Position numbers and translations under genes: made by a program
Source of the DNA: an uncultured bacterium
GTDB lineage: Bacteria > Krumholzibacteriota > Krumholzibacteriia > LZORAL124-64-63
Reading direction: 5' to 3'
Assembly (NCBI GenBank): GCA_965369705.1
Contig: CBDURF010000001.1
Span: 3,361 to 67,360, forward strand
DNA length: 64,000 nucleotides
Part shown: positions 1 to 64,000 of the stretch, in pieces
Layout: every line of letters begins with the position of its first letter
How positions within the stretch are numbered: the first letter of the stretch is position 1
Notes under the pieces: model-generated
The model's database searches: none
What the model was told of the DNA's origin: nothing
Seen by the model: the letters and a program-made list of their open reading frames with translations, nothing else

Positions 1-2
1 TG

Positions 3-599
3 CCCCCGTGGGAACGGCGGGAACGGTACGGATTCCTCAACGGGCTGTATCTGACGGTCAAGGACGTTCTGCTGACGCCCCGCACCTTCTTCCACCGCAT
101 GCCCACCCAGGTCGGTCTGGCCCAGCCCCTTTATTTCGCCCTGGTCCTGGGCGTCGTCGCGGCCTTCTTCGGCTGGATGTGGTCCCTGGCCGGCAGTTCG
201 CTGCAGATGTTCCTGGCTGAGGATCTGGAGAAAGTGGTCAAGGGGCCCCTTTATTCCTTCCTGGCCTTCCTGTTCAGCCCCGTGACCGTGGCGATCCTCG
301 TCTTTCTGAAGGCGGGTCTCATCCACCTGGTGCTGATGCTCGTCGGCGGCAACAAGCTCGGCTTCGAAGCCACCTTCCGGGTGGCCGCCTACGGCGAAGC
401 GGCCGGCATCATGGCTCTGTTGCCCTTCTGTGGTGGCATCCTCGGTGTGCTGTGGAGTCTGTTCATCACCATCGTCGGGTTGTACAGCATCCACGAAACC
501 GATCCCTGGCGCGCCGTCCTGGCGGTGGTCGCCCCCATGATCCTGTGCCTATCCCTGATCAGTGTGAGCGCCATCCTGGTGATGATGGGCCTGAGTTGA
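3..599 (+). CDS. Yip1-domain integral membrane protein, 5'-partial (frame open to window edge; internal ATG at 99)
   Basis: Frame 3 is open from nt 3. Multi-pass hydrophobic protein with GLYLTVKDVLLTP...FFHRMPT, typical of Yip1/YIP1-family membrane proteins. Confidence 0.6.
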   Translation, partial: PPWERRERYGFLNGLYLTVKDVLLTPRTFFHRMPTQVGLAQPLYFALVLGVVAAFFGWMWSLAGSSLQMFLAEDLEKVVKGPLYSFLAFLFSPVTVAILVFLKAGLIHLVLMLVGGNKLGFEATFRVAAYGEAAGIMALLPFCGGILGVLWSLFITIVGLYSIHETDPWRAVLAVVAPMILCLSLISVSAILVMMGLS

Positions 600-608
600 C
601 CCCCCCCC

Positions 609-1016
609 ATGCGCCTTGACCCTGAAAAATCCCCCCTACCCCGGTTGCTGGTGTTTCCTTTTGGTATCCTGGCCGTCTTCGGCTTTGCCGTGGTCAAATT
701 CAAGCCCGACCTGGTCCTGCGCCTGGCCCATTGCACCCTGCGCGACATGACCGGCGTGCCCTGTCCCACATGCGGAGGTACTCATGCGACGGTGGCCCTG
801 GCCCACGGGCGCTGGGCCGATGCCTTCGCCGCCAACCCCCTGGTCGCCGGGGGCCTGGTCGTGTTCGGGATCTGGCTTCTTGCCGGAGCGCTCGCCACGG
901 CCTTGCCTGGACTGCGACGGAATCTGGTGCTGACCTCCCGGGAAAAGAGAACCGCCAGGATCCTGGCGGTTCTCGTTCTTCTGTCGGCCTGGATCTGGGA
1001 GATCCTGCGGATATGA
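609..1016 (+). CDS. DUF2752-like small membrane protein (CPxCG motif)
   Basis: 135 aa, two TM helices, VPCPTCGGTHA motif characteristic of DUF2752. Lies 10 nt after the Yip1 gene. Confidence 0.55.
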   Translation: MRLDPEKSPLPRLLVFPFGILAVFGFAVVKFKPDLVLRLAHCTLRDMTGVPCPTCGGTHATVALAHGRWADAFAANPLVAGGLVVFGIWLLAGALATALPGLRRNLVLTSREKRTARILAVLVLLSAWIWEILRI

Positions 1017-2159
1017 TCAGAATTCCGCCAGCAGCTTTCGGGCGATGACCAGACGCTGGATCTCGCTGGTGCCTTCATAGATGCGCGTGACCCGCACGTC
1101 CCGGTAGTAGCGCTCCACCGCGTATTCCTTGCAGTAACCGTAGCCTCCGTGAATCTGGAGGGCGATGTCGGCGGCGCGCCAGCCCGCTTCGGTGGCCACC
1201 ACCTTGGCCATGGCCGCCTCCTTGGTGTACGGGCGCCCCTCGTCCTTCAGCCAGCAGGCCCGGTAACCCATCATGCGGGCGGCCTCCAGGTCGGTGCCCA
1301 TGTCCGCGATCATGTTCTGGATCACCGGCTGGGCAGCCAGGGGTTTGCCGAACTGTTCGCGGACCCGGGCGTACTTGATCGCTTCCTCGAAGCAGGCCTG
1401 CCCGATGCCCAGGGCCTGGAAGGCGATGCCGATCCTGCCGCCGTCCAGGGCCGTCAGCGCGATCCGCAATCCCTCACCCTCGCCGCCCAGCAACTGTTTG
1501 GCCGGCACTCTGACTTCGTCCAGGTCGATGGTCACGGTGTCGCTGCACCGCAGCCCCATCTTGTCTTCCTTCTTGGCGATCGAGAGGCCGGGCGTTCCCT
1601 TTTCGACGATGAAGGCGTGGGTGTCCTTGTGTCCACTGGTGCCCGGGGTCCGGGCCAGGATGACGAAAAAGGCCGCGCGGCTCCCGTTTGTCACGAAGGA
1701 TTTGCTGCCGTCCAGCACGTAGTGGTCGCCGTCCTTCCGGGCCGTGGCGACAAGTCCCGCCGCGTCGCTGCCCGAGCCCGGTTCGGTGACGCAGAAGGCC
1801 GCGATCTCGCCGGCGGCCATGCGGGGCAGGAATTGTTTCTTGACCTCCTCGGTGCCGAACATGGCCAGCGGATAACTGCCCACGCTGTTGTGCACGGTGA
1901 TCATCACGCACACTCCGGCGCTGGCCTTGGCCAACTCCTCGACCACCAGGGAATAGGTGAGCGTGTCGACACCCAGACCGCCGTACTTTTCGGGAAAGGA
2001 CAGACCGAAGAAACCGTTGTCGCGCATCTTGGCGATCAGGTCGTCGGGCATGGTCGCCTCGACATCCATCCGGTGGGCGATGGGCGCGATTTCCTGGGCG
2101 GCGAAATCGCGCACCATGTCACGGAACATCTTCTGGTTTTCGTTCAGATCGAAATTCAT
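1017..2159 (-). CDS. acyl-CoA dehydrogenase (short/branched-chain type)
   Basis: MNFDLNENQKMFRD...YEGTSEIQRLVIARKLL, full acyl-CoA dehydrogenase (ACAD) fold motifs. ORF caller extended to 2318; the conserved N-terminus places the ATG at 2159. Confidence 0.9.
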   Translation of the reverse strand: MNFDLNENQKMFRDMVRDFAAQEIAPIAHRMDVEATMPDDLIAKMRDNGFFGLSFPEKYGGLGVDTLTYSLVVEELAKASAGVCVMITVHNSVGSYPLAMFGTEEVKKQFLPRMAAGEIAAFCVTEPGSGSDAAGLVATARKDGDHYVLDGSKSFVTNGSRAAFFVILARTPGTSGHKDTHAFIVEKGTPGLSIAKKEDKMGLRCSDTVTIDLDEVRVPAKQLLGGEGEGLRIALTALDGGRIGIAFQALGIGQACFEEAIKYARVREQFGKPLAAQPVIQNMIADMGTDLEAARMMGYRACWLKDEGRPYTKEAAMAKVVATEAGWRAADIALQIHGGYGYCKEYAVERYYRDVRVTRIYEGTSEIQRLVIARKLLAEF

Positions 2160-2265
2160 GGACTTCTCCGGGTTGCGTTTGGTCCAGGGTCGTCTCCGCC
2201 CACAATAATAAGCTCTGTCCTCCCTGCGCCCAAACCCGTTGACCCAGCTTCTGCGGCGGCCCTCC

Positions 2266-5247
2266 CTACCAGGGCGATGACCACCGCGTCCCCAGCCCGG
2301 GTCCCAGCAGGATCGCATTGATCAGCAGGCGCTCGCTTTCGACCACCCAGCGCCGGAAGGCGGGATGCCCCGCGAACAGGATCACCTGACCGCGGCCTAC
2401 CGCTTCGCGCGTGGCGTACCCGGTATGCGCGAGACGGGCGGCGGCCTCGGGCCAGAGCAGCCCGCCCAAGTGCATCCGTTCGGTGGCCGGGAACCTGGCC
2501 GCCACGGATACCGGGGGCGCCGCGATCATGGAATCGCTGCCGCCGAACCAGACGCTGATCGTAGCGTCCAGACCGTAATTGAGCCAGAATTCCTCATCCA
2601 GATCAGCCCGGAGAATCGCGCCCTGGGGCATGAAGCGCTGCAGGCGCCGGTCGGCCGCCTGCCGGTCGGTTTCCTCGGGAGCCTTCTTGCCCGGCGGCAG
2701 GATTTCCTTGAGCCAATCGTCCAGCAAAACCGGGGATTCCGTCAGGGGGGTCCCTTGCTCGAATCCTGCCGCGAAGGGCAGGGCGCCCGGTCCCAGGAGT
2801 GGGGCTACGTCATAGGGGGAATTGCGAACGGGCTTGGGTTTCTTCTCCCCGTCCTCCTTGGACGGGGGTGGGTCCACCCGCAGCCCGGTCGCCACCGGAC
2901 GGCCCGCGGTCTGGGCCTCGACCGCGCCGATACTCCAGACCGGCGGTGGAAATTCGGCCAACGCCTGGCCCCGGAAGCGGGCCTTGGTCAAACCCGTTTC
3001 CTGATCCGCCAGCATGCGGGCCCCGCCGTCGATGCCGATGGCCGTGCCGCCCGCTTCGATCCAGCGGCGCAAACGGTCGACTCCGCCGGCGCCCAGGACC
3101 TGACGGTACATGTCCGGACCGCCGAACACGCCGGGAAAGACCAGGACGTTGTACCGGGAAAGATCGGTGCTGCCGAAACGGCCCACGTCAAGGCTGCTGA
3201 ACCGCAGGTCGAGTTCCTGGTCCAGGAGGTGCCAGATCGCACCGTATTGGGTGGGAGAGACAGGCATGCCCGTCAGGACGCCGATCCGCGGGGCCACCAG
3301 GACCGGATATTCGCCGCCACCCATATAGGGACCGTCTTCCGCCCGCGACGTCGTCACCGGCACCAGAGCGACCCCGTGCGCGGCGGCGAGGCGGTTCAGC
3401 ACGGCGGTGAGGTCTTCCAGGTTGCCTTCCCGGCGGACCACCAGGGCGCCCCGCCGGAAAGCGAGCCCGGCGATGGTGAAGGGTTTTCGGGCGACCCGCA
3501 CCGTGACTCCGGCCTGGAGCAGACTCGCCAGCATCCGGGGCGCATGGTCGGGATCACCGTCGATGATCACTGAACTGTAGGGTTCGGCAAGGACCGTCAC
3601 GGCCACGGGCTCGGTCGGGGTCCAGGCCTGCCAGTCGCCACGCGGAACCCCCCGGCTCCAATAGGCCGGGATACCCCTCAACAGGGGCAGGGACCAGGCG
3701 GTGGTTTCGTAGAGGCGGCTACCCTTGCCCTTTTCCAGGTATTCCCTTTCATCCTGGAAGAATACGGCGTTCATGGGGACGTGGGGATCCAGGATCACCC
3801 GGGCCAGGAATCCCGCGGGCTGGTCCAGGCGCACCAGGAGGGTGCCCTCAGGCAGGTCCACCCCTGATTCCTCGCCGGTGCGGGCGTCGGTGAGTTTGTT
3901 GCCTTTGCTTGTTTCACCACGCAGGACCTCGACTTCCAGACCCTGGTCCCGCAACAGGGCCGCGAAAGGTTCAAGGCGTACCGGGTGACGAGAGTCCGGT
4001 GGAAAAACCCAGGCCCTGACCTGGCCGTTCCTCCCGTTTTCCACCGCCTGGGAACGCGCGGCGATCTGATCGGACAGAACCTCGGCCGAACTGTGGGCGA
4101 GCGAGGTCAGATTGGCCATCGACGAGGTGGTCTGGTGCTCGATGGCCTGGGCGAAGGTCCGCACCGTTCCGCTCCGCTTGCGCACGAGCGTGCCGGTTGT
4201 GCGGGACATCTCGTAAAGAATCCCGATGGCGCCGTGGTAGGAAGCCCAGGACGAACCGTACCCGGGGAAGAACTCCTCGTTCCACTCCCCGGTGAAGTAG
4301 GGATAGCCGCGCCCGTCCAGGGCCCGGGCCTGATCGTCGGAGAAGGGTAGCTCCCACTTGCGGGCGTTGGGCGGCAGATGGGGATTGAAGGGATGCCGGG
4401 GCGGCGGAAACAGATAGGTGGCGTTGGCCCCCATCTCATGGCTGTCCACCAGCAGTTGGGGCAGCCAGGAGGCAATCTCACGGGACCTGGCGCTTTCGGG
4501 CTGGTTCATGGTGAACCAGTCCCGGTTCATGTCGAACAGATAGTGGTTTCCGCGCCCCCAGGGCCAGACCGCCCGGTGGGAAAGATCGTCCTGGTCGGGA
4601 TTGGCCGAGCGGTGGGCGAAGGACAGGATCTGGGCCAGGTAGCGCGCCCGCCCGTCCGGGTTTTCGCAGGGATCGATGAGCACCAGCAGCCTGTCCCGCA
4701 GGCTTCGTGAGACCTCATCCTCCCCGGCGACAAGCACGTAGGCCAAGGCGGCGGCGGCGTCGGTGCTGCTCAGTTCGTCGCCGTGGATTCCGTAGGCCAT
4801 CCAGGCCACCGCCTTGGTGTTGCCCAAATCCTCGGCCGAGGTCTTATCTGATTGCCGGGGGTCCAGAAGCGTGACGTGACGCTGCTTGAACGCGTCCAGA
4901 TCGGCGATGGTCGCCTCGTCGGACACGGCCAGGATCACCACGGGCCGGCCTTCATGGCTGCGGCCGTATTCCATGAGGCGGGCCCGGGGCGAAGCGTCGG
5001 CCAGGGCTTGGTAAAAGGCCAGGACCTCCTCCGGCCGCAGGGGACGCTGTCCCGGTTCCACGCCTGTCACCCCGACCTGGGTCGGAAGGTCGGGATCAAA
5101 AACGGCGTTCGGAAAAAGCTCTTCGAGTGCGATGGCTTTCACCCCGGCGTTGAGACCGGCGGCTGCCGCGGACGAGATGAACAGGGAGCTTAAAAGCAGG
5201 GCGGCAAAAACGCCGGCCAGCAGGACTGGAACTTGAAACCTGAACAT
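2266..5247 (-). CDS. secreted M14-family zinc carboxypeptidase with long C-terminal region (993 aa)
   Basis: Signal peptide, then M14 motifs HGDE...NPDG...DSHEMG. Shine-Dalgarno (SD) GGAG 8 nt before the ATG at 5247. Confidence 0.75.
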   Translation of the reverse strand: MFRFQVPVLLAGVFAALLLSSLFISSAAAAGLNAGVKAIALEELFPNAVFDPDLPTQVGVTGVEPGQRPLRPEEVLAFYQALADASPRARLMEYGRSHEGRPVVILAVSDEATIADLDAFKQRHVTLLDPRQSDKTSAEDLGNTKAVAWMAYGIHGDELSSTDAAAALAYVLVAGEDEVSRSLRDRLLVLIDPCENPDGRARYLAQILSFAHRSANPDQDDLSHRAVWPWGRGNHYLFDMNRDWFTMNQPESARSREIASWLPQLLVDSHEMGANATYLFPPPRHPFNPHLPPNARKWELPFSDDQARALDGRGYPYFTGEWNEEFFPGYGSSWASYHGAIGILYEMSRTTGTLVRKRSGTVRTFAQAIEHQTTSSMANLTSLAHSSAEVLSDQIAARSQAVENGRNGQVRAWVFPPDSRHPVRLEPFAALLRDQGLEVEVLRGETSKGNKLTDARTGEESGVDLPEGTLLVRLDQPAGFLARVILDPHVPMNAVFFQDEREYLEKGKGSRLYETTAWSLPLLRGIPAYWSRGVPRGDWQAWTPTEPVAVTVLAEPYSSVIIDGDPDHAPRMLASLLQAGVTVRVARKPFTIAGLAFRRGALVVRREGNLEDLTAVLNRLAAAHGVALVPVTTSRAEDGPYMGGGEYPVLVAPRIGVLTGMPVSPTQYGAIWHLLDQELDLRFSSLDVGRFGSTDLSRYNVLVFPGVFGGPDMYRQVLGAGGVDRLRRWIEAGGTAIGIDGGARMLADQETGLTKARFRGQALAEFPPPVWSIGAVEAQTAGRPVATGLRVDPPPSKEDGEKKPKPVRNSPYDVAPLLGPGALPFAAGFEQGTPLTESPVLLDDWLKEILPPGKKAPEETDRQAADRRLQRFMPQGAILRADLDEEFWLNYGLDATISVWFGGSDSMIAAPPVSVAARFPATERMHLGGLLWPEAAARLAHTGYATREAVGRGQVILFAGHPAFRRWVVESERLLINAILLGPGLGTRWSSPW

Positions 5248-5448
5248 TATGATCTCCTGCGGGGGAACATTGATAGCGGAGGGTGCGTTCTCTGGGCGCG
5301 GACATCATATCACAGTTTCGAAATTTGCCAACCAATGACGAAGCCGCCGGACCCGAAAAGGTCCGGCGGAGTGGTGTATAACCTCCAACTGGGATCCACG
5401 GGAAATCCGGCAGCGATTTCACGCCGGACACATCCTCAGAGGCACAAC

Positions 5449-6591
<1,143 letters not shown>

Positions 6592-6617
6592 GTCGCACTC
6601 CTTGGCTCCGGGTCAGG

Positions 6618-7460
6618 TCAATCGTAATCGTAGAAGCCCTTGCCGCTCTTGCGGCCCAGATAACCTGCATCAACCATCCGCCGTAACAGAGGACAGGGAC
6701 GATATTTACTGTCCCCGAAGCCATCGTACAGAACTTCCATGATGTCCAGACAGATATCCAGGCCGATGAAGTCGGCCAGGGTCAGCGGCCCCATGGGATG
6801 GGCCATGCCCAGTTTCATCACCGTGTCGATGGCCACCCGGTCCGCCACGCCTTCCATCAGGCAGTAGACGGCCTCGTTGATCATCGGCATCAGCACCCGG
6901 TTGGCGATGAATCCCGGATAGTCCTGCACCGTGACGGGCGCCTTGCCCAGATCTTCGGCAACTTTGGTGACGACGGCCAAGGTCTCGTCGCTGGTGGCCT
7001 GGCCGCGGATGATTTCGACCAGCTTCATGATCGGCACGGGGTTCATGAAGTGCATGCCGATAACCTTGTCCGCCCGCTTGGTAACGCCGGCGATCTTGGT
7101 CAGGCTGAGGCTGCTGGTGTTGCTGGCCAGAATCGTGTTGGGTCCGCAGATGCCGTCCAGGGTGGTGAAGATCTCCTTTTTGATCTCGAAGTCCTCGAAG
7201 ACCGCCTCCACGACCAGTTCGCTGTCCCCGGCGGCCTGCAGGTCCGTGGCCGCGTTCACCCGGCCGAGGGTGGCGGTGGCGTCGTCCTGGGTGATTTTCT
7301 CTTTCTTGACCATGCGGCCCAGGTTTTTCTCGATCGTGGCCAACGCCCGGTCGAGATACTCCTGCTTGACGTCGATCAGGTTCACGTCGTTGCCGAACTG
7401 GGCGAAGATCTGGGCGATGCCGTTGCCCATGGTCCCGCCGCCGATCACCGAAACTTTCAT
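6618..7460 (-). CDS. hbd: 3-hydroxybutyryl-CoA dehydrogenase
   Basis: MKVSVIGGGTMGNGIAQ Rossmann N-terminus, 280 aa, 3-hydroxyacyl-CoA dehydrogenase family. Confidence 0.9.
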   Translation of the reverse strand: MKVSVIGGGTMGNGIAQIFAQFGNDVNLIDVKQEYLDRALATIEKNLGRMVKKEKITQDDATATLGRVNAATDLQAAGDSELVVEAVFEDFEIKKEIFTTLDGICGPNTILASNTSSLSLTKIAGVTKRADKVIGMHFMNPVPIMKLVEIIRGQATSDETLAVVTKVAEDLGKAPVTVQDYPGFIANRVLMPMINEAVYCLMEGVADRVAIDTVMKLGMAHPMGPLTLADFIGLDICLDIMEVLYDGFGDSKYRPCPLLRRMVDAGYLGRKSGKGFYDYD

Positions 7461-7496
7461 GGTTTGATCCTTTCCCTTTGCGGTTCAGTCCCTGGT

Positions 7497-8684
7497 CTAT
7501 GGAATGGAAATGGCCATGCTCACGGCGTCGCCGCCGCCCAGGCACAGACTCGCGATGCCGTCGCTGACGCCCCGGTCCTCCATGGCGTGCAGCAGCGTCA
7601 CCAGAATGCGGGCCCCCGAGCAACCGATGGGATGTCCCAGGCTGACCCCGCCCCCGTTGACGTTCACCTTGTCCTGGTCCAGGCCGAGTTCGCGCATCAC
7701 TGCCAGGCTCTGGGCCGCGAACGCCTCGTTCAGTTCGAACAGGCCATAGTCGCCGATGGTCTTGCCGGTCTTGGCCAGCAGGTTCTTCACGCTGGTCACC
7801 GGAGCCATCATCACCTCGTTGGGTTCGACCGCGCCGGTGCTGGCCGCCTCGATATAGGCGCGGATGGTCAGGCCGTTCGCCTTGGCGAACTCCTCGCTGC
7901 AGATCAGAAGAGCCGCCGCGCCGTCGTTGATCGAAGAGGCGTTGCCCGCGGTGACGGTGCCGCCATCACGTTTGAAGGCTGGACGCAGCTTGGCCATCCC
8001 CTCCGGCGACGCATCCCCGCGCGGACCCTCGTCGCGGGACACGACCACCGGGTCACCCCTGCGCTGGGGAACCTCCACGGGAACCACTTCCTTGTCGAAC
8101 CTGCCCGCTTCCCAGGCCGCGACGGCCATCTGATGACTGCGGGCGGCGTAGGCGTCCTGATCCTCACGGCTGACTTCGAAATTGTCGACCACCCACTCGG
8201 CGGTCATACCCATGTGATAGTTGTTGTAGATGTCCCAAAGTCCGTCATGGACCAGAAGATCCGTGACTTTGCCGTCGCCCAGGCGCAGACCGTCGCGGGC
8301 CTTGAGCAGGGCGTAGGGAATCTGGCTCATGTTCTCGAAGCCCCCGGCGATGATGCAGTGCTTGTCGCCGGCGCGGATGGCCTGATCGGCCAGGGCCACG
8401 GACTTCAGGCCCGACCCGCAGACCTTGTTGATGGTCATGGCGCTGACGCTCGCGGGGATGCCGCCGAAGATCGCGGCCTGCCGTGCGGGGTTCTGCTGAA
8501 GACCCGCCTGGCAGACGTTGCCCATGATCACCTCATCCACCTTGGCGGGATCGAGGTCCGCCCTTTCGAGAACGGCCTTCACACACAGGGCGCCGAGCTG
8601 GGGCGCCCGAACGGAGGCCAATCCTCCCTGGAACCTGCCGATGGGGGTGCGCACAGCTGCACAGATCACGGATCGGTTACTCAT
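7497..8684 (-). CDS. acetyl-CoA C-acetyltransferase (thiolase II)
   Basis: VCGSGLKSV active-site Cys region, [19 protein letters not shown]-terminal motifs. Confidence 0.92.
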
Positions 8685-8699
8685 GATTCAGTCTCCTTT

Positions 8700-9845
8700 T
8701 CAGTCCGCCAGTTCGTGCCGGCCGATGACCATGCGCTGGATCTCGCTGGTCCCCTCGCCGATGGTACAGAGTTTGGCATCGCGGTACATTCGTTCCACCG
8801 GGTATTCGGTAGTGAAGCCGTATCCCCCCAGAATCTGGATGGCCTTGTCGGTGACGAACATGGCCGTCTCGCTGGCGTGCAGCTTGGCCATGGCTGCCAT
8901 CTGTCCGAAATCCTCCCCGGCGTCCTTCTGCCGGCAGGCTTCATAGGTGAGAAGCCGCGAGGCCTGGATCTGGGTGGCCATGTCCGCCACCATGAATTCG
9001 ATCGCCTGGAACCTGGCGATGGGCCGCCCGAACTGCTGGCGTTCCTTGGCGTAGGCGCGGGCGACGTTGAAGGCGCCCACGGACAGGCCCAGGGCCAAAG
9101 CGGCGATCGAGATCCGGCCGCCGTCCAGCGTCATCATGAAATACTTGAAGCCCTCGCCCTCCTTGCCAAGCAGGTACTCACCGGGAATCCGCACGTCCTC
9201 GAGGGTCAAGGGAGCGGTATCGGAAGCCCGCAAACCCAGTTTGTTTTCCTTCTTCTCCACGGTGAAGCCCGGCGTGTCGGTGGGAACGATGAAAGCGCTG
9301 ATGCCGTGGCTGCCTTTTGCCTCGGGATCGGTCTTGGCCGTGATGATCAGGGCCCCCGCGTAGTGGGAGTTGGTGATCCACATCTTGCTTCCGTTGAGAA
9401 CCCAGTCGTTTCCGTCCCTGACGGCGGTAGTGCGGGTGCCGCCGGCGTCGCTGCCGGCCTCGGCCTCGGTCAGGCCGAAGGAGAGCAGGGATTTTCCCGC
9501 TGCCGCCGGGGGCAGGAATTTCTTCTTCTGTTCCTCGGTGCCCAAGGCCGCGATGGGCCAGCAGCCGAGGCTGTTGTGGGCGGCCACGGTCAAACCGTGA
9601 CTGCCGCAGACCCGCGAGACCTCCTCGACGACCAGGGCATAACTCGTCATGTCCGCGCCCACGCCGCCGTACTCTTCGGGAACAGCAAGCCCCAGGAAGC
9701 CCAACTCCCCCATCTCCTTGACGGTGGCCTCGGGGAACTGCGCGGTCCGGTCGATTTCCTGGGCGATGGGAGCGAGTCGGGAATTGGCGAAATCCCGGGC
9801 CATCTGCCGGATCATTTTCTGGTTTTCATTGAGATGCATTTTCAC
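8700..9845 (-). CDS. acyl-CoA dehydrogenase
   Basis: MKMHLNENQKMIRQMARDFA...GEGTSEIQRMVIGRHEL; third ACAD paralog in the cluster. Confidence 0.92.
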   Translation of the reverse strand: MKMHLNENQKMIRQMARDFANSRLAPIAQEIDRTAQFPEATVKEMGELGFLGLAVPEEYGGVGADMTSYALVVEEVSRVCGSHGLTVAAHNSLGCWPIAALGTEEQKKKFLPPAAAGKSLLSFGLTEAEAGSDAGGTRTTAVRDGNDWVLNGSKMWITNSHYAGALIITAKTDPEAKGSHGISAFIVPTDTPGFTVEKKENKLGLRASDTAPLTLEDVRIPGEYLLGKEGEGFKYFMMTLDGGRISIAALALGLSVGAFNVARAYAKERQQFGRPIARFQAIEFMVADMATQIQASRLLTYEACRQKDAGEDFGQMAAMAKLHASETAMFVTDKAIQILGGYGFTTEYPVERMYRDAKLCTIGEGTSEIQRMVIGRHELAD

Positions 9846-10018
9846 TCCTGAAGATCCCTGGGATTCCCTCGGTCGGGGACTAGGAAACAGGCTGCATAAG
9901 CGACGGTCAGATTACAAGAACAAGGTGAATAATTAAAGGAAAATCAACCGGTTTGGGCCGGAACGGCGGGATATTCACGTGGATGGGGTCTGCGGGGAGC
10001 GTCCCGAAAGAGGACGAA

Positions 10019-10036
10019 CCGGGACTCCTTTCCCGG
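10019..10036 (-). terminator. putative hairpin (CCGGGA-N6-TCCCGG) 3' of the lamin-tail-domain gene / upstream of the ACAD operon
   Basis: Perfect 6-bp inverted repeat followed (minus sense) by TTCGTCCTCTTTCGGG; weak T-tract. Confidence 0.25.
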
Positions 10037-10091
10037 CCCGTCCTGGCGCCGGGTCACGGGGACGGCCCGGCAGGGGATCAAGGCGGGTTGA

Positions 10092-10766
10092 TCATCGGAA
10101 AATCGCCTTCACCTCCCCGAAGGAACGGTCTTCGACCGCCACCTGGCCTTGGCACAGGTTGGGAGCCCCGGGCGACGGCGCACACCCGGTGCCAACCGGA
10201 TCCCGGTCGCCACCATAGGGATTGAGGGCATCGAACAGGATCCAGTCGCTCATCTCGGTGTTGAAACCGCAGGAACGGTCGTCCTCGCCTTCATGGTCGT
10301 CGTAGGAAATGGAGAACATCAACTCCAGCGCCGGGCCATCCGGACCTTCGTAGCTTCTCAACAGCTGGACGAAATCGCCCCCGTTGTTGAGGCTGAAGCC
10401 CGAGGTGGTCAAACCCATCTCCGTCTGCCACGCCACCGCTTCGGAACCATAGAAAACCGCGGTTTCACCCGGGTCCAGGACACCGGACAACCCGAGGTGG
10501 GGTTCCTCGCCCAGAATGTCCCGCAGGAAATAGCCCGCAAGGTTGATCGGCTCCGGCCCGTTGTTCAGGATTTCGATCCACTCATCGTTCTTGAAGTCGA
10601 CCGTGCCGTCGCCGTCCCAGTCGCTGGCCGGGTCGGCCAGCACCTCGTTGATGACGATGAAATCATCGACCTGGGCGACCGCAGGACCGCCCACCACCAG
10701 GAGGAGGAAAGTCCAAACCAGGGTCACCAGGGCGAGGGGAGGTTTTGTCATGAAGAGATTTTTCAT
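10092..10766 (-). CDS. secreted lamin-tail-domain (LTD) protein
   Basis: Signal peptide, then FIVINEVLADP...DEWIEILNNG...NLAGYFL, the LTD signature. Confidence 0.7.
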   Translation of the reverse strand: MKNLFMTKPPLALVTLVWTFLLLVVGGPAVAQVDDFIVINEVLADPASDWDGDGTVDFKNDEWIEILNNGPEPINLAGYFLRDILGEEPHLGLSGVLDPGETAVFYGSEAVAWQTEMGLTTSGFSLNNGGDFVQLLRSYEGPDGPALELMFSISYDDHEGEDDRSCGFNTEMSDWILFDALNPYGGDRDPVGTGCAPSPGAPNLCQGQVAVEDRSFGEVKAIFR

Positions 10767-10864
10767 GCTAGAATCCGTCCCGGGAGGACGTAAGTGGCCG
10801 GGCTCGGCAGGCGTTTTCCTGAGACACGAACCGGCGGAGCTCTTTTGCCAGAAACGGACCAGAG

Positions 10865-11881
10865 ATGAGTTTTCGAGTAGGAGTGATCGGCGCGGGCGCC
10901 CACAGGGAGCGATATGTGCACCACGGGCTGCAGGATGTGCCCGGGATGACCGTGACCGCGCTGTGCCGCCGGAGCACGGAAGCAGGCCGGAAGATGGCCG
11001 CCCAGTACGGGGTGCGTTACCACGCGGAACCTGAAAACCTCATTCAGGATCTTGAAGTTGACGGCATAGTGATCTGCACACCGCCGTCGTCACACTTCGA
11101 AATAGCCAAGGCGGTCCTGGCGGCGGGCAAACCGCTCCTTTTGGAAAAGCCCATGACCGGCTTGCTCGGCGAGGCCGAGCATTTGGCCGAGTTGGACACC
11201 GCGGCGGCGCATCCTCTCATGGCCGCCCAGGCCCTGCGCTGGAATCCTGTGATCCTGAAAGTCCGCGAGCTATGGACCCGCCTCGGGCGTGTCCATCTGG
11301 TGAGGTTGGCCCAGCGCCTGGCTCCCACCACCCTGAAATGGCAACGGAACCTTGCCGACACCGTGGGCGGATCCGTCCTGTTGACCGGTGTTCATATCTT
11401 CGATCTGACGCGTTGGTTGACCGGAGCCGAGTTCGTGACGGTGGATTCGCGACAGCGACAAGTGTTGAATCCAGTGGTCGAAGACCTCTTCCTCGCGCAA
11501 GCCGTCCTGTCGGACGGTTGCTGGGCCAGTCTCGAAGTCAGCAAGTACACCCGATCGCGGGTGGGCTGGCTGGAGGCAGTCGGCGAAAACGGCCAACTCA
11601 TGGCGGATTACCTGGACGGGGGAATTATCCTGCGGGCGGGAACCACCGAAGAGCGGTTTGACGTTTCGGCCCGAACCCCCACCCTGCCATTGGTACTCAA
11701 GGACTGGCTTGCGGCGATCCGGGACGGATCGCCGCCTCCGGTAACGGTGCACGACGGACTGGCCACGCTGCGGGTGGCCGACGCCTGCTACCGTTCGGCT
11801 GACGCCGGGCGGAAAGTCGCCGTCCCGGGACATGGCGTTCCCGGAATCCGGGCTCGCCCCCCTGGAACTAGCCGGCCATGA
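10865..11881 (+). CDS. Gfo/Idh/MocA-family NAD(P)-dependent oxidoreductase
   Basis: VGVIGAGAH Rossmann start and EKP motif (LLLEKPMT). Confidence 0.85.
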   Translation: MSFRVGVIGAGAHRERYVHHGLQDVPGMTVTALCRRSTEAGRKMAAQYGVRYHAEPENLIQDLEVDGIVICTPPSSHFEIAKAVLAAGKPLLLEKPMTGLLGEAEHLAELDTAAAHPLMAAQALRWNPVILKVRELWTRLGRVHLVRLAQRLAPTTLKWQRNLADTVGGSVLLTGVHIFDLTRWLTGAEFVTVDSRQRQVLNPVVEDLFLAQAVLSDGCWASLEVSKYTRSRVGWLEAVGENGQLMADYLDGGIILRAGTTEERFDVSARTPTLPLVLKDWLAAIRDGSPPPVTVHDGLATLRVADACYRSADAGRKVAVPGHGVPGIRARPPGTSRP

Positions 11882-13640
11882 TCCGTTCGATCCCGCCCCG
11901 CGCGATGGGATGATATCCGCCCGCGTTGGCCGCGAAGGTCTCCCGGGCCAGCTCCTTCGTCTTCTCACCCGCGTACAACGTCGTGTACAAGGGCTTCAGG
12001 TACTTCATCCGGCCCACCTCACCCAGGAACCGGGCGGTGCGATCGAAGACCGGCTCGTACCCGCTGCCCGTGGCGATAATCAACCAGTTGCAGAGGATTT
12101 CACAGTTGCCCTGTCCGGTCAGTTCGAAATTCTCATCCAGCCAGGCACAGTCCTTCTGGGGCAAGGTGCGCGGCAGGGCCTGCAGGAAGATCTGCCAGTC
12201 CTCCGGGGACCAGACCTTGGCCTGGTCGACCTCGGGCCTCGCACCGTCGGACCAGCCCTTGGCCAAATCCTCCAGCATTTTCAAACGCGACGACGTGAAC
12301 ACGGGCGCGTTGTCGGGCAGGCCGGCCTGGTGGATCCACTCGTCGGCACGGATCTGCTCGGCGATACCCGGCAACTCGGCGTTTAGAAACTCCTCGAACT
12401 GGGCCGTGGTGATCGAGGTGAAGCTGAAGTGCTTGATGTATGTCTTGATGAAGGCGTCGAATTTCCCGCGTCCGGCGGCCTGCTCGAGCAGGGCCACGAA
12501 CAGATAGCCTTTTTCGTAGGGCACCAGCGAGTAGAACTCGTCCGGATCCGAACCCTTGCTGTCGGTTTCCAACTGGGTGAAGGGCGAGTCCATGCCGAAT
12601 GAGTTCATGGCTTCCATCAACCCGTTGCGGCCGATGGCCGATGCCAGGGACTTCGCCTCCAGGCCATCGATATTCTCCAGGATGCGCCTTTCGGCCCAGA
12701 CCGTGAACCCCTCGTTGAGCCAGAAGTCGTCCATGGTGGCGTTGGTGACCAGGTTGCCGGTCCAGCTGTGGGCCAGTTCGTGGGCCAGCACGTTGACCAA
12801 GGACCGGTCGCCGGCCAGCAGCGTCGGGGTCAGGAAGGTCAGCCGTGGATTCTCCATCCCGCCGTAGGGGAAGGAAGCGGGCATGACCAGAAAGTCGAAC
12901 CGGTCCCACAGGTAGGGACCGAACACGTCTTCAGCCGCGGTCAGCATCTTGTCAACGTCGGCGAATTCCCAGGCCGCTTTGGCCAGGGTCTCCGGCTCGG
13001 TGTATACCCGGGAGCGGGGTCCCAGATCCTGCGACACGATATTTCCCACCGCGAAGGCGAACAGGTACGGCGGAATGGATTGGGGCATCTCGAAGCTGAA
13101 ACTGCGCGTGCCGGGTAGCGAACCTTCCGCGGCCTGACCGGGAGCGGCGGCCATGACCACCGTCAGATTCTCGGGTACCGTCATCCGGGCCTTGAAGGTG
13201 AAGCGCGCCAGGGGAGAATCCTGGCAGGGGATGACGCTGCGGGCATGAATGGCCTGGCACTGGCTGAACAGGTAGGGGTGCTTGCCGCCATCGGTCTGCG
13301 CGGGCTCCAGCCACTGCAGGGCGCTGGCGGCCGGGCTGGTCGCGTAGTCGATGGTGAACGAAGCGGTGCCCTCCGGCAATTGAACCCTCAGACACGTGCC
13401 CAGAACATCGTCCTTCTCCGTCAACTCCCACTCCAGGGTGTTGCCCTTGTCGTCGGTCACGCCGTGAATCTCCAGATCCCTGGTGTCCAGGTCAAGCGAC
13501 CCGGCGGCCGGGGCCTCCAGATTGAGCGTGGCCTTTCCTTCGATGCGGCTGGTGTCGAAATTCACGTTCAGATCGAGATCCATGCTGGTGACCCGACCCT
13601 GGTCCAGGTCGCTGTAGGAATGGGGGTCGCGTCGGCTCAA
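11868..13640 (-). CDS. M1-family aminopeptidase, leukotriene-A4-hydrolase/cold-active aminopeptidase type (cytoplasmic)
   Basis: HELAHSWTGN...WLNEGFTVW (HEXXH-E) and GGMEN. The N-terminal DPHSYS motif fits this family. Start re-placed to TTG at 13640, preceded by GGAGGT with a 6-nt spacer; the ORF caller's 13763 start is a GTG with no SD. Confidence 0.85.
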   Translation of the reverse strand: MSRRDPHSYSDLDQGRVTSMDLDLNVNFDTSRIEGKATLNLEAPAAGSLDLDTRDLEIHGVTDDKGNTLEWELTEKDDVLGTCLRVQLPEGTASFTIDYATSPAASALQWLEPAQTDGGKHPYLFSQCQAIHARSVIPCQDSPLARFTFKARMTVPENLTVVMAAAPGQAAEGSLPGTRSFSFEMPQSIPPYLFAFAVGNIVSQDLGPRSRVYTEPETLAKAAWEFADVDKMLTAAEDVFGPYLWDRFDFLVMPASFPYGGMENPRLTFLTPTLLAGDRSLVNVLAHELAHSWTGNLVTNATMDDFWLNEGFTVWAERRILENIDGLEAKSLASAIGRNGLMEAMNSFGMDSPFTQLETDSKGSDPDEFYSLVPYEKGYLFVALLEQAAGRGKFDAFIKTYIKHFSFTSITTAQFEEFLNAELPGIAEQIRADEWIHQAGLPDNAPVFTSSRLKMLEDLAKGWSDGARPEVDQAKVWSPEDWQIFLQALPRTLPQKDCAWLDENFELTGQGNCEILCNWLIIATGSGYEPVFDRTARFLGEVGRMKYLKPLYTTLYAGEKTKELARETFAANAGGYHPIARGGIERIMAG

Positions 13641-13825
13641 GAGAGTACCTCCGGATGGAAGAATTCCTGCCGGGCAGGAAGAATGTCGGACTTCATCGGA
13701 CCCATTGTCGCCTGGAATGATCCACACCGCAAGGTGGAGACGGCACCACGGACTTTGTTCCACCGTTCTTCCGTGGTATTCTTATCCTTAAATTGGAACA
13801 CCTGAACCCCCGGGAGGAAGCTTCC

Positions 13826-14137
13826 ATGCGTGACGGAATGACCCGTCTGGAAACCTACACCAGCGAAATCGAGGCCGAGATCGCCAAGGGCCGGCTCGAA
13901 GCCCTCGGCGTGATGGTGGTCCTCGAAAAGGACAACTGCGGCGGCATGCGGCCCCATCTGGATCTCCAGGCCGGCGTCAAGTTGTACGTTATCGACGAAG
14001 ATCTCGACAAGGCCAGGGACATCCTGGCCTCCGGAGCGGTGGGCACCACGACTGGAACCTGGGTCTGCGGCGGATGCGGTGAGGAGATCGACGGCAGCTA
14101 CGACGCCTGCTGGAAATGCGGCCGTGACCGGGAATGA
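13826..14137 (+). CDS. small DUF2007-domain protein with C-terminal CxxC...CxxC zinc ribbon
   Basis: LETYTSEIEAEIAKGRLEALGV (DUF2007-like) plus WVCGGCGEEIDGSYDACWKCG. GGAGGA SD 7 nt before the ATG at 13826. Its stop overlaps the next gene's start (ATGA). Confidence 0.65.
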   Translation: MRDGMTRLETYTSEIEAEIAKGRLEALGVMVVLEKDNCGGMRPHLDLQAGVKLYVIDEDLDKARDILASGAVGTTTGTWVCGGCGEEIDGSYDACWKCGRDRE

Positions 14138-16206
14138 GGTATACAAGAGTCTTTGCCCTCGTGTGCCTGTTGATGGCGGCGGTCGCGGGATCGCCCACCG
14201 GGGCGCTCGCCCGAACCCCTCTTGAACCCAGTCCTCCCAAATGTCGCCTGCCCGTCGAATGGCTGCCCGGCGGCCCCGGGGAGGCGCTCGGTCCCGCTGA
14301 CGAGGAATTCCCTCCTCCGCCCAGCGGCGACCGCGGCTACGACGTTCTGAGCTATGATCTGGACATCCAACTGTTTCCCGCCGACTGGTCGCTCACCGGA
14401 CGGGTGGACATCGGTCTGACCGCCCTGGCCGAGGGCCTGACCCGGGTCCGGCTCGACCTGGTGGATGATCTGATATGCGACGGCGTTACCTTCCGGGACC
14501 GGGAGGCTGCCTTCATCCACCAGGGCGACAGTCTGGTGGTGACTTTCGATGTTCCCCTGGCGACCGCCCCGGCCGAAACCCTGATCATCCGCTGGCACGG
14601 CCGTCCTCCACGGCACGGCAATTTCCTCAGCGGCCTCATGTTCCGCACCCATGAAAACGGCACGCCCCACGACCCCACCGACGACATGCCCATGATCGCC
14701 AACCAGAACCAGCCCTGGTCCGCCCATTCGTGGTGGCCCTGCAAGGACCACCCCTCGGACAAGGCCCTTTCCAGCCTGACGGTCACGGTGCCCGAGCCCC
14801 TTCAGGTCGTCTCCAACGGCGTCCTGCTTTGGGAGGATTCCCCCGGCCTTGGCCTGCGACGGTTCGCCTGGCGCGAGGAATACCCCATCGCCACCTACCT
14901 GATCTCCGTGGCGGCCACCAACTACTCCTCCTGGAGCGAGGATTGCGTCGTGACCGACGGTGATCCGGTGCATCTGGACTTCCACGTGTTTCCCCAGGAC
15001 AGGGCCGCCGCCGAGATCGACCTGGCCCCCACCTGCGACATGATGGATTTCATGACCATGTTGGTCGGCCCTTATCCCTTCACCGGCGAGAAATACGCGC
15101 AGGCCGAAATCAAATGGTACGGTTCGATGGAGCATCAGACGGCGACCAGTCTCAGCCAGATCGTCTTCACCGGCAACCGCCGATTCGAACTCGTGGTGAT
15201 CCACGAACTGGCCCACATGTGGTTCGGCGACAGCCTGACCCCGGCGGTATGGGCGGACATCTGGCTCAACGAGGGCTTCGCCCGCTACTGCGAAGCCCTG
15301 TGGATCGAACACGCCTACGGCGTTCCGGCATACAAGGAGTTCATGCGCCAGATCGGCCCCGTGGCGCACCCCGACTTTTTCGTGAACGACGGTGTTCTCA
15401 TCGACCCGGATCCCATCCTGCCCAACATCCTGATCTACGACAAGGGAGCCTGGGTCCTGCATATGTTGAGAATGCTGATCGGGGATGACGCCTTCTTCGG
15501 ATTCCTGGCGGACTACGCCGTGGCTCCGGACCTGGTTCTAAACAGTGTGACCCTGGTGGACATGATCGGCTTCGCGGAAAAGGCGGCCGGCCGCGACCTG
15601 GACGGTTTTTTCAGCCCCTGGGTGGAGACGTCCGCGGTTCCGGTCGTGAGCTCGTCGGTTTCAACAACAGACGCCAGGCCGGGCGACGGTCGGGTCCAGG
15701 TTCGTTTCATCCAGCACCAGAGCCCCCTGTTCGAGCTGGCGGTGCCGGTCGCGATCCACACCGCCTGTGGAATCCAGCAGGAACTGGCCGTCTTGTCCAA
15801 GGGCTCCGAGAGCTTCACGTGGCCGACCGCTTGCCGGGTGGACTCGGTGTCCGTGGATCCCGACGGCATGGTCCTGATGAAATCCGTGGCGGCCCCCCCA
15901 CCCGTCCTGCAGGTGGTCGGACCTTGGCCCAACCCCGTTCCCTCTGTCGGCGCGGAGTTCAGAATCTACCTGACATCAGAACGTGAAGTTACTGTAAAAA
16001 CGTACGATGCGCGTGGTCGACTCGTAACTGAACAACATCTGGGACTACTGGCGGCCACCGGGCCCGCAGACGATCCGGATTCCATACCCCACGTCTGGAC
16101 CTGGTCCGCCGCCACCGGTACGGCCCGAACATCCGCTGGGGTCTATTGGCTGGATTTCGACGCCGCCGGCACGCGGACCGTCAAGAAACTCACCCTGCTC
16201 CACTGA
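14134..16206 (+). CDS. secreted M1-family metallopeptidase with C-terminal T9SS-type sorting domain
   Basis: Signal peptide; HELAHMWFGD...WLNEGFARY (HEXXH+E). C-terminus PNPVPSVGAEFRIYL...VYWLDFDAAGTRTVKKLTLLH matches the T9SS C-terminal sorting-domain pattern. Confidence 0.85.
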   Translation: MRYTRVFALVCLLMAAVAGSPTGALARTPLEPSPPKCRLPVEWLPGGPGEALGPADEEFPPPPSGDRGYDVLSYDLDIQLFPADWSLTGRVDIGLTALAEGLTRVRLDLVDDLICDGVTFRDREAAFIHQGDSLVVTFDVPLATAPAETLIIRWHGRPPRHGNFLSGLMFRTHENGTPHDPTDDMPMIANQNQPWSAHSWWPCKDHPSDKALSSLTVTVPEPLQVVSNGVLLWEDSPGLGLRRFAWREEYPIATYLISVAATNYSSWSEDCVVTDGDPVHLDFHVFPQDRAAAEIDLAPTCDMMDFMTMLVGPYPFTGEKYAQAEIKWYGSMEHQTATSLSQIVFTGNRRFELVVIHELAHMWFGDSLTPAVWADIWLNEGFARYCEALWIEHAYGVPAYKEFMRQIGPVAHPDFFVNDGVLIDPDPILPNILIYDKGAWVLHMLRMLIGDDAFFGFLADYAVAPDLVLNSVTLVDMIGFAEKAAGRDLDGFFSPWVETSAVPVVSSSVSTTDARPGDGRVQVRFIQHQSPLFELAVPVAIHTACGIQQELAVLSKGSESFTWPTACRVDSVSVDPDGMVLMKSVAAPPPVLQVVGPWPNPVPSVGAEFRIYLTSEREVTVKTYDARGRLVTEQHLGLLAATGPADDPDSIPHVWTWSAATGTARTSAGVYWLDFDAAGTRTVKKLTLLH

Positions 16207-16217
16207 TGCTATCGATC

Positions 16218-18914
16218 CTATCGAATCAGGGTGATCTTACCGGACGCCCTCAAGGAACCCGCCTCAAGCAGCCCGATATAAAGGCCGGCGGCGACCTGCC
16301 GGCCTCCGTTGTCCCGGCCGGACCAACGGACCTCATGCGGACCCGCCGGATAGCTCGTTCGGTCGACGAGAATCTTCACTACGCGTCCGCTCACGTCGTG
16401 GACCACCAGGCGCACCGATTCGGCCTGAGGTAGTTGGAAGGAAAACACCGCGCCGGCGCCGCCTTGCCCGGCGGTGTCTACGGTCAAGGCCAGGGACCCG
16501 CCCCCTGCGCCGGGACCCGGATTATCCACTGCCGAAACACTGGACAATAGTGCGAACTGGTCCCCGGGATAACCGGAAAGGTCGGGCTCGGAACCCAGGG
16601 ACCCCGTGATATCCGTTACCGGAGGCAACCACTGATTGCTCACCTGGCCGTCGGATTCGAGCAGGAACGCAACCACCTTGACGCCGGTGACCTGCCCCAC
16701 GGTCAGATCGAGGTCGGCCAAGGGCAGATAAATCTCGAAACCCGACACGGCGGTAGCTGCCTGGTCCACGGAAGTATCGGTCACACCGCCGGTGTTGCTG
16801 TTGTCCAGGGCGACCCTCATCTCGTTCGGGTTGACGCCCCCCGTCAGCAAACCGTTGCCGCTGTTCACGGTGCCCTGACCACGGTAGGTCTTGACCGCCC
16901 CGCCGCCGGTGACCAGAACGTACTGATCGATGTAGATCGTTCCCGCCCAGGCGTTGGCGAAAACCATCTGGTCGGGTTCAAAGCCGCTATCCAGCCGTAA
17001 TCCCGTCAGGAGGTCGGGGCCGGCCGGCGGGGGCGACAGGTTGGAAAGATCCAGAACGTTCTGACCCCCCGAACGGGTGTCGAACAGGATCGCCAGCCCC
17101 GTCCCATCGGTGGCCAGGTTGCCGGTAAGTCCCAGAAAGAGCGAATCTCCGGCGGTCCGGAAAAACATCTGGTCGAGTTCAGACACGTTGTCGCCCAGAT
17201 GGGTCGGACTGGCCTGGGTCGCCAGCAGGCCGGTGGGTCCGAATTGGGCGGGAAGGTCGCGGCCGTCCACCAGGGCGACCGGCGGAATGGGTGGCGTCAC
17301 ATCCACGTCAAGCAGGGTGTAACCATAGGGCGCCAGCAGGATGGAATAGGCGTCCTTGTTCTGATCGGTGAGATTCGGATGGATGGTCCCGGTGAGCAGG
17401 CCCATCACGGTGGTGGAACCGCCGGGAATGCTGAAAGCCCCCAGGTCCAGCTCAACCACCTGGGACGACCCGCTCACGTTGATGACAACCAGGATCTGCT
17501 GATCGTCGTGGCCGCGCACGAAGGACCAGACGACCCCACCGCTTGCCGGGACAGGACAATAACCGCCCCGCCGCAGGGCGATGTTGCCCCGGCGCGCGGC
17601 AATCAATTCGCGGTATGCCTCCAGCAGAGAGCCCGGCACCCCGTCCTGCTCCTCCACGCTGCGGCCGTCGTGGTCCTGGGAGATCCGTCCGGCAAACACC
17701 GTAGGATTCAAAGCGTCGTAATTGGTCATCGGGGGACCGGCCACGGCGTTCCACTTGAACGGCTCGCGCATGGGGATGTCGGCCGCATCGCCGGGATAGG
17801 ACGTGTTCTTGGCGCCGCGCATGCCGATCTCGTCGCCATGGTAGATGACCGGCGGGAAAGGTTGGGTCAGCAGAACCGCGGCGGCGGCCTTGCCCTTGGC
17901 GAAATCGTCACCGATCGACGTGGCCAGACGGTCCACGTCGTGGTCGCCAATGGTCGTCATCAGGGCTCCGTCAACACTGGAGGCGCCCAGGGCCGCGACG
18001 GCGGCCGCCATCTGGCTGTACAGGGGTTCGGCGTATTCCCAGCGCAGGGCGTCGCGGGCCCCGAACTCGAAGGGTTTCGTGAAGGCCGCGTCCATTCCTG
18101 CCAGCAGATCAACCCCCTGACTGCCCCAGTCGGCCTGCTCAGCGAAAACGAACACATCCGGATTCACCCCGCGCAGGGCGTCCCGCCAGGGAGCCCAGAA
18201 AGTGTCGATGTGGTAGCCCCAACCGTCGGGGCCGTAGGGGTAGGTCGCCCAGACGTGGTCCAACCGGTAGCCGTCCAGTCCGTCGGCGAAATCACCGTCG
18301 CCGTTCGGATCGAGCCAGTAACTCGCCCAATCGGTCACCAGATCGACCGGATGGGAATTCCGCAGGTCCCAGTGGATGAAACCCACCTCATCTCCGTTCC
18401 AGGTGTTGTAGACCGAGCCCTGGTAGTCGGTGTTCTGGTGGTCGTAGAAGGCCAGCCAGGAGTCGAAGGTGCTGTTCGGGTGACCGTACGCGTCCTGGAA
18501 GTAGATGGTGTCCTGGCTGATCCCGTAGGCGACGAAATCCACGAAGACCTTGATGCCCCGCAGGTGGGCAGCCTCCAAAAACGCGGTAAGATCATCCTCG
18601 GTCCCGAACCAGGGATTCAACTGGTCGGCCGTACCGTGCTGATAACCGTGGTAGGCGGGCGAGGGAAAGATGGGATTCATCCAGACCGCGGTGACCCCCA
18701 GCGTTTCCAGGTAGTCCAGGGAGTCGATCATGCCGCCGAAATCACCGAAGCGGTAGGTGTCGTTGTCCGAGTCGCGCCAGCAGATGGGCATGAAATGATA
18801 GAACACCTCATCGGCGATGTCCTGTTGAGCGGCGGATTGAGCGACCGGCAAGAGGGTGACAGCCAGAAATATCAGCAGAGCGAGGCGATACAGGGACCTG
18901 CCGGAAATAGTCAT
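16218..18914 (-). CDS. secreted GH13-family alpha-amylase with C-terminal T9SS-type sorting domain
   Basis: GH13 regions GYRLDHVWA, FVFAEQAD, IGDHD; HGDEIG. C-terminus ...VHDVSGRVVKILVD...GLYIGLLEAGSLRASGKITLIR. Start set at the ATG at 18914 (signal peptide MTISGRSLYRLALLIFLAVTLLPVAQSAAQ); the caller's GTG at 18971 adds 19 non-signal residues. Confidence 0.82.
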   Translation of the reverse strand: MTISGRSLYRLALLIFLAVTLLPVAQSAAQQDIADEVFYHFMPICWRDSDNDTYRFGDFGGMIDSLDYLETLGVTAVWMNPIFPSPAYHGYQHGTADQLNPWFGTEDDLTAFLEAAHLRGIKVFVDFVAYGISQDTIYFQDAYGHPNSTFDSWLAFYDHQNTDYQGSVYNTWNGDEVGFIHWDLRNSHPVDLVTDWASYWLDPNGDGDFADGLDGYRLDHVWATYPYGPDGWGYHIDTFWAPWRDALRGVNPDVFVFAEQADWGSQGVDLLAGMDAAFTKPFEFGARDALRWEYAEPLYSQMAAAVAALGASSVDGALMTTIGDHDVDRLATSIGDDFAKGKAAAAVLLTQPFPPVIYHGDEIGMRGAKNTSYPGDAADIPMREPFKWNAVAGPPMTNYDALNPTVFAGRISQDHDGRSVEEQDGVPGSLLEAYRELIAARRGNIALRRGGYCPVPASGGVVWSFVRGHDDQQILVVINVSGSSQVVELDLGAFSIPGGSTTVMGLLTGTIHPNLTDQNKDAYSILLAPYGYTLLDVDVTPPIPPVALVDGRDLPAQFGPTGLLATQASPTHLGDNVSELDQMFFRTAGDSLFLGLTGNLATDGTGLAILFDTRSGGQNVLDLSNLSPPPAGPDLLTGLRLDSGFEPDQMVFANAWAGTIYIDQYVLVTGGGAVKTYRGQGTVNSGNGLLTGGVNPNEMRVALDNSNTGGVTDTSVDQAATAVSGFEIYLPLADLDLTVGQVTGVKVVAFLLESDGQVSNQWLPPVTDITGSLGSEPDLSGYPGDQFALLSSVSAVDNPGPGAGGGSLALTVDTAGQGGAGAVFSFQLPQAESVRLVVHDVSGRVVKILVDRTSYPAGPHEVRWSGRDNGGRQVAAGLYIGLLEAGSLRASGKITLIR

Positions 18915-19007
18915 CCCGAGAGAAATGATTGAGGAAACCAAGCTGACCTGCCTGTTGAGGATGTCTTCCACGGGTGATGCGGATCCCGGTGCACCTGACC
19001 TGATGCA

Positions 19008-19016
19008 ATTATAACA
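19008..19016 (-). promoter_or_regulatory. putative extended -10 promoter (TGTTATAAT) for the amylase gene
   Basis: Minus-strand TGnTATAAT, about 37 nt (caller GTG start, 18971) to about 94 nt (ATG start, 18914) upstream of the amylase ORF. The region overlaps the 3' end and stop codon of the helicase gene. Confidence 0.3.
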
Positions 19017-19025
19017 CAGCGCTGG

Positions 19026-21377
19026 TCAATCCACCGACACCAGGGGGGCGAAGCGGGGATTGATGTGCTTGCGGCCGGCCTCGTGGAAATCGACCGTCAC
19101 CATCATATCGTCGCCCATGCCCTCGACCCGGGCCACCACGCCGGACCCGAAAATGCCGTGCGACACGGTCTGGCCCTCGTAGAAGGGGGCGTCCTGTACG
19201 ATCTCCTCGTCCCAGCCGCCACCCGCGGGCCCCACCCGGCTGGGCCCCGACTGTCCGGGTCCCGACCGCCGGCCCCATTCCTCGGGGCGAACCGGCTTGG
19301 ACACCGAGTGCTGCCGGGATCCCGCCGAGCGCCGGTTCCGACCGACTGGACCGCCGGCCATGCCGCCGCCTGCGCCACTGCCTGCACCGCCGCCTGCGCC
19401 GAACAGGGTCCGCGCAATCGGGGCCTGAACCCAGTCTCCGCTATCCAGATGCCGCCGTTCGATCAAGCCGTCGGGGATCTCGGCCAGGAACCTCGAGGGC
19501 AGGCTTTCCTGCCAGACGCCGAAGCGACGGCGCCGGGCGGCGTGCAGAAGATAGATCCTCTTCTCGGCCCTGGTCATCGCGACGTAGAACAGCCGGCGCT
19601 CCTCTTCCAGCCCGGCTTCGTCCTCGGTGCTGTTGATGTGGGGCAGGATGTCGTCCTCGCACCCGGTAATCACCACCACGGGGAATTCGAGTCCCTTGGC
19701 GGTATGGATGGTCATCAGACGGACGACCCCCTCCCCGTCCACGATGGTGTCGGGGTCCGAAACCAGGGCCACCTGTTCGAGAAACTGGTCCAGCGGGCCG
19801 CCACCCGAGGATTCGTGGAAACTGGCGGCCGCGTTGACCAGTTCGGCCACATTCTCGTTGCGGGAGCCTGCCGTGTCCGGGTCGTCCATCTCCAGAAAAC
19901 CCTGGTAGCCGATGTCCTTCATGATCCGCGCCAGGATCTCGTGTACGGGTTCGCCATCGGCCGCCAGCATCCGCCAGCGCACCGCCATGTCGAAAAAGAC
20001 CCGCACCCGCCGGCAGGCCGCCGGGGCGATTTCCTGTTCCAGCAGACCGTCGCGGGCGGCTGTTTCGCCCAAGGTCAGTTCTTCACGGGCAGCCAGGCTG
20101 ACCAGGCGGCCAACCGTGGTGTCGCCGATCTTCCGTTTGGGCATGTTGATCACCCGCTGGATGGAGATCAGGTCCGCGGGGTTGGCCACCATCTTCAGGT
20201 AGGCCATCAGGTCGCGGACCTCCTTGCGGTCGTAGAAATGAAGACTGCCCACGATCTGGTAGGGCAGCGAGGCGCGCCGGAGGCCGTCCTCCAGCACCCG
20301 GGACTGGGCGTTGGTACGGTACAGGACGGTCACGTCGCCCCGGACCATACCCGCGCTGGTTTCGGCCCGGATGATGTCCACCAGTCGCGCGGCTTCGTCC
20401 TCGTCGTCGAAGAATTCCTCTTCGCACAGGAGGTCGCCCTCGGCTCCACTGGTCCACAGATTCTTGCCCTTGCGCTGCTTGTTGTGGGCGATGACCGCGT
20501 TCGCCGCCTTCAGGATACGCCCGGTGCTGCGGTAGTTCTGCTCCAGCCGGAAGGTGACCGCGCCGGGGAAAAAATCGTCGAAATCGAGCATGTTCTCGAT
20601 TCGGGCGCCGCGCCAGGAGTAGATGGACTGGTCATCGTCCCCCACCACGAACAGGTTGCCGTGCACACAGGTCATGAGCTTGACCAGCACCAGTTGCAGA
20701 GGATTCGTGTCCTGGAACTCGTCAACCAAAACGTGCCGGAACTTCTGCGCGTACTTGAGCCGGACCGACTCGACCTGCTCCAGCAGATGCACCGTACGCA
20801 GGATGAGATCGTCGAAGTCCAGGGCGTTGCACTTGATCAGGGCCGCCTGGTAGCCCTCGTAGATCGACGCGTATTTCTCGTCGACGAAGGACCTGGCCAG
20901 TGATTTCGCCTTGGCCGGATCAAGGTCGTCGTTTTTCCACTTGCTGACCACCGAGCGGGTTGCGTTGGGTGTGAACTGCTTGGGATCGATGTTCAGGTCG
21001 GCCATGACCTGCTTGAGCAGGCGCTTGCTGTCGTCGGTGTCGAAGATCGAGAACCCGGGCTGGATGCCGATGTGCGCCCCGTCGGAGCGCAGGATCTTCA
21101 GACCGGTGGCGTGGAAGGTGCCGATCCAGAAGGGTACGTCCCGACCGTCCAGGCTGCGGGCCACCCTTTCCTTCATCTGTTTCGCGGCCCGGTTGGTGAA
21201 GGTGAAGGCCAGGATCTCGCCGGGGTACACGTTCTTTTCGGCCATCAGCCAGGCCACGCGCGTGGTCAGGACCCGGGTCTTGCCGCTTCCGGCCCCGGCG
21301 ACCACCAGCACCGGGCCGTCCGGGGCGGTCACCGCGGCGGACTGGGCGTCGTTCATCTGGTCGAGGATGTCGTTCAA
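19026..21377 (-). CDS. pcrA: ATP-dependent DNA helicase, UvrD/PcrA family
   Basis: GAGSGKT Walker A, DEFQDTN, Tudor-like C-terminal tail; 783 aa. Confidence 0.9.
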   Translation of the reverse strand: MNDILDQMNDAQSAAVTAPDGPVLVVAGAGSGKTRVLTTRVAWLMAEKNVYPGEILAFTFTNRAAKQMKERVARSLDGRDVPFWIGTFHATGLKILRSDGAHIGIQPGFSIFDTDDSKRLLKQVMADLNIDPKQFTPNATRSVVSKWKNDDLDPAKAKSLARSFVDEKYASIYEGYQAALIKCNALDFDDLILRTVHLLEQVESVRLKYAQKFRHVLVDEFQDTNPLQLVLVKLMTCVHGNLFVVGDDDQSIYSWRGARIENMLDFDDFFPGAVTFRLEQNYRSTGRILKAANAVIAHNKQRKGKNLWTSGAEGDLLCEEEFFDDEDEAARLVDIIRAETSAGMVRGDVTVLYRTNAQSRVLEDGLRRASLPYQIVGSLHFYDRKEVRDLMAYLKMVANPADLISIQRVINMPKRKIGDTTVGRLVSLAAREELTLGETAARDGLLEQEIAPAACRRVRVFFDMAVRWRMLAADGEPVHEILARIMKDIGYQGFLEMDDPDTAGSRNENVAELVNAAASFHESSGGGPLDQFLEQVALVSDPDTIVDGEGVVRLMTIHTAKGLEFPVVVITGCEDDILPHINSTEDEAGLEEERRLFYVAMTRAEKRIYLLHAARRRRFGVWQESLPSRFLAEIPDGLIERRHLDSGDWVQAPIARTLFGAGGGAGSGAGGGMAGGPVGRNRRSAGSRQHSVSKPVRPEEWGRRSGPGQSGPSRVGPAGGGWDEEIVQDAPFYEGQTVSHGIFGSGVVARVEGMGDDMMVTVDFHEAGRKHINPRFAPLVSVD

Positions 21378-21398
21378 GGCTGCTCCATCAGGGAAGGG

Positions 21399-24300
21399 TC
21401 AATATTCGAAACGGTATTTGAGATCAAGATTGTAGGTCGACTCACCCTGGTTCTCGTCGATGCGCCGCCGGACCTCCGACTGCAGAAGCAGATGCTGGTT
21501 GATCTGGTACTCCACGATGAAATCGCGGTCGTCCTGCCGGATGCCCTGGGCGTATTTGAGGTACAGGTCCGAGCCGATGTACTTGCCCACGCCGATCAAG
21601 GGGTCCAGGCCCGGATTCCCGGTTTCGCTTTGGCGTTGGATCTGATCGATCTCGAAGGTATCGAAGATGTCGAGTTCCCGGGCGATCTCCCTTTCGACGA
21701 TGTTGAAGCCCGCGGCGATCGAGGTGTTGGCCAGCCGGGCGGAATCGCCTTCGGGCGAGGCGTGGGGTTCGAGGCCCACCAGCATGCGCTGGATGGCTTC
21801 GCGGGAATATCCGCGTTCCGACGTGAACTGGATGTCCGGGCCGGACAGGGGACCGGTGACGTGAACGCCGATGATCTCGATGATGCTGTTGCTCGAGTGC
21901 TGGCTGCGCATACGGTATTTCGTCACGGCGTCCAGATCGACTCGCGGGTCGAATCCCAGTTCACTGCTGAAATCCAGGCGCCCCCGCTGAACCTCGAAAT
22001 TATTGTTGAAGACGATCAGGCGTCCGGAGTTGACATCCAGGGAGCCCCGCAGATAGAGCCCTTCTTCGCTGCGAATCAGGTCGAGATCGCCCCCCATGAA
22101 GAGTTCCAGTTCACGATTGATTATGGTGGCCACCCGCGGCTGGGCGTGAAGACGCAGGTCCGCCAGCCAATCGGGGGCCACCGTGGCCCCCAGGGGATCA
22201 TTCCCGCCTCCGCTCTCGCTGAAACTCCCCACGTAGCGGGCCTTGATGATCTCCAGGTCGCCGCTGAACTTGGGCACCAGGGTCCTGTCCGGGCCCACCG
22301 CCACGCTGGTCAACCGTCCGCCCTCTCCACTGACGATCACCGCCAATTCGGGAATGGAGGCCACCAGGAAACGGTCCAGATCCATCTCGATATCGAAGGA
22401 TTTCATCTCCAGCCCGTTGAACCGGACCAGGCCCTCCCCCACGAAGGTGCCGCGCAGACCCTCGTTGCCCCGGATGTTGAAGACCTTCAGCTCGTCGCCC
22501 CGGAAGATGCCGTCGAGGGAGACCTCGTGGTAGACCTCCTGGAGATTCCGCAGGACAAAACCGGCGTCTCTGACCTCCAGGGTTCCCTGGTAGAGGGGAT
22601 GTTCCAGCGGCCCGGAGATGATGACGTGGGCGCCGAAGGTGCCACTGGTGGTGATGAACGCGTTGGTGGCCTGGGCCAGGGGTCCCAGGCTGCTGCCCCA
22701 GGGAATGTCCACCTGCATGAAGAAGGGTCTGTCCAGGGGCGAGGTGGGCTCGTTCATCAGATCCAGAACGAGGGGAATCTCGATCCGGCCGGTCATGACG
22801 AGATCCTTCTTGCGGCCCATGAGATCGCCCAGGACCATCGACTTGTTGTCGACCCATACCTCGCTGGACAATTCGTCGAAGTGGAGCCAATGGACGTGGA
22901 AGGGCGCGCTGTGGAGTTGGCCCCGGATCAGGGGTTCGCGGACACTGCCGGCCACGCGCAGGTTCCCGTTGAAGCGACCCGCCAGTCGGTCAAGGGCGGG
23001 CAGGGCGAACTGGTCGAGGAAGGCCCAGTCGCCCTCGGTGATCTCCAAGTCGAGATCCAGATCGGCCCCGGCCCAGTAATCCTCGACGCCTGCCCCTGGG
23101 TCCGACACCGTCCCCTCGCCCGTGACCCGGCCGAAATTCGTCCGCAGGTCGAGTTCCTGGAAATCGATGACGCCCTCGCTGAAACCAGCCGTCACATGCA
23201 GGGAGTGCACGTCGGCCAGGACGAAGGGAGCATCCAGGAGGTCTGCGGTCAAATTGACCTGCGGTGACGCTGGTTCGCCTCCCACCACGATGTCCGCGGT
23301 CATCCGGCCGGCAAGGTCGTGCTCGGTTCGGATGAAGGGATTCAGCAGGCCGAGGTCGAAACTCTCCAGCTGCAGGGTGCCCGCCACCACCTCGTCCCGC
23401 TCGAACAGGCCGCTGACGGAAATGGCGCCCTGGTCCGAGGCGAGCCGCATCCCCGGCAGCGAAAAATGGCCGCTCCCCACGGAGAAGCGCACGGTCTCGT
23501 CGATGGCCCAGCGGGTGCCCTCCAGGTCCACCTGGAATTTTTCCACCTGGATTTGACTGACCGAGTCCGCGTAGTCCGCCTGGAAACGGAGGAAGATGCT
23601 GGTGTCACCCAGGTCCGTTCGGAAGGAATCGACCCGGGCGCTGGCCGGACCGGCCGTTCCCCACAGGCTGAAATCGCCGAAGGGAACGTCGCCGAGGGAA
23701 AAGTCCCGACCGTCGATGCCGGCTGTGATCATCTGCTCGCCCAGGAGGTCGTCCACCACCAGGGCGACCTCGGCGGATCCGGCGCCCAGCGGGCCCAGGC
23801 CGAATTCATACAGGTTGACCCAGCCCGCGAAGGACAGGGCGTCCAGCGGGCCCTTCACCGCACCCTGACCGTTAAGGCGACCCGTGGTGGGCGGCAGGCG
23901 CCAATCCGGCGGCAGCGTGCCGATGTCCTCGGAGTTGATGCTCACGTAACCGTCGAATACCCCGGCGGTGTCCGACACCCCCTCAAGCATGCCGTGAAGG
24001 TTGCGGTACATGATCTCGATCCGGTTGAAGAACACCGAATCCCCGACCGCGATCACGTCCACGTAGCAGGTATCGAAGGGCATGATCTCGATGAAGCCGT
24101 CGTTCAGCACACCGGTGACTCGGGTCCATTCGGGCAGGTCGGTATGCTCGATGCGCAGTCGGCCGGTTCCACCGGTGCGGGGCATCTCCTCTTCGCCGGG
24201 CACCAGACCCTTGGCCATGTCCACGTCCCGGACGTCCCCCTCCAGCACGAAGGAGACAGACAGTTCGTTCCGGATGTCGAACCGTCCCCGGCCCTCGAAG

Positions 24301-25259
24301 CTCGCCCCGTTGATGTTGCCGATCATGTCTTCGAGCAGAACCTCTTCGTTGGTAATGACCGCGCGGCCGGACAGATCCCGCACCTCGTAACCCTCCACTT
24401 CACCCGTGAAGACACCTTGGTAGAAAACCGTGTCGTCCACCCTGGTGAAGGTTCCGGTGATGTCGCCGGCGGCCGCGAAGCCGAGGGCCTGGTCGATCAG
24501 GTTTTCCACTTCTCCCACCGAAACGCCCCGGCCCTCAACTTCGATGTCCAGGTCGCCGTCCCACTTGCGGCCACCACTGATGCGGACCGGGTGACCGTTC
24601 ACCGAGCCGGTCAGACCGGCGACCTCCACCCCCAGGGGGCCCACGGTCACCTCGCCGCGCAGACCGGTCAACACGCTCTGGTGGGTTTCCCACTCGACGT
24701 CGCACCCCCGCAGGAGGACACGCAGTTCGTCTCCGGTACGAACCTCTCCCTGCAGATCGATGCGTGGGATCCGCTGGACGAGCCGCCCGCCGGAATCGGA
24801 AAACTCGAGAAAGGCGTCCCGCACGATCAGGTGGTCGATCAACAGCGAGGGCAGCCCCAGATCTATGGTGTCGGAATCTTTCCCGCTGGAAGTGTCGGTG
24901 CCGGCCATGGAATAGATCTCGGGCCTGGCGACGGTAACCCTGCGCAGGTGCGGAACGGTCCCCAGGACCTCCCGGAGATTGAAATCCACGGTCACCGTGT
25001 CCGCCGACATCAGGGTCAGACCGCCGGACTTGGCCGGCAGGGTCAGCGAAACTCCGTACAGATCGAGCCCCTCGAAGGGGCGGACCCGGAAATCGCGGAC
25101 CCGCAGTCCCCCCTCCTCGATACGCAACAGGTGCCGGCTGACCAGGTTCGAAGTGTACGGCGCCACCAGCCAGGGGTGAGAGCCCAGCCAGTACACCACC
25201 CCGGCGATCACCAGCCAGGCAACGATAAGAGGGAGTTTCTGTGGTCTCACCCAGCGCAT
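21399..25259 (-). CDS. tamB: translocation/assembly module protein TamB (AsmA-like, C-terminal DUF490)
   Basis: N-terminal TM anchor, 1286 aa of repetitive beta-rich sequence, C-terminal ...LDLKYRFEY. Its start overlaps the upstream Omp85 stop codon (TGATG). Confidence 0.8.
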   Translation of the reverse strand: MRWVRPQKLPLIVAWLVIAGVVYWLGSHPWLVAPYTSNLVSRHLLRIEEGGLRVRDFRVRPFEGLDLYGVSLTLPAKSGGLTLMSADTVTVDFNLREVLGTVPHLRRVTVARPEIYSMAGTDTSSGKDSDTIDLGLPSLLIDHLIVRDAFLEFSDSGGRLVQRIPRIDLQGEVRTGDELRVLLRGCDVEWETHQSVLTGLRGEVTVGPLGVEVAGLTGSVNGHPVRISGGRKWDGDLDIEVEGRGVSVGEVENLIDQALGFAAAGDITGTFTRVDDTVFYQGVFTGEVEGYEVRDLSGRAVITNEEVLLEDMIGNINGASFEGRGRFDIRNELSVSFVLEGDVRDVDMAKGLVPGEEEMPRTGGTGRLRIEHTDLPEWTRVTGVLNDGFIEIMPFDTCYVDVIAVGDSVFFNRIEIMYRNLHGMLEGVSDTAGVFDGYVSINSEDIGTLPPDWRLPPTTGRLNGQGAVKGPLDALSFAGWVNLYEFGLGPLGAGSAEVALVVDDLLGEQMITAGIDGRDFSLGDVPFGDFSLWGTAGPASARVDSFRTDLGDTSIFLRFQADYADSVSQIQVEKFQVDLEGTRWAIDETVRFSVGSGHFSLPGMRLASDQGAISVSGLFERDEVVAGTLQLESFDLGLLNPFIRTEHDLAGRMTADIVVGGEPASPQVNLTADLLDAPFVLADVHSLHVTAGFSEGVIDFQELDLRTNFGRVTGEGTVSDPGAGVEDYWAGADLDLDLEITEGDWAFLDQFALPALDRLAGRFNGNLRVAGSVREPLIRGQLHSAPFHVHWLHFDELSSEVWVDNKSMVLGDLMGRKKDLVMTGRIEIPLVLDLMNEPTSPLDRPFFMQVDIPWGSSLGPLAQATNAFITTSGTFGAHVIISGPLEHPLYQGTLEVRDAGFVLRNLQEVYHEVSLDGIFRGDELKVFNIRGNEGLRGTFVGEGLVRFNGLEMKSFDIEMDLDRFLVASIPELAVIVSGEGGRLTSVAVGPDRTLVPKFSGDLEIIKARYVGSFSESGGGNDPLGATVAPDWLADLRLHAQPRVATIINRELELFMGGDLDLIRSEEGLYLRGSLDVNSGRLIVFNNNFEVQRGRLDFSSELGFDPRVDLDAVTKYRMRSQHSSNSIIEIIGVHVTGPLSGPDIQFTSERGYSREAIQRMLVGLEPHASPEGDSARLANTSIAAGFNIVEREIARELDIFDTFEIDQIQRQSETGNPGLDPLIGVGKYIGSDLYLKYAQGIRQDDRDFIVEYQINQHLLLQSEVRRRIDENQGESTYNLDLKYRFEY

Positions 25260-27415
25260 CAGAACGGATACCCCAAGGAAAAATGCCAGATGGTCTTCGG
25301 GTCCTGGACATCACGGGTTTCACTCACGTAACGCACGCGTTTCAGGGGGAAGCCCACATCAACGCGGACAGGTCCGAAGGGAGTGTCGAAACGGATGCCG
25401 GTCCCGTAACTGTAACGATAATCCCAATCCTTAGTTGACGCCGGATCCTGGGGATCGCCAGGTTCGGAGGTCGGCCGGAACCCCCTCATCCGCACATCAC
25501 TCAACTGGGCCCAAACGTTCCCACCCTCGAAGAAGAATACGCTGGAGAACTTCCAGCGCCGCAACAAGGGCAGGGGGAAACGCCACTCCACGTTGGTCAG
25601 CATCAGGTAGTTTCCGCCGCGGGCGGGATTGTCGGGCAACAACACGTCCGACGAGTAGTTGAGACGGTCCAGTTCATCCTGGTCCGTCACCTGTGGACCC
25701 AGGGAATTGTGGCGGTAGCCGCGCACGGTCGAGGAACCCCCGGCGAAAAAGCGGTCGTCGTAGGGCACGCCGTCGGGTCCCTGGTCCAGTGATCGACCGT
25801 AGGGCCGGGTGCCGCCCACCATGAACCGCAGGGCGAGGATTCCCCCGACGGGGGTCTCGTGGTAATTGTGCCAGGCGGTGGACCATTTGAAGAAGCTGAA
25901 ATCCCCGCCCATGAGGCCGCCGGCCAGCTTGGCCGTGACCACGGTGTACATGCCCCGGGTGGGCTGAAACAGATCGTCCCGGTGGTCGATGTAGATGGCC
26001 CAGTTTATCGAACGGGTCTGGTCCGAGGTTGCGCCGAGTTCATCGAAACGCACCTTCAGGCTGTCCGGCGCGTAGGGATGCACGGTCGGTGAGGTCACCT
26101 TCAGGCCCAGGTAGGCGTTGTTGGTCACCCGGCGACTGGCCTTCCAGGTCGTGCCCACGTTGAAACCGTTGCTGACCATGTTCAGGCCGGACTCGCCGCG
26201 GGTTTCACGTTTCGTGTAAAGGTCGAGGAAGAAACTGTAGCGACTATTGCGGATATGGGGATTTACGTACTCGGCGTCCACGCGGTAATTGATCTGGCCC
26301 TGGTCGAACCTGATGGGGTTGCCCACCACGTCCTCAACGTTCCAGGAAACGCGGGTGCGGATCTGGAACCGCCGGCCTGTCCCCCACAGGTTGTAGTGTC
26401 CCCAGGAGGCCAGGACCCGGATCCTCTCCAGGCTTCCCACCCCCACGCCGAACTCGTAGAAAGCGGGTTTGCGTTCGATGACCCTGACCAACAGATCCGC
26501 CCTGCCCAGCGTGGTGTCCACCGCCACCGGCACGATGGTGACGTCCCGGAACAGGGAAGTGGCCAACAGCTGGCGTCGCGAATCTTCGACCAGTTGCCAG
26601 TACAGGGGCTGGCCTTCGGTGATCAGCAGTTCCCGGCGCAACAGGTTGTCGTGGGTCATTACGTTGCCGGCCAGTCTGATCCTCCCGACGGTGTAGTCGT
26701 GACCCGGCTTGATGTGGTAGATGATGAAAGCCAGGTAGCCGGGACCGTCCGGAACTTTGGCGATGGTCATTTCCGGCCTGACGGCGGCATCGAGATAGGT
26801 CTCCTTCCGGTACAGGTCGCGGATGGCGTAGATGTCGCCCCCGAAGGCGTTCAGATCCGCGGGGGCGGGCTGGTCCTCGAGCAGGTACATGGCCTCCCGT
26901 AACCGCGCCTCCGAAATTGGTCCGTTACCCTCGAAGGTCACGCGACCGATAAGCGTACGCGGACCCTCCACGATGGAGATGTGCAGAACATCCCCTTCCT
27001 GGGCAATGGTGGAAATGGAATCCAGGCGGGCGGAAATCTGATGGAACCCGCGGTTGCGGTAGAATGTTTCCAGCAGGTGGACCTGGGTATCCACCAGGTG
27101 GGGCCGGTATTTCGCGACGTGCAGGGGGCGCGTCCAGGTGGCTTCCTGGATCCGCAGCAGCTTTTTGAGTTCGCCAGCGGAATAAGACGTGTTGCCGGTG
27201 ATTTCGATCCGGGACAGACGATGCGTTTCCAGGCCGTAGTCCAGTTCCTCATCGGCCAAGGCGGTACGGGGGAAAGAGCCCAGCAGGCACAAGGCGCAGA
27301 CAACAACCGGGACCAGGCGGACACCCAGTCCCCGCCGGGTGGCAGCCGGGGAACCGGAACGACGGCTCGAGGCCGGCCTTCGCAGTCCGTTGTCTGGCGA
27401 CTCGCCCATTTTCAA
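25259..27415 (-). CDS. Omp85-family outer-membrane protein (BamA/TamA-like, partner of TamB)
   Basis: Signal peptide, POTRA repeats, C-terminal beta-barrel ending ...WHFSLGYPF. Confidence 0.85.
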   Translation of the reverse strand: MKMGESPDNGLRRPASSRRSGSPAATRRGLGVRLVPVVVCALCLLGSFPRTALADEELDYGLETHRLSRIEITGNTSYSAGELKKLLRIQEATWTRPLHVAKYRPHLVDTQVHLLETFYRNRGFHQISARLDSISTIAQEGDVLHISIVEGPRTLIGRVTFEGNGPISEARLREAMYLLEDQPAPADLNAFGGDIYAIRDLYRKETYLDAAVRPEMTIAKVPDGPGYLAFIIYHIKPGHDYTVGRIRLAGNVMTHDNLLRRELLITEGQPLYWQLVEDSRRQLLATSLFRDVTIVPVAVDTTLGRADLLVRVIERKPAFYEFGVGVGSLERIRVLASWGHYNLWGTGRRFQIRTRVSWNVEDVVGNPIRFDQGQINYRVDAEYVNPHIRNSRYSFFLDLYTKRETRGESGLNMVSNGFNVGTTWKASRRVTNNAYLGLKVTSPTVHPYAPDSLKVRFDELGATSDQTRSINWAIYIDHRDDLFQPTRGMYTVVTAKLAGGLMGGDFSFFKWSTAWHNYHETPVGGILALRFMVGGTRPYGRSLDQGPDGVPYDDRFFAGGSSTVRGYRHNSLGPQVTDQDELDRLNYSSDVLLPDNPARGGNYLMLTNVEWRFPLPLLRRWKFSSVFFFEGGNVWAQLSDVRMRGFRPTSEPGDPQDPASTKDWDYRYSYGTGIRFDTPFGPVRVDVGFPLKRVRYVSETRDVQDPKTIWHFSLGYPF

Positions 27416-27592
27416 ATCACTGCTCCATCCGGCGCCCGTACCCGGTAATTGTCGTGGAAATTCCGGGACGCTGATGTTATGTCCTTGTCAAAGCTCACCC
27501 AGGGAACGGTCCCGAACACTTTCCCCGGGCCCGGGACCGCTCCCGGCAACCAGGGTGACAATCACCGCAAACTCTGACCGGGAAACACGACC

Positions 27593-28015
27593 ATGACGAC
27601 AAGATTCCCTTCCCGCCGCTTGTTCATCCTGCTCCTGCTGCCGGGCCTGATTCCGGCCGCGGGGTGCGAGAAGAACGACGCCCCTTTGACCTTGGCCGAC
27701 CTCTCCGGGGACGAATATGTTTTCGTGGAGCGCATGGTCATCCTGGAACGGGCCAAAACAGTGGCTCTCCTGGACCGCGAGACCGGTGATGCGCTCCTGG
27801 ACTCCCTGGCCGTGGCCTGGGGTGACAGCTCACTGCCCCTGACCCTGGCCGGTGTCCCTCTGGATCCGGTCCGCTCCGAGGCGGTCGGCGCCCTGCTCCG
27901 CCGCGTGATCGAGGCCGAACAGGAGTCCCTGTTGACCTCCACCGGTCTGGACCGGCTGGACCGGCCTCTGCCGGACCCCGAGCCCGCCCCGCCGGACGCG
28001 CCCCCCGAATCCTAG
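27593..28015 (+). CDS. predicted lipoprotein (lipobox LIPAAGC) with Pro-rich acidic tail
   Basis: MTTRFPSRRLFILLLLPGLIPAAGC signal/lipobox; no recognisable domain. Confidence 0.45.
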   Translation: MTTRFPSRRLFILLLLPGLIPAAGCEKNDAPLTLADLSGDEYVFVERMVILERAKTVALLDRETGDALLDSLAVAWGDSSLPLTLAGVPLDPVRSEAVGALLRRVIEAEQESLLTSTGLDRLDRPLPDPEPAPPDAPPES

Positions 28016-28031
28016 CAGGGGTCGCACCGGG

Positions 28032-29444
28032 TCAATGTCCCGTCACCTTCCAGACGTCGAGCACCACGACGAAGGTCATGAACAAAAGCAGGATGATCAG
28101 GCCCACCTGCGTGGCGATGGCCTGCAGCTTTTCGGGCACCGGTTTTCCGCCCCTGGCCACCTCGAGCAGCAGGAACAGCACGTGTCCCCCATCCAGGACC
28201 GGAATGGGCATCAGGTTCAACAGGAACAGGTTGATGGAGAAGAAGGCGACGAAGTACATCAGGTGCGAAAAACTCCAGCTCAACATCTCCCCGGCGGCCT
28301 GGCCGATCCGCAGGGGCCCACCCACGGCGTCCAGGCCGAGCCTGCGGAAAACGAAATCCCGCAGCACGCTCACGGTGACCTGGATGGTCCCGATGGTCCG
28401 TTGGTACCCGAGGACCACGGCCGTGCCGAAACCGACCTTCTCGTAGGCGAAGAAGGGTTCCATGAAGATGCGGCCCTTCATCACGCCCGGTTCGATTTCC
28501 TTGAGTTCCGGCACCACCGCACCGCTCATCCGCAGTCCGTCCCGGATCCAGACGATCTCCAAGGACTGTTCCGGATGGTCGTTGATGATACGGGCGATAT
28601 TGCTGAATGAGGTCACGGTCTGGCCCATCACGGACTGGACCACGTCTCCCGGACGAAGACCGAGCATCGCGGCGGGACCGTTCCTTCTCACCAGGCCGAC
28701 CGTCGTGTTCCAGACTTCCAGCCCCAGCGACCAGTAACCCGCTCCCTCATCGAACACCGGTTGCAGTTCGAGGGTCACCTTCCCATCTTCTCGCCTGACT
28801 TCCACCGCCGAGGGAGGCACCGTCCCTGTCTTCCGCAGTTCCACCGGGACCAGGGCCTCTTCGACCTCTCCCCAGTTTTCCATGGCTCGGCCGTTGACCT
28901 TCAGGATCTTGTCTCCGACCTGGAAACCCGCGACCTCGGCCGGAGAATCGACCCGGACATCACCCACGGTGGTGAAGGGAATGTTCTGCAGGCCGTTGCT
29001 CAGGACAAGCCCCGTATAGAGCACGAACGCCAGCACCAGGTTGAACAGGGGCCCGGCGATGAAAACGAACAACCGCTGCCACGCGGGCCGGGAGTTCAGA
29101 AGCCGGTGGGGCGGAATGTGGTCATCTATGCCCGCGGCCTCGGCGTTGCCTTCCTCGGTGCCCAGGGGATACTTCCTTTCCTCCCAGGTCCCGGTGTCCT
29201 GGATCTCCTCCATGACCCCCTCGCCCGCCATCTTGACGTAGCCGCCGAACGGGATGGCCGACAGGACGTATTCGGTCTCCCCCCAACGCTTGCGGAGAAA
29301 CTTGGGGCCGATACCGATGGAGAAGGTCTTCACGTAGATCCCGAACAGCTTGCAAAACAGGAAATGCCCGAGTTCGTGAACGATGACCACGAGTCCCAGG
29401 GTCAGCAGGAAGGCGAATATCGTGGTGATGATGTTGCTGGACAA
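28032..29444 (-). CDS. rseP: RIP (site-2) metalloprotease RseP
   Basis: HELGHFLF HExxH in TM1, PDZ region, LDGG motif. Confidence 0.9.
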   Translation of the reverse strand: MSSNIITTIFAFLLTLGLVVIVHELGHFLFCKLFGIYVKTFSIGIGPKFLRKRWGETEYVLSAIPFGGYVKMAGEGVMEEIQDTGTWEERKYPLGTEEGNAEAAGIDDHIPPHRLLNSRPAWQRLFVFIAGPLFNLVLAFVLYTGLVLSNGLQNIPFTTVGDVRVDSPAEVAGFQVGDKILKVNGRAMENWGEVEEALVPVELRKTGTVPPSAVEVRREDGKVTLELQPVFDEGAGYWSLGLEVWNTTVGLVRRNGPAAMLGLRPGDVVQSVMGQTVTSFSNIARIINDHPEQSLEIVWIRDGLRMSGAVVPELKEIEPGVMKGRIFMEPFFAYEKVGFGTAVVLGYQRTIGTIQVTVSVLRDFVFRRLGLDAVGGPLRIGQAAGEMLSWSFSHLMYFVAFFSINLFLLNLMPIPVLDGGHVLFLLLEVARGGKPVPEKLQAIATQVGLIILLLFMTFVVVLDVWKVTGH

Positions 29445-29453
29445 TTTCGACCT

Positions 29454-30725
29454 CTATTCCCCGGCGGAGGGCCGGCGGTCGACGAGACCGACAGCCGTCC
29501 TGCGGGCTTGATTATCGACGGCCAGGGCGGTGGCGAGGTCATTCACCTCGGCCGGCGCTTCGGTCGCCAGACTGTCTTCGATGATGTGCGGAATGTCCCC
29601 ATACCCGATGCGGCCGTTCAGCAGCGCCGTCACGGCTACCTCGTTTGCGGCGTTGAGGACAATGGGCGAGGCGCCGCCGGCCACGCCGGCCTCGCGGGCC
29701 AGACGCAGACAAGGGAACCGCACCGGATCCGGAGCTTCAAACAGGAGAGACCCGGTCTCGACCAAATCTAGCCTGCCCGTCTCCAGGGGCCAATGCTTTT
29801 CCCCGCTGATGGCATATTGCAGGGGTATGCGCATATCCGGCGTCCCGAGCTGCGCCAACAGAGCGCCGTCCACGAACTCCACCAGGGAGTGCACGATGGA
29901 CCCGGGGTGCACCACCACGTCGATCCTGTCGTAGGAAACCCCGAACAGGTGATGGGCTTCGATGATTTCGAGCCCCTTGTTCATAAGAGTCGCCGAGTCG
30001 ACAGTGATCTTGGGCCCCATGTTCCAGGTGGGATGATTCAGGACCTGCTCGAGAGTCACCCGCTCCAAATCCTCTGCGCTGGTTTTCCGGAAGGGACCGC
30101 CGGAAGCCGTCAGGATCAGGCGCCTGATCTCCTCTTCCCTGCGCCCGGACAGACATTGAGCGATGGCCGCGTGCTCCGAATCAACCGGCAGGATCTCGGC
30201 GCCGCCGGCCATCACGGCTTCGGCAACCAACTCGCCCCCGACCACCAGGGATTCCTTGTTGGCCAGGGCGATCCGCAGGCCGCGCCCCGCCGCCGCGAGG
30301 GTCGGCTCCAGCCCCACCGCGCCGACCAGACCGTTGACCAGACAATGGGCGTCGGCCGCCTCTGTCACGGCCTCCAACAGTCCCCGGGGACCTGGGCCGA
30401 GCAGACGTTTTCCCAGCCCCGGCAGGGCGGCTGCCGCGGCATGGGCCACGGGGTCGGTCACCGCCACCAGGGGGAGCTCGTGGTCCGGGCAGGCCGCGGC
30501 CAGATCCTCCAGGAGGCCGACAAGTTCCGGAACCCGTGACCGGCAACTGACGGCTGCCACCTGGAGCTTGTCCGGTTGACGTTTCACAAGGTCCAGGGTC
30601 TGGGTCCCGATGGACCCGGTCGCCCCCAGCACGATCAGGCGCAGGGGTGACGGGAATTCCAGCAGGGGCCGGCCGCAGGGATACAGGCAATGATGATCAC
30701 GATGTCCGGTGGGATTCGGTTTCAT
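29454..30725 (-). CDS. dxr: 1-deoxy-D-xylulose-5-phosphate reductoisomerase
   Basis: LIVLGATGSIGTQTLD NADPH motif and full Dxr. The ATG at 30725 is the first ATG; it leaves an unusual ~28-aa N-terminal leader, so the true start is uncertain. Confidence 0.85.
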   Translation of the reverse strand: MKPNPTGHRDHHCLYPCGRPLLEFPSPLRLIVLGATGSIGTQTLDLVKRQPDKLQVAAVSCRSRVPELVGLLEDLAAACPDHELPLVAVTDPVAHAAAAALPGLGKRLLGPGPRGLLEAVTEAADAHCLVNGLVGAVGLEPTLAAAGRGLRIALANKESLVVGGELVAEAVMAGGAEILPVDSEHAAIAQCLSGRREEEIRRLILTASGGPFRKTSAEDLERVTLEQVLNHPTWNMGPKITVDSATLMNKGLEIIEAHHLFGVSYDRIDVVVHPGSIVHSLVEFVDGALLAQLGTPDMRIPLQYAISGEKHWPLETGRLDLVETGSLLFEAPDPVRFPCLRLAREAGVAGGASPIVLNAANEVAVTALLNGRIGYGDIPHIIEDSLATEAPAEVNDLATALAVDNQARRTAVGLVDRRPSAGE

Positions 30726-30760
30726 GGCCTTGAGCACCTCCCCCTTGCGGGTCTCGCGGA

Positions 30761-31624
30761 TCAGATGATGAAAAAGCGGAAGTAATAGTAAAGCACCGGC
30801 ACGGTGAACAGCAGGGAATCGAAGCGGTCCAGGACGCCTCCATGCCCCGGGATCAACTCCGCCGAATCCTTGATGCCCGCATCCCGCTTGATCATGGATT
30901 CCACCAGATCGCCAAGCTGGGCCATGACACCGGTGATCAGGCCGACCACCGTGGCGCCCAGGGGCGTCAGGAACGGTGTCAATCCCTTGGCGCAGAGCCA
31001 GCCGCAGAGCCCCGCGGCAAACAGCCCACCCACGGCGCCTTCCACCGTCTTCTTGGGACTGATCCGGGGTATCAGTTTGTGCCGGCCGAAGGCCACCCCG
31101 CACAGGAAGGCCCCCGTGTCCGTCGCCCAGGTCACCAGGGCGGCGAAGAAGACCAGCCGGGCCCCGATATTGTCATCCAGGCCCAGGGCCACGGGCAACT
31201 GCCGCAGCATCACTAGATGGCTGCCCATCCAGCCGATGTACATGATTCCGAAAATTGTTACCGCGATGTGGGCGAGGGATTTGGACATGTCCCGGCGGAA
31301 CAGTTCGCGCACCATGATGAGCAAAAGACTGCCGGTCAGAATGAGCGGAACCCCCACACCCTGGCTCCAGGCGTACCAACTGATGGCCAGGGCGCAGAAG
31401 TAGCCCAGGGCCTCGAAGGGTTCGTAGCCTTTGGCGCGCATCAGAACGTAGAATTCCCGCAGGCCGAGAAGAATGATCAGATCGGCCAGAACCAGAAAGA
31501 ACAGACCGCCCCGCAGCGTGATGAAATACAGGCAGGGAACACCGACCAGGATGACGGCAATCCGGGGCAGGATACCGGCGTTCAGGAAGCGGCGCAGTGT
31601 GCGGGGTCTGGTCTCCTCATTCAC
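30761..31624 (-). CDS. cdsA: phosphatidate cytidylyltransferase
   Basis: CTP_transf_1 C-terminus ...KDSAELIPGHGGVLDRFDSLLF. The GTG start at 31624 overlaps the uppS stop (GTGA); the caller's 31789 start would overlap uppS by 56 codons. Confidence 0.8.
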   Translation of the reverse strand: MNEETRPRTLRRFLNAGILPRIAVILVGVPCLYFITLRGGLFFLVLADLIILLGLREFYVLMRAKGYEPFEALGYFCALAISWYAWSQGVGVPLILTGSLLLIMVRELFRRDMSKSLAHIAVTIFGIMYIGWMGSHLVMLRQLPVALGLDDNIGARLVFFAALVTWATDTGAFLCGVAFGRHKLIPRISPKKTVEGAVGGLFAAGLCGWLCAKGLTPFLTPLGATVVGLITGVMAQLGDLVESMIKRDAGIKDSAELIPGHGGVLDRFDSLLFTVPVLYYYFRFFII

Positions 31625-32481
31625 GGGCGGACCTTCAGGAGGCGCTTCCAGCGGGCGGGATCCAACAGGGAATTCCCGTTCTCCTGGCCACCATCGGTCC
31701 GGTCCGCGGGCAGGGCGCCGAAACGGCGTTCGCGGTTCTGGAAGTCGGCCACCGCGAGCAGGAGGTCCCGCTGATCGAAGTCGGGCCACAACACCGGGGT
31801 GATAAGCATTTCCGAATAGGCCGTCTGCCAGAGTAGAAAATTACTGAGACGCGCCTCGCCACTGGTACGGATGACCAGGTCGGGATCCGGCAACCGTGGA
31901 GAGTAGAGCCCCTTTGCGAATTCGTCTTCGGTGACCTCGTCCACCTTGATTTCGCCACGGTTCAAGCGCTCGGCGAGGTGCAGGGCCGCTCGCAGGATTT
32001 CCTGCCGGCCGCCGTAGGCCAGGGCCAGATTGAGCGTCAAACCCGTGTTGCCGGCCAGGACATCGATGGCCTTCTGCAGCGCCTGGCGAGCCTTGTCCGG
32101 CAACTGGTCGAGGGCCCCGCTGGCGGTCAGTCGCACATTCCGCTGGTCGAGCTCATCCCGTTCGGCGACCAATGTTTCTTGCAGGAAATGCCAGAGGGCC
32201 TTCACCTCGGCGGCCGGACGGTTGAAGTTTTCCTGACTGAATGTGTAGAGGGTCAGGACGTCGATGCCGAGCCGCCCGCAGATCTCCACGCAGCGCCGCA
32301 CCGCGTGGCGGCCCGCGCGGTGGCCGGCCAACCGGGGTAGAAACCGCTTCTGGGCCCACCGTCCGTTGCCGTCCATGATGATGGCGATATGGCCCGGCAG
32401 GTCGCCCCGCTCGGTCACCCGGGCCACCAGGTCATCAAGGGCCAGGTCCGCCAGGGTTTCCATGTCGTGTAGTGAGGCCAT
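31621..32481 (-). CDS. uppS: isoprenyl transferase (undecaprenyl-diphosphate synthase)
   Basis: HIAIIMDGNGRWA, YTFSQENF, GGRQE motifs. Confidence 0.9.
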   Translation of the reverse strand: MASLHDMETLADLALDDLVARVTERGDLPGHIAIIMDGNGRWAQKRFLPRLAGHRAGRHAVRRCVEICGRLGIDVLTLYTFSQENFNRPAAEVKALWHFLQETLVAERDELDQRNVRLTASGALDQLPDKARQALQKAIDVLAGNTGLTLNLALAYGGRQEILRAALHLAERLNRGEIKVDEVTEDEFAKGLYSPRLPDPDLVIRTSGEARLSNFLLWQTAYSEMLITPVLWPDFDQRDLLLAVADFQNRERRFGALPADRTDGGQENGNSLLDPARWKRLLKVRP

Positions 32482-32494
32482 ATGAACGTTTCCC

Positions 32495-33052
32495 CTACAA
32501 CTCCATGATTTCCGCCTGCTTGGCGGTGACGATCTTGTCGATCTCCGTGCAGAAACGGTCGGTCAACTTCTGCACCTGGTCCCGGTCGCCGTGGAATTCG
32601 TCTTCAGTGATGTTGCCGTCCTTCTGTTCCTTCTTCAGGGTGTCGTTGGCCTCCTGGCGCACTTTGCGAACGGCGATCTTGCCCTCCTCGGCATATTCCC
32701 CGGCCTGTTTGCCGAGCTCCTTGCGACTTTCCTCCGTCAGTTCCGGAATCTGGATCCGGATCATCATGCCGTCGCTGGCGGGATTGAAGCCCAGGTTGCC
32801 GGCCTGGATCGCCTTTTCGATCTCGCCGATGGTGCCGCGGTCGAAGGGCTTGACCGTCAACAGGCGGGGTTCAGGCACGGCCACGGTCGCCAGCTGGTTC
32901 AGCGGAGTGATGACCCCGTAGTACTCGACCTTGATTCCCTCGAGGATGGCTGGCGTGGCCTTGCCGGTGCGAATGCGGCCCAGGCGGCCCTTCATCATCT
33001 CAATGACTTCCTCCATGGACAATTCGGCGTTTCCCCTGGCTTCGGCGCTCAT
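32495..33052 (-). CDS. frr: ribosome recycling factor
   Basis: 185 aa. The ATG at 33052 overlaps the pyrH stop (ATGA); the caller over-extended to 33166. Confidence 0.9.
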   Translation of the reverse strand: MSAEARGNAELSMEEVIEMMKGRLGRIRTGKATPAILEGIKVEYYGVITPLNQLATVAVPEPRLLTVKPFDRGTIGEIEKAIQAGNLGFNPASDGMMIRIQIPELTEESRKELGKQAGEYAEEGKIAVRKVRQEANDTLKKEQKDGNITEDEFHGDRDQVQKLTDRFCTEIDKIVTAKQAEIMEL

Positions 33053-33765
33053 GACTGTGTCTCCTTTTTGATCCAGGTTCCCGGCTGCTCGCCGGCGATG
33101 ACGTTGACGAGGTTGTCCGGATCCGACATATCGAATACGAACATCGGCAGCCCCTGTTCCGCGCACAGGGTGACCGCGGTGAGGTCCATGACCTGCAGGC
33201 GTTGGTCGATGACCTCGTCGTAGGTCAGCTGCTCGAAGCGTCGGGCGTCGTCGTACCGGTGGGGATCCTTGTCGTAGACCCCGTCCACCTGGGTGCCCTT
33301 GAGCAGGACATCCGCGCTGATTTCCAGGGCGCGCAGGGCGGCGGCGGAGTCGGTCGTGAAATAGGGATTACCGGTTCCTCCGGCGAAAAGCAGCACATGC
33401 CCGGACTGCATCAGGGCCAAGGCGTCGTCCCGTGCGAAGGACTTGGTCAACGGACGCTGCTCCCGGGGACTCAAGACCTTGGCCCGCAGGCCTTCGGCCC
33501 GCAGGTAGTCGCGAATGATGGCCGCATTCATCACCGTACCAAGCATGCCCACGTTGTCGGCGGTCACCCGGTCGACGATCTCCAGGTTGGCCGAGCGGGC
33601 ACGGAAGATGTTCCCTGCGCCGACCACGATCCCCACCTGGACGCCTTGCTGCACGACCTGGGCCACGGCCTGGGCCAGACCGGTCAGTTTCCGGTGGCTG
33701 TACTGCTCGCCCTCGGACATCAGGGCTTCGCCGCTCAATTTCAGGAGGATACGCGTGAATTTCAC
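33049..33765 (-). CDS. pyrH: UMP kinase
   Basis: KFTRILLKLSGEAL N-terminus. GTG at 33765 with GGAAAGG about 10 nt upstream gives 238 aa; the longer ORF would run into the tsf terminator. Confidence 0.85.
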   Translation of the reverse strand: MKFTRILLKLSGEALMSEGEQYSHRKLTGLAQAVAQVVQQGVQVGIVVGAGNIFRARSANLEIVDRVTADNVGMLGTVMNAAIIRDYLRAEGLRAKVLSPREQRPLTKSFARDDALALMQSGHVLLFAGGTGNPYFTTDSAAALRALEISADVLLKGTQVDGVYDKDPHRYDDARRFEQLTYDEVIDQRLQVMDLTAVTLCAEQGLPMFVFDMSDPDNLVNVIAGEQPGTWIKKETQS

Positions 33766-33857
33766 CGGTGTGCGACCTTTCCGAGTGGGGTCCCGCCGGA
33801 GGGGAACCGCAATCCATCCCTGATCCGCCGGCTCCCGGAGGAATGCCGGCCCATCCA

Positions 33858-33888
33858 CAAAAAAAAGCCCGGGCGCAAGACCCGGGCT
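33858..33888 (-). terminator. rho-independent terminator downstream of tsf
   Basis: Minus sense: GCCCGGG-UCUUGCG-CCCGGGC hairpin followed by U8. Confidence 0.6.
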
Positions 33889-33903
33889 GTGAGGCGCTCC
33901 TGG

Positions 33904-34497
33904 CTAACCGCCGATCTGGAAGCGTGCGAAACGCTTGATCTGCATGTTTTCGCCCAGGGAGCCGATGATGGACTTGAGGTAGTCCGCCACCGTCATGTCA
34001 GGGTCCTTGACGTACTTCTGTTCGAGCAGGACGAATTCACTGTAATACTTGTCCACCTTGCCTTCAACAATCTTGTCGATCATTTCGGCGGGCTTGCCCT
34101 GCTCCTCCATCTGGCCCCGGTAGATCTCCTTCTCCTTTTCGACCAGGGAGGGATCGACCTCTTCCCGGGCCACGGCAATGGGGCTGGCCGCAGCGATATG
34201 CATGGCCACGTTGTGGACGAATTCCTGGAAATCGTCGGTTCGGGCCACGAAATCGGTTTCACAGGAAACTTCCACCAGGACGCCGACCTTGCCACCCATG
34301 TGGATGTAACTGCCCACGACCCCCTGGCTGGTGGCCCGGCCTTCCTTTTTCGCGGCCGAAGCGATTCCCTTCTTGCGCAGGTATTCGCCGGCCTTTTCCA
34401 TGTCGCCGTCGCACTCCTGAAGGGCCTTCTTGCAATCCATCATCCCTGCGTTCGTAGCCTCACGCAGCTCCTTGACCATCTTCGCGGTGATATCCAT
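33904..34497 (-). CDS. tsf: translation elongation factor Ts (short form)
   Basis: MDITAKMVKELREATNAGMMDCKKAL...; 197 aa. Confidence 0.92.
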   Translation of the reverse strand: MDITAKMVKELREATNAGMMDCKKALQECDGDMEKAGEYLRKKGIASAAKKEGRATSQGVVGSYIHMGGKVGVLVEVSCETDFVARTDDFQEFVHNVAMHIAAASPIAVAREEVDPSLVEKEKEIYRGQMEEQGKPAEMIDKIVEGKVDKYYSEFVLLEQKYVKDPDMTVADYLKSIIGSLGENMQIKRFARFQIGG

Positions 34498-34641
34498 GAC
34501 TCCTCCAGATTTCCCTGTCCCACCCTCATTCGGGGCCGCGGAGGGAGAGTTGTTGACTCTGCCGGAACGATAGCCGGCCCATTTATTGTAACGGAGGCCC
34601 GACCCCGGTTGGGGCCGGGCCCTCCCGCAATGATTATCGCG

Positions 34642-35517
34642 TCAATCCTGATTGGCCGACTTTTCGGCACCCTCGGCACCCTTGGCGGCTTCGACCGGTT
34701 CGACCGGTTCGGTTGCGGCAGGAGATCCGTCTGCGGCTTCGACCTTGCTGTCGTCACCGGCCAGAGTGGCGCTGGCGGTTTTGGGCTCGTCCTTCGCCTC
34801 GGCCATGTCAACGCCCTGATCCTTGCCCTCGGCCTTGGTCTTGCGGCCCTCTTCGATGGCCTCGGCGACCACCCTGGTGAACAGGGTGATGGCGCGGATG
34901 GCGTCATCGTTGCCGGGAATGGGAAAGGTGATCAGGGTGGGGTCGCAATTGGTATCGACGATGCCGATGACCGGAATGCCCAGCTTGTTGGCCTCGCGCA
35001 CGGCGGTTTCTTCCTCGGCGGTGTCCACGACGAACACCGCGTCCGGAACGCCCTTCATCTTGCGGATGCCGCCCAGGTTGGTATTGAGCTTTGCGAATTT
35101 ACGACTGAACTCAAGCTGCTCCTTCTTGGAGAAGTTCTCCATGCGGCCGTCGTTCATCATGGCTTCGATCTCTTCGAGCTTCTGGACGCTCTTGTAGATG
35201 GTCTGGTGGTTGGTCAGCATCCCCCCCAGCCAGCGCTCGGTCACGTAGGGCATGCCGGCCTTTTCAGCCATCTCGCGGATGGCGACCTTGGCCTGTTTCT
35301 TGGTACCGACGAAAAGGACGGTGCCGCCCTTGGCGCCGACGGTCTTGAGGAAGTCGCAGGCCTTGTTCAGTGCCCGCAGGGTCCTCTGCAGATCGATGAT
35401 GTAGATGCCACCCCGGGCAATGAAGATGTAGGGCTTCATCTTGGGATTCCACTTGCGGGTTTGGTGTCCGAAATGGACTCCCGCTTCCAGCAGGTCTTTC
35501 AGACCGACATTAGCCAT
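34642..35517 (-). CDS. rpsB: 30S ribosomal protein S2
   Basis: MANVGLKDLLEAGVHFGHQTRKWNPKM. The ATG at 35517 is preceded by GGAGG with a 5-nt spacer; the caller's TTG at 35529 is actually the SD. Confidence 0.93.
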   Translation of the reverse strand: MANVGLKDLLEAGVHFGHQTRKWNPKMKPYIFIARGGIYIIDLQRTLRALNKACDFLKTVGAKGGTVLFVGTKKQAKVAIREMAEKAGMPYVTERWLGGMLTNHQTIYKSVQKLEEIEAMMNDGRMENFSKKEQLEFSRKFAKLNTNLGGIRKMKGVPDAVFVVDTAEEETAVREANKLGIPVIGIVDTNCDPTLITFPIPGNDDAIRAITLFTRVVAEAIEEGRKTKAEGKDQGVDMAEAKDEPKTASATLAGDDSKVEAADGSPAATEPVEPVEAAKGAEGAEKSANQD

Positions 35518-35708
35518 GATTGCCTCCAACTAACAAAGGTTGAGCCTCCCCGGCCATCTAAGGAGATGGAAAAACACCCCAGAGAAGATCAGGCCAGGTG
35601 CCACCTGTTCCACTCCTCCGGCCGGGTGTGTAATTTCCGGTCCGCGACCAACCATTCCGTTGACCACGGGACCGTTTGACGCCAAACGCTGGCTCCGGCT
35701 GATCCGGC

Positions 35709-36095
35709 CTAGCGTTTGGAGAACTGGAACCGCTTCCTGGCGCCCGGCTGACCGTACTTCTTGCGCTCCACCATACGGGGATCGCGGGTCAGGAATCCGT
35801 GCTTGCGCAGGGGCTTGCGGTAATCTTCGTTGGCGACCACGAGAGCACGGGACAGGCCGTGGCGCAAGGCGCCCGCCTGACCGGAGATCCCGCCGCCCTT
35901 GACGGTGCACCAGATGTCGAATTCGCCCTCGACACCCAGGCTGGTCAACGGCCGCAGGGCCTGCTGACGTACGGCTAAACCGAAATATTCCTCTACGGAC
36001 CGGTTGTTGACCTTGATCTGGCCCGAACCCTGGGTGATCCAGACGCGGGCGACGGCGGTCTTTCGGCGTCCCGTGGCGTAATATCTTTCTTCCAA
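35709..36095 (-). CDS. rpsI: 30S ribosomal protein S9
   Basis: YATGRRKTAVARV...GGGISGQAGA...RKKYGQPGARKRFQFSKR. Confidence 0.93.
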   Translation of the reverse strand: MEERYYATGRRKTAVARVWITQGSGQIKVNNRSVEEYFGLAVRQQALRPLTSLGVEGEFDIWCTVKGGGISGQAGALRHGLSRALVVANEDYRKPLRKHGFLTRDPRMVERKKYGQPGARKRFQFSKR

Positions 36096-36178
36096 CTTTT
36101 CTTCCTCCAGGCGAGCGCGGCCTGCGGGCCTTCGCTCAGGTCTTTCAGGACATTCAGGACATCCAGGAAATGCTGTCC

Positions 36179-36607
36179 CTACAGTTCGACGATCTTCGGC
36201 TGTTGCGGCCCGTGGGGATGCTCCCCGCCCGCGTACACCCTCAGGTTCGTCAGCTGTTTGCGTCCGAGGCGGGTCTTGGGCAGCATGCCCTTGACGGCGC
36301 GCAGGATGACTTCCTCGGGGCGCTTCTCCATCAGCTTCTTCATCGTGGTCACCCGCTGGCCGCCCATATAACCGGTGTGGCTCAGGTAGACCTTCTTCTC
36401 GCGCTTCTGGCCGGTGAGCTTCACCTTGGCGGCATTCAGGACGATGACGTTGTCGCCCATGTCCAGGTTGGCCGTGAAGGTGGGCTTGTGCTTGCCCCTC
36501 AGAAAAGTGGCCACCTGGGTGGCCAGACGGCCCAGGACGATATCCTCGGCATCCACCACCAGCCAGTCCTTGGCGATTTCGTCCAGCTTCATGCTATAGG
36601 TCTTCAC
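36179..36607 (-). CDS. rplM: 50S ribosomal protein L13
   Basis: KTYSMKLDEIAKDWLVVDA matches the L13 N-terminus. GTG at 36607 with GAGGAG SD 7 nt upstream; 142 aa. The caller's 223-aa version is an over-extension. Confidence 0.88.
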   Translation of the reverse strand: MKTYSMKLDEIAKDWLVVDAEDIVLGRLATQVATFLRGKHKPTFTANLDMGDNVIVLNAAKVKLTGQKREKKVYLSHTGYMGGQRVTTMKKLMEKRPEEVILRAVKGMLPKTRLGRKQLTNLRVYAGGEHPHGPQQPKIVEL

Positions 36608-36821
36608 GGATTTTCTCCTCGAAATGCCGGCCTCACCGGTTGTTCCGGTGGCAATCAAAACCACTGAACACACCCGCGCGCCAACGCGTCGGCCGGGTTC
36701 AGCGGTCGCGTAACCTGTTTTTCTGCAACAAGAAGAGCCGAAAGCCCACAAATTCTCGGCACATTCTTGACCCTTGGCCAGGTCGGATAAATCGGGAAAA
36801 TCCGCCCATTGCAGGACGGGT

Positions 36822-36850
36822 AAGCTAGCAAAGGGAAAGAACTTTGTCAA
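36822..36850 (-). promoter_or_regulatory. putative sigma70-like promoter of the rplM-rpsI operon
   Basis: Minus sense: TTGACA, 17-nt spacer, TAGCTT. It would give a 5' UTR of about 210 nt. Confidence 0.3.
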
Positions 36851-36911
36851 GGAAACCCGACCCGGCTAAAGCCCGGAAATCCAGACACCGCGGGGCTTCA
36901 TCCGGCGGCCG

Positions 36912-37979
36912 TCAGCGCGCAAGGACCGGCAGCAGGGTGTTCTCGAAAGGAGGCCGCAGCACACCGTGTTCGGTGATGAAGGCCGTGATGAGCTCAGCCG
37001 GCGTCACGTCGAAGGCCGGGTTCCAGGCGGCGGACGCCTCGGGGGTGACCCGGACCTCTCCCCAACGGTGCACTTCGACGGGATCGCGCTCCTCGATGAT
37101 GATGTCCACGCCTGTGGCGGTGTCCGGGTCGAAGGTCGAGGCAGGGGCGGCGATGTAGAACGGCACGTCATGGCGGTCCGCCAGCACGGCCAGCGGATAG
37201 GTGCCGATCTTGTTGGCGGCGTCCCCGTTGGCGGCGATGCGATCCGCCCCGGTGATGACCGCATCGATCCGGCCCCGCCGCAGAACGGTCGCGGCGGCCG
37301 AATCGCAGATCACCGTCACGTCGATGCCCTGGTCGGCCAGTTCCCAGGCCGTCAACCGGGCCCCCTGCAGCAGGGGGCGGGTCTCATCGGCATAGACGCG
37401 AACGGTCTTGCCGGCTTCCCTGGCGCCGTAGATCACGCCCAAGGCGGTGCCGTAACCTCCGGTGGCCAGGCCGCCGGCGTTGCAGTGGGTCAGGACCGTG
37501 GCGAAATCCGGCAGCAGTTCCGCCCCCGCACGGCCGAGGGCCCGGCACATGGCGACATCCTCGTCCAGGACCTGGCGGGCTTCAGCCAAAAGGGCGGTCC
37601 CGATCTGCTGGGGACTGCCACCCTCGGTCACCAAACGCCGGGCCAGGGCCCCCACACGGTCAAGGGCCCAGAAGAGGTTGACCGCCGTGGGACGGGTGGC
37701 CGCCAGGAGCCGGCGATCGTTTTCCAGACATTCCAGCATGCCCCTGGTATCCCCGCCCCGGGCGGCTGCCAGGCGCCAGGACAGGGCCAGGCCGTGGGCC
37801 GCGGCCACACCGATGGCCGGTGCGCCCCGGACGGCCAGTTCGACGATGGCCCGGCAGAGGGCGGGGATATCGGCGCACCGCCGCCAGACGAGCCGGTCCG
37901 GCAGGACCGTCTGGTCGATCAGAACGACCTCACCGTCATCCCAGGCCACCACCGGGAAAGGAAAGGGCAGCGAACTCAT
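36912..37979 (-). CDS. mtnA: S-methyl-5-thioribose-1-phosphate isomerase (eIF-2B alpha/beta/delta family)
   Basis: VLIDQTVLP...AIVELAVRGAPAIGVAAA...TGADRIAANGDAANKIGTY. Confidence 0.85.
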   Translation of the reverse strand: MSSLPFPFPVVAWDDGEVVLIDQTVLPDRLVWRRCADIPALCRAIVELAVRGAPAIGVAAAHGLALSWRLAAARGGDTRGMLECLENDRRLLAATRPTAVNLFWALDRVGALARRLVTEGGSPQQIGTALLAEARQVLDEDVAMCRALGRAGAELLPDFATVLTHCNAGGLATGGYGTALGVIYGAREAGKTVRVYADETRPLLQGARLTAWELADQGIDVTVICDSAAATVLRRGRIDAVITGADRIAANGDAANKIGTYPLAVLADRHDVPFYIAAPASTFDPDTATGVDIIIEERDPVEVHRWGEVRVTPEASAAWNPAFDVTPAELITAFITEHGVLRPPFENTLLPVLAR

Positions 37980-38617
37980 GCCAGCACTCCCTTCAGCAGC
38001 TCCCCCAGCCTGGCCAGAGGCAAACCCATCACGTTGAAATAGCAGCCTTGGACTCCCCGAACCATCATCGCCCCGAAGCCCTGGATGCCGTAGGCTCCGG
38101 CCTTGTCCATGGGCTCCCCGGTGGCCACGTACCGTTCGATGGCCGCCGGCGTCAGGGGAAGAAACTCGACCCCGGTTTGCTCGTAGGCGAAAACACCGGT
38201 CTGTCCGGCCGCCCCTCCCACCAGGGCAACCGCCGAGATGACCGTATGACGCCGGCCGGCCAGACGGGTCAACAGCCGCACCGCATCTTCCGAGTCACCT
38301 GGCTTTTCCAAGATGTCCCCCCCGTGGACAACCACCGTATCGGCACCCAGCACCAGACGCCCGGGCTGTCGCGTGGATACATCCCTGGCCTTGGCCTCCG
38401 CCAGCGTCAGGGCATAGGCGGCCGGATTTCCGTGAAGATCGACCAGCGAGGCCGCCAGTTCCGACTCGATGTCCCCGGCCAGACAGACCTCGAAGGGAAT
38501 ACCGGCCACGGTGAGCAGTTCGGCGCGGCGCGGCGAACGGGACGCCAGAACCAGCACCAGACCTTCGGGCCAGTCCAGGAAAGGCGACAGGTGCTTCGGG
38601 TCAAGCATCGGCCCCAT
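37976..38617 (-). CDS. maf: Maf-like nucleoside-triphosphate pyrophosphatase
   Basis: LVLASRSPRRAELL...YGIQG. 4-nt overlap with mtnA. Confidence 0.85.
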   Translation of the reverse strand: MGPMLDPKHLSPFLDWPEGLVLVLASRSPRRAELLTVAGIPFEVCLAGDIESELAASLVDLHGNPAAYALTLAEAKARDVSTRQPGRLVLGADTVVVHGGDILEKPGDSEDAVRLLTRLAGRRHTVISAVALVGGAAGQTGVFAYEQTGVEFLPLTPAAIERYVATGEPMDKAGAYGIQGFGAMMVRGVQGCYFNVMGLPLARLGELLKGVLA

Positions 38618-39068
38618 CTCCCCCGGCTGCTTCCCGGTCGATTATCAGGGTGACCGGCCCGTCGTTGACCAGGGAGACCTGCATCATCGCCCCGAATTCA
38701 CCTTCGGCCACGGTGGGCCATTCCCGCCTCAGCAGCAGACCGAATTCCCCGTAAAGCCGTTGCGCCACATCCGCCGGAGCGGAACCGACGAAACTCGGGC
38801 GCATACCCTTGCGGCAATTGCCGTACAGGGTGAACTGGGATACCAGCAGGATCCCGCCGCCGACTTCCTGCAGCGACAGATTCATCTTTCCCTCTGGATC
38901 GTTGAAGATGCGCAGGCGCGGCAGCTTGCGTGCCATCCAGGCCAGTTCAAAGGATGTGTCCGTCGGCCCGAAGGCCGCCAGGACCACCAACCCCCTTTCA
39001 ATGCGGCCGACGGTTTCCCCGCCGATCAGGACGGAGGCGGGCCCACTTCTCTGGACGACACAACGCAA
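38601..39068 (-). CDS. dtd: D-aminoacyl-tRNA deacylase
   Basis: MRCVVQRSGPASVLIGGETVG...SQFTLYG. Confidence 0.9.
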   Translation of the reverse strand: MRCVVQRSGPASVLIGGETVGRIERGLVVLAAFGPTDTSFELAWMARKLPRLRIFNDPEGKMNLSLQEVGGGILLVSQFTLYGNCRKGMRPSFVGSAPADVAQRLYGEFGLLLRREWPTVAEGEFGAMMQVSLVNDGPVTLIIDREAAGGDGADA

Positions 39069-39083
39069 GGGTTCTCCTGTCGG

Positions 39084-41273
39084 TCAGCTCGGGCCGACGC
39101 CCAACTGGTAACGTTCGATGGTCTGGACGCCGCTGACCTTGCCCAGAACCTTGAGGAGCTTTTCCAGGTTGTTCAGATTGCGCACTTCGACCACCAGGGT
39201 GACCTTGGCCAGGTCGTCCTCGGCATGGAATTCCCCGCTGGCGATGTTGGTGCTGGTCTGGCTGATCGTGTTGCTGATGTCCACCAACAGGTTCTTGCGG
39301 TCCTGGGCCTGGATGATGAGCTTGACCATGAAGGTCTGACCGGGCGCCGAATCCCAGGAGACCTCGATCAGCCGTTCGGGCTCCAGGTTGGGATCGTTGA
39401 GGTTGGAGCATCCCGCCCGGTGGACCGACACCCCCCGCCCCCGCGTGACGATCCCCACGATGCCGTCGCCGGGAATCGGCTGGCAACAGCGGGCGAAAGA
39501 GACCATCAGATTGTCCTCCCCCGCGACCCGTACGCCCGAGGTCGAACGGCCCAGCAGTGATTCATAGATATCCTTGCCCTTGGACAGGACTTTTTCGGCC
39601 GCCGATTCCGGATCGGGGGCGACCCGGCCCACCACCTTCATGTGGGTGATGTCGCCCCGGCCCACGGCGGCCAGCAGCTTGTCGAGCTCGGCATAGCCCA
39701 TCTGCTGGGCCACGTCCAGCAGGTCGTCCACCTTGATCTTGAGGTGGGCCCGCTTCAGTTCCTTCTCGAGGATATCCCGCCCCAGCTTGACGCTTTCCTT
39801 GAACTGGGTGGATTTTATCCAGCGCCGGATGTGATGCTTGGCTCGGCTGGTCTTGACGACCTCCAGCCAGCTGGCGCTGGGGTTGGGCATCTTGCTGGTG
39901 AGGATTTCCACCGTGTCGCCGTTCCGCAGCTCACTGCGCAAGGTGACGATCCGGCCGTTGACCTTGGCCCCGATGCAACGGAAACCGACCTCGCTGTGGA
40001 TGCGGAAGGCGAAGTCCAGCGGCGTGGCCCCGCGAGGCAGCTGGAAGACATCACCCCCGGGACTGAACACGAACACCTCCTCCCGAAAGAAATCGATCTT
40101 GAGGGTCTCCATGAACTCCTGGGCGTCGGCCACATCCTCTTCCCATACCATGATCTGGCGCAGCCACTTGACCATCTCGGCCAGATCCGCCTGGTCGGCC
40201 CCGCCGCCTTCCTTGTAGCGCCAGTGCGCAGCGATGCCCAGTTCGGCCCGGTCGTGCATTTCCTCGGTCCGGATCTGCACCTCGATGTGCTTGCCGCCGG
40301 GCACCTGGACAGTCGAGTGGATGCTCTTGTACATGTTGGCCTTGGGGGTCGCGATGTAGTCCTTGATGCGGTCGGTCAGAGGCGGGAACTGGCTGTGCAG
40401 TACTCCGAGGGCGTGGTAGCAGTCGGTCTTGGTATTGACGATGACACGCAGGGCCAGCAGGTCGTAGACACGGTTCAGACCGATTTCCTGGGCCTTCATC
40501 TTGCGGTAGATGGAGTAGAAATGCTTGGGCCGACCGCTGATCTCGTGCTGGATGCCCGCCTCGGTGAGGGCCTCGTGCAGAGGAGTGACGATCTTCTGGA
40601 TCAGTCGTTCCCGTTCGGTTCGTGTCTGATTGATGCCCGCTTCGATCTCGAAATAGCGTTCCGGCTGCAGGACCTTGAAGGCCAGATCCTCCAGCTCCCA
40701 CTTGATCTTGGCGATGCCGAACCGGTTGGCCAGGGGCGCGTAGACATCCATGGTCTCCTGCGCGATATCCTGCTGGCGATCTTCCTTGAGATAGCTGAGG
40801 GTCCGCATGTTATGCAGCCGGTCGGCCAGCTTGATCAAAACCGTCCGCGGGTCCTGGGCGATGGCCAACACCAGCTTGCGGTAGGTTTCCGCCTTACGGG
40901 CCTCCTTGTTCACCGCCCGGATACCGCTGATCTTCGTCACCCCGTCGACCATGTGGGCGACATCTTTACCGAAGCGCTGGCGAATATCCTTCATCTCGTA
41001 GTCGGTGTCCTCGACCACGTCGTGCACCATGGCCGCGATCAGGGTGTCCACGTCGAGCCGCAGGTCGGCGAGGATGGTGGCAACGGTCATGGCGTGCACG
41101 AAGAAGGGCTCGCCGCTCTTGCGTTTCTGCCCTTCGTGGGCATCCTTGGCGAACCGGTAGCCGAACCAGATCTTGTCCTCATCGGCCTGGGGATTGTAGA
41201 CGCGGACCTTCGCCCACAAGGTTTCCATCAGGGCTTTGAGGTCGACATCCACTGCCTGACCGCCGGGACTCAT
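39084..41273 (-). CDS. rel: bifunctional (p)ppGpp synthetase/hydrolase Rel/SpoT
   Basis: HD domain (HDVVEDT), synthetase, TGS and ACT domains. ATG at 41273 overlaps the recJ stop (ATGA). Confidence 0.92.
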   Translation of the reverse strand: MSPGGQAVDVDLKALMETLWAKVRVYNPQADEDKIWFGYRFAKDAHEGQKRKSGEPFFVHAMTVATILADLRLDVDTLIAAMVHDVVEDTDYEMKDIRQRFGKDVAHMVDGVTKISGIRAVNKEARKAETYRKLVLAIAQDPRTVLIKLADRLHNMRTLSYLKEDRQQDIAQETMDVYAPLANRFGIAKIKWELEDLAFKVLQPERYFEIEAGINQTRTERERLIQKIVTPLHEALTEAGIQHEISGRPKHFYSIYRKMKAQEIGLNRVYDLLALRVIVNTKTDCYHALGVLHSQFPPLTDRIKDYIATPKANMYKSIHSTVQVPGGKHIEVQIRTEEMHDRAELGIAAHWRYKEGGGADQADLAEMVKWLRQIMVWEEDVADAQEFMETLKIDFFREEVFVFSPGGDVFQLPRGATPLDFAFRIHSEVGFRCIGAKVNGRIVTLRSELRNGDTVEILTSKMPNPSASWLEVVKTSRAKHHIRRWIKSTQFKESVKLGRDILEKELKRAHLKIKVDDLLDVAQQMGYAELDKLLAAVGRGDITHMKVVGRVAPDPESAAEKVLSKGKDIYESLLGRSTSGVRVAGEDNLMVSFARCCQPIPGDGIVGIVTRGRGVSVHRAGCSNLNDPNLEPERLIEVSWDSAPGQTFMVKLIIQAQDRKNLLVDISNTISQTSTNIASGEFHAEDDLAKVTLVVEVRNLNNLEKLLKVLGKVSGVQTIERYQLGVGPS

Positions 41274-43147
41274 TGGTTCACCGCGGGCCGGATATCGACC
41301 AGGAGTTGCTGCACGGGGTCGTAGTTCCCGTTGCGTGGTCGGAAGGTGCTGCGGCTGATCTGGAACAGGATGTCCCACTGGCGGTCCAGCAGATCCCGGG
41401 GCTGGAAGCCGTTTGCCTCCAGCATCCTGCGCCAGGCGTCCCCGCTGCCGAAGGAAACGAACTCCCGGCTCAGGGCCGGCGTGTCGTTGCTGTTGGCGCG
41501 GGAGGGACCGCGAAAGGCGAAACGCAGGTGGGCGCCGCCGCTCAGGTACGTAGGAGGTTTCTGCAGGCGTAGACCCTCGCAGCGGAAAACGGGTTTGCGA
41601 TTGCCCGAGCCGAAGGGCTCCAGAAACTCGAACTCGCCCACCAGGCGGGCGACCTCTTTGGATCCCATGGAGCCCAGACTCAGATCCAGGTCGTACCCCT
41701 CGGGCACGGGACCGGAATGGGGCTCGGTAAGAAGTTCTTTGAGGAAGGCCGTGCGGAAAGCGTCGATGTCACCGGACCGCAGAGTCATCCCGGCCGCCTG
41801 GGAATGTCCCCCGTGACGAGCCAGAAAACCGGAACAACGATCCAGGACGACCTTCACGTCGACATTGGGCACGCTGCGTGCCGAGCCGCGGGCTTCGCCT
41901 CCCTCCTCGGCTATCAGGATCACCGGCAACTGGAACTGTTCCACCAACCGGGCGGCGCCGATCCCGATGATGCCCTTGTGCCAGGATGAGGAAGCCAGCA
42001 CCAGTCCGGGATCACCGCGCTGGACGTAGGGCAGGGCCATGTCGATGGCCTCTCCCTTCAACAGGAGATCCTGCTCCTTGCGCCGGGTATTTGTTCGGTC
42101 CGCCTCTTCGGCCAGGGCGCGCGCGGTGTCCGGATCCCGGGTCAGCAGAAGCTCCAGGGCCGACATGACGCGCCCGATGCGTCCACAGGCATTGATGCGG
42201 GGGGCCAACTGGTAGGCGAAATCTCCGGTGGTCACGGGGAACCCCCGGTCCAGTCCGCTGACGGCCAACAATGCCGCCAGCCCCGGCCGGATGCTCGAGC
42301 GGTCGTTGAACCTCTCCAGGCCTTTCTTGACCAGGATCCGGTTTTCCCCGACCAGGGCCATCTGATCGGCCACCAGCCCCAGGGCCACCAGATCCAGAAC
42401 GCTTACCAGGAAATCGTCGGGCAGGCAACCAGGTTCCTTCAGCTTGAGAGCCTGGGCGAACTTGAAGGCGACCGCAACCCCGCACAACTCATCGTTGGGA
42501 TAGGTCGCGCCGTCCCTACGCGGATTGACCAGGGCCGTGGCCGGTGGCCGCACGTCGAAGATATGATGGTCAAGAACGATGACGTCCATGCCCAGGTCCC
42601 GGGCCAGGGAGATCTCCGTCACCGCGGCCGCGCCGGTATCGACGGTGATCAGCAGGGTCACGCCGCGGCCCGCCCACTCGCGGACCATGCGGTCGGCCAC
42701 GCCGTACCCATCGGTGGCGCGGTCGGGAATGAAAGCCGTTTCGGGCAGGACCCGGGATCCATCTACTGTCAGGGCGGAGATCGTCTCAAACAGAAGGGCG
42801 CTGCCGGTGATCCCGTCCACGTCGAAATCCCCGTGGACGGCCACCCGCTCGCCGTCCCGCACAGCCTGGAACATCCGTTCGACCGCGCGGTCCATTTCAG
42901 TCAGCAGGAAGGGGTCGTGGAGATGATCGAGGGAAGGATAGAAGAACTGTTCCAAATCACGGTTTTCCGTCATGCCGCGGCCCGCCAGCACCTGCAGCAG
43001 GCAATCGGACACCTGGAAATCGAGAGGGACTTTGGCACGGATCCGCGTCACGGTGTCTTCGGACACGGTGGAAGTCAACAGCCAGGGCCGTCCGGACAGG
43101 ATACCTGAATGGAGAGTGTTGTCGACAGGATGTGCCAATGCCTTCAC
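41270..43147 (-). CDS. recJ: single-stranded-DNA-specific exonuclease RecJ
   Basis: DHH motifs VHGDFDVDGITGSALL, DHH, DHHI; DHHA1 domain. Confidence 0.9.
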   Translation of the reverse strand: MKALAHPVDNTLHSGILSGRPWLLTSTVSEDTVTRIRAKVPLDFQVSDCLLQVLAGRGMTENRDLEQFFYPSLDHLHDPFLLTEMDRAVERMFQAVRDGERVAVHGDFDVDGITGSALLFETISALTVDGSRVLPETAFIPDRATDGYGVADRMVREWAGRGVTLLITVDTGAAAVTEISLARDLGMDVIVLDHHIFDVRPPATALVNPRRDGATYPNDELCGVAVAFKFAQALKLKEPGCLPDDFLVSVLDLVALGLVADQMALVGENRILVKKGLERFNDRSSIRPGLAALLAVSGLDRGFPVTTGDFAYQLAPRINACGRIGRVMSALELLLTRDPDTARALAEEADRTNTRRKEQDLLLKGEAIDMALPYVQRGDPGLVLASSSWHKGIIGIGAARLVEQFQLPVILIAEEGGEARGSARSVPNVDVKVVLDRCSGFLARHGGHSQAAGMTLRSGDIDAFRTAFLKELLTEPHSGPVPEGYDLDLSLGSMGSKEVARLVGEFEFLEPFGSGNRKPVFRCEGLRLQKPPTYLSGGAHLRFAFRGPSRANSNDTPALSREFVSFGSGDAWRRMLEANGFQPRDLLDRQWDILFQISRSTFRPRNGNYDPVQQLLVDIRPAVNQ

Positions 43148-43220
43148 GCCTTCCGCGTAATCCCCGACGCCGGCGCCGGGACTGTGTCATCCGGAACCGG
43201 TCCGGATCCTGCGGTTTGAC

Positions 43221-43636
43221 GTGAGAAGCCGGTCGTAAGCCGAGTCCTGTTACCGACCGTTCCCGAGGGAAACGGCGGCGACAGTCATGTATCTCGGGCC
43301 GCCGTTACCGACGACCTCCAGCGACCTACCCGGGAGTGATTGCGAGGCGGACCACCTCATCCTCCGCTATTTGGTCTTGCTCCAGGTGGGGTTTACCCTG
43401 CCGCTCCTGTCACCAGGAGCGCGGTGAGCTCTTACCTCACCATTTCACCCTTACCCCGACTCCGGACGAATCCGTTTCCGGACCAATCCGGCGGGGCGGT
43501 ATATTTTCTGTGGCACTTTCCGTGGGATCACTCCCCCTGGCCGTTAACCAGCACCCTGCCCTGTGGAGCTCGGACTTTCCTCGAACCTCCCGAATCAATG
43601 ATTTGGAAGGCACGCGACTGCCTCCCCGACTTCTCA
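43221..43636 (-). ncRNA. rnpB: RNase P RNA, bacterial type A
   Basis: Minus sense contains GAGGAAAGUCCGAGCUCCACAGGGCAGGGUGCUGGUUAACGGCCAGGGGG (P4 region), GGAGCAAGACCAAAUAGCGG and ACAGGACUCGGCUUACGACC. The 5' GAGAAGUCGG pairs with the 3' CCGGCUUCUC (P1). Confidence 0.9.
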
Positions 43637-43686
43637 CCCAGTCATGATAGACCGTTTCGACACCCTTGTCACAGAAATAATCCGGG

Positions 43687-44397
43687 TTAAATGCAGCCGG
43701 CATCCAGGGCCCGGTTCGCCAAAGCGTCCGCGTGTCCGTTCAGGGCGCGCTTGATGTGACGGACACGGAATTCATCGAGACCCTTGCTCAGGAAGACGAC
43801 CTGCTGATACAGGGGACGCAGGTCCGGACTCTTGACCCGGTAGGTTCCGTGTAGGTGCCGGACGATGAGTTCACTGTCCATGTTCAGATGAACCCGTTTG
43901 ATTCCCCAACGCTGGCAGTGCTCCAGCGCCGCGACAACCGCGCGGTACTCGGCCACGTTGTTGGTGGCCCGACCGATGGTCTCGCAGTGCTCGGCGAGCT
44001 CCACGCCGCCCTTCAGTTTGAACACGATCCCGATGGACGCCGGGCCGGGGTTGCCGCGGCTGGCCCCGTCCGTGAAGATCTCCAGGACCGGCCGGCCCCG
44101 TGCCGGCAGAGGGGATTTGACCAGGGTCGCGGCGGCAGATAACTCGGGCCACTGGTCGGAGCCAGGATTTTTTCTGGCGATCTCCTTGCGCGGCCTGGAT
44201 TTATCCCGACTTTCCTCGACGGTCTCCGCGCCAAGATTCTGTGCCTCGTCATCGACGAGTTCCCGGCGCCAGATCGACAGGCGCCGTCTCAACTCCCGGA
44301 CCGAAAGTCCGCATTCGCGGGCCAGGGACCGCAGATCGCCGCTGCGCTCCAGGGTTTTCAGAAGTTCGGTGAGGGTTTCCGGTTTCCGTGTGGTCAT
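43687..44397 (-). CDS. rnhA: ribonuclease HI with ~95-aa N-terminal helix-turn-helix (HTH)-like extension
   Basis: Catalytic core EIFTDGASRGNPG...NNVAEYRAVVAAL...GHADALAN. The N-terminus carries LRSLARECGLSVRELRRRL. Confidence 0.85.
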   Translation of the reverse strand: MTTRKPETLTELLKTLERSGDLRSLARECGLSVRELRRRLSIWRRELVDDEAQNLGAETVEESRDKSRPRKEIARKNPGSDQWPELSAAATLVKSPLPARGRPVLEIFTDGASRGNPGPASIGIVFKLKGGVELAEHCETIGRATNNVAEYRAVVAALEHCQRWGIKRVHLNMDSELIVRHLHGTYRVKSPDLRPLYQQVVFLSKGLDEFRVRHIKRALNGHADALANRALDAGCI

Positions 44398-44439
44398 CCT
44401 GATGGTCTTTCCTTAGGGTTGCGGTGACAAAAAGCAGGC

Positions 44440-45153
44440 TCACTGCCAGGACTTGTGAACGACGTACCGGGCGCAGGATGGACAACGGACCAGGGCCCGG
44501 CCTTGTTCGGCGTCGATCCCCTGCTGGGCCGGCAATAGGCTGAAGCATCCGCCGCAGGCCCCCGCCTGGACACGGACCACGGTCTGGGGATACTGGGTCC
44601 GGAGACGAACAACGTGCCGGGCGATCTTGTCCGGCAACAGTCCCGTGAGCCGCTCGATCTCGCCGGCGAGCTCCTGCTCGGCGGCCCGGGCCCGGATTGT
44701 TTCCTCACCCATTCTGGCCAGTTCGACGGAGCCGCGGTCTGCCTGGGAATCCCGTTCACCCTTGGCCTGGCCCGTCTGCCGGTCCTTGGAGCGGACGTCG
44801 TCCATCAGTTCAATGGCCCCGGTTTCCAGGCGGTCAAGTTCGGTTTCCAGCGCCTTGATTTCGGCCTGAAGGGCCTTGTATTGGCGGCGGTCGGAAATCC
44901 CGATCACCTGGTCCCGTTTACGGGCCAGAGTCTGGTCGATATCCTGGATCCGGCCCTCGGTTCCCCTCAGGGTGGCGGCGGCATCCCGGCCCTTGGCCTC
45001 GGCCTGGGCGGCGTCGGCTTCGTATTCCTCTTGCAACTGGCGCAAATGCTGGTCGCGCTTGGTGTGGTGAGTCAGGGTAGCCTTGGCGTCGGCGAGTTCT
45101 TCCTCGAGCCCGGCCAACTCCACCATCAGATTGAGCATCACTTCGGGATCCAA
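44440..45153 (-). CDS. coiled-coil protein with C-terminal C4 zinc ribbon (COG1579/DUF164 family)
   Basis: Long heptad coiled coil, then CGGCFSLLP...CPSCARYVV. Confidence 0.7.
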   Translation of the reverse strand: MDPEVMLNLMVELAGLEEELADAKATLTHHTKRDQHLRQLQEEYEADAAQAEAKGRDAAATLRGTEGRIQDIDQTLARKRDQVIGISDRRQYKALQAEIKALETELDRLETGAIELMDDVRSKDRQTGQAKGERDSQADRGSVELARMGEETIRARAAEQELAGEIERLTGLLPDKIARHVVRLRTQYPQTVVRVQAGACGGCFSLLPAQQGIDAEQGRALVRCPSCARYVVHKSWQ

Positions 45154-45257
45154 CCGGCAACCTCCCCTTTTGCGGCAAAATGAATTCTACCATCAGGTCC
45201 CGGGCTATGCCAAGTGTCAATCCCTGACAGGGTTAACCCTGATTATACCGATCCGAG

Positions 45258-45285
45258 CAAAGAAAAAAGGGCACCGAAGCGCCCC
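45258..45285 (-). terminator. rho-independent terminator of the tRNA-Met/tRNA-Val unit
   Basis: Minus sense: GGGCGC-UUCG-GUGCCC hairpin (UUCG tetraloop) followed by UUUUUUCUUU. Confidence 0.6.
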
Positions 45286-45366
45286 TGCATCCGTCCACTC
45301 GTATCAGTTGCCGCCCTGTTCTGCCGAGCCCGGCCGCCTTCCGCCAGACTCCGACCCGAATTCGGA

Positions 45367-45443
45367 TGGTGGGCGATACTGGACTCGAACCAGTGACCTC
45401 TCGCGTGTGAGGCGAGCGCTCTAGCCAGCTGAGCTAATCGCCC
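45367..45443 (-). tRNA. tRNA-Val (anticodon CAC)
   Basis: GGGCGAUUAGCUCAGCUGGCUAGAGCGCUCGCCUCACACGCGAGAGGUCACUGGUUCGAGUCCAGUAUCGCCCACCA; cloverleaf with encoded CCA. Confidence 0.9.
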
Positions 45444-45494
45444 ATCCGATTTCCAGGGACTTGCCGCCGTCCCGCCTCCGTCCTGAAGAGGCCT

Positions 45495-45571
45495 TGGTGG
45501 GCCTACCTGGACTTGAACCAGGGACCGGCCGGTTATGAGCCGGCTGCTCTAACCAACTGAGCTATAGGCCC
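45495..45571 (-). tRNA. tRNA-Met, elongator type (anticodon CAU; a lysidine-modified tRNA-Ile2 cannot be excluded)
   Basis: GGGCCUAUAGCUCAGUUGGUUAGAGCAGCCGGCUCAUAACCGGCCGGUCCCUGGUUCAAGUCCAGGUAGGCCCACCA. G1:C72 is paired, so it is not an initiator tRNA. Confidence 0.85.
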
Positions 45572-45586
45572 GGGACCGGGAGGGGC

Positions 45587-45615
45587 AAGATAATTGATCC
45601 CCCAGACCTGGTCAA
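45587..45615 (-). promoter_or_regulatory. putative sigma70-like promoter for the tRNA-Met/tRNA-Val unit, overlapping the rpoD stop
   Basis: Minus sense: TTGACC, 17 nt, TATCTT, ending about 15 nt before the tRNA-Met 5' end. Confidence 0.3.
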
Positions 45616-47333
45616 ACCATTTCCCCGTAACCCTTGAGCTTGCGGCTCCGGCTTGGATGGCGAAGCTTTCGCAGGGCCTTGGCCTCGATCTGCCGCACGC
45701 GTTCGCGCGTCACCTTGAAGATTGTGCCGACTTCCTCCAGGGTCCGGGGGGTCCCGTCGCCCAGCCCGAAGCGCAGGCGAATGACCTTCTCCTCGCGGCG
45801 GGTCAAGGTACTCAGCACCCGCTGCATCTGATCCTTGAGCATGCTGTGGGCGGCCATGCGGGCGGGCGAAGGAGCGGTGTCGTCCTCAATGAAATCACTC
45901 AGGTTGCTGTCCTCGTCCTCCCCGATGGGCCGATCCAGGCTGACCGGTTCCATGGAGGCCTGCAGCACACCCTGGACCTTTTCCAGGGGCATCTCCAGGA
46001 AGTTCGCCACTTCCTCGGGCTTGGGATCCCGGCCCAACTCCTGCAGCAAATGCCGGTTGGCCCGATTCACCTTGTTGATGGCCTCAATCATGTGCACGGG
46101 CACGCGGATGGTGCGAGCCTGATCGGCGATGGCCCGTGTGATGGCCTGCCGAATCCACCAGGTGGCGTAGGTGGAGAACTTGTAGCCCTTGCGGTAATCG
46201 AATTTCTCCACGGCACGCATCAGACCGCTGTTGCCCTCCTGGATCAGGTCCAGGAACTCCAGGCCCCGGTTGGTATAGCGTTTGGCGATGCTGATCACGA
46301 GCCGGACGTTGGCTTCGATCATCTCGCGCTGAGCCGTATCCACCTGCTGCTTGCCCATCACGATTTCGTTGCCGATCCGGCTGAGCTGATCACCGGTCAG
46401 GCCGATTTCCCTCTCGATATCCTGGGTCCGTTTGCGCAGGCTGCGTACGACCTGGTAGGCCTCCTCGATGTTTTCCTTCCGGCCTTTCTTGATGTTCTTG
46501 CTCTTCAGCACCGTGCTCATTTCGGCGAAGGGCACCCCGACGTCCTCTTCCGCCAGGGCGATGCGCGCGTGCAGATCGCAGACCTTCCCCTGGACGAGCA
46601 TGAGTTTGTTGGCCAGCTGTTCGATCTGCGCCGGCGCCAGATGAAGATCCATGAAGGTCTCGAGAATCTTCTTCTCCCGGGTCTGGATCATGCGCGTCAG
46701 GATGGCCGCGCGGGTCCCGTTGGTGCAGGTCTCCAGTTCGGTGTGCTCCTCGTTCATCTCCTTTTGCCAGGCCTCGATCCTGTCCAGGGCCCGGTGGATC
46801 CGCTTGGCTTCCTTCTTGGCCGACAGGTGCACGTTCCAGGTGCTGGTGTCGTGCTGGATCACCTCATCCAGGTGGATGGATTCGGCCAGCAACTGACCGG
46901 CGGTCTGGCGCAGTTCGTTGAGTGCGTGGCTGGAACGAATCGTCGCCTCGATGATGGCGATGCGCCCATCCTCCATGCGGCGGGCCAGGTTGACCTCGCC
47001 CTGCCGGGTCAGCAGGGGGACGCGTCCCATCTCGCGCAGGTACATGCGAACCGGGTCGTCATATTTGACGTGGGTCCGGGAAACCTTGCGGGCGGCGGCG
47101 ATCTTCTTCTTTTCCTTTTTCTTGCGCCGGGACAACTTCTCCTTGGCCTCGGTCTCGGAGTCGTAGTAGTCGATCTGGAGTTCGCCCAGTTTCTCGTAAA
47201 TACGTTCGATCTGTTTGACGTCGACCTCATCGCCCAGCATCTCGTTGATCTGGTCGTGCAGGATGTAACCACCTTTCGCGGTGGCCTCCTTGCGGATCTT
47301 TTTTATGATGGCGTCGAACTGCTTGTTTTCCAT
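45612..47333 (-). CDS. rpoD: RNA polymerase sigma factor RpoD (sigma-70)
   Basis: Regions 1.1 to 4, [25 protein letters not shown]-terminal HTH. ATG at 47333 sits 7 nt after the dnaG stop; the caller's TTG at 47399 overlaps dnaG. Confidence 0.93.
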
Positions 47334-47340
47334 ATGCGCC

Positions 47341-49125
47341 TTATTCCCCCGTGTGCACTGAACCCCGTCGGACCTCGGCTGGCCTGGAATCATGTCCAAG
47401 CCGTCCGAGACAATCCTTGATGACCTTGATGAAATCGGTGCCGTCAGGGCGGTCCTCCTTGCTGATCAACTGGCTGACATAATCACGGTACGCCCTGTCG
47501 CCGAGGGAGTTCCACCGGTCTTCAATGAAGTCCCTGGGCGAACGTCCCGTGCCGCCCTCGACCGCCCAGGTGGAAATCTCGTCCACCAGGGTCCGGGCCT
47601 CGGATCGGCTGAGCTCCAGGTCACCGCGTTCTGCCAGAAAAACACGGGCGGCCTCACCCGAGTCGTCCAACAGGATATGTGAGAGCATGTCGGCCTCGAT
47701 GGGCTCCGCGCTGACTTGCGCCAGGGAGCGTCGAACCTGTGGTCCGGTTCGGCGCTTGACGGTTGCGGTGGCCTCATCTGAGCCGGGCTTGCCCCCGGGG
47801 CCGGGTTCCTTATTCGCTCTTCGCCCCTGCCGGACGCCGGCCGCTTCCTTCTCCACGGCCTCCCGCAGAAGATCCGCCTGCAGGCCGAACACCTCGGCAG
47901 CTTCCTGCAGCACGTATTCCCGACGCAGGGAGTCATCAATGCCGGCGATCGTTCCCAGCGCCTGCCGCAGGGCCCGTTCCCGGACTTCACGGTCGCCGCC
48001 GCGGGCATCGGCCAGCCCCTTGAGAAAGGGAATGTAACCCACGGCTCCCTTCAAGACCCCATGGATGGCGTCGACCCCGTCGCCGATCACGACGTCCGCG
48101 GGATCCTTGCCGTCCGGCAAACTGACGATCTTCGGTTCCAGACCGTTGCGGAGAGCCACATCGGCCGACCGCACGGCGGCCTTCAATCCGGCCTTGTCGC
48201 CGTCGAACACGAGCAGGACATTCCTGGCCCCCCGTCTTATCAGCTTGGCCTGATCCACCGTGAAGGCGGTACCGCAGGTCGCCACCACATTGACGATCCC
48301 GACCTGGGCCAGAGCCAGCAGATCGAGGTACCCCTCCACGAGAATGGCCGATTTTTCGCGGGCGATCGCCATCCGGGAAGCTTCAAAACCGTAGAGAAGC
48401 TTCCCTTTGGAAAAATAGGAACTGTCGGAGGAGTTCAGGTATTTCGGTTCACCCTGGTCGATCACCCTGCCGCCGAAACCAGCGACCTGTCTCGAAATGT
48501 TCTTGATGGGAAATATAATCCGGCTGCGGAAATAGGCAAATGGTGCGCCGCCACGATCGCTGGCGCGCATCAGATCCGCCCGCTGGGCCAGCTCGTCATC
48601 CACTCCGCCCTTCCTCAAACCGCTGGCCAACCATTCCGAGCCCGCGGGAGCCCAGCCCACGTCGAAATCCCTCAGCGCCTTTTCCCGGAACCCCCGTTCC
48701 TTCAGGTAGGTCAGGGCGTTTCGGCCGAGCTTGGGGTCCCAGAAGGCATCGCGCCACAGGGTCATCGCCACCTCGTTGGCGCGGTGGAAAGCGCGTCTTT
48801 CGCCTTCGGATTCGTCGTCCCTCAGCCAGGCGGAAAGATCTATGTCAAGGGGTCGTGCGAGAACTTCCACGGCTTCGGGAAAGGTCAGACCTTCGATTTC
48901 CATGGTGAAGGAAATGACGTCGCCGCCTGTCGCGCAGCCGAAACAATGGTAGCGCTGGCGGGCGGGTGTAACGATGAAACTGGGAGTTTTCTCCTTGTGG
49001 AAGGGGCAAAGCCCCTTGTAGACGGACCCGGCCGCCTTGAGGCTGACATGCTGGCGCACCACCTCGACGATGTCGGTCTCGTCCTTGACTCGGGCGATGA
49101 TGTCCGGAGAAAAAACGGGTGTCAT
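47341..49125 (-). CDS. dnaG: DNA primase
   Basis: Zinc-binding [11 protein letters not shown]...[10 protein letters not shown] and a TOPRIM domain. Start taken at [23 protein letters not shown]. Confidence 0.9.
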
Positions 49126-49275
49126 TGTATTTTGAGTCCCAGACCTGGTTGCATTGGTTCCCCCGCGGGCGAGACGGTGTGGACACGGAAACACAGGGAA
49201 CTTGTAAAGATATGATCAAAAACCCTGTAACGGCAACTTTTAGGGAGGAAGTTTCTGGTGGGGCCGCCGCCCGGT

Positions 49276-51711
49276 TCAGCCGGCCAGGATCACCTGGGTC
49301 GCCCCTCCACCGCCCTGTCCGGGCCCCGCTTCCCGGAAGGACGCCACCCGCGGATCGTTCTTCAAGCACTCGTGAAGATGATCCCGGAGGCGACCGGTTC
49401 CGAAACCGTGGATCACGTTGATGACTTCCAGGCCCGCGGGAATGGCACGGTCGATGAGCCGGTCCAGCCTGCGCCAGCCTTCTTCACCCGACTCGCCCCG
49501 AAGGTCGATTTCGGGTTCGGCGCCGGTTACGTTGCTGTGCCAGGCCCAAACCCCCGGCGCGGGCTCCCCGGAACTTCCCGGGGTCTTTTCATCCCGAGAC
49601 CTGGAATCTTCGAGAGGCTGGACCGCCTCTCTTCCCAGGGTCAGGCGCAGGCCGTCGGCGGTGGCGAGGATCCGATCGCCTCGTACTTCGACGACGGTTC
49701 CGATCAGGCCGAGATGGGGAATTCGCACTCGCTGGCCCGGCTCGATCAATGCCGGGGCCGGGATTTCCTCCCGCCCCCCTTTCAACTGCCGGTCCAGACG
49801 GTCCAGGCGACTCCGTGCCGACTTGACCACCGTCTTGTCCGCCCCGGACGCCTTGATTTCCCGCACCGCCTGTTCGATGGCCCGGCGCCCCTGCCGCACC
49901 AGGTCCTCCGCCTCCCGGGAGGCAAGCTTCAGGAGTTCCCGGCGCTCCTTCCGCAGACCGCGCAGACGCTCGTCCAATTCCCGGCCGAGGCTGCTGGTCC
50001 TTTCCGTTTCCAGCCTCACCTCCTCCTGGGCGGAGGCCAACTGGCGCGCCCGGCGATCCAGGTCCGCCAGGAGGTTTTCGATCCGGACCCTTTCCTCGCC
50101 CGCCATGCGGCGGGCCCGGCCCAGCAGGTCGTCCGGGAATCCCATCCGTGATGCGATATCGAAGGCGTGGCTCGTCCCCGGATCACCCACACGGAAGGTG
50201 AACAGGGGGCGCAGGTCACGTTCGTCGTAATCCATGGCGGCGTTGACCATGCGGGGATGGTCGTGCACTGCGGCCTTGAGCAGACCGAAATGGGTGGAGG
50301 CCAGGACCAGGGCGCCGCTGTCTGTCAGCTTGGCCAGGACCTCGAAGGCCAGGGCGGTGCCCTCCTGGGGATCGGTACCGCTGCCGATTTCATCACAGAG
50401 GACAAGCGTACCCGGCCCGGCTTCGGCCATGAAACGGCCCAGGTGACGCAGATGGGCTGAAAAGCTGCTCAGGGACTGGGCGATGGACTGTTCATCACCC
50501 AGATCGACGAGCAGGCGCGTGATCAGGGGCAGGATGGTGTCTTCCCGGGCGGGAATATCCCAGCCGCACTGGGCAATCAGGCAGAACACACCCACGGACT
50601 TCAGGGCCACGGACTTGCCGCCGGCGTTGGGTCCGCTGATGACCAGGGCGCGCTTTTCCGCAGGCATTTCCAGGTCCAGAGGCACGACCAGTTTCCGGCC
50701 CGCGGCAAGGTCTCCTTCACCCAGGGCCTCCATCAGCAGGGGATGACGACCGCCGCAGATCCGGATCTCACCCACGGCCGAAATCCGGGGACGGCGGCCG
50801 CGCACCTGACGGCTCCACAGCATGGGCGCCCGGACGGTGTCGAGCAGGAGCATCACTCCGCAAGCCTCCTCCAGGGCTGAGGCGGCCTGCTCCACGGACC
50901 GGTTGAGTTCGAAGAGGATGCGGGCCTCTTCGGAGCCGATTTCCAACCGGGTCGCGGTCAGTTCGTTGGCCAGGCGAACCACCCCCGCCGGCTCGACGAA
51001 CAGGGTGGCGCCGGTAGACGAGCGATCGTGAACGATGCCCTCGATCTTGCGGCTGTCGCCCGAGCGCAGAGGCAGGCAGAACCGGTCCCCCCGCAGGGTC
51101 ACCTCGTCGCCGGTGGTCCAGCCCTGGGCGCGGGCCCGGTTCATGATCTGTCCGATTTCCCGGCGCACGGCCCGCTCCTGGCCGGCCACCGCGCGGCGCA
51201 ACCGGGCCAGCAGGGGGCTGGCCCCGTCGAGGATGCTGCCGTCCCGGTCCAGAGCGCGGCGGATGGCTCCGGACAGACCGCTGAAGTCAGCCATCTGGAC
51301 GGCGGCTTCACCCCACAGGGCGAACCGTGTACGGTCCGCCAGAAAAAAGGCGCGCAACCGGTCGAGCTGTTCGGCGACACTCGCGACATGGACCAGATCC
51401 GCCCCTTCCAGCCGGACGGGTGGAGGTTGCCGAACGAGGTCCAGAGCCAGGCCGACGTCCGCCAGTGGCGGCCACTGGTCGGCATCGCCCCCGGTGCGCA
51501 ATTCATCGGCCAGGGATTGCTGCAAAGCGATGGGTTCGAGTGAGGCATAAGGCCGGAGGGAGAGCACGGCGTCCGCGGCGGGACTGTTCAGACAAAAGGA
51601 CGCCACCTGGCCGGTGATGCTGCTCCATTCCAGGAGTTCACCGGCGCGGGTGCCCAGGACCGTTTCGCTGGAGCCCTGGAAGGCGGCCATGCGCTCAAGC
51701 AGGTTGATCAT
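49276..51711 (-). CDS. mutS2: endonuclease MutS2 (MutS domain + C-terminal Smr)
   Basis: Walker A GPNAGGKS, DEIGSGTDPQEG, C-terminal Smr (VINVIHGFGTGRL). Confidence 0.9.
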   Translation of the reverse strand: MINLLERMAAFQGSSETVLGTRAGELLEWSSITGQVASFCLNSPAADAVLSLRPYASLEPIALQQSLADELRTGGDADQWPPLADVGLALDLVRQPPPVRLEGADLVHVASVAEQLDRLRAFFLADRTRFALWGEAAVQMADFSGLSGAIRRALDRDGSILDGASPLLARLRRAVAGQERAVRREIGQIMNRARAQGWTTGDEVTLRGDRFCLPLRSGDSRKIEGIVHDRSSTGATLFVEPAGVVRLANELTATRLEIGSEEARILFELNRSVEQAASALEEACGVMLLLDTVRAPMLWSRQVRGRRPRISAVGEIRICGGRHPLLMEALGEGDLAAGRKLVVPLDLEMPAEKRALVISGPNAGGKSVALKSVGVFCLIAQCGWDIPAREDTILPLITRLLVDLGDEQSIAQSLSSFSAHLRHLGRFMAEAGPGTLVLCDEIGSGTDPQEGTALAFEVLAKLTDSGALVLASTHFGLLKAAVHDHPRMVNAAMDYDERDLRPLFTFRVGDPGTSHAFDIASRMGFPDDLLGRARRMAGEERVRIENLLADLDRRARQLASAQEEVRLETERTSSLGRELDERLRGLRKERRELLKLASREAEDLVRQGRRAIEQAVREIKASGADKTVVKSARSRLDRLDRQLKGGREEIPAPALIEPGQRVRIPHLGLIGTVVEVRGDRILATADGLRLTLGREAVQPLEDSRSRDEKTPGSSGEPAPGVWAWHSNVTGAEPEIDLRGESGEEGWRRLDRLIDRAIPAGLEVINVIHGFGTGRLRDHLHECLKNDPRVASFREAGPGQGGGGATQVILAG

Positions 51712-52301
51712 TCAGATTTGGCCTCGCGGGCGGCCTTTTCCACTTCTTCCTTGACCTTTGTACCAGACATTTTGGCCTCTTCCAGAACCCGGTCCCAGAC
51801 CTCCTCCACCTGTCCACCGGACAGACTGCGCACCTGTTCATAAAAGGCCGGCGCCGCGTAGAAGATGAACTGACCCAGAGAGGTCCGGTTGTAGGCGGTT
51901 TGAATGGACTGACCGCCCGGCACCTGGCTGGCCGCCACCAACAGGACGCTCGTCACCAGCGTGCCCAGCGCGATGCCCACCAGGGCGCCGCCCCACTTGT
52001 CCAGCCAGCCCAGGACCGTCAGGCGCAGGGCCTTGCTGATGATGGTGGCGAGCAGGCGGCTCAGGACCAGTCCCACAAAGAACAGGACCGCCCAGGTCAC
52101 CAGCAGGGAGGCCCCCTCGTTCATGCCGGTCTTGTCCATCATCCAGGGCTGGACCGCCGAGGCGAAGCGGGCGGTGAGGACAAGGCTCACCAGCACGCCG
52201 GCGATCTCCAGGAGGCGTTTGACGACGCCGTCCCGGAAACCCAGGATCCCGAAGGCGACGATTGCGGCCAGAGCGATGAGAATTGGAAAATCCATGGTCA
52301 A
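51708..52301 (-). CDS. cvpA: CvpA-family membrane protein
   Basis: Four TM helices, CvpA-like. ATGA overlaps with both neighbours. Confidence 0.7.
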   Translation of the reverse strand: MTMDFPILIALAAIVAFGILGFRDGVVKRLLEIAGVLVSLVLTARFASAVQPWMMDKTGMNEGASLLVTWAVLFFVGLVLSRLLATIISKALRLTVLGWLDKWGGALVGIALGTLVTSVLLVAASQVPGGQSIQTAYNRTSLGQFIFYAAPAFYEQVRSLSGGQVEEVWDRVLEEAKMSGTKVKEEVEKAAREAKSE

Positions 52302-52753
52302 CCCGCCAGATTTTTCTTGACCAGGACGCTCACGCGGCCCCCGTCGGCGCGTCCAGTGGTCCGGACCAGGACCGCCTTCATCACCTTGCCCATGTCCTGG
52401 GGCCCGGTTGCTCCCGTCTCGGCCACCGCGGCAGTGATGAGGGCCGTCAGTTCCTCGTCGGTCATTTCCGCCGGCAGGAACTCCGACACGATTTCCAGTT
52501 CGGCCTCGGCGGTCTTTTTCAGTTCGTCACGCCCCGCATCCCCGAAACTGCTGATCTGGTCCTTGACCTTCCGGGCATAGGAGGAGAGGACCTTCAGGAC
52601 ATCGTCGTCCGTGGGTTCCCGCCGCTGATCCACCTCGACCTGTTTGACCGCAGCCTGCAGCATCCGCAGCACGCCGAGCCGAGCTTTGTCCTTGGCCTTC
52701 ATGGCGGCTATGATATCCTGTTGCAGTTTTGCGGCGACTTCACTCTTGGCCAT
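52298..52753 (-). CDS. GatB/YqeY-domain protein
   Basis: 151 aa, MAKSEVAAKLQQDIIAAMKAKDKARLGVLRM... ATG at 52753 preceded by AGGAAGGA; the caller's 328-aa version is an Arg-rich over-extension. Confidence 0.8.
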   Translation of the reverse strand: MAKSEVAAKLQQDIIAAMKAKDKARLGVLRMLQAAVKQVEVDQRREPTDDDVLKVLSSYARKVKDQISSFGDAGRDELKKTAEAELEIVSEFLPAEMTDEELTALITAAVAETGATGPQDMGKVMKAVLVRTTGRADGGRVSVLVKKNLAG

Positions 52754-52881
52754 GCGCTTGTCCTTCCTGCCTGGTCGGTCCTGGTTTGTCATTCCTGGGT
52801 AAAACCACTCCCAGCGTGGTCGTCGGGGCCCAACCTGTCCATGAAAGACCCCGCCGGGCGCCCTGTCAAGACCGCGCCCGG

Positions 52882-53670
52882 TCAGGAACCTCCCCGGCCG
52901 GCGGCCAGCCATTGTTCGCGGAGAGCCTGGAGGACGATCAGTCCGGTGACAACAGCCGTTTCGGTGCGCAGAACATGGGGTCCCAGGGAAACAGGCCGGG
53001 CCCCGCGCCCGGACATCAGTGAACGTTCGGCGGGCGACCAGCCCCCTTCCGGTCCGATCAGCATGGTCAGGGTCGGAGGCGGATCCCCGGTGGTTTCCTC
53101 CAACAGGGTGGTCCGGATCGCGACCGGACCGGCGGAAAAGCCTGCCTCGCCCGGTGCGGCGCCGAACAGCACCGGATCGGAGGGGCGCCGCCCGAGGACC
53201 TCCCGGACGGACACGGGTTCCGTCAGGTCCGGCAGCCACGAACGCCCGCTCTGCTTGAGGGCGGCTATCATGAGGGACCGCCAACGTTCCTGCTTGCCCG
53301 GTCGAGGATCGACGACCCCGAGATCCGTCTCCAGAGGCAGGAACTCATGAGCCCCCAACTCCACCGCCTTTTCCAGGGCCCATTCGAAACGCCGGCCCTT
53401 GACCACGGCGCAGGCCACCACCAACCTGGGCTCCCGGAATTCCTCACGGTCGATCTCCACGGTGAGGATCTCCACCCGGGCCCGCTGGCCGTCCCGGCCC
53501 CGGGGCAGAGCCGTCAAACGGCGGCCCCGGCCGTCGACCAGTTCAAGTTCGGGACCGCGCCCTCCGCGCAGGACGGTAAAGAGATGGTGGCTTTCATTCC
53601 GGTCGAGGGTAACCGAGTCCCCGGGGCGGGGCAGGTGATCAGGGTCGGTTTCCAGGTAAAACTGGCGCAA
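52882..53670 (-). CDS. rsmE: 16S rRNA (uracil1498-N3)-methyltransferase
   Basis: PUA-like N-terminus; MLIGPEGGWSPAE SPOUT motif. Confidence 0.85.
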   Translation of the reverse strand: MRQFYLETDPDHLPRPGDSVTLDRNESHHLFTVLRGGRGPELELVDGRGRRLTALPRGRDGQRARVEILTVEIDREEFREPRLVVACAVVKGRRFEWALEKAVELGAHEFLPLETDLGVVDPRPGKQERWRSLMIAALKQSGRSWLPDLTEPVSVREVLGRRPSDPVLFGAAPGEAGFSAGPVAIRTTLLEETTGDPPPTLTMLIGPEGGWSPAERSLMSGRGARPVSLGPHVLRTETAVVTGLIVLQALREQWLAAGRGGS

Positions 53671-53700
53671 GGCGTCTCCGGCCGGAAGAAAGAAAAAACG

Positions 53701-54846
<1,146 letters not shown>

Positions 54847-54855
54847 TCGTCTCTC

Positions 54856-55467
54856 TTAACTGGAAATGATGACACGGGCCGGACGCAACACCATGTCACC
54901 GAAATGGAACCCCTGCTGGACGATCTCGATGACCCGGCCGGGTTCCGTGTCCTGGCGGGCGAGTTGCCCCACGGCTTCATGGAAATTGGGATCGAATTCG
55001 GCGCCCATGGCTTCCATGGGCTCGACACCCTTGTCCTTCAGGACTCCGCGGAATCTCTGGAAAATCAGTTCGACGCCCTCACGGAAGCCACCGGGCTCAC
55101 CAGTATCGGAGTTTTCCCCAGCCGATTGCAAGGCCCTTTCAAAATTGTCCTGGAACTCCAGAAGGGAGCGCAGTATTTCGGCCTGGGCGAAGCGCCGCGT
55201 TTCCAGGACTTCACGGCGTGACCGCTTCCGGACATTGTCCAGCTCGGCCACCACCCGCAGCCACTTTTCCTCAAACGCGTCCCGCTCGTTGCGCAGGACT
55301 TCCTCCGGGGAGGGCTCCTCGGGCTCCTCAGATTCCTCGGATTCCACAGACTCCTCAGACTCCTCAGACTCCTCGGCGCTCAATTCCTCGTCGGTGGAAG
55401 CCGGCGCCTCCTCGGCGGCCTTATCATCCGGACGCGGATCCATTTCCTGCTCACGGGGTGCGGTCAT
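54856..55467 (-). CDS. grpE: nucleotide exchange factor GrpE with acidic Ser/Glu-repeat N-terminus
   Basis: GrpE core ...RSLLEFQDNFERA...VQQGFHFGDMVLRPARV. ATG at 55467 preceded by GAAGGAAG. Confidence 0.88.
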   Translation of the reverse strand: MTAPREQEMDPRPDDKAAEEAPASTDEELSAEESEESEESVESEESEEPEEPSPEEVLRNERDAFEEKWLRVVAELDNVRKRSRREVLETRRFAQAEILRSLLEFQDNFERALQSAGENSDTGEPGGFREGVELIFQRFRGVLKDKGVEPMEAMGAEFDPNFHEAVGQLARQDTEPGRVIEIVQQGFHFGDMVLRPARVIISS

Positions 55468-55550
55468 GTCTCTCTTCCTTCGTGGTTCGAACAAACACCG
55501 GCCGGCCGATCCGAGGGTTCCCGGACCATCCGAACCGGGGATGAAACGAT

Positions 55551-56621
55551 TCAACTCGCAACGGGTCCCAGGGTTTCCACGATGACCCGCCGCAGAATCT
55601 CCATACCGTGGAAAGCCCGATGGTAGGACATCCTCCTGGGCCCGAGCACCGCCAGAAGACCCGGCCTGCCATCCAGATGGAACCCTCCGGTCAGGAGGGA
55701 GAACCGTCGCAGCTCTCGGACGGGATTCTCCCGACCGATCCAGACCCTGAATTCGTCCGACGGCACGTGATCGAGCCGGTCCAGGGATTCCCGGATATGA
55801 TGGGGCGATTCCATGAAACGGATCAGGGCTTTCAGGGGTTCCGGATCGTGGAATTCCGGTTCTTCCAGAATATTTCCCACGCCCTCGAATTGGATCTCCA
55901 CGTCCCTCGAATCCCTGAAAAGTTCGCTGCCACCCCGGGCCAGGATCGCGGCGCAGCGGGAAATCGGGGTGCCGATCAGATCCACCGTATCCAGGACACC
56001 TTTCCTTATTTCGCCCACCGTCCGTCCCCGCACCCGATCCGACAGCAGACGCGCGGCCTCTGCCACCACCGGAGCGGGCGTGTCCTCAAGCAGGTCCACC
56101 AGCCCGGTCCTGACCTCGGCATTTTCCAGCACCACGACCATCAGCACCCGGCGCAGGGAGCGCGGGTAGAACTCCACCCGGACGGCCAGGACCGACTCCA
56201 GGGTCGGACCCATGATGATGCTGATGTTGTCCGTCAACCGGCTCAGAAGATGGGCCAAGGCCTTGAATCGGTCCTGGGTGCCAAGGCCCTGCATCACGCC
56301 CTCGTCGACCATCCGGCACAGACTCGGGGGGGTTTCGTGGCGCTGCAGGGACCACCCGGCCAGCAACCGGTCCACGAAGGCGCGGAAACCCGCATCGGTG
56401 GGCAATCGTCCGGCCGAGGTATGGGGCTGATCGAGGAAGCCCTTCTGCTCCAGATTCTTCATGACTGAACGGATGGTGGCCGAAGACACCCGCCGCTGCA
56501 TGAACCGCTCCACCAGGCCGGAACTCACGGCCCGGCCGGTTTCGATATTGAGTCGCACGATGGCGTCGAGAATGTCAAGCGACCGGGAGTCCAAGCTGGT
56601 TTTTCGCCCGTTTCTGCTCAT
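55551..56621 (-). CDS. hrcA: heat-inducible transcription repressor HrcA
   Basis: N-terminal winged HTH LDSRSLDILDAIVRLNIETGRAVSSGLV and an HrcA C-domain. Start ATG at 56621. Confidence 0.85.
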   Translation of the reverse strand: MSRNGRKTSLDSRSLDILDAIVRLNIETGRAVSSGLVERFMQRRVSSATIRSVMKNLEQKGFLDQPHTSAGRLPTDAGFRAFVDRLLAGWSLQRHETPPSLCRMVDEGVMQGLGTQDRFKALAHLLSRLTDNISIIMGPTLESVLAVRVEFYPRSLRRVLMVVVLENAEVRTGLVDLLEDTPAPVVAEAARLLSDRVRGRTVGEIRKGVLDTVDLIGTPISRCAAILARGGSELFRDSRDVEIQFEGVGNILEEPEFHDPEPLKALIRFMESPHHIRESLDRLDHVPSDEFRVWIGRENPVRELRRFSLLTGGFHLDGRPGLLAVLGPRRMSYHRAFHGMEILRRVIVETLGPVAS

Positions 56622-56694
56622 GTCTCTCACCTGGAAAATGCCTCCGGACCGTCCCTGAGGACCGTACAATGCGCCCAAGGTAATCAATGTGAAT

Positions 56695-57816
56695 TCAGGG
56701 TGTCAACCTGGCCAGCCGTTCCTCGATCGTGTCGATCCGCAGGAAACCACGGCCGGTCAGGATCAGCCGTCCTTCCCTGATCTCCCACAAACCCTCCCGC
56801 CGGCCAAGTTCCGTATCCCAACCCCGCCGAGGCATCCATTCCAGCGGAACGCCGCGCCGCGTGCGCAGACCCAGGATCAGCCGCTCCAGCCGACGGGCCG
56901 AAAGGTCCAGGGAATCCACCGAGGCTTCGGGCAGGCATCCGTTCTCCACCGCGTCCCGCCAGTCGTCCAGGTCGTCGAAGTTGGCGTACCGGCGCCGGCC
57001 CCAGAAGCCGTGAGCGCCCGGCCCCAGCCCCAGCCAGGGACGCCCCAGCCAGTAGTTCCGATTGTGGCGGGACTCGGCTCCCGGTCGGGCGAAATTGGCC
57101 ACTTCGTACTGCGGGATTCCCAGGCCGGCCAGGTGGTCGATCACCGCCAGGTACAGCCGCTCGGTTTCGCTGTCGGGCGCCGGCCGCCATGCCCCCCGCG
57201 CGGCCAGCGCGGCCAGCCTGGTGCCGGGGTGCAGTTCCAGGATGTAGATCGAGAAGTGCTCCACGCCCAGGGCCGCGGCTTCGCTCAATTCGGCCAGAAG
57301 ATCGCCTTCCTGCAGACCTGGACCGATGATCCAGTCGGCCGATACGCGGGGAAAGATGCGGCAGGCCCGGGCCAACCCCTTGCGTGCCGTCGCCGGACCG
57401 CAGGCCCGCCCCAGGAGTTTCAACACCTCCGCCTCCAGGCTCTGCACACCGAGGCTGATCCGTGTGACGCCCAGCTCCCGCCAGCGCCGGGCCAGCTCTT
57501 CGGTCAGGGATTCCGGGTTGGCCTCGGCCGTCAATTCGAAATCCGCCGCCAAGGGCAGATTGCCCACCGTGCCCTCCAACAGGCGCGCCAGGAGATCCGG
57601 TTCCAGTTCCGAAGGAGTGCCGCCGCCGAGGTAGCAGGTGGCAAGTCGACGCTTTCCCGCCGACAACACACCGCACATCCTCCGGCGCAGCTCGAACTCA
57701 GCCAGGACTCCGTCCACGTAGCGGCGACGAGTCTCCGGACCGTGATCGGCCGTCCGGGCGAAGTGACAATAGGAACAGATCGAGCCGCAGAAAGGCACGT
57801 GAATGTAGAGTCCCAT
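56695..57816 (-). CDS. hemW: radical-SAM heme chaperone HemW (HemN-like, oxygen-independent coproporphyrinogen oxidase family)
   Basis: YIHVPFCGSICSYCHF CxxxCxxC motif. Confidence 0.88.
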   Translation of the reverse strand: MGLYIHVPFCGSICSYCHFARTADHGPETRRRYVDGVLAEFELRRRMCGVLSAGKRRLATCYLGGGTPSELEPDLLARLLEGTVGNLPLAADFELTAEANPESLTEELARRWRELGVTRISLGVQSLEAEVLKLLGRACGPATARKGLARACRIFPRVSADWIIGPGLQEGDLLAELSEAAALGVEHFSIYILELHPGTRLAALAARGAWRPAPDSETERLYLAVIDHLAGLGIPQYEVANFARPGAESRHNRNYWLGRPWLGLGPGAHGFWGRRRYANFDDLDDWRDAVENGCLPEASVDSLDLSARRLERLILGLRTRRGVPLEWMPRRGWDTELGRREGLWEIREGRLILTGRGFLRIDTIEERLARLTP

Positions 57817-57838
57817 GGCGGCTCCGGCGGAATCCGGA

Positions 57839-58642
57839 CTAGCGGATCAGGTCCCCGATCCTGTTCAGCCGGGGCAGGTGTTTCTCCCCGTTCCAGGACC
57901 AATAGATGAACATGGCATGGCCCTTGATGAGCTTCTTGTCCAGCGCGCCCCAGTAACGGCTGTCCATGCTGTTGTAACGGTTGTCGCCCATCATGAAGAT
58001 GTGACCCACGGGCACGACGAAGGTCTTGGGCATACCGGGCCAGGGCCACGAGTGGTTGCGCTTGTTGCGCACATAGGCCGCCTGGTCGTGCTTGGTCCGT
58101 GGGGCGGGGCAGCTCTCGGGATCGGTCCAGGAAGGCACGCAGGAATGATCGCCGTCGCGGTCCCCGAAGTTGGATTCGTAGATTTCACCGTTGACCTTCA
58201 GGATGCCGCCCTCCACCAAGATGGTGTCCCCTTCCACCGCCACGCAGCGTTTGATGTAGTCCAGGTTCCGGTCGTTGGGGTATTCGAACACGATGATGTC
58301 GCCCTGGCGCGGCTCGCGGATGGCGGGAAGTTTCAGCACCGGCAATCCGTCGATGAGCGTGGCCTTGCCGATCCGGATCCGTTCGGGCGTCTTGGCGCCG
58401 TACAGGAACTTGTTGACGAACAGGAAGTCGCCGATCTGCAGGGTGTCCAGCATGGACCCCGTGGGAATGCGGAAGGCCTGGAAGATGAACTGGCGCAGCA
58501 CCAGGGCGATCAGCAGGGCGGTGCCGATGGCCTTGGCGTACTCGATCGCCGTGTTCTTCAGGGATTTCGGCGGCTTGACCTTACCTGTGCTCACCGCGGC
58601 TGCGGTCTGGTCATGCTGGCGTTTCTTCGATTTCTTGGACAT
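57839..58642 (-). CDS. lepB: signal peptidase I
   Basis: GSMLDTLQIGDFLFVNK (Ser box), MGDNRYNSMDSRYWG. ATG at 58642 preceded by GGGAG. Confidence 0.9.
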   Translation of the reverse strand: MSKKSKKRQHDQTAAAVSTGKVKPPKSLKNTAIEYAKAIGTALLIALVLRQFIFQAFRIPTGSMLDTLQIGDFLFVNKFLYGAKTPERIRIGKATLIDGLPVLKLPAIREPRQGDIIVFEYPNDRNLDYIKRCVAVEGDTILVEGGILKVNGEIYESNFGDRDGDHSCVPSWTDPESCPAPRTKHDQAAYVRNKRNHSWPWPGMPKTFVVPVGHIFMMGDNRYNSMDSRYWGALDKKLIKGHAMFIYWSWNGEKHLPRLNRIGDLIR

Positions 58643-58683
58643 ATCCACTCCCGGCTGATCGTTGACAGGGTGTCGGGTTCGGG

Positions 58684-60489
58684 TCAGCGCTCGATCTTGA
58701 GTACCGCCAGGAAGGCCTCCTGCGGAATCTCCACCGAACCCACCTGTTTCATGCGCTTCTTGCCTTCCTTCTGCTTCTCGAGGAGCTTGCGCTTGCGGGT
58801 GATGTCGCCGCCGTAGCACTTGGCCGTCACGTTCTTGCGGAAGGCCTTGACGTTGGTCCGGGCCAGCACTCGGGTGCCGACGGCGGCCTGGATGGCGACG
58901 GCGAACATCTGCCGGGGAATGAGCTCCTTCAGTTTCTGGCAGAGCTTCAGCCCCCAGCTGTGGGCGTTGTCCCGGTGCACGATGCAGGTCAGGGCGTCGA
59001 CCATGTCGCCGTTGATCAATATATCCAGGCGGATGAGATCGTCCTTCCGGTGCGTGAGATACTCGTAGTCCAGGGACGCATAGCCGCGGGTGACGGACTT
59101 GAGCTTGTCGTAATAATCCACCACCAACTCGTTCAGCGGAAGATCGAATTCGATGTTCACCCGTTCGGGGTCCAGGTATTCCATCTTGGTCTGCACACCA
59201 CGTCTCTCCAGGGATATCTGGATCACCGGCCCCACGTATTCCTTGGGCGTGATGACCGATGCCTTGACGATCGGCTCACGGATCTCGGCGATGTATTTCA
59301 CGTCCGGCAACAGGGCGGGATTCTCGCAGAGCTCAATGGTGCCGTCCTTGAGCAGGACCTCGTATTCCACGTTGGGCAACGTGGCAATCAGGCTCAGGCC
59401 GTACTCGCGCTCAAGTCTCTCCTGGATGATCTCCATGTGGAGCAGGCCCAGGAATCCGCAGCGGAATCCGAACCCCAGGGCGGCCGAGGTCTCCTTTTCC
59501 CAGGTCAGTGAGGCGTCGTTCATCTGGAGTTTCTGCAGGGCTTCGAACAGTTCGTCGTACTGGTCGTTGTCCGTGGGGTACATTCCCGAGAACACCATCG
59601 GCTTGGCTTCCGCGTAACCGGGCAGCGGTTCGACACAGGGATTGTCCGCCAGGGTGATCGTGTCCCCGACCCGCACGTGGCGCACATCCTTGGCCCCGGT
59701 GGCGATGTAACCCACCTCGCCCGCGGTCAGGGATTTCTGGGAGATCCGGTCCAGGCGGAACCAGCCGATGTCGCCCACCTCGAACTGCTTGTCGTTGCCG
59801 AACAACTTGATCTTCTCACCCTTTCCGATCGTGCCGGCGAACATCCGGACATAGGCCACCGCGCCCACGTAGGAGTCGAAGATGGAGTCGAAGATCAGGC
59901 CCTGGGCCGGGGCCTCCGGGTCACCGGTCGGCGTCGGCACCAGGGTCACGATGGCGTCCAGCAACGCTTCGACACCCTCGCCGGTCTTGGCGCTCACCTG
60001 GAGAATCTCGTCGGGATCGCAGCCCAGCAGATCGATGAACTGCTCCATGACGTAGTCCACCCGGGCGGCTGCCAGATCGATCTTGTTGATGACCGGCAGG
60101 ATGGCCAGGTCGTTTTCGAGGGCCAGGTACATGTTGTTGATCGTCTGGGCCTGCACCCCCTGCACGGCATCCACCACGAGCAGGGCGCCCTCGCAGGCGG
60201 CCAGGCTACGGCTGACCTCGTAGTGGAAATCCACGTGGCCCGGAGTATCGATCAGGTTGAGGGTCCAGAGCTCACCCCGTGCATCGGAATAATCCATGCG
60301 AATGGGGTGGCTCTTGATGGTGATCCCCCGCTCACGCTCCAGGTCCATGGAATCAAGGACCTGTTCCTGCAGTTCCTTGCCACGGAGCGTACCTGTGAAC
60401 TCGAGCAGACGGTCGGCCAGCGTGCTCTTGCCGTGGTCGATATGGGCGATGATGCAGAAATTGCGCGTTTTTTCTCGATTGAAGACCAT
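58684..60489 (-). CDS. lepA: translation elongation factor 4
   Basis: [30 protein letters not shown], 601 aa. The caller's 777-aa form is an Arg/Gly-rich over-extension. Confidence 0.93.
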
Positions 60490-60563
60490 GCTGCTTCGCA
60501 TCCGCTCCGGTAATTGGGACAGGGATCGGTTCAATTTCGGTGAACAGCCCTCAAAGATAGGGC

Positions 60564-61229
60564 TCAGAACCTCTTTCGCCACTGGAAAACCACCAACGTG
60601 GGTCCAGGATCGCTGAGCGCGACACCCTCGCCGACCGGGCCGAAGGTGTCGTCCCAGCGGTTGGGGACAGGAACTGGATCCCGATCGAAATTGAACAGAT
60701 GGGCGCCCACGTAGGCATCCAAGGCGATGATCAGCAGCACACCGCCGGACCACCAGGCGAAATCCCGCATCTGTTCCCAGCTCTCCTCCGCGATGGCATG
60801 GTAACGTGTGTAGTTGGGATCGTCCGGGGGAAAGGTGTTTGCGAAATCCCGCGCCCGCACCGCCTGCCGGTCCCGGTTCAGGATGTTGGTCCAGAAGTAC
60901 ATCTGCGTCCCGAAGCCCAGGCCGGCCTTCCAGAAGTTGTCGGAATACAACTGGCCCCAGCCGGGAAAAAGCGGGGTCGCCAGCACCGCGCCGGTGGGAC
61001 TGACCCCGGTGGACCACAGATCCACTTCCTCGACCTCCAGGGCGCCGGGCGTCGGCACGGGGATTTCATCCGGCAGGATATTGGTGACCGTCGTATCAGG
61101 AAGATCGGAAAGATCGGGCACCGTCTGCCCCACAGCCGCGCCGACCCCCACCAGCAGGCACAGGATCAGGATCCCCGGGCCGAAGAGGCCGGCGGTGGAT
61201 CCCGTTTTCCCTGGCAAGCGGTGCTTCAT
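60564..61229 (-). CDS. hypothetical secreted/membrane protein with PGWGQLY motif (resembles Bacteroidetes DUF5683-type proteins)
   Basis: Signal/TM N-terminus; [28 protein letters not shown] pattern. Confidence 0.45.
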
Positions 61230-61242
61230 TCTGCTTCTTCCG

Positions 61243-62148
61243 TCAAGCGGTCACCGGTATCGGCGCGATCATGCGCACGGTCAGTTTTTCCGGAAGAACC
61301 TCAATGGTGTGGCGGCCGGCCGGCATGACCTTCGGTTCACCGTCGAGATGAACGGCCACCGGTTCGGCGCAGGTAAAGTTCAGGCGCGGGCACTGCACCA
61401 CGCTGATTGCTTCGTGCTCGAGACGCTCGCCACGCGAGGCCGCCGGCAGCAGTTTCAAGCCGGTCACCGGACCCACCGGTCGGATCAGGCAGGCGTCCAG
61501 CAGACCATCGTCGTACCGCGCGTCCGGAGCGAAACGGAAGCCGCCGCCGGTGAGGGGCCCGTTGCAGATCTCGGCGAAGAAGAAGCGACCTGAAATTGTT
61601 TCCGGACCGTCGTTCCGCTCGATCTCCCAGACGACCTCCTGCCCCCGATAATTCAACATGGTGGCCACGGCGGCAAGGGTGTAACGGCCGCTGCCCAACC
61701 AGCGCCAGAGGCGGGCGGCCCGACCCGAAACCAGGCCGCTGGCCAGCAGCCCCAAGGAGTTGACGAAAATTTCGCCGTCGAAGGCGCAGACATCCAGGCT
61801 CATATCCTGTCCGGCGGCGATGGCCGCGAGCCCTTCGTCCACGGTGGCGCAGCCGATACCGACGGCGAAATCGTTGCCGCTCCCGGTCGGCAACACCGCC
61901 AGGGGGCAGCCGGTTCCCGCCAGACCCGTCGCCGCCTCGTGCACCGTGCCGTCGCCCCCTACAGCCACCACCAGATCGAAACGGCCCGCCGCCCGGCCGG
62001 CCTGGACCACCGCGTCACCGGGCCCGGCGGTCAGGCGAACCTCGACCTCATGGCCCATCTTTCGCAACAGGTCGCCGGCCTCCTCGCCGCCCAACCGGTT
62101 GCGGGAGCGGCCGGAATAGGGATTGGCGATTACGAGGGAGCGGCTCAA
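61243..62148 (-). CDS. diacylglycerol-kinase-catalytic-domain lipid kinase (YegS/BmrU family)
   Basis: VAVGGDGTVHEAATGL...TGSGNDFA DAGK_cat motifs. Confidence 0.8.
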   Translation of the reverse strand: MSRSLVIANPYSGRSRNRLGGEEAGDLLRKMGHEVEVRLTAGPGDAVVQAGRAAGRFDLVVAVGGDGTVHEAATGLAGTGCPLAVLPTGSGNDFAVGIGCATVDEGLAAIAAGQDMSLDVCAFDGEIFVNSLGLLASGLVSGRAARLWRWLGSGRYTLAAVATMLNYRGQEVVWEIERNDGPETISGRFFFAEICNGPLTGGGFRFAPDARYDDGLLDACLIRPVGPVTGLKLLPAASRGERLEHEAISVVQCPRLNFTCAEPVAVHLDGEPKVMPAGRHTIEVLPEKLTVRMIAPIPVTA

Positions 62149-62196
62149 GGAAATCTCCGGTCATGACTTCGGGCATGAAGAGCGGGGAAGAAAAAA

Positions 62197-62294
62197 TGGC
62201 GGGAATGTGTGGGAATCGAACCCACCTCGGACGGTAAACGCGCCCGACAAAAGGATTTGAAGTCCCCGGCCGTCACCAGACGACACTCATTCCC
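62197..62294 (-). tRNA. selC: tRNA-Sec (selenocysteine tRNA, anticodon UCA)
   Basis: About 98 nt. Anticodon loop CUUCAAA, 6-bp D stem (GUCGUC/GACGGC), 7-bp long variable arm, T loop UUCGAUU, 8-nt acceptor, G73, CCA. Near-colinear with E. coli selC. Confidence 0.8.
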
Positions 62295-62329
62295 GCATAA
62301 ACTCCTGCCCGGGCGCGGGCATATCCAGT

Positions 62330-62713
62330 TTAAGAACGATAGGCCACCATCTCGATTTCCACCAGTACATCTTTGGGCAGACGCGAGACCTCGACCACGC
62401 TGCGGGCAGGCGGTTCGGCGCTGAAAAACGTCTGGTAGACCTCGTTGATGTTGGCGAACTCACCCATGTCCAGGATGAAGACCGTGACCTTGACCACGTC
62501 GTCCAAGGTCAGACCGCCGGCTTCGACGACGGCCTTGGCGTTGGCCAGGGCCTGGCGCGCCTGTTCGGCCGCGGTCGCGCCCACGATTTCCATGGTGGTC
62601 GGATCCAGCGGGATCTGACCCGCCGTGAACAGGAAACCGCCCGCGGCGTTGGCCTGGCTGTAGGGCCCGATGGCGGCGGGAGCGTGGTCGGTTTGGATGA
62701 TATGACGGGTCAT
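62330..62713 (-). CDS. ridA: RidA/YjgF-family enamine/imine deaminase
   Basis: MTRHIIQTDHAPAAIGPYSQA...RSVVEVSRLP; 127 aa from the ATG at 62713. Confidence 0.88.
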   Translation of the reverse strand: MTRHIIQTDHAPAAIGPYSQANAAGGFLFTAGQIPLDPTTMEIVGATAAEQARQALANAKAVVEAGGLTLDDVVKVTVFILDMGEFANINEVYQTFFSAEPPARSVVEVSRLPKDVLVEIEMVAYRS

Positions 62714-62821
62714 GAGCGCATCTCCAGGCTTGGGTTGGGGTTCCGTCCATATCCTACATCGGAACCACCACCATGCCAACGGCCGATCACCCCAACCATC
62801 CGTTCTCGGAGAGCTCCCGCG

Positions 62822-64000
62822 TTACCTGATCAGGGAGATTTTTTTAACCGTCAGCTGGGCCTCGGGTGTCCGTGCCTGCACCAGATACGTCCCTGACGGC
62901 ATGGAACGCCCAAGCCGATCGCGCCCGTCCCACACAGCGGAATGAAAGCCTCCGTCGGTGAGAGTTCCCCGCCAGAGCATCTGGATCCGCCGTCCCCTCA
63001 GGTCCAGCACCTCGAGTGTGACCTGGGTGGCGGCGACGCTCATCACCGTCACTGAAATCTGAGGATTGAACGGATTGGGACTGGCCGCCAGTTCCAGGAT
63101 CGAGGTGGTCACAGCGGGGACTGTTCGGTCAACTACCGACACGGCCGGGCCGCGAATGGCGACGATCCCGCCCAGACCTGCGTCAACGTCGATGAAGCCG
63201 ATATTCGGTTCAGGGATGGCAAAGTAGCTGGGCAGGCTGGTTTCGTCGCCCCAGATTTCAATGGACCCATCGGCATGCAACCCGACCACGGTGTAATACC
63301 CCAAAGCGTCGATGGCCACCAGGTCATGATTGCCCTCGGTGGGGGTCTGGAAGTAGTCGCCCCAGGCAACGATGGTGCCGTCGGCCAGCAGCCCGATCCC
63401 GAAGCCGTTGCCCGCGGCCACGTCCACATAGCCGGTGTTCGGTTCGGGTACGTCCAGTTCGTTCCGAAGATTCGAACCCCAGGCCACGATGGAACTGTCG
63501 GCTTTCAGTCCCAGACAAAAATCATTTCCCGCCGAGATGGCGATGAACCCCGTATTGGGTTCAGGCACCGTTTGATCATGGATCCCCACGTCTCCGATGA
63601 CATCGATCGAGCCGCCTGCGCGCAATCCCAGGAAGTGCTGCCGCCCAGCGGCCACGGCCACGTAGTCCGAATTCGGGAAAGGTTCGAGGGAGTAGCCGAA
63701 AGGATCTTTCCAGGCCACGATGGTGCCGTCGTTCTTCAGCCCCGCAGCACCGTCGTGGGTGGTGGCCACCTGCACGAAACGGGTGTTGGGTTCGGGAACG
63801 TCCGGCAGGGTTCCCCAGGTGGAGATGGAGCCGTTGCTGTCCAGGACCAGCCCGCTGTAGTTGGAATAGGAGACATCCACGGGGTCTGCAGTTGGGGGCC
63901 GGACCCCGCATTGCCCCGAGCCATTACTCCCCCATCCGGCAACCGTGCCGTCGGTGCGCAGACCCAGGCTGTGGAAGTAGCCCGCGGCCATATCAATATA
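62822..64000 (-). CDS. secreted RCC1-like beta-propeller repeat protein with C-terminal T9SS-type sorting domain, 5'-partial
   Basis: Repeated GxxHxLGLxxDGxVxAWG units. C-terminus PNPFNPQISVTV...GTYLVQARTPEAQLTVKKISLIR. Frame is open to the window end. Confidence 0.75.
   Translation of the reverse strand, partial: YIDMAAGYFHSLGLRTDGTVAGWGSNGSGQCGVRPPTADPVDVSYSNYSGLVLDSNGSISTWGTLPDVPEPNTRFVQVATTHDGAAGLKNDGTIVAWKDPFGYSLEPFPNSDYVAVAAGRQHFLGLRAGGSIDVIGDVGIHDQTVPEPNTGFIAISAGNDFCLGLKADSSIVAWGSNLRNELDVPEPNTGYVDVAAGNGFGIGLLADGTIVAWGDYFQTPTEGNHDLVAIDALGYYTVVGLHADGSIEIWGDETSLPSYFAIPEPNIGFIDVDAGLGGIVAIRGPAVSVVDRTVPAVTTSILELAASPNPFNPQISVTVMSVAATQVTLEVLDLRGRRIQMLWRGTLTDGGFHSAVWDGRDRLGRSMPSGTYLVQARTPEAQLTVKKISLIR

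Follow-up and report, generated by a model that had tools for sequence, protein, structure and literature searches.

Among the arrangements closest to the one analyzed here are those in which a small gene accompanies the gene of a secreted protease. In the staphopain-staphostatin, SpeB-Spi, and B. fragilis Bfp-Bfi systems, a small inhibitor gene is contiguous and co-expressed with that of a secreted protease, and the staphostatins are cytoplasmic proteins (PMC2873492). The present locus resembles these systems in that a small gene adjoins a protease gene, with which it is probably co-transcribed, the two being joined by a conserved ATGA overlap. It differs from them in that lipocalin-like or propeptide-like folds, typical of those inhibitors, are not found among the top Foldseek matches of the small protein, and in that the pairing is non-obligatory both ways. 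Moreover, gene order and partners in the staphostatin, Spi, and Bfi systems are specific to cysteine proteases, whereas here four mechanistically unrelated hydrolases follow the small gene.

Another parallel is offered by PII/GlnK. Like these proteins, the small protein has a beta-alpha-beta-loop-beta-alpha build in which a loop, flexible and conserved, occupies the position of the T-loop and, as in glnK-amtB, a nutrient-acquisition gene in the same operon. Unlike them, it has no sequence membership in the P-II family, superposes poorly, and carries an additional zinc ribbon, while the co-encoded M1 peptidase is fully exported and thus presents no cytoplasmic face to bind. The peptidase in turn resembles type A cargo of the FCB superphylum's type IX secretion system (T9SS), combining a predicted N-terminal signal peptide with a beta-sandwich at the C terminus for which most orthologs give a match to TIGR04183, although its own C-terminal domain (CTD) falls just below both curated cut-offs.

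The combination of DUF2007 (PF09413, "putative prokaryotic signal transducing protein") with a DUF7577-type ribbon is a two-domain module common to thousands of proteins, which are either stand-alone (about 100 aa) or carry it at the N terminus of 200- to 300-aa membrane proteins. A GG(M/L)xP-type loop is shared by the small protein and its stand-alone DUF2007 relatives, and what distinguishes the Krumholzibacteriota subfamily from other proteins with the module is a near-invariant DNCGGMRPHLD loop and the coupling to an exported M1 peptidase. In the literature on DUF2007 no functional study is apparent from titles or abstracts, and we know of no member of the DUF2007-plus-zinc-ribbon family with a described function.

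Organization of the locus

The window, i.e., the whole stretch of 64,000 nt analyzed here, derives from a Candidatus Krumholzibacteriota bacterium. The features relevant to this report are as follows.

11868..13640, minus strand: cytoplasmic leukotriene A4 hydrolase (LTA4H)-like M1 aminopeptidase, 590 aa, TTG start (Pfam M1_N, M1, and Leuk-A4-hydro_C)
13755..13782, plus strand: promoter-like element, candidate for the small gene (TTGTTC and, after a spacer of 16 nt, a putative extended -10 TGgTATTCT at 13774-13782)
13812..13817, plus strand: Shine-Dalgarno (SD) sequence GGAGGA of the small gene, 8 nt 5' of its ATG
13826..14137, plus strand: gene of the small cytoplasmic protein, 103 aa, DUF2007 domain and C4 zinc ribbon (from Pfam, homolog clusters, alignment, dN/dS, and AlphaFold)
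13931..13963, plus strand: beta2-beta3 loop DNCGGMRPHLD, residues 36-46, invariant or nearly so in the alignment of 25 homologs, low pLDDT
14060..14119, plus strand: zinc ribbon W-x-C-x2-C-x10-C-W-x-C, residues 79-98, RanBP2-like spacing
14134..14137, plus strand: ATGA overlap of the small-gene stop with the M1 peptidase start
14134..14211, plus strand: residues 1-26, predicted on inspection to be a Sec signal peptide (a positive N-region followed by a hydrophobic core and a cleavage site of the ALA type)
14134..16206, plus strand: exported M1 metallopeptidase, 690 aa (Pfam Peptidase_M1_N and Peptidase_M1)
15919..16203, plus strand: C-terminal beta-sandwich resembling a T9SS type A sorting domain, residues 596-690 (from sequence and structure)

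An earlier note on this DNA had described a 103-aa DUF2007 and zinc-ribbon ORF with a GGAGGA SD, a stop overlapping the start of a secreted M1 peptidase with a T9SS sorting domain, and an LTA4H-type aminopeptidase with a GGAGG-TTG start about 185 nt away on the opposite strand; all of these are present at the positions listed, the sorting domain as a T9SS-type C-terminal domain.

The small protein passes the gathering threshold of DUF2007 over residues 7-69 (36.5 bits versus 25.7; Pfam). Its ribbon scores below the cut-off of the zinc-ribbon model DUF7577 (PF24463; 23.0 bits versus 28, residues 77-101), and precomputed matches to this model are present on several orthologs. Cysteines C81, C84, C95, and C98, together with W79 and W96, are invariant among the 25 aligned homologs. 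The loop is less constant than that alignment implies: with more divergent coupled orthologs added, only D36, G40, M41, and P43 are still invariant, and Cys38 is replaced by Ser or Ala and His44 by Gln in M1-coupled lineages (L021, L023, and L051). The homologs of the small protein fall into 173 clusters at 90% identity, so that the ORF does have the conserved relatives whose absence would, by the earlier note, have refuted its proposal; those listed are nearly all about 100-107 aa long, and the best 120 relatives listed by the profile search all belong to the same family. With a GC3 of 0.81 and a dN/dS of 0.09-0.21 against 10 orthologs, the small ORF is a real gene under purifying selection.

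The AlphaFold model of the small protein (pLDDT 73.6) consists of a beta-alpha-beta unit, the conserved loop at low confidence, a beta-alpha unit, and the zinc ribbon. Compared with the PDB by Foldseek, it gave no match at an E value of ≤0.001; the matches to the DUF2007 structure 2HFV (TM 0.50-0.53, E 0.11) and to PII/GlnK structures (E 0.03-0.3, rmsd of about 16 Å over the whole chain) are weak, and the P-II family model does not match the protein in Pfam or NCBIfam. A prodomain of the I9 or M14-propeptide type, with a ferredoxin-like fold, was considered and rejected, there being none in the top Foldseek matches. A search of PDB sequences with the family profile yielded nothing beyond weak matches to RanBP2-type zinc fingers at E values of at least 0.023, the zinc ribbon matching the fingers of RBM10/RBM5 at an E value of 0.023.

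The Peptidase_M1 and M1_N domains of the 690-aa protein score 85.5 and 42.2 bits (Pfam), which places it in peptidase family M1. It has a zinc site formed by HELAH (residues 357-361; 15202-15216) and E380, a GSMEH variant (15121-15135) of the GXMEN exopeptidase motif, and a WLNEGF motif (15262-15279). By inspection its N terminus, MRYTRVFALVCLLMAAVAGSPTGALA, resembles a signal peptide, and its orthologs have equivalent N termini. The orthologs, which fill the list of the best 120 homologs, are 47-81% identical and come from Krumholzibacteria wherever a source is named.

The CTD of the window protein scored 20.3 bits with TIGR04183, just below the cut-off of 23, and 20.2-20.9 bits with Por_Secre_tail (PF18962), below the cut-off of 27. 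In an alignment of 20 CTDs, from 18 M1 orthologs and two other window proteins, 15 matched TIGR04183 at an E value of ≤0.01. The model of the domain (pLDDT 89) is most similar in structure to P. gingivalis PorU (6za2; E 2.3e-4, TM 0.66) and also matches the CTD of mirolase (8qb1; TM 0.66-0.70). As far as the domain itself is concerned, the assignment of the peptidase to predicted T9SS cargo finds support. No component of the T9SS machinery (PorK/L/M/N, Sov/SprA, or PorU/V) was found among the scanned ORFs of the window, nor did the literature searched contain a paper connecting type IX secretion to Krumholzibacteria. At locus L089, on a contig where a copy of the small gene is also present in truncated form, a C25 peptidase that has a CTD was rejected as PorU, its score being 61 bits against a cut-off of 420.

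The divergent aminopeptidase is LTA4H-like but not a proven equivalog, scoring 541 bits with TIGR02411 against an equivalog cut-off of 761.7, and it has no signal peptide. Its TTG start lies 185 nt from the ATG of the small gene and has a GGAGG 7 nt upstream, and it is supported by the length of the orthologs, which are 589-591 aa where called full-length (L001/L002, L003, L050, and L051), that of L005 being longer (603 aa).

Conservation of the gene pair across the phylum

Among the 47 distinct loci from a scan of the phylum, 32 have the small gene directly 5' of an M1 ortholog. The pair is therefore syntenic in most of the phylum, whereas a lack of synteny in related genomes would, by the earlier note, have refuted its proposal. 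The 4-nt NTGA overlap is retained in 22 of the 32 distinct coupled loci, the other 10 having short overlaps or gaps, and it is still present where the identity of the small protein has fallen to 44%. Taken together, the sequence comparisons show that the small gene and the M1 peptidase gene form a two-gene operon, presumably co-transcribed. Given the adjacency in most loci and the retention of the overlap, this operon is genuine and ancestral in the phylum, with probable translational coupling of the two genes.

The expression signals are confined to the region 5' of the small gene. In nearly all family loci with upstream sequence, an SD-like motif rich in G and A (AAGGA, GGAGG, GGGAG, or similar) occurs at an equal distance from the start, and when divergent orthologous loci were compared, a TTG...N16-17...TGnTAnnnT pattern recurred about 35-45 nt 5' of the ATG. 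The promoter-like element is defined solely by this comparison of orthologous upstream regions; a sigma-70 consensus scan of 13500-16500 detected no promoter, this element included, and no meaningful terminator. Nor did an Rfam scan of 13400-14400 return a riboswitch, a leader RNA, or any other match at an E value of ≤1, and the region showed no conserved RNA element. The start of the M1 peptidase gene is not preceded by a well-spaced SD.

The surroundings of the pair are largely syntenic as well, with LTD, GFO/IDH/MocA oxidoreductase, LTA4H, small gene, M1, UvrD, and TamB in succession; in the window's own clade M1 is separated from UvrD by an amylase gene. The LTA4H-like gene is the divergent neighbor in most loci, and in some of them a two-component pair intervenes between it and the small gene. 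No coupled locus has an insertion between the small gene and M1.

The pairing is nevertheless not obligatory. In a species-level scan the small gene occurred once per genome, and since each of the 24 family-level loci is from a different species genome, paralogy was rejected as the source of the uncoupled copies. Two M1 orthologs (L050 and L052) have no small gene upstream; the MAG that contains one of these two orthologs has an unlinked small gene with a degenerate loop (L027 and L080). In one clade the small gene is uncoupled from M1 with its motif retained. There the co-directional 3' neighbors are exported hydrolases from three further catalytic classes, namely an S41 lipoprotein (L015, L073, and L069), an amidase-signature lipoprotein (L082 and probably L077), or a secreted C69 peptidase (L134); other uncoupled members have unrelated neighbors, namely the malQ block, NmrA-DUF2867, DUF5916/CBM9, MscS, and PNP. 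Relatives outside the phylum stand in unrelated contexts as well, their neighbors including YkuD, patatin plus M61, a CA_like protein, and an Fe-S protein. The phylum provides an unusually clean genetic handle on DUF2007, the gene being found once per genome in the scan, mostly coupled to M1 and otherwise repeatedly placed before exported hydrolases.

Possible roles of the small protein

Our best guess, made tentatively and at somewhat less than even chances, is that the small gene is a regulatory leader cistron whose PII-like product serves exported peptide hydrolases. The peptidase would probably be translated by ribosomes that have just completed the small ORF, and since it is the small gene that carries the promoter-like element and the strong SD, it would set the output of the peptidase. 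Following the annotation of DUF2007, the small protein would most likely be a ligand-sensing signaling or regulatory protein, in which the flexible conserved loop would serve for sensing or interaction and the zinc ribbon would bind nucleic acid or protein. Its likely job would be to couple the output of exported peptide-scavenging hydrolases to the nutritional state of the cell. The recurrence of exported peptide or amide hydrolases downstream of the small gene suggests a theme wider than one enzyme. Several observations weigh against such a role: the PII-like resemblance is weak, all Foldseek E values exceeding 0.001; the hydrolase theme goes back to few independent rearrangements, mostly in one clade; peptidases are common in this organism, chance alone giving a few percent by a rough estimate; and the remaining neighbors of the small gene, in the phylum and outside it, are unrelated.

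Doubtful, yet a serious contender, is the absence of any specific link. The small protein would then be a general cytoplasmic factor of this phylum, encoded once per genome by a well-expressed gene that lies upstream of the peptidase by chance, and the overlap would reflect ordinary compaction kept by descent. In compact operons, genes can overlap without any functional link between them. The surrounding block is largely syntenic as a unit, so that adjacency alone is weak evidence; the small gene is kept whole where M1 is not its neighbor, and M1 in turn occurs without the small gene; and the two-domain module is widespread, 5,356 representative clusters in varied architectures and contexts matching its profile. 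What this explanation accounts for less well is that in the coupled loci nothing is inserted between the small gene and M1, although a two-component pair was inserted between LTA4H and the small gene and the gene after M1 varies, that the 4-nt overlap was retained through deep divergence, and that after uncoupling an exported hydrolase is again found downstream in three separate contexts. If the link is functional, it would give a clue to the means by which uncultured FCB bacteria that degrade protein control or service the peptidases they secrete; otherwise the locus is a well-conserved operon and no more. We consider the locus a modest lead on an uncharacterized protein family rather than a new system.

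A broader and more speculative reading, to which we give only a small chance, is that exported peptide hydrolases of the FCB group have, in the DUF2007-plus-zinc-ribbon proteins, a hitherto unrecognized class of cytoplasmic partner, acting either as a sensor of nutrient status that gates translation or export or as a factor that acts on the precursors before export. If true, this would be the first function for a large domain family with thousands of members.

The earlier note had raised the possibility of a dedicated chaperone, an inhibitor (immunity), or a regulator for the peptidase. As a cytoplasmic immunity protein or export chaperone, the small protein would neutralize or hold the precursor before Sec, as staphostatins do for staphopains. 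The tight co-translation and the precedent of small inhibitor genes co-transcribed with those of secreted proteases fit this proposal, and the conserved loop with its Cys and His could in principle reach the catalytic zinc. It is, however, hard to reconcile with M1 orthologs that have no small gene upstream, one of them in a MAG whose small gene is unlinked and has a degenerate loop, and with small genes that have as neighbor not M1 but an S41 (Ser-Lys), a C69 (N-terminal Cys), or an amidase-signature enzyme; that one inhibitor or chaperone should serve four mechanisms is implausible. Neither lipocalin-like staphostatins nor protease propeptides are among the top Foldseek matches. M1 aminopeptidases attack at free N termini only, and to our knowledge they have no requirement for immunity. 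Given a pairing that is not obligatory, the replacement of the loop Cys and His in some lineages where the coupling persists, and the wide occurrence of the module, also in unrelated contexts outside the phylum, a dedicated inhibitor, immunity protein, or chaperone for M1 alone is unlikely, and the idea of a partner reserved for M1 is not supported. A cysteine switch, in which Cys38 and His44 would act as ligands of the zinc of the peptidase in the manner of MMP prodomains, was rejected on the grounds of the Ser/Ala and Gln found at these positions in coupled orthologs and of partners that are not metalloenzymes.

The least probable explanation, with hardly any weight in our assessment, is metal handling by a zinc buffer, metallochaperone, or redox sensor that would supply or sense zinc for both neighboring M1 enzymes through its zinc ribbon and loop Cys and His: the four invariant cysteines, the presence of Cys38, His44, Asp36, and Asp46 in most members, and the position between two zinc peptidases agree with it, but it is outside the cytoplasm that the exported enzyme folds and gains its metal, the loop is not constant in its Cys and His, and the partners in the uncoupled lineages are not metalloenzymes.

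As to the remainder of the window, its peptidases comprise an M14, an M50, and the two M1 enzymes, and a C-terminal tail similar to that of the exported M1 peptidase is borne by an amylase and an RCC1-repeat protein.

The operon and the T9SS-type tail of the peptidase

The small gene overlaps the M1 peptidase gene and lies 185 nt from the divergent LTA4H-like gene, in surroundings that hold four peptidases within 64 kb (M14, two M1, and M50).

Genes of the locus and its surroundings
2266-5247, minus: 993-aa Peptidase_M14 (zinc carboxypeptidase) protein with an N-terminal hydrophobic signal-like segment
10092-10766, minus: secreted Lamin Tail Domain (LTD) protein, 224 aa
11868-13640, minus: LTA4H-like M1 aminopeptidase gene, 590 aa; TTG start, GGAGG 7 nt upstream
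13826-14137, plus: small gene, 103 aa; preceded by GGAGGA at 13812-13817
14134-16206, plus: M1 peptidase gene, 690 aa; ATG within the terminal ATGA of the small gene
16218-18971, minus: GH13 alpha-amylase with a FlgD_ig/T9SS-like C-terminal domain (CTD), ending of the ...KITLIR or ...KKISLIR type
28032-29444: M50 (RseP-type) peptidase
62822-64000 (end of the window), minus: RCC1-repeat protein with a FlgD_ig/T9SS-like CTD

The sequence-level statements of the earlier note (ORFs, Shine-Dalgarno [SD] site, ATGA overlap, domains, and divergent LTA4H-like gene) all proved correct. The small protein scored 36.5 bits against Pfam DUF2007 (cut-off, 25.7) and a subthreshold 23 bits against the DUF7577 zinc ribbon (cut-off, 28). 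Pfam placed Peptidase_M1_N and Peptidase_M1 in the 690-aa protein, whose zinc site (HELAH...E380) is intact and whose GXMEN motif is present as the variant GSMEH, and M1_N, M1, and Leuk-A4-hydro_C in the 590-aa protein, which reached 541 bits with the NCBIfam LTA4H model, under the equivalog cut-off of 761.7. A signal-peptide-like N terminus was found on the M1 peptidase and none on the LTA4H-like enzyme.

The C-terminal 95 residues of the M1 peptidase scored slightly below the curated sorting-domain cut-offs. In an alignment of 20 CTDs (18 M1 orthologs plus the amylase and the RCC1-repeat protein of the window), 15 matched TIGR04183 at an E value of ≤0.01 (best, 1.9e-8). The modelled CTD (pLDDT, 89) had P. 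gingivalis PorU as its top match (25% identity; E value, 2.3e-4; TM, 0.66) and also matched the CTD of T. forsythia mirolase. On these grounds, the T9SS-type sorting domain assigned to the peptidase earlier is accepted. The terminal motifs of the amylase and the RCC1-repeat protein (...KITLIR and ...KKISLIR), with the common pattern ...K(K/I)(L/I)(T/S)L(L/I)(H/R), resemble the ...KKLTLLH of the M1 peptidase, and this similarity suggests that several exported proteins share one sorting signal.

The coupling was then examined in 47 distinct small-protein sequences with DNA context. An M1 ortholog lay directly downstream in 32 of them, across most of the phylum; the pair is syntenic in related genomes, as the proposal of the earlier note requires. 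The M1 start (ATG, TTG, or GTG) overlapped the small-gene TGA by 4 nt in 22 of the 32 coupled loci, at small-protein identities as low as 44%; the remaining 10 had short overlaps or gaps. No well-spaced SD motif was found at the M1 start, the sequence upstream of which consists of codons for the C terminus of the small protein. Ahead of the small gene, a G/A-rich SD-like motif was present in nearly all family loci, and an element of the form TTG...N16-17...TGnTAnnnT kept its position about 35 to 45 nt upstream. In L003, L005, and L014, an inserted PAS kinase and HD-GYP response regulator separate the LTA4H gene from the small gene, and the gene 3' of the M1 peptidase varied (amylase or UvrD), while no coupled locus had an insertion between the small gene and M1. 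Since adjacency, overlap, and start and promoter-like signals are kept and insertions fall only outside the pair, this is an ancestral, translationally coupled two-gene operon, beyond mere neighbourhood synteny.

The inserted two-component genes (PAS histidine kinase and DUF3369/HD-GYP response regulator; L003, 1676-5651; L005, 1798-5683; also in L014, L016, and L026) are oriented like the LTA4H-like gene. The block of LTD protein, GFO/IDH/MocA oxidoreductase, and LTA4H-like gene is syntenic across the phylum, the LTD protein included.

The small protein and its relatives

A search of 5.8 billion proteins returned 77 homologs of the small protein (43 to 91% identity), the full-length ones nearly all of 99 to 107 aa, and a profile search returned 173, which bears out the conservation expected of the ORF. 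Across 25 aligned family members, the loop DNCGG(M)(R)PH(L)D and the zinc-ribbon residues W79, C81, C84, C95, W96, and C98 were invariant. With a GC3 of 0.81, similar to that of neighbouring genes, and a dN/dS of 0.09 to 0.21 against ten orthologs, the small ORF is a real gene under constraint. An antisense 169-aa ORF spanning it entirely (13637-14146, minus; GC3, 0.63) was rejected as spurious.

Scanning a single genome for each GTDB species gave 24 loci covering most or all of the small protein, each from a different species genome (23 near full length; L030 ends at a contig edge). Their labels were mostly Candidatus Krumholzibacteriota/-ia, with a few generic or apparently misassigned MAG labels; the same scan gave one weaker match in Planctomycetota (L031) and many zinc-ribbon-only matches in other phyla. 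The best 120 M1 peptidase homologs came from Krumholzibacteria or unclassified "bacterium" MAGs wherever the source is named. Two further loci (L089, 4977-5162; L090, 3723-3908) encode a truncated 61-aa version without the DUF2007 core, convergent with the gene for a 1,175-aa Peptidase_C25 (gingipain family) protein; besides a propeptide, the C25 protein has a T9SS type A CTD that scores above threshold, and it falls far under the PorU cut-off.

The AlphaFold model built from the family alignment (pLDDT, 73.6) ran beta1, alpha1, beta2, loop, beta3, alpha2, linker, and small zinc ribbon, the low-confidence loop (residues 36 to 50) being the conserved motif. Foldseek against the PDB gave no match at an E value of ≤0.001; the best subthreshold matches were EscJ/PrgK alpha/beta modules, PII/GlnK, and the DUF2007 structure 2HFV (TM, about 0.5), and those of the tail were RanBP2-type zinc fingers. 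A profile search of PDB sequences likewise returned solely the RanBP2-type fingers of RBM10/RBM5 (E value, 0.023), and the Cys spacing W-x-C-x2-C-x10-C-x2-C is that of the RanBP2 type.

Among 1.84 billion representative proteins, 5,356 relatives were found at an E value of ≤0.001 and 505 at ≤1e-10. Numerous relatives stand alone at about 100 aa and have a comparable loop, [DN][DN]xGGMxP; numerous others, of 200 to 300 aa, carry the two-domain module followed by hydrophobic, probably membrane-spanning, segments. Because thousands of relatives share this module, the small protein belongs to a large, uncharacterised family, of which it is a lineage-specific member; of the six papers found to mention DUF2007, none is functional as judged by title or abstract.

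The zinc ribbon by itself is a promiscuous module in proteins of Planctomycetota, Elusimicrobiota, and Verrucomicrobiota. Across zinc-ribbon loci from these and other groups (L032-L049), the motif W-x-C-x2-C-G-E-x3-[ED]-x2-F-D-x-C-W-x-C-G behaves as a mobile module: it is found at the N or C termini of numerous unrelated proteins, some of which have tails that are hydrophobic and probably span the membrane, and in L036 and L040 it stands before or after a DUF2007-like segment.

Broken pairings and the role of the small protein

The pairing turned out to be obligatory in neither direction. Two M1 orthologs, L050 (DOLZORAL124_64_63 lineage) and L052 (on a 3.8-Mb contig), have no small ORF, its expected place being occupied by a divergent gatCAB operon. 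In the DOLZORAL MAG, the small gene lies at another site, where it converges with a nucleoside phosphorylase gene (L027 and L080), and its loop is degenerate, ENPSGVIPPLDL. In one ortholog clade of the tree, the loop motif is intact and M1 is not adjacent.

Co-directional downstream genes in this clade
L015, L073: lipoprotein S41 peptidase
L069: lipoprotein S41 peptidase, after an intervening 352-aa secreted ORF
L082, probably also L077: lipoprotein amidase-signature enzyme
L134: secreted C69 peptidase, catalytic Cys directly after the signal peptide
L020, L133, L135, P0214 contig: malQ-MFS-phosphatase block

The secreted protein of about 352 aa that separates the S41 gene from the small gene is conserved in one sub-lineage (L069, 1167-2225; L074, 1633-2092) and has no Pfam or NCBIfam match. 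Further contexts were DUF5916/CBM9, NmrA-DUF2867, and convergent MscS or beta-lactamase-family genes and, outside the phylum, CA_like, an Fe-S assembly protein, YkuD, patatin plus M61, and a divergent beta-lactamase-family gene.

The small gene lies repeatedly ahead of exported peptide or amide hydrolases, and we tentatively propose that it is a leader cistron with a sensing or regulatory role for enzymes that scavenge peptides. The modelled protein would be cytoplasmic and PII-like, its flexible loop being conserved and its zinc ribbon possibly binding nucleic acid or protein. Ribosomes finishing the small ORF would go on to translate the M1 peptidase, and the promoter and SD site of the small gene would for that reason fix the output of both genes.

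The main rival, that the small protein and the hydrolases have no specific link, we consider only somewhat less likely. The hydrolase theme comes from a handful of rearrangements, mostly in one clade, peptidases are frequent in the window, and contexts outside the phylum are mixed, all in its favour; by a rough binomial estimate, chance alone would give three neighbours of peptidase type among some seven independent contexts with a probability of a few percent. That the small protein is dedicated to the M1 peptidase as its inhibitor, immunity protein, or chaperone is argued against by the two-way breaks in the pairing, by partners of four unrelated catalytic mechanisms (metallo, Ser-Lys, N-terminal Cys, and Ser-cisSer-Lys), and by the replacement of loop Cys38 by Ser/Ala and of His44 by Gln in M1-coupled lineages (L021, L023, and L051), and the same replacements rule out a cysteine-switch-like zinc ligand. 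Of what the earlier note proposed, the coupled pair stands; a dedicated chaperone or inhibitor is unlikely.

By membership, the small protein belongs to DUF2007 and bears a zinc ribbon, and the M1 peptidase next to it is an ordinary one, apart from nothing more than its T9SS-type tail belonging to it; the locus is well conserved, of a kind already known but uncharacterised, and useful mainly as a tractable entry to DUF2007 function. Small genes are co-expressed with secreted proteases in the staphopain-staphostatin, SpeB-Spi, and B. fragilis Bfp-Bfi systems (PMC2873492). The present locus resembles these protease-inhibitor operons in joining a small gene to a secreted protease gene but lacks their defining specificity and fold. 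In logic it is similar to PII-target operons such as glnK-amtB, although the small protein does not belong to the PII family and the protein co-encoded with it has no cytoplasmic face.

Follow-up and report, generated by a model that had tools for sequence, protein, structure and literature searches.

A conserved selC (tRNA-Sec) gene next to ridA in DNA of a Krumholzibacteriota-like bacterium

The window, i.e. the whole 64-kb stretch of DNA analysed here, contains on its minus strand a tRNA gene (62197-62294) that ARAGORN identifies as tRNA-SeC, with anticodon tca. It is situated between ridA and the gene of a lipid kinase, and Pfam matches bear out both neighbours, which had been named in an earlier inspection of the bare letters (the sequence-only reading). 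For the genes in 49276-62713, identities come from the Pfam tables of syntenic relatives, with direct matches for the kinase and ridA. The features of the locus, in the direction of the tRNA, are:

62751..62779, minus strand: match to a sigma-70-like promoter upstream of ridA (consensus scan, 9/12; pattern match only)
62330-62713, minus strand: ridA (RidA/YjgF/L-PSP, PF01042), directly upstream of the tRNA, with its stop codon 35 nt from tRNA nt 1
62197..62294, minus strand: selC (tRNA-Sec), 98 nt including the encoded CCA (ARAGORN, Rfam, 11 syntenic orthologues)
62287..62294, minus strand: acceptor 5′ strand GGGAAUGA, tRNA nt 1-8, with A8 (62287) opposite A87
62269..62284, minus strand: D arm, 6-bp stem GUCGUC/GACGGC and 4-nt loop UGGU, supported by covariation
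62250..62268, minus strand: anticodon arm, 7-nt loop CUUCAAA with UCA at 62258-62260; C27:U45 at the top is unpaired
62226..62249, minus strand: long variable arm, 7-bp stem from U48-A68 to G54-C62, and linker G69
62209..62225, minus strand: T arm, 5-bp stem GUGGG/CCCAC (100% paired) and loop UUCGAUU
62201..62208, minus strand: acceptor 3′ strand ACAUUCCC, nt 87-94 (A87 is 62208), followed by G73 (62200) and CCA (62197-62199)
62190..62196, minus strand: U-run UUUUUUC directly 3′ of CCA, recurring in most Krumholzibacteriota orthologous loci
61243-62148, minus strand: YegS/BmrU-type lipid kinase (DAGK_cat PF00781 and YegS_C PF19279), 48 nt downstream of the tRNA
60564..61229, minus strand: DUF5683 membrane protein, a backbone gene (PF18935 in orthologous loci)
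58684..60489, minus strand: lepA (EF4), a backbone gene (translation and Pfam of orthologues)

The kinase gene has a TTG start and a GGAG site, and the DUF5683 gene has tblastn and Pfam matches in loci L210, L182, L164, L108 and L192. The T-run after CCA is present in most Krumholzibacteriota loci, whose flanks are otherwise unrelated, and may correspond to a partial terminator or a processing site. The GC content (0.62-0.67) and the nearest named relatives of the kinase, which are from Candidatus Krumholzibacteriota, agree with the high-GC FCB-type genome proposed beforehand.

A comparison of the whole window with 4227 Rfam families produced a match to RF01852 (tRNA-Sec) at 62201..62294 on the minus strand, with 70.6 bits for a gathering score of 47 (E = 2e-12) and covering the full model (1-91); in the Rfam clan competition this model was kept over the general tRNA model. 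The first half of the RNA reads GGGAAUGA GU GUCGUC UGGU GACGGC CGGGGA CUUCAAA UCCUUU, and its second half U-GUCGGGCG..CGUCCGA-G GUGGG UUCGAUU CCCAC ACAUUCCC G CCA. Both programs coincide with the sequence-only reading in calling the locus selC, ARAGORN with identical coordinates, and the tRNA gene finder suggested as a check returned tRNA-SeC and not tRNA-Ser or tRNA-Leu. All the elements listed in that reading are present: UCA in a CUUCAAA loop, a 6-bp D stem, a 7-bp variable stem, 8-nt acceptor strands, and G73 with CCA. The acceptor was likewise correctly described as seven Watson-Crick pairs plus an A:A, which is A8:A87 in the sequence.

The fold was examined in an alignment of 16 sequences from Krumholzibacteriota and Gemmatimonadota. 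In these, 91.5% of the cells were paired, versus 46-53% when the 3′ partners were slid by 1-3 columns, and double-sided changes occurred at 16 of the 25 pairs across the two phyla; none of 500 shuffles reached the observed values. The D stem was paired in 100% of the cells, with double-sided changes at five of its six pairs, and the 5-bp T stem was also 100% paired and largely invariant. Acceptor pairs 1-7 were either covarying or invariant, pair 8 was unpaired in 16/16 sequences, and the CUUCAAA loop with its UCA anticodon was invariant in all 16, with G73 and the encoded CCA kept in every copy. An Rfam alignment in the 9/4 style would add a ninth pair, G9-C86, but 5 of 11 orthologues have A at position 9, so that this pair is not conserved and the alignment was discarded. 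On this comparative evidence, the tRNA folds in the 8/5 arrangement, its eighth acceptor pair being non-canonical. Folding of the single sequence was uninformative for selC, its minimum free energy structure (-41.0; z = -2.05) differing from the cloverleaf (-39.3) by a gap of 1.7 kcal/mol, and the fold was decided by covariation and direct energy evaluation.

The eighth pair corresponds to 7:66 in the 8/5 tRNA-Sec numbering (PMC3711452), and forms, with 49:65 and 50:64, the EF-Tu antideterminant box (PMC11231383). It was non-canonical in 16/16 relatives, where it is A:A, G:A or C:U, but a non-canonical pair was also seen in 50 of 81 unrelated environmental tRNA-Sec of standard geometry (ca. 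60%), and in 20 of the 36 environmental tRNA-Sec adjoining selA, selB or selD; the environmental sample was blind to the acceptor, with restrictions on the T-loop and CCA. A mismatch this widespread in tRNA-Sec is therefore no defect. The A:A that had been singled out as an oddity is real, but a non-canonical pair is the majority state in the acceptor-blind sample, and a mismatch at 7:66 gives no ground for calling a pseudogene or for shifting the 5′ end. We consider it compatible with function, in which it may have a role.

The same tRNA occupies the gap between ridA and the kinase gene in 11 orthologous Krumholzibacteriota loci, and ARAGORN labels every orthologue as SeC. Across these loci the tRNA has a mean identity of 94%, as against only 52-79% for the adjoining kinase. 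No variation occurs in the acceptor, anticodon and T arms, the changes in the D stem are compensatory, and differences in the variable arm are limited to its loop. In 8 orthologous loci the conservation spans exactly from G1 to the encoded CCA, with unrelated flanks, which indicates that the 5′ end is correctly placed. Of the two options offered previously, an 8/5 tRNA with a terminal mismatch or a misplaced 5′ end, the former holds and the latter falls, since the conserved sequence starts with G1 and the mismatch occurs throughout the clade. Comparison of these sequences shows that the tRNA is under strong purifying selection.

Gene order around the tRNA is shared with sister phyla. In the Eisenbacteria locus L213, tRNA-Phe, tRNA-Thr, glmM, glmS, ridA, selD and selC are followed by DUF5683, lepA, lepB, hrcA, grpE, dnaJ and mutS2, with selD immediately 5′ of the tRNA, and this backbone (glmM-glmS-ridA-...-DUF5683-lepA-lepB-hrcA-grpE-dnaJ-mutS2) matches that of the window. 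The order ridA-selD-selC is also found in Gemmatimonadota loci. These selD-selC loci (Eisenbacteria and Gemmatimonadota; L213, L205, L209, L198 and L214-L218) are orthologous to the window locus: they have ridA upstream, and a purine:purine layer 8, either A:G or G:A (G:A in L198). Unlike it, they contain selD in the slot between ridA and the tRNA, and they lack the kinase, whereas in the window that slot does not contain selD and the YegS-type kinase follows the tRNA. In L209 and L198, selD has an in-frame TGA at the position of the catalytic Cys/Sec. The comparison shows the window tRNA to be the orthologue of selC genes that adjoin selD in sister phyla; the tRNA thus "stands alone", as had been stated, in this window, but not in the orthologous Eisenbacteria and Gemmatimonadota slot, where selD is directly upstream.

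The tRNA is followed by the kinase gene in the 11 Krumholzibacteriota loci and in at least 10 Gemmatimonadota loci (at least 9 from a genome scan, plus L108). A contig profile search with the kinase alignment retrieved mostly generic kinase motifs, with at least one close relative and Gemmatimonadota loci among the matches listed. We considered whether selD before selC and the kinase after it could be exclusive alternatives, the kinase replacing SelD. This idea is weakened by locus L210, organized as glmS-ridA-selC-DUF5683 with neither selD nor the kinase, and by the fact that selD loci and kinase loci were each retrieved through the gene that they contain.

The sequence-only reading had found no selA, selB or selD and no obvious selenoprotein gene in the 64-kb window, and a Pfam scan and a check of TGA junctions agree with this. 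No SelA, SelB, SelD or known selenoprotein family was identified by Pfam among the called genes in 1-49200 and the radical-SAM and RCC1-repeat genes, and the Pfam domains of the window genes were complete. There was no in-frame TGA read-through candidate in the window, the same-frame TGA junctions all separating complete genes: at 599, 21399, 34642, 39084 and 53701 one gene reaches its natural end and the next begins. The apparent lack of the N-terminus in EF-Ts is an effect of the profile boundary, the gene start being normal (MDITAKMVKELRE). In the Krumholzibacteriota loci no sel or selenoprotein gene was found within ca. 10 kb on either side of the kinase gene, and hence of the tRNA ca. 40 nt ahead of it. 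In L018 a SelB-like GTPase, situated 9 kb upstream of the tRNA, is IF-2.

SelD was further sought with a 3-sequence profile, a single query of the Eisenbacteria type, an exhaustive search of representatives and 20 cluster look-ups. Among the matches listed in the homology searches and clusters, none was named Krumholzibacteriota and none was on a contig known to bear the locus; these searches return top matches only, so that this is absence of evidence and not evidence of absence. SelA and SelB were likewise not found for Krumholzibacteriota among the matches listed. The SelA, SelB and SelD probes were approximate versions of the E. coli sequences, but served their purpose, as their matches had 40-57% identity. 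A search of the literature found no link between Krumholzibacteriota and selenium.

The gene is an ordinary bacterial tRNA-Sec, well supported as a selC for Krumholzibacteriota. It shares UCA, G73 and CCA with bacterial 8/5 tRNA-Sec (RF01852; E. coli selC; the Aquifex aeolicus structure, PMC3711452), as well as the 8-position acceptor, the 5-bp T stem, the 2-nt linker between acceptor and D stem, the 6-bp D stem with a 4-nt loop and the six-position anticodon stem, and its 7-bp extra arm is inside the reported range of 6-9 bp. It differs in having A:A at 7:66, where E. coli has C:G, in that the top position of the anticodon stem (26:44) is C:U or C:C, and in its location between ridA and a lipid kinase gene rather than beside selA or selB. 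Types of tRNA-Sec with a 12-bp acceptor/T helix have been described (PMC5330540, PMC5389517), namely the '7/5' type with a bulge in Epsilonproteobacteria and Clostridiales, the 'Cloacimonetes type', and the 8/4 type in Actinobacteria and Chloroflexi. The window tRNA likewise has only 12 standard base pairs in this helix, and the Cloacimonetes type is also from the FCB group; nevertheless, it retains 8 + 5 nucleotides, with two purines juxtaposed at layer 8, and does not match the '7/5' fold (PMC5330540), as there are eight residues, ACAUUCCC, between CCCAC and G73. Allo-tRNAs and selC* tRNA-Cys (PMC5389517) are similar to it in the long variable arm, the long D stem with a tetraloop and the overall tRNA-Sec-like shape. 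However, allo-tRNAs are 8/4 or 9/3, as opposed to its 5-bp T stem, and selC* tRNA-Cys has U73 and CysRS identity, as opposed to G73 in all copies of the window tRNA.

We consider it very probable that the selC gene at this locus, from a Krumholzibacteriota-like bacterium, is functional. That it could instead be a relic, a non-functional or decaying remnant in a lineage that lost its Sec machinery, would be consistent with the lack of selD in the slot that it occupies in the orthologous Eisenbacteria locus, with the failure to find any sel gene in the Krumholzibacteriota DNA examined (window and orthologous loci), and with the absence of a Krumholzibacteriota SelD from the protein-search matches listed. 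We regard this as quite improbable, because a relic is expected to drift, yet the tRNA is far better conserved than the adjoining kinase gene (94% versus 52-79% identity), its stems differ only by compensatory substitutions in the D stem, the acceptor, anticodon and T arms showing no change, and the encoded CCA and G73 are kept in every copy. Misidentification of a class II tRNA (Ser or Leu), or of a chance tRNA-like sequence, is effectively refuted: the long variable arm and G73 do occur in tRNA-Ser, but the UCA invariant in 16/16 sequences, the 6-bp D stem with its 4-nt loop, the 8-nt acceptor strands, the best Rfam match to tRNA-Sec (70.6 bits) and the SeC call by ARAGORN in every orthologue all contradict it.

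It is very improbable, too, that the gene encodes an opal suppressor dependent on EF-Tu (allo-tRNA or tRNA-Ser type), which EF-Tu would accept because of its 7 + 5 = 12 bp and which would insert Ser, or Sec without SelB, at UGA. Acceptor position 8 is indeed never a standard pair in the clade, and EF-Tu-compatible, tRNA-Sec-like tRNAs with 12-bp acceptor branches are documented (PMC5389517). Nevertheless, the 8-nt acceptor strands and 5-bp T stem correspond neither to 8/4 nor 9/3, nor to a 7-residue '7/5', the mismatch is also frequent in tRNA-Sec inside selA/selB/selD clusters, and the orthologues adjoin selD. Moreover, UGA is the ordinary stop of 33 of the 50 window genes, so the tRNA cannot be a general reader of UGA, and unrestricted read-through would be harmful.

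With a functional selC, this lineage would decode Sec, and its genome would include SelA, SelB and SelD. The promoter match at 62751..62779 is a candidate for a ridA-selC(-kinase) transcript: the tRNA probably shares its transcript with ridA, and perhaps also with the kinase gene that follows it, and would be excised by RNase P and 3′ nucleases to adopt the bacterial 8/5 tRNA-Sec cloverleaf. To judge only from its identity elements, SerRS would charge it with serine, relying on G73 and the long variable arm. SelA, presumably recognizing the D arm (6-bp stem, 4-nt loop) and the 13 layers of the acceptor/T helix, would then convert Ser to Sec with selenophosphate from SelD, and SelB, instead of EF-Tu, would bind the product and bring it to UGA codons followed by a SECIS hairpin. 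The A:A eighth layer (7:66) would retain the length of 13 layers, and its position is within the box that makes EF-Tu reject tRNA-Sec. UGA-interrupted genes in Krumholzibacteriota genomes may be selenoproteins, a caution for annotators. Neither the frequency of pair-8 mismatches nor the conserved locus alters the current understanding of Sec decoding.

Enzymes of the RidA family quench free 2-aminoacrylate, and SelA acts on Ser-tRNA-Sec via an aminoacrylyl intermediate. If RidA were a functional partner of the Sec pathway in these FCB phyla, its co-expression with selD and selC could detoxify the enamine released by SelA chemistry; we regard such a role as unlikely, and less probable still for the YegS-type kinase. 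The arrangement ridA-(selD)-selC is kept together in three phyla in spite of a differing outer context: in Krumholzibacteriota, Eisenbacteria and Gemmatimonadota loci, the gene immediately ahead of selC, or of selD-selC, is ridA, preceded in turn by glmS in the first two and by secDF-tatD(-fhs) in Gemmatimonadota. This pattern may be explained equally well by dependence of selC on the ridA promoter, or by a gene order inherited without function. The order ridA-(selD)-selC-(kinase)-DUF5683 common to the three FCB phyla is a marker for selC and selD in metagenome-assembled genomes. Around the ridA-selC core, selD and the kinase gene come and go independently, which counts against a role for the kinase.

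ARAGORN identified 62197..62294 on the minus strand as a tRNA-SeC gene with anticodon tca, the very coordinates proposed in the sequence-only reading, and an Rfam search of the whole window against 4227 families matched RF01852 (tRNA-Sec) at 62201..62294 with 70.6 bits (E = 2e-12; gathering score, 47 bits). As that reading also had it, the gene lies between a lipid kinase gene and ridA:

61243-62148, minus strand: YegS/BmrU-type lipid kinase gene (PF00781 + PF19279), 48 nt downstream of selC
62197-62294, minus strand: selC, tRNA-Sec gene
62330-62713, minus strand: ridA (PF01042), ending 35 nt upstream of selC

The RNA reads GGGAAUGA-GU-GUCGUC-UGGU-GACGGC-CGGGGA-CUUCAAA-UCCUUU-U-[GUCGGGCG...CGUCCGA]-G-GUGGG-UUCGAUU-CCCAC-ACAUUCCC-G-CCA. 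All the features previously listed for it occur in this sequence: UCA within a CUUCAAA anticodon loop, a D stem of 6 bp closed by a 4-nt loop, a variable stem of 7 bp, an acceptor stem of 8 nt per strand forming seven Watson-Crick pairs plus A8:A87, and G73 followed by an encoded CCA; the T stem has 5 bp. In single-sequence folding, the cloverleaf (-39.3 kcal/mol) lay 1.7 kcal/mol above the minimum free energy fold (-41.0 kcal/mol), which is not a cloverleaf. In every testable trait of sequence and structure, the gene agrees with bacterial tRNA-Sec. It is a tRNA-Sec of a known kind, no surprise to a specialist, in a candidate phylum for which the searched literature holds no discussion of Sec and yielded no paper linking Krumholzibacteriota to selenium.

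Exact-protein look-ups of kinase homologues gave the loci of ten relatives, and a genome scan listed one more (L003, whose kinase is 56% identical); over the 11 loci, the kinase went from 76% down to 52% identity. All of them share the gene order glmM-glmS-(variable)-ridA-[gap]-kinase-DUF5683-lepA-lepB-radical SAM-hrcA-grpE-dnaJ-rsmE-yqeY-cvpA-mutS2, and ARAGORN found a tRNA-SeC in the ridA-kinase gap in 11/11. The aligned gap tRNAs have a mean identity of 94%, with an invariant acceptor stem (A8 and A87 included), anticodon arm and T arm; position 9 aside, the remaining variation is confined to the variable-arm loop and to the D stem, which occurs in the compensatory versions GUCGUC/GACGGC, GUGGUC/GACUGC, GUAGCC/GGCUGC and GGGUCC/GGGCCC. 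Since position 9 is G or A among the orthologues, the extra G9-C86 pair proposed by Rfam is not conserved and was not kept. From the end of ridA to the start of the kinase gene, conservation spans exactly G1 through the encoded CCA, with a T-run after it, and the flanks are unrelated. Because the conserved block starts exactly at G1, the 5′ end of selC is correctly placed, which rules out the misplaced 5′ end that had been offered as one explanation of the A:A layer. The T-run straight after CCA (62190-62196 in the window; also in L083, L086, L003, L088 and L090) is present in most Krumholzibacteriota loci within otherwise unrelated spacers, and might terminate transcription in part or direct processing where the tRNA adjoins the kinase mRNA.

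Nine Gemmatimonadota loci, among the matches listed in the genome scan, also carry a tRNA-SeC upstream of a kinase homologue on the same strand. Pairs were counted over four unambiguous helices in 16 distinct sequences from both phyla: 91.5% were paired, versus 46-53% when the 3′ partners were slid by 1-3 columns, changes had occurred on both sides in 16 of the 25 pairs, and the observed values were reached by none of 500 shuffles. The D and T stems were 100% paired, and the eighth acceptor position was non-canonical in 16/16 sequences (Krumholzibacteriota, A:A; Gemmatimonadales, G:A; one Longimicrobiales locus, C:U). At the top of the six-position anticodon stem (26:44; tRNA nt 27 and 45, window 62268 and 62250), the tRNAs of Krumholzibacteriota have C:U or C:C, and 13/16 sequences from the two phyla are unpaired there. 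In five Gemmatimonadales loci (L029, L049, L060, L071, L080), 0.7-2.3 kb with little coding signal in most separate the tRNA-Sec 3′ end from the kinase gene (ORFs: 191 aa on the minus strand in L060, 114 aa in L080); these intervals could be insertion remnants at the tRNA 3′ end.

Environmental tRNA-Sec (L093-L212) were collected with a metagenome pattern that fixed both the anticodon and the T loop, an 11-nt spacing and GCCA, and left the acceptor stem free; every tRNA in the sample has an encoded CCA and a T loop of the type GGUUCGAnUCC, so that the frequencies are indicative and no census. Among the matches listed, pair 8 was non-canonical in 66 of 107 tRNAs and in 50 of the 81 with standard geometry, the commonest such states being G:A (11), G:G (10), A:A (9), C:U (6) and C:A (5). 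Pairs 1-7 were non-canonical in 0-3 of the 81 listed, a figure biased to pairing because these pairs alone set the register; pair 8 took no part in setting it. By tblastn with approximate versions of the E. coli SelA, SelB and SelD proteins (matches at 40-57% identity), 36 fragments among the matches listed bear sel genes, and pair 8 is non-canonical in 20/36 of their tRNAs. The 8/5 tRNA with a terminal mismatch of the sequence-only reading stands as an 8/5 form with a non-canonical A8:A87, but not as an oddity: a non-canonical eighth layer is the norm. Pair 8 corresponds to 7:66 in tRNA-Sec numbering (PMC3711452), which a passage in PMC11231383, after Rudinger 1996, places within the EF-Tu antideterminant box 7:66/49:65/50:64. 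A non-standard layer here would be consistent with both EF-Tu rejection and the 13-layer length needed by SelA and SelB, and the A:A layer of selC would form part of the antideterminant.

The environmental tRNAs nearest to that of the window include, among the matches listed, those of fragments L209 (84% identical) and L205 (80%), both directly downstream of a selD of Candidatus Eisenbacteria type (the L209 product shares 80% identity with database protein P0173). At the catalytic position, the selD of L209 has an in-frame TGA (162-164; ...GAG*AAKLGP vs ...GAGCGCK in E. coli), as does that of the Gemmatimonadota locus L198 at its Cys/Sec position (3450-3452), and that of the long Eisenbacteria contig L213 (GCA_046327815.1; 10001-11074) has Cys. 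Many Gemmatimonadota SelD database entries are 322 aa long, as would fit proteins cut short after the catalytic TGA.

The order in L213 is tRNA-Phe, tRNA-Thr, glmM, glmS, ridA, selD, tRNA-Sec, DUF5683, lepA, lepB, hrcA, grpE, dnaJ, rsmE, cvpA, mutS2: the same backbone as in the window, but with selD before the tRNA and without the kinase gene after it. Gemmatimonadota have two forms on one backbone, infB...ribF-secDF-tatD, namely ridA-selD-selC (L198, and again in L214-L218) and fhs-ridA-selC-kinase, and fragment L210 has glmS-ridA-selC-DUF5683, without selD and without the kinase gene. These arrangements show ridA-selC-DUF5683 to be the conserved core, in which selD, placed before the tRNA, and the kinase gene, placed after it, are gained or lost independently. 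Through these comparisons the window's tRNA is tied to a sel locus. Conserved gene order might suggest that RidA, or with still lower probability the kinase, is a functional partner of the Sec pathway; such a coupling is improbable, and ordinary explanations exist. The arrangement ridA-(selD)-selC-(YegS kinase)-DUF5683 is common to Krumholzibacteriota, Eisenbacteria and Gemmatimonadota (window 60564-62713; L083-L092, L003, L011, L018, L062, L108, L198, L210, L213-L218); in the outer context, glmS lies upstream in the first two and secDF-tatD(-fhs) in Gemmatimonadota.

Pfam scans of the window's called genes found no SelA, SelB, SelD or selenoprotein family, in agreement with what had been read from the sequence. 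Several pairs of consecutive genes share a reading frame, with one TGA and a few codons in between:

597-611: Yip1/DUF2752
21378-21401: TamB/UvrD
39069-39086: RelA/Dtd
53671-53703: DnaJ/RsmE

These junctions were rejected as read-throughs, as every same-frame TGA junction in the window divides two complete genes. UGA ends 33 of the 50 window genes and therefore serves here as an ordinary stop codon. No SelD attributable to Krumholzibacteriota was among the matches listed by homology searches, by an exhaustive search of representatives and by 20 cluster look-ups; the taxa listed were Eisenbacteria, Gemmatimonadota, Zixibacteria, Armatimonadota and Fimbriimonas only.

The observations establish the gene, a fold backed by covariation, purifying selection that is strong, and an orthologous relation to selC genes linked to selD; selC is very probably functional. 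Following the established bacterial pathway, SerRS would serylate the tRNA via its long extra arm and G73, SelA would convert it with SelD-made selenophosphate via the D arm and the 13-layer helix, and delivery to UGA would depend on SelB and a SECIS. The gene may be co-transcribed with ridA, because the spacer is only 35 nt long, no terminator-like site was found and ridA is preceded by a promoter-like match (62779-62751).

That the tRNA is a relic, left after the lineage lost Sec, is contradicted by the conservation pattern and is very unlikely. Less probable again is an EF-Tu-dependent opal suppressor, against which stand the 8 + 5 nucleotide count, the sel-linked control tRNAs and the predominance of UGA among the stop codons. 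A class II tRNA called in error has a negligible probability, being excluded by ARAGORN, the Rfam tRNA-Sec score and the 16-sequence pair count. As a tRNA-Sec, the window's molecule is unlike the 12-bp variants, of which the 7/5 type is bulged, with 7 residues ahead of G73, and the 8/4 type has a 4-bp T stem (PMC5330540, PMC5389517); it has 8 residues ahead of G73 instead of 7, and lacks the 4-bp or 3-bp T stem of allo-tRNAs and the U73 of selC* tRNA-Cys.

The closest named relatives of the kinase belong to Candidatus Krumholzibacteriota (e.g., database protein P0019, 76% identity) and the GC content of the window is 62-67%, so the earlier guess of a high-GC FCB-type genome fits. Gene content is housekeeping; Pfam and Rfam scans and translations revealed beta-oxidation genes, peptidases, BamA and TamB, dxr-cdsA-uppS-frr-pyrH-tsf-rpsB, relA, recJ, RNase P RNA, rpoD, dnaG, mutS2, dnaJ-grpE-hrcA, a radical SAM gene, lepB and lepA, those at 49-62 kb being assigned via Pfam tables of syntenic relatives. 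The slot upstream of ridA (the glmS-ridA interval in relatives) is variable: in the window (62822-63991, minus strand) it holds an RCC1-repeat protein whose C-terminal domain is FlgD-Ig-like; in relatives it holds a 627-aa protein without Pfam match plus a SIS/DAGK fragment in L083 (6860-9181) and an OmpA-family protein in L086 (6738-9296). The class A RNase P RNA (43220-43634, minus strand, 297 bits) has two helices with long insertions relative to the Rfam consensus, and a tRNA-Met/tRNA-Val pair (45367-45443 and 45495-45571, minus strand) lies upstream of rpoD-dnaG.
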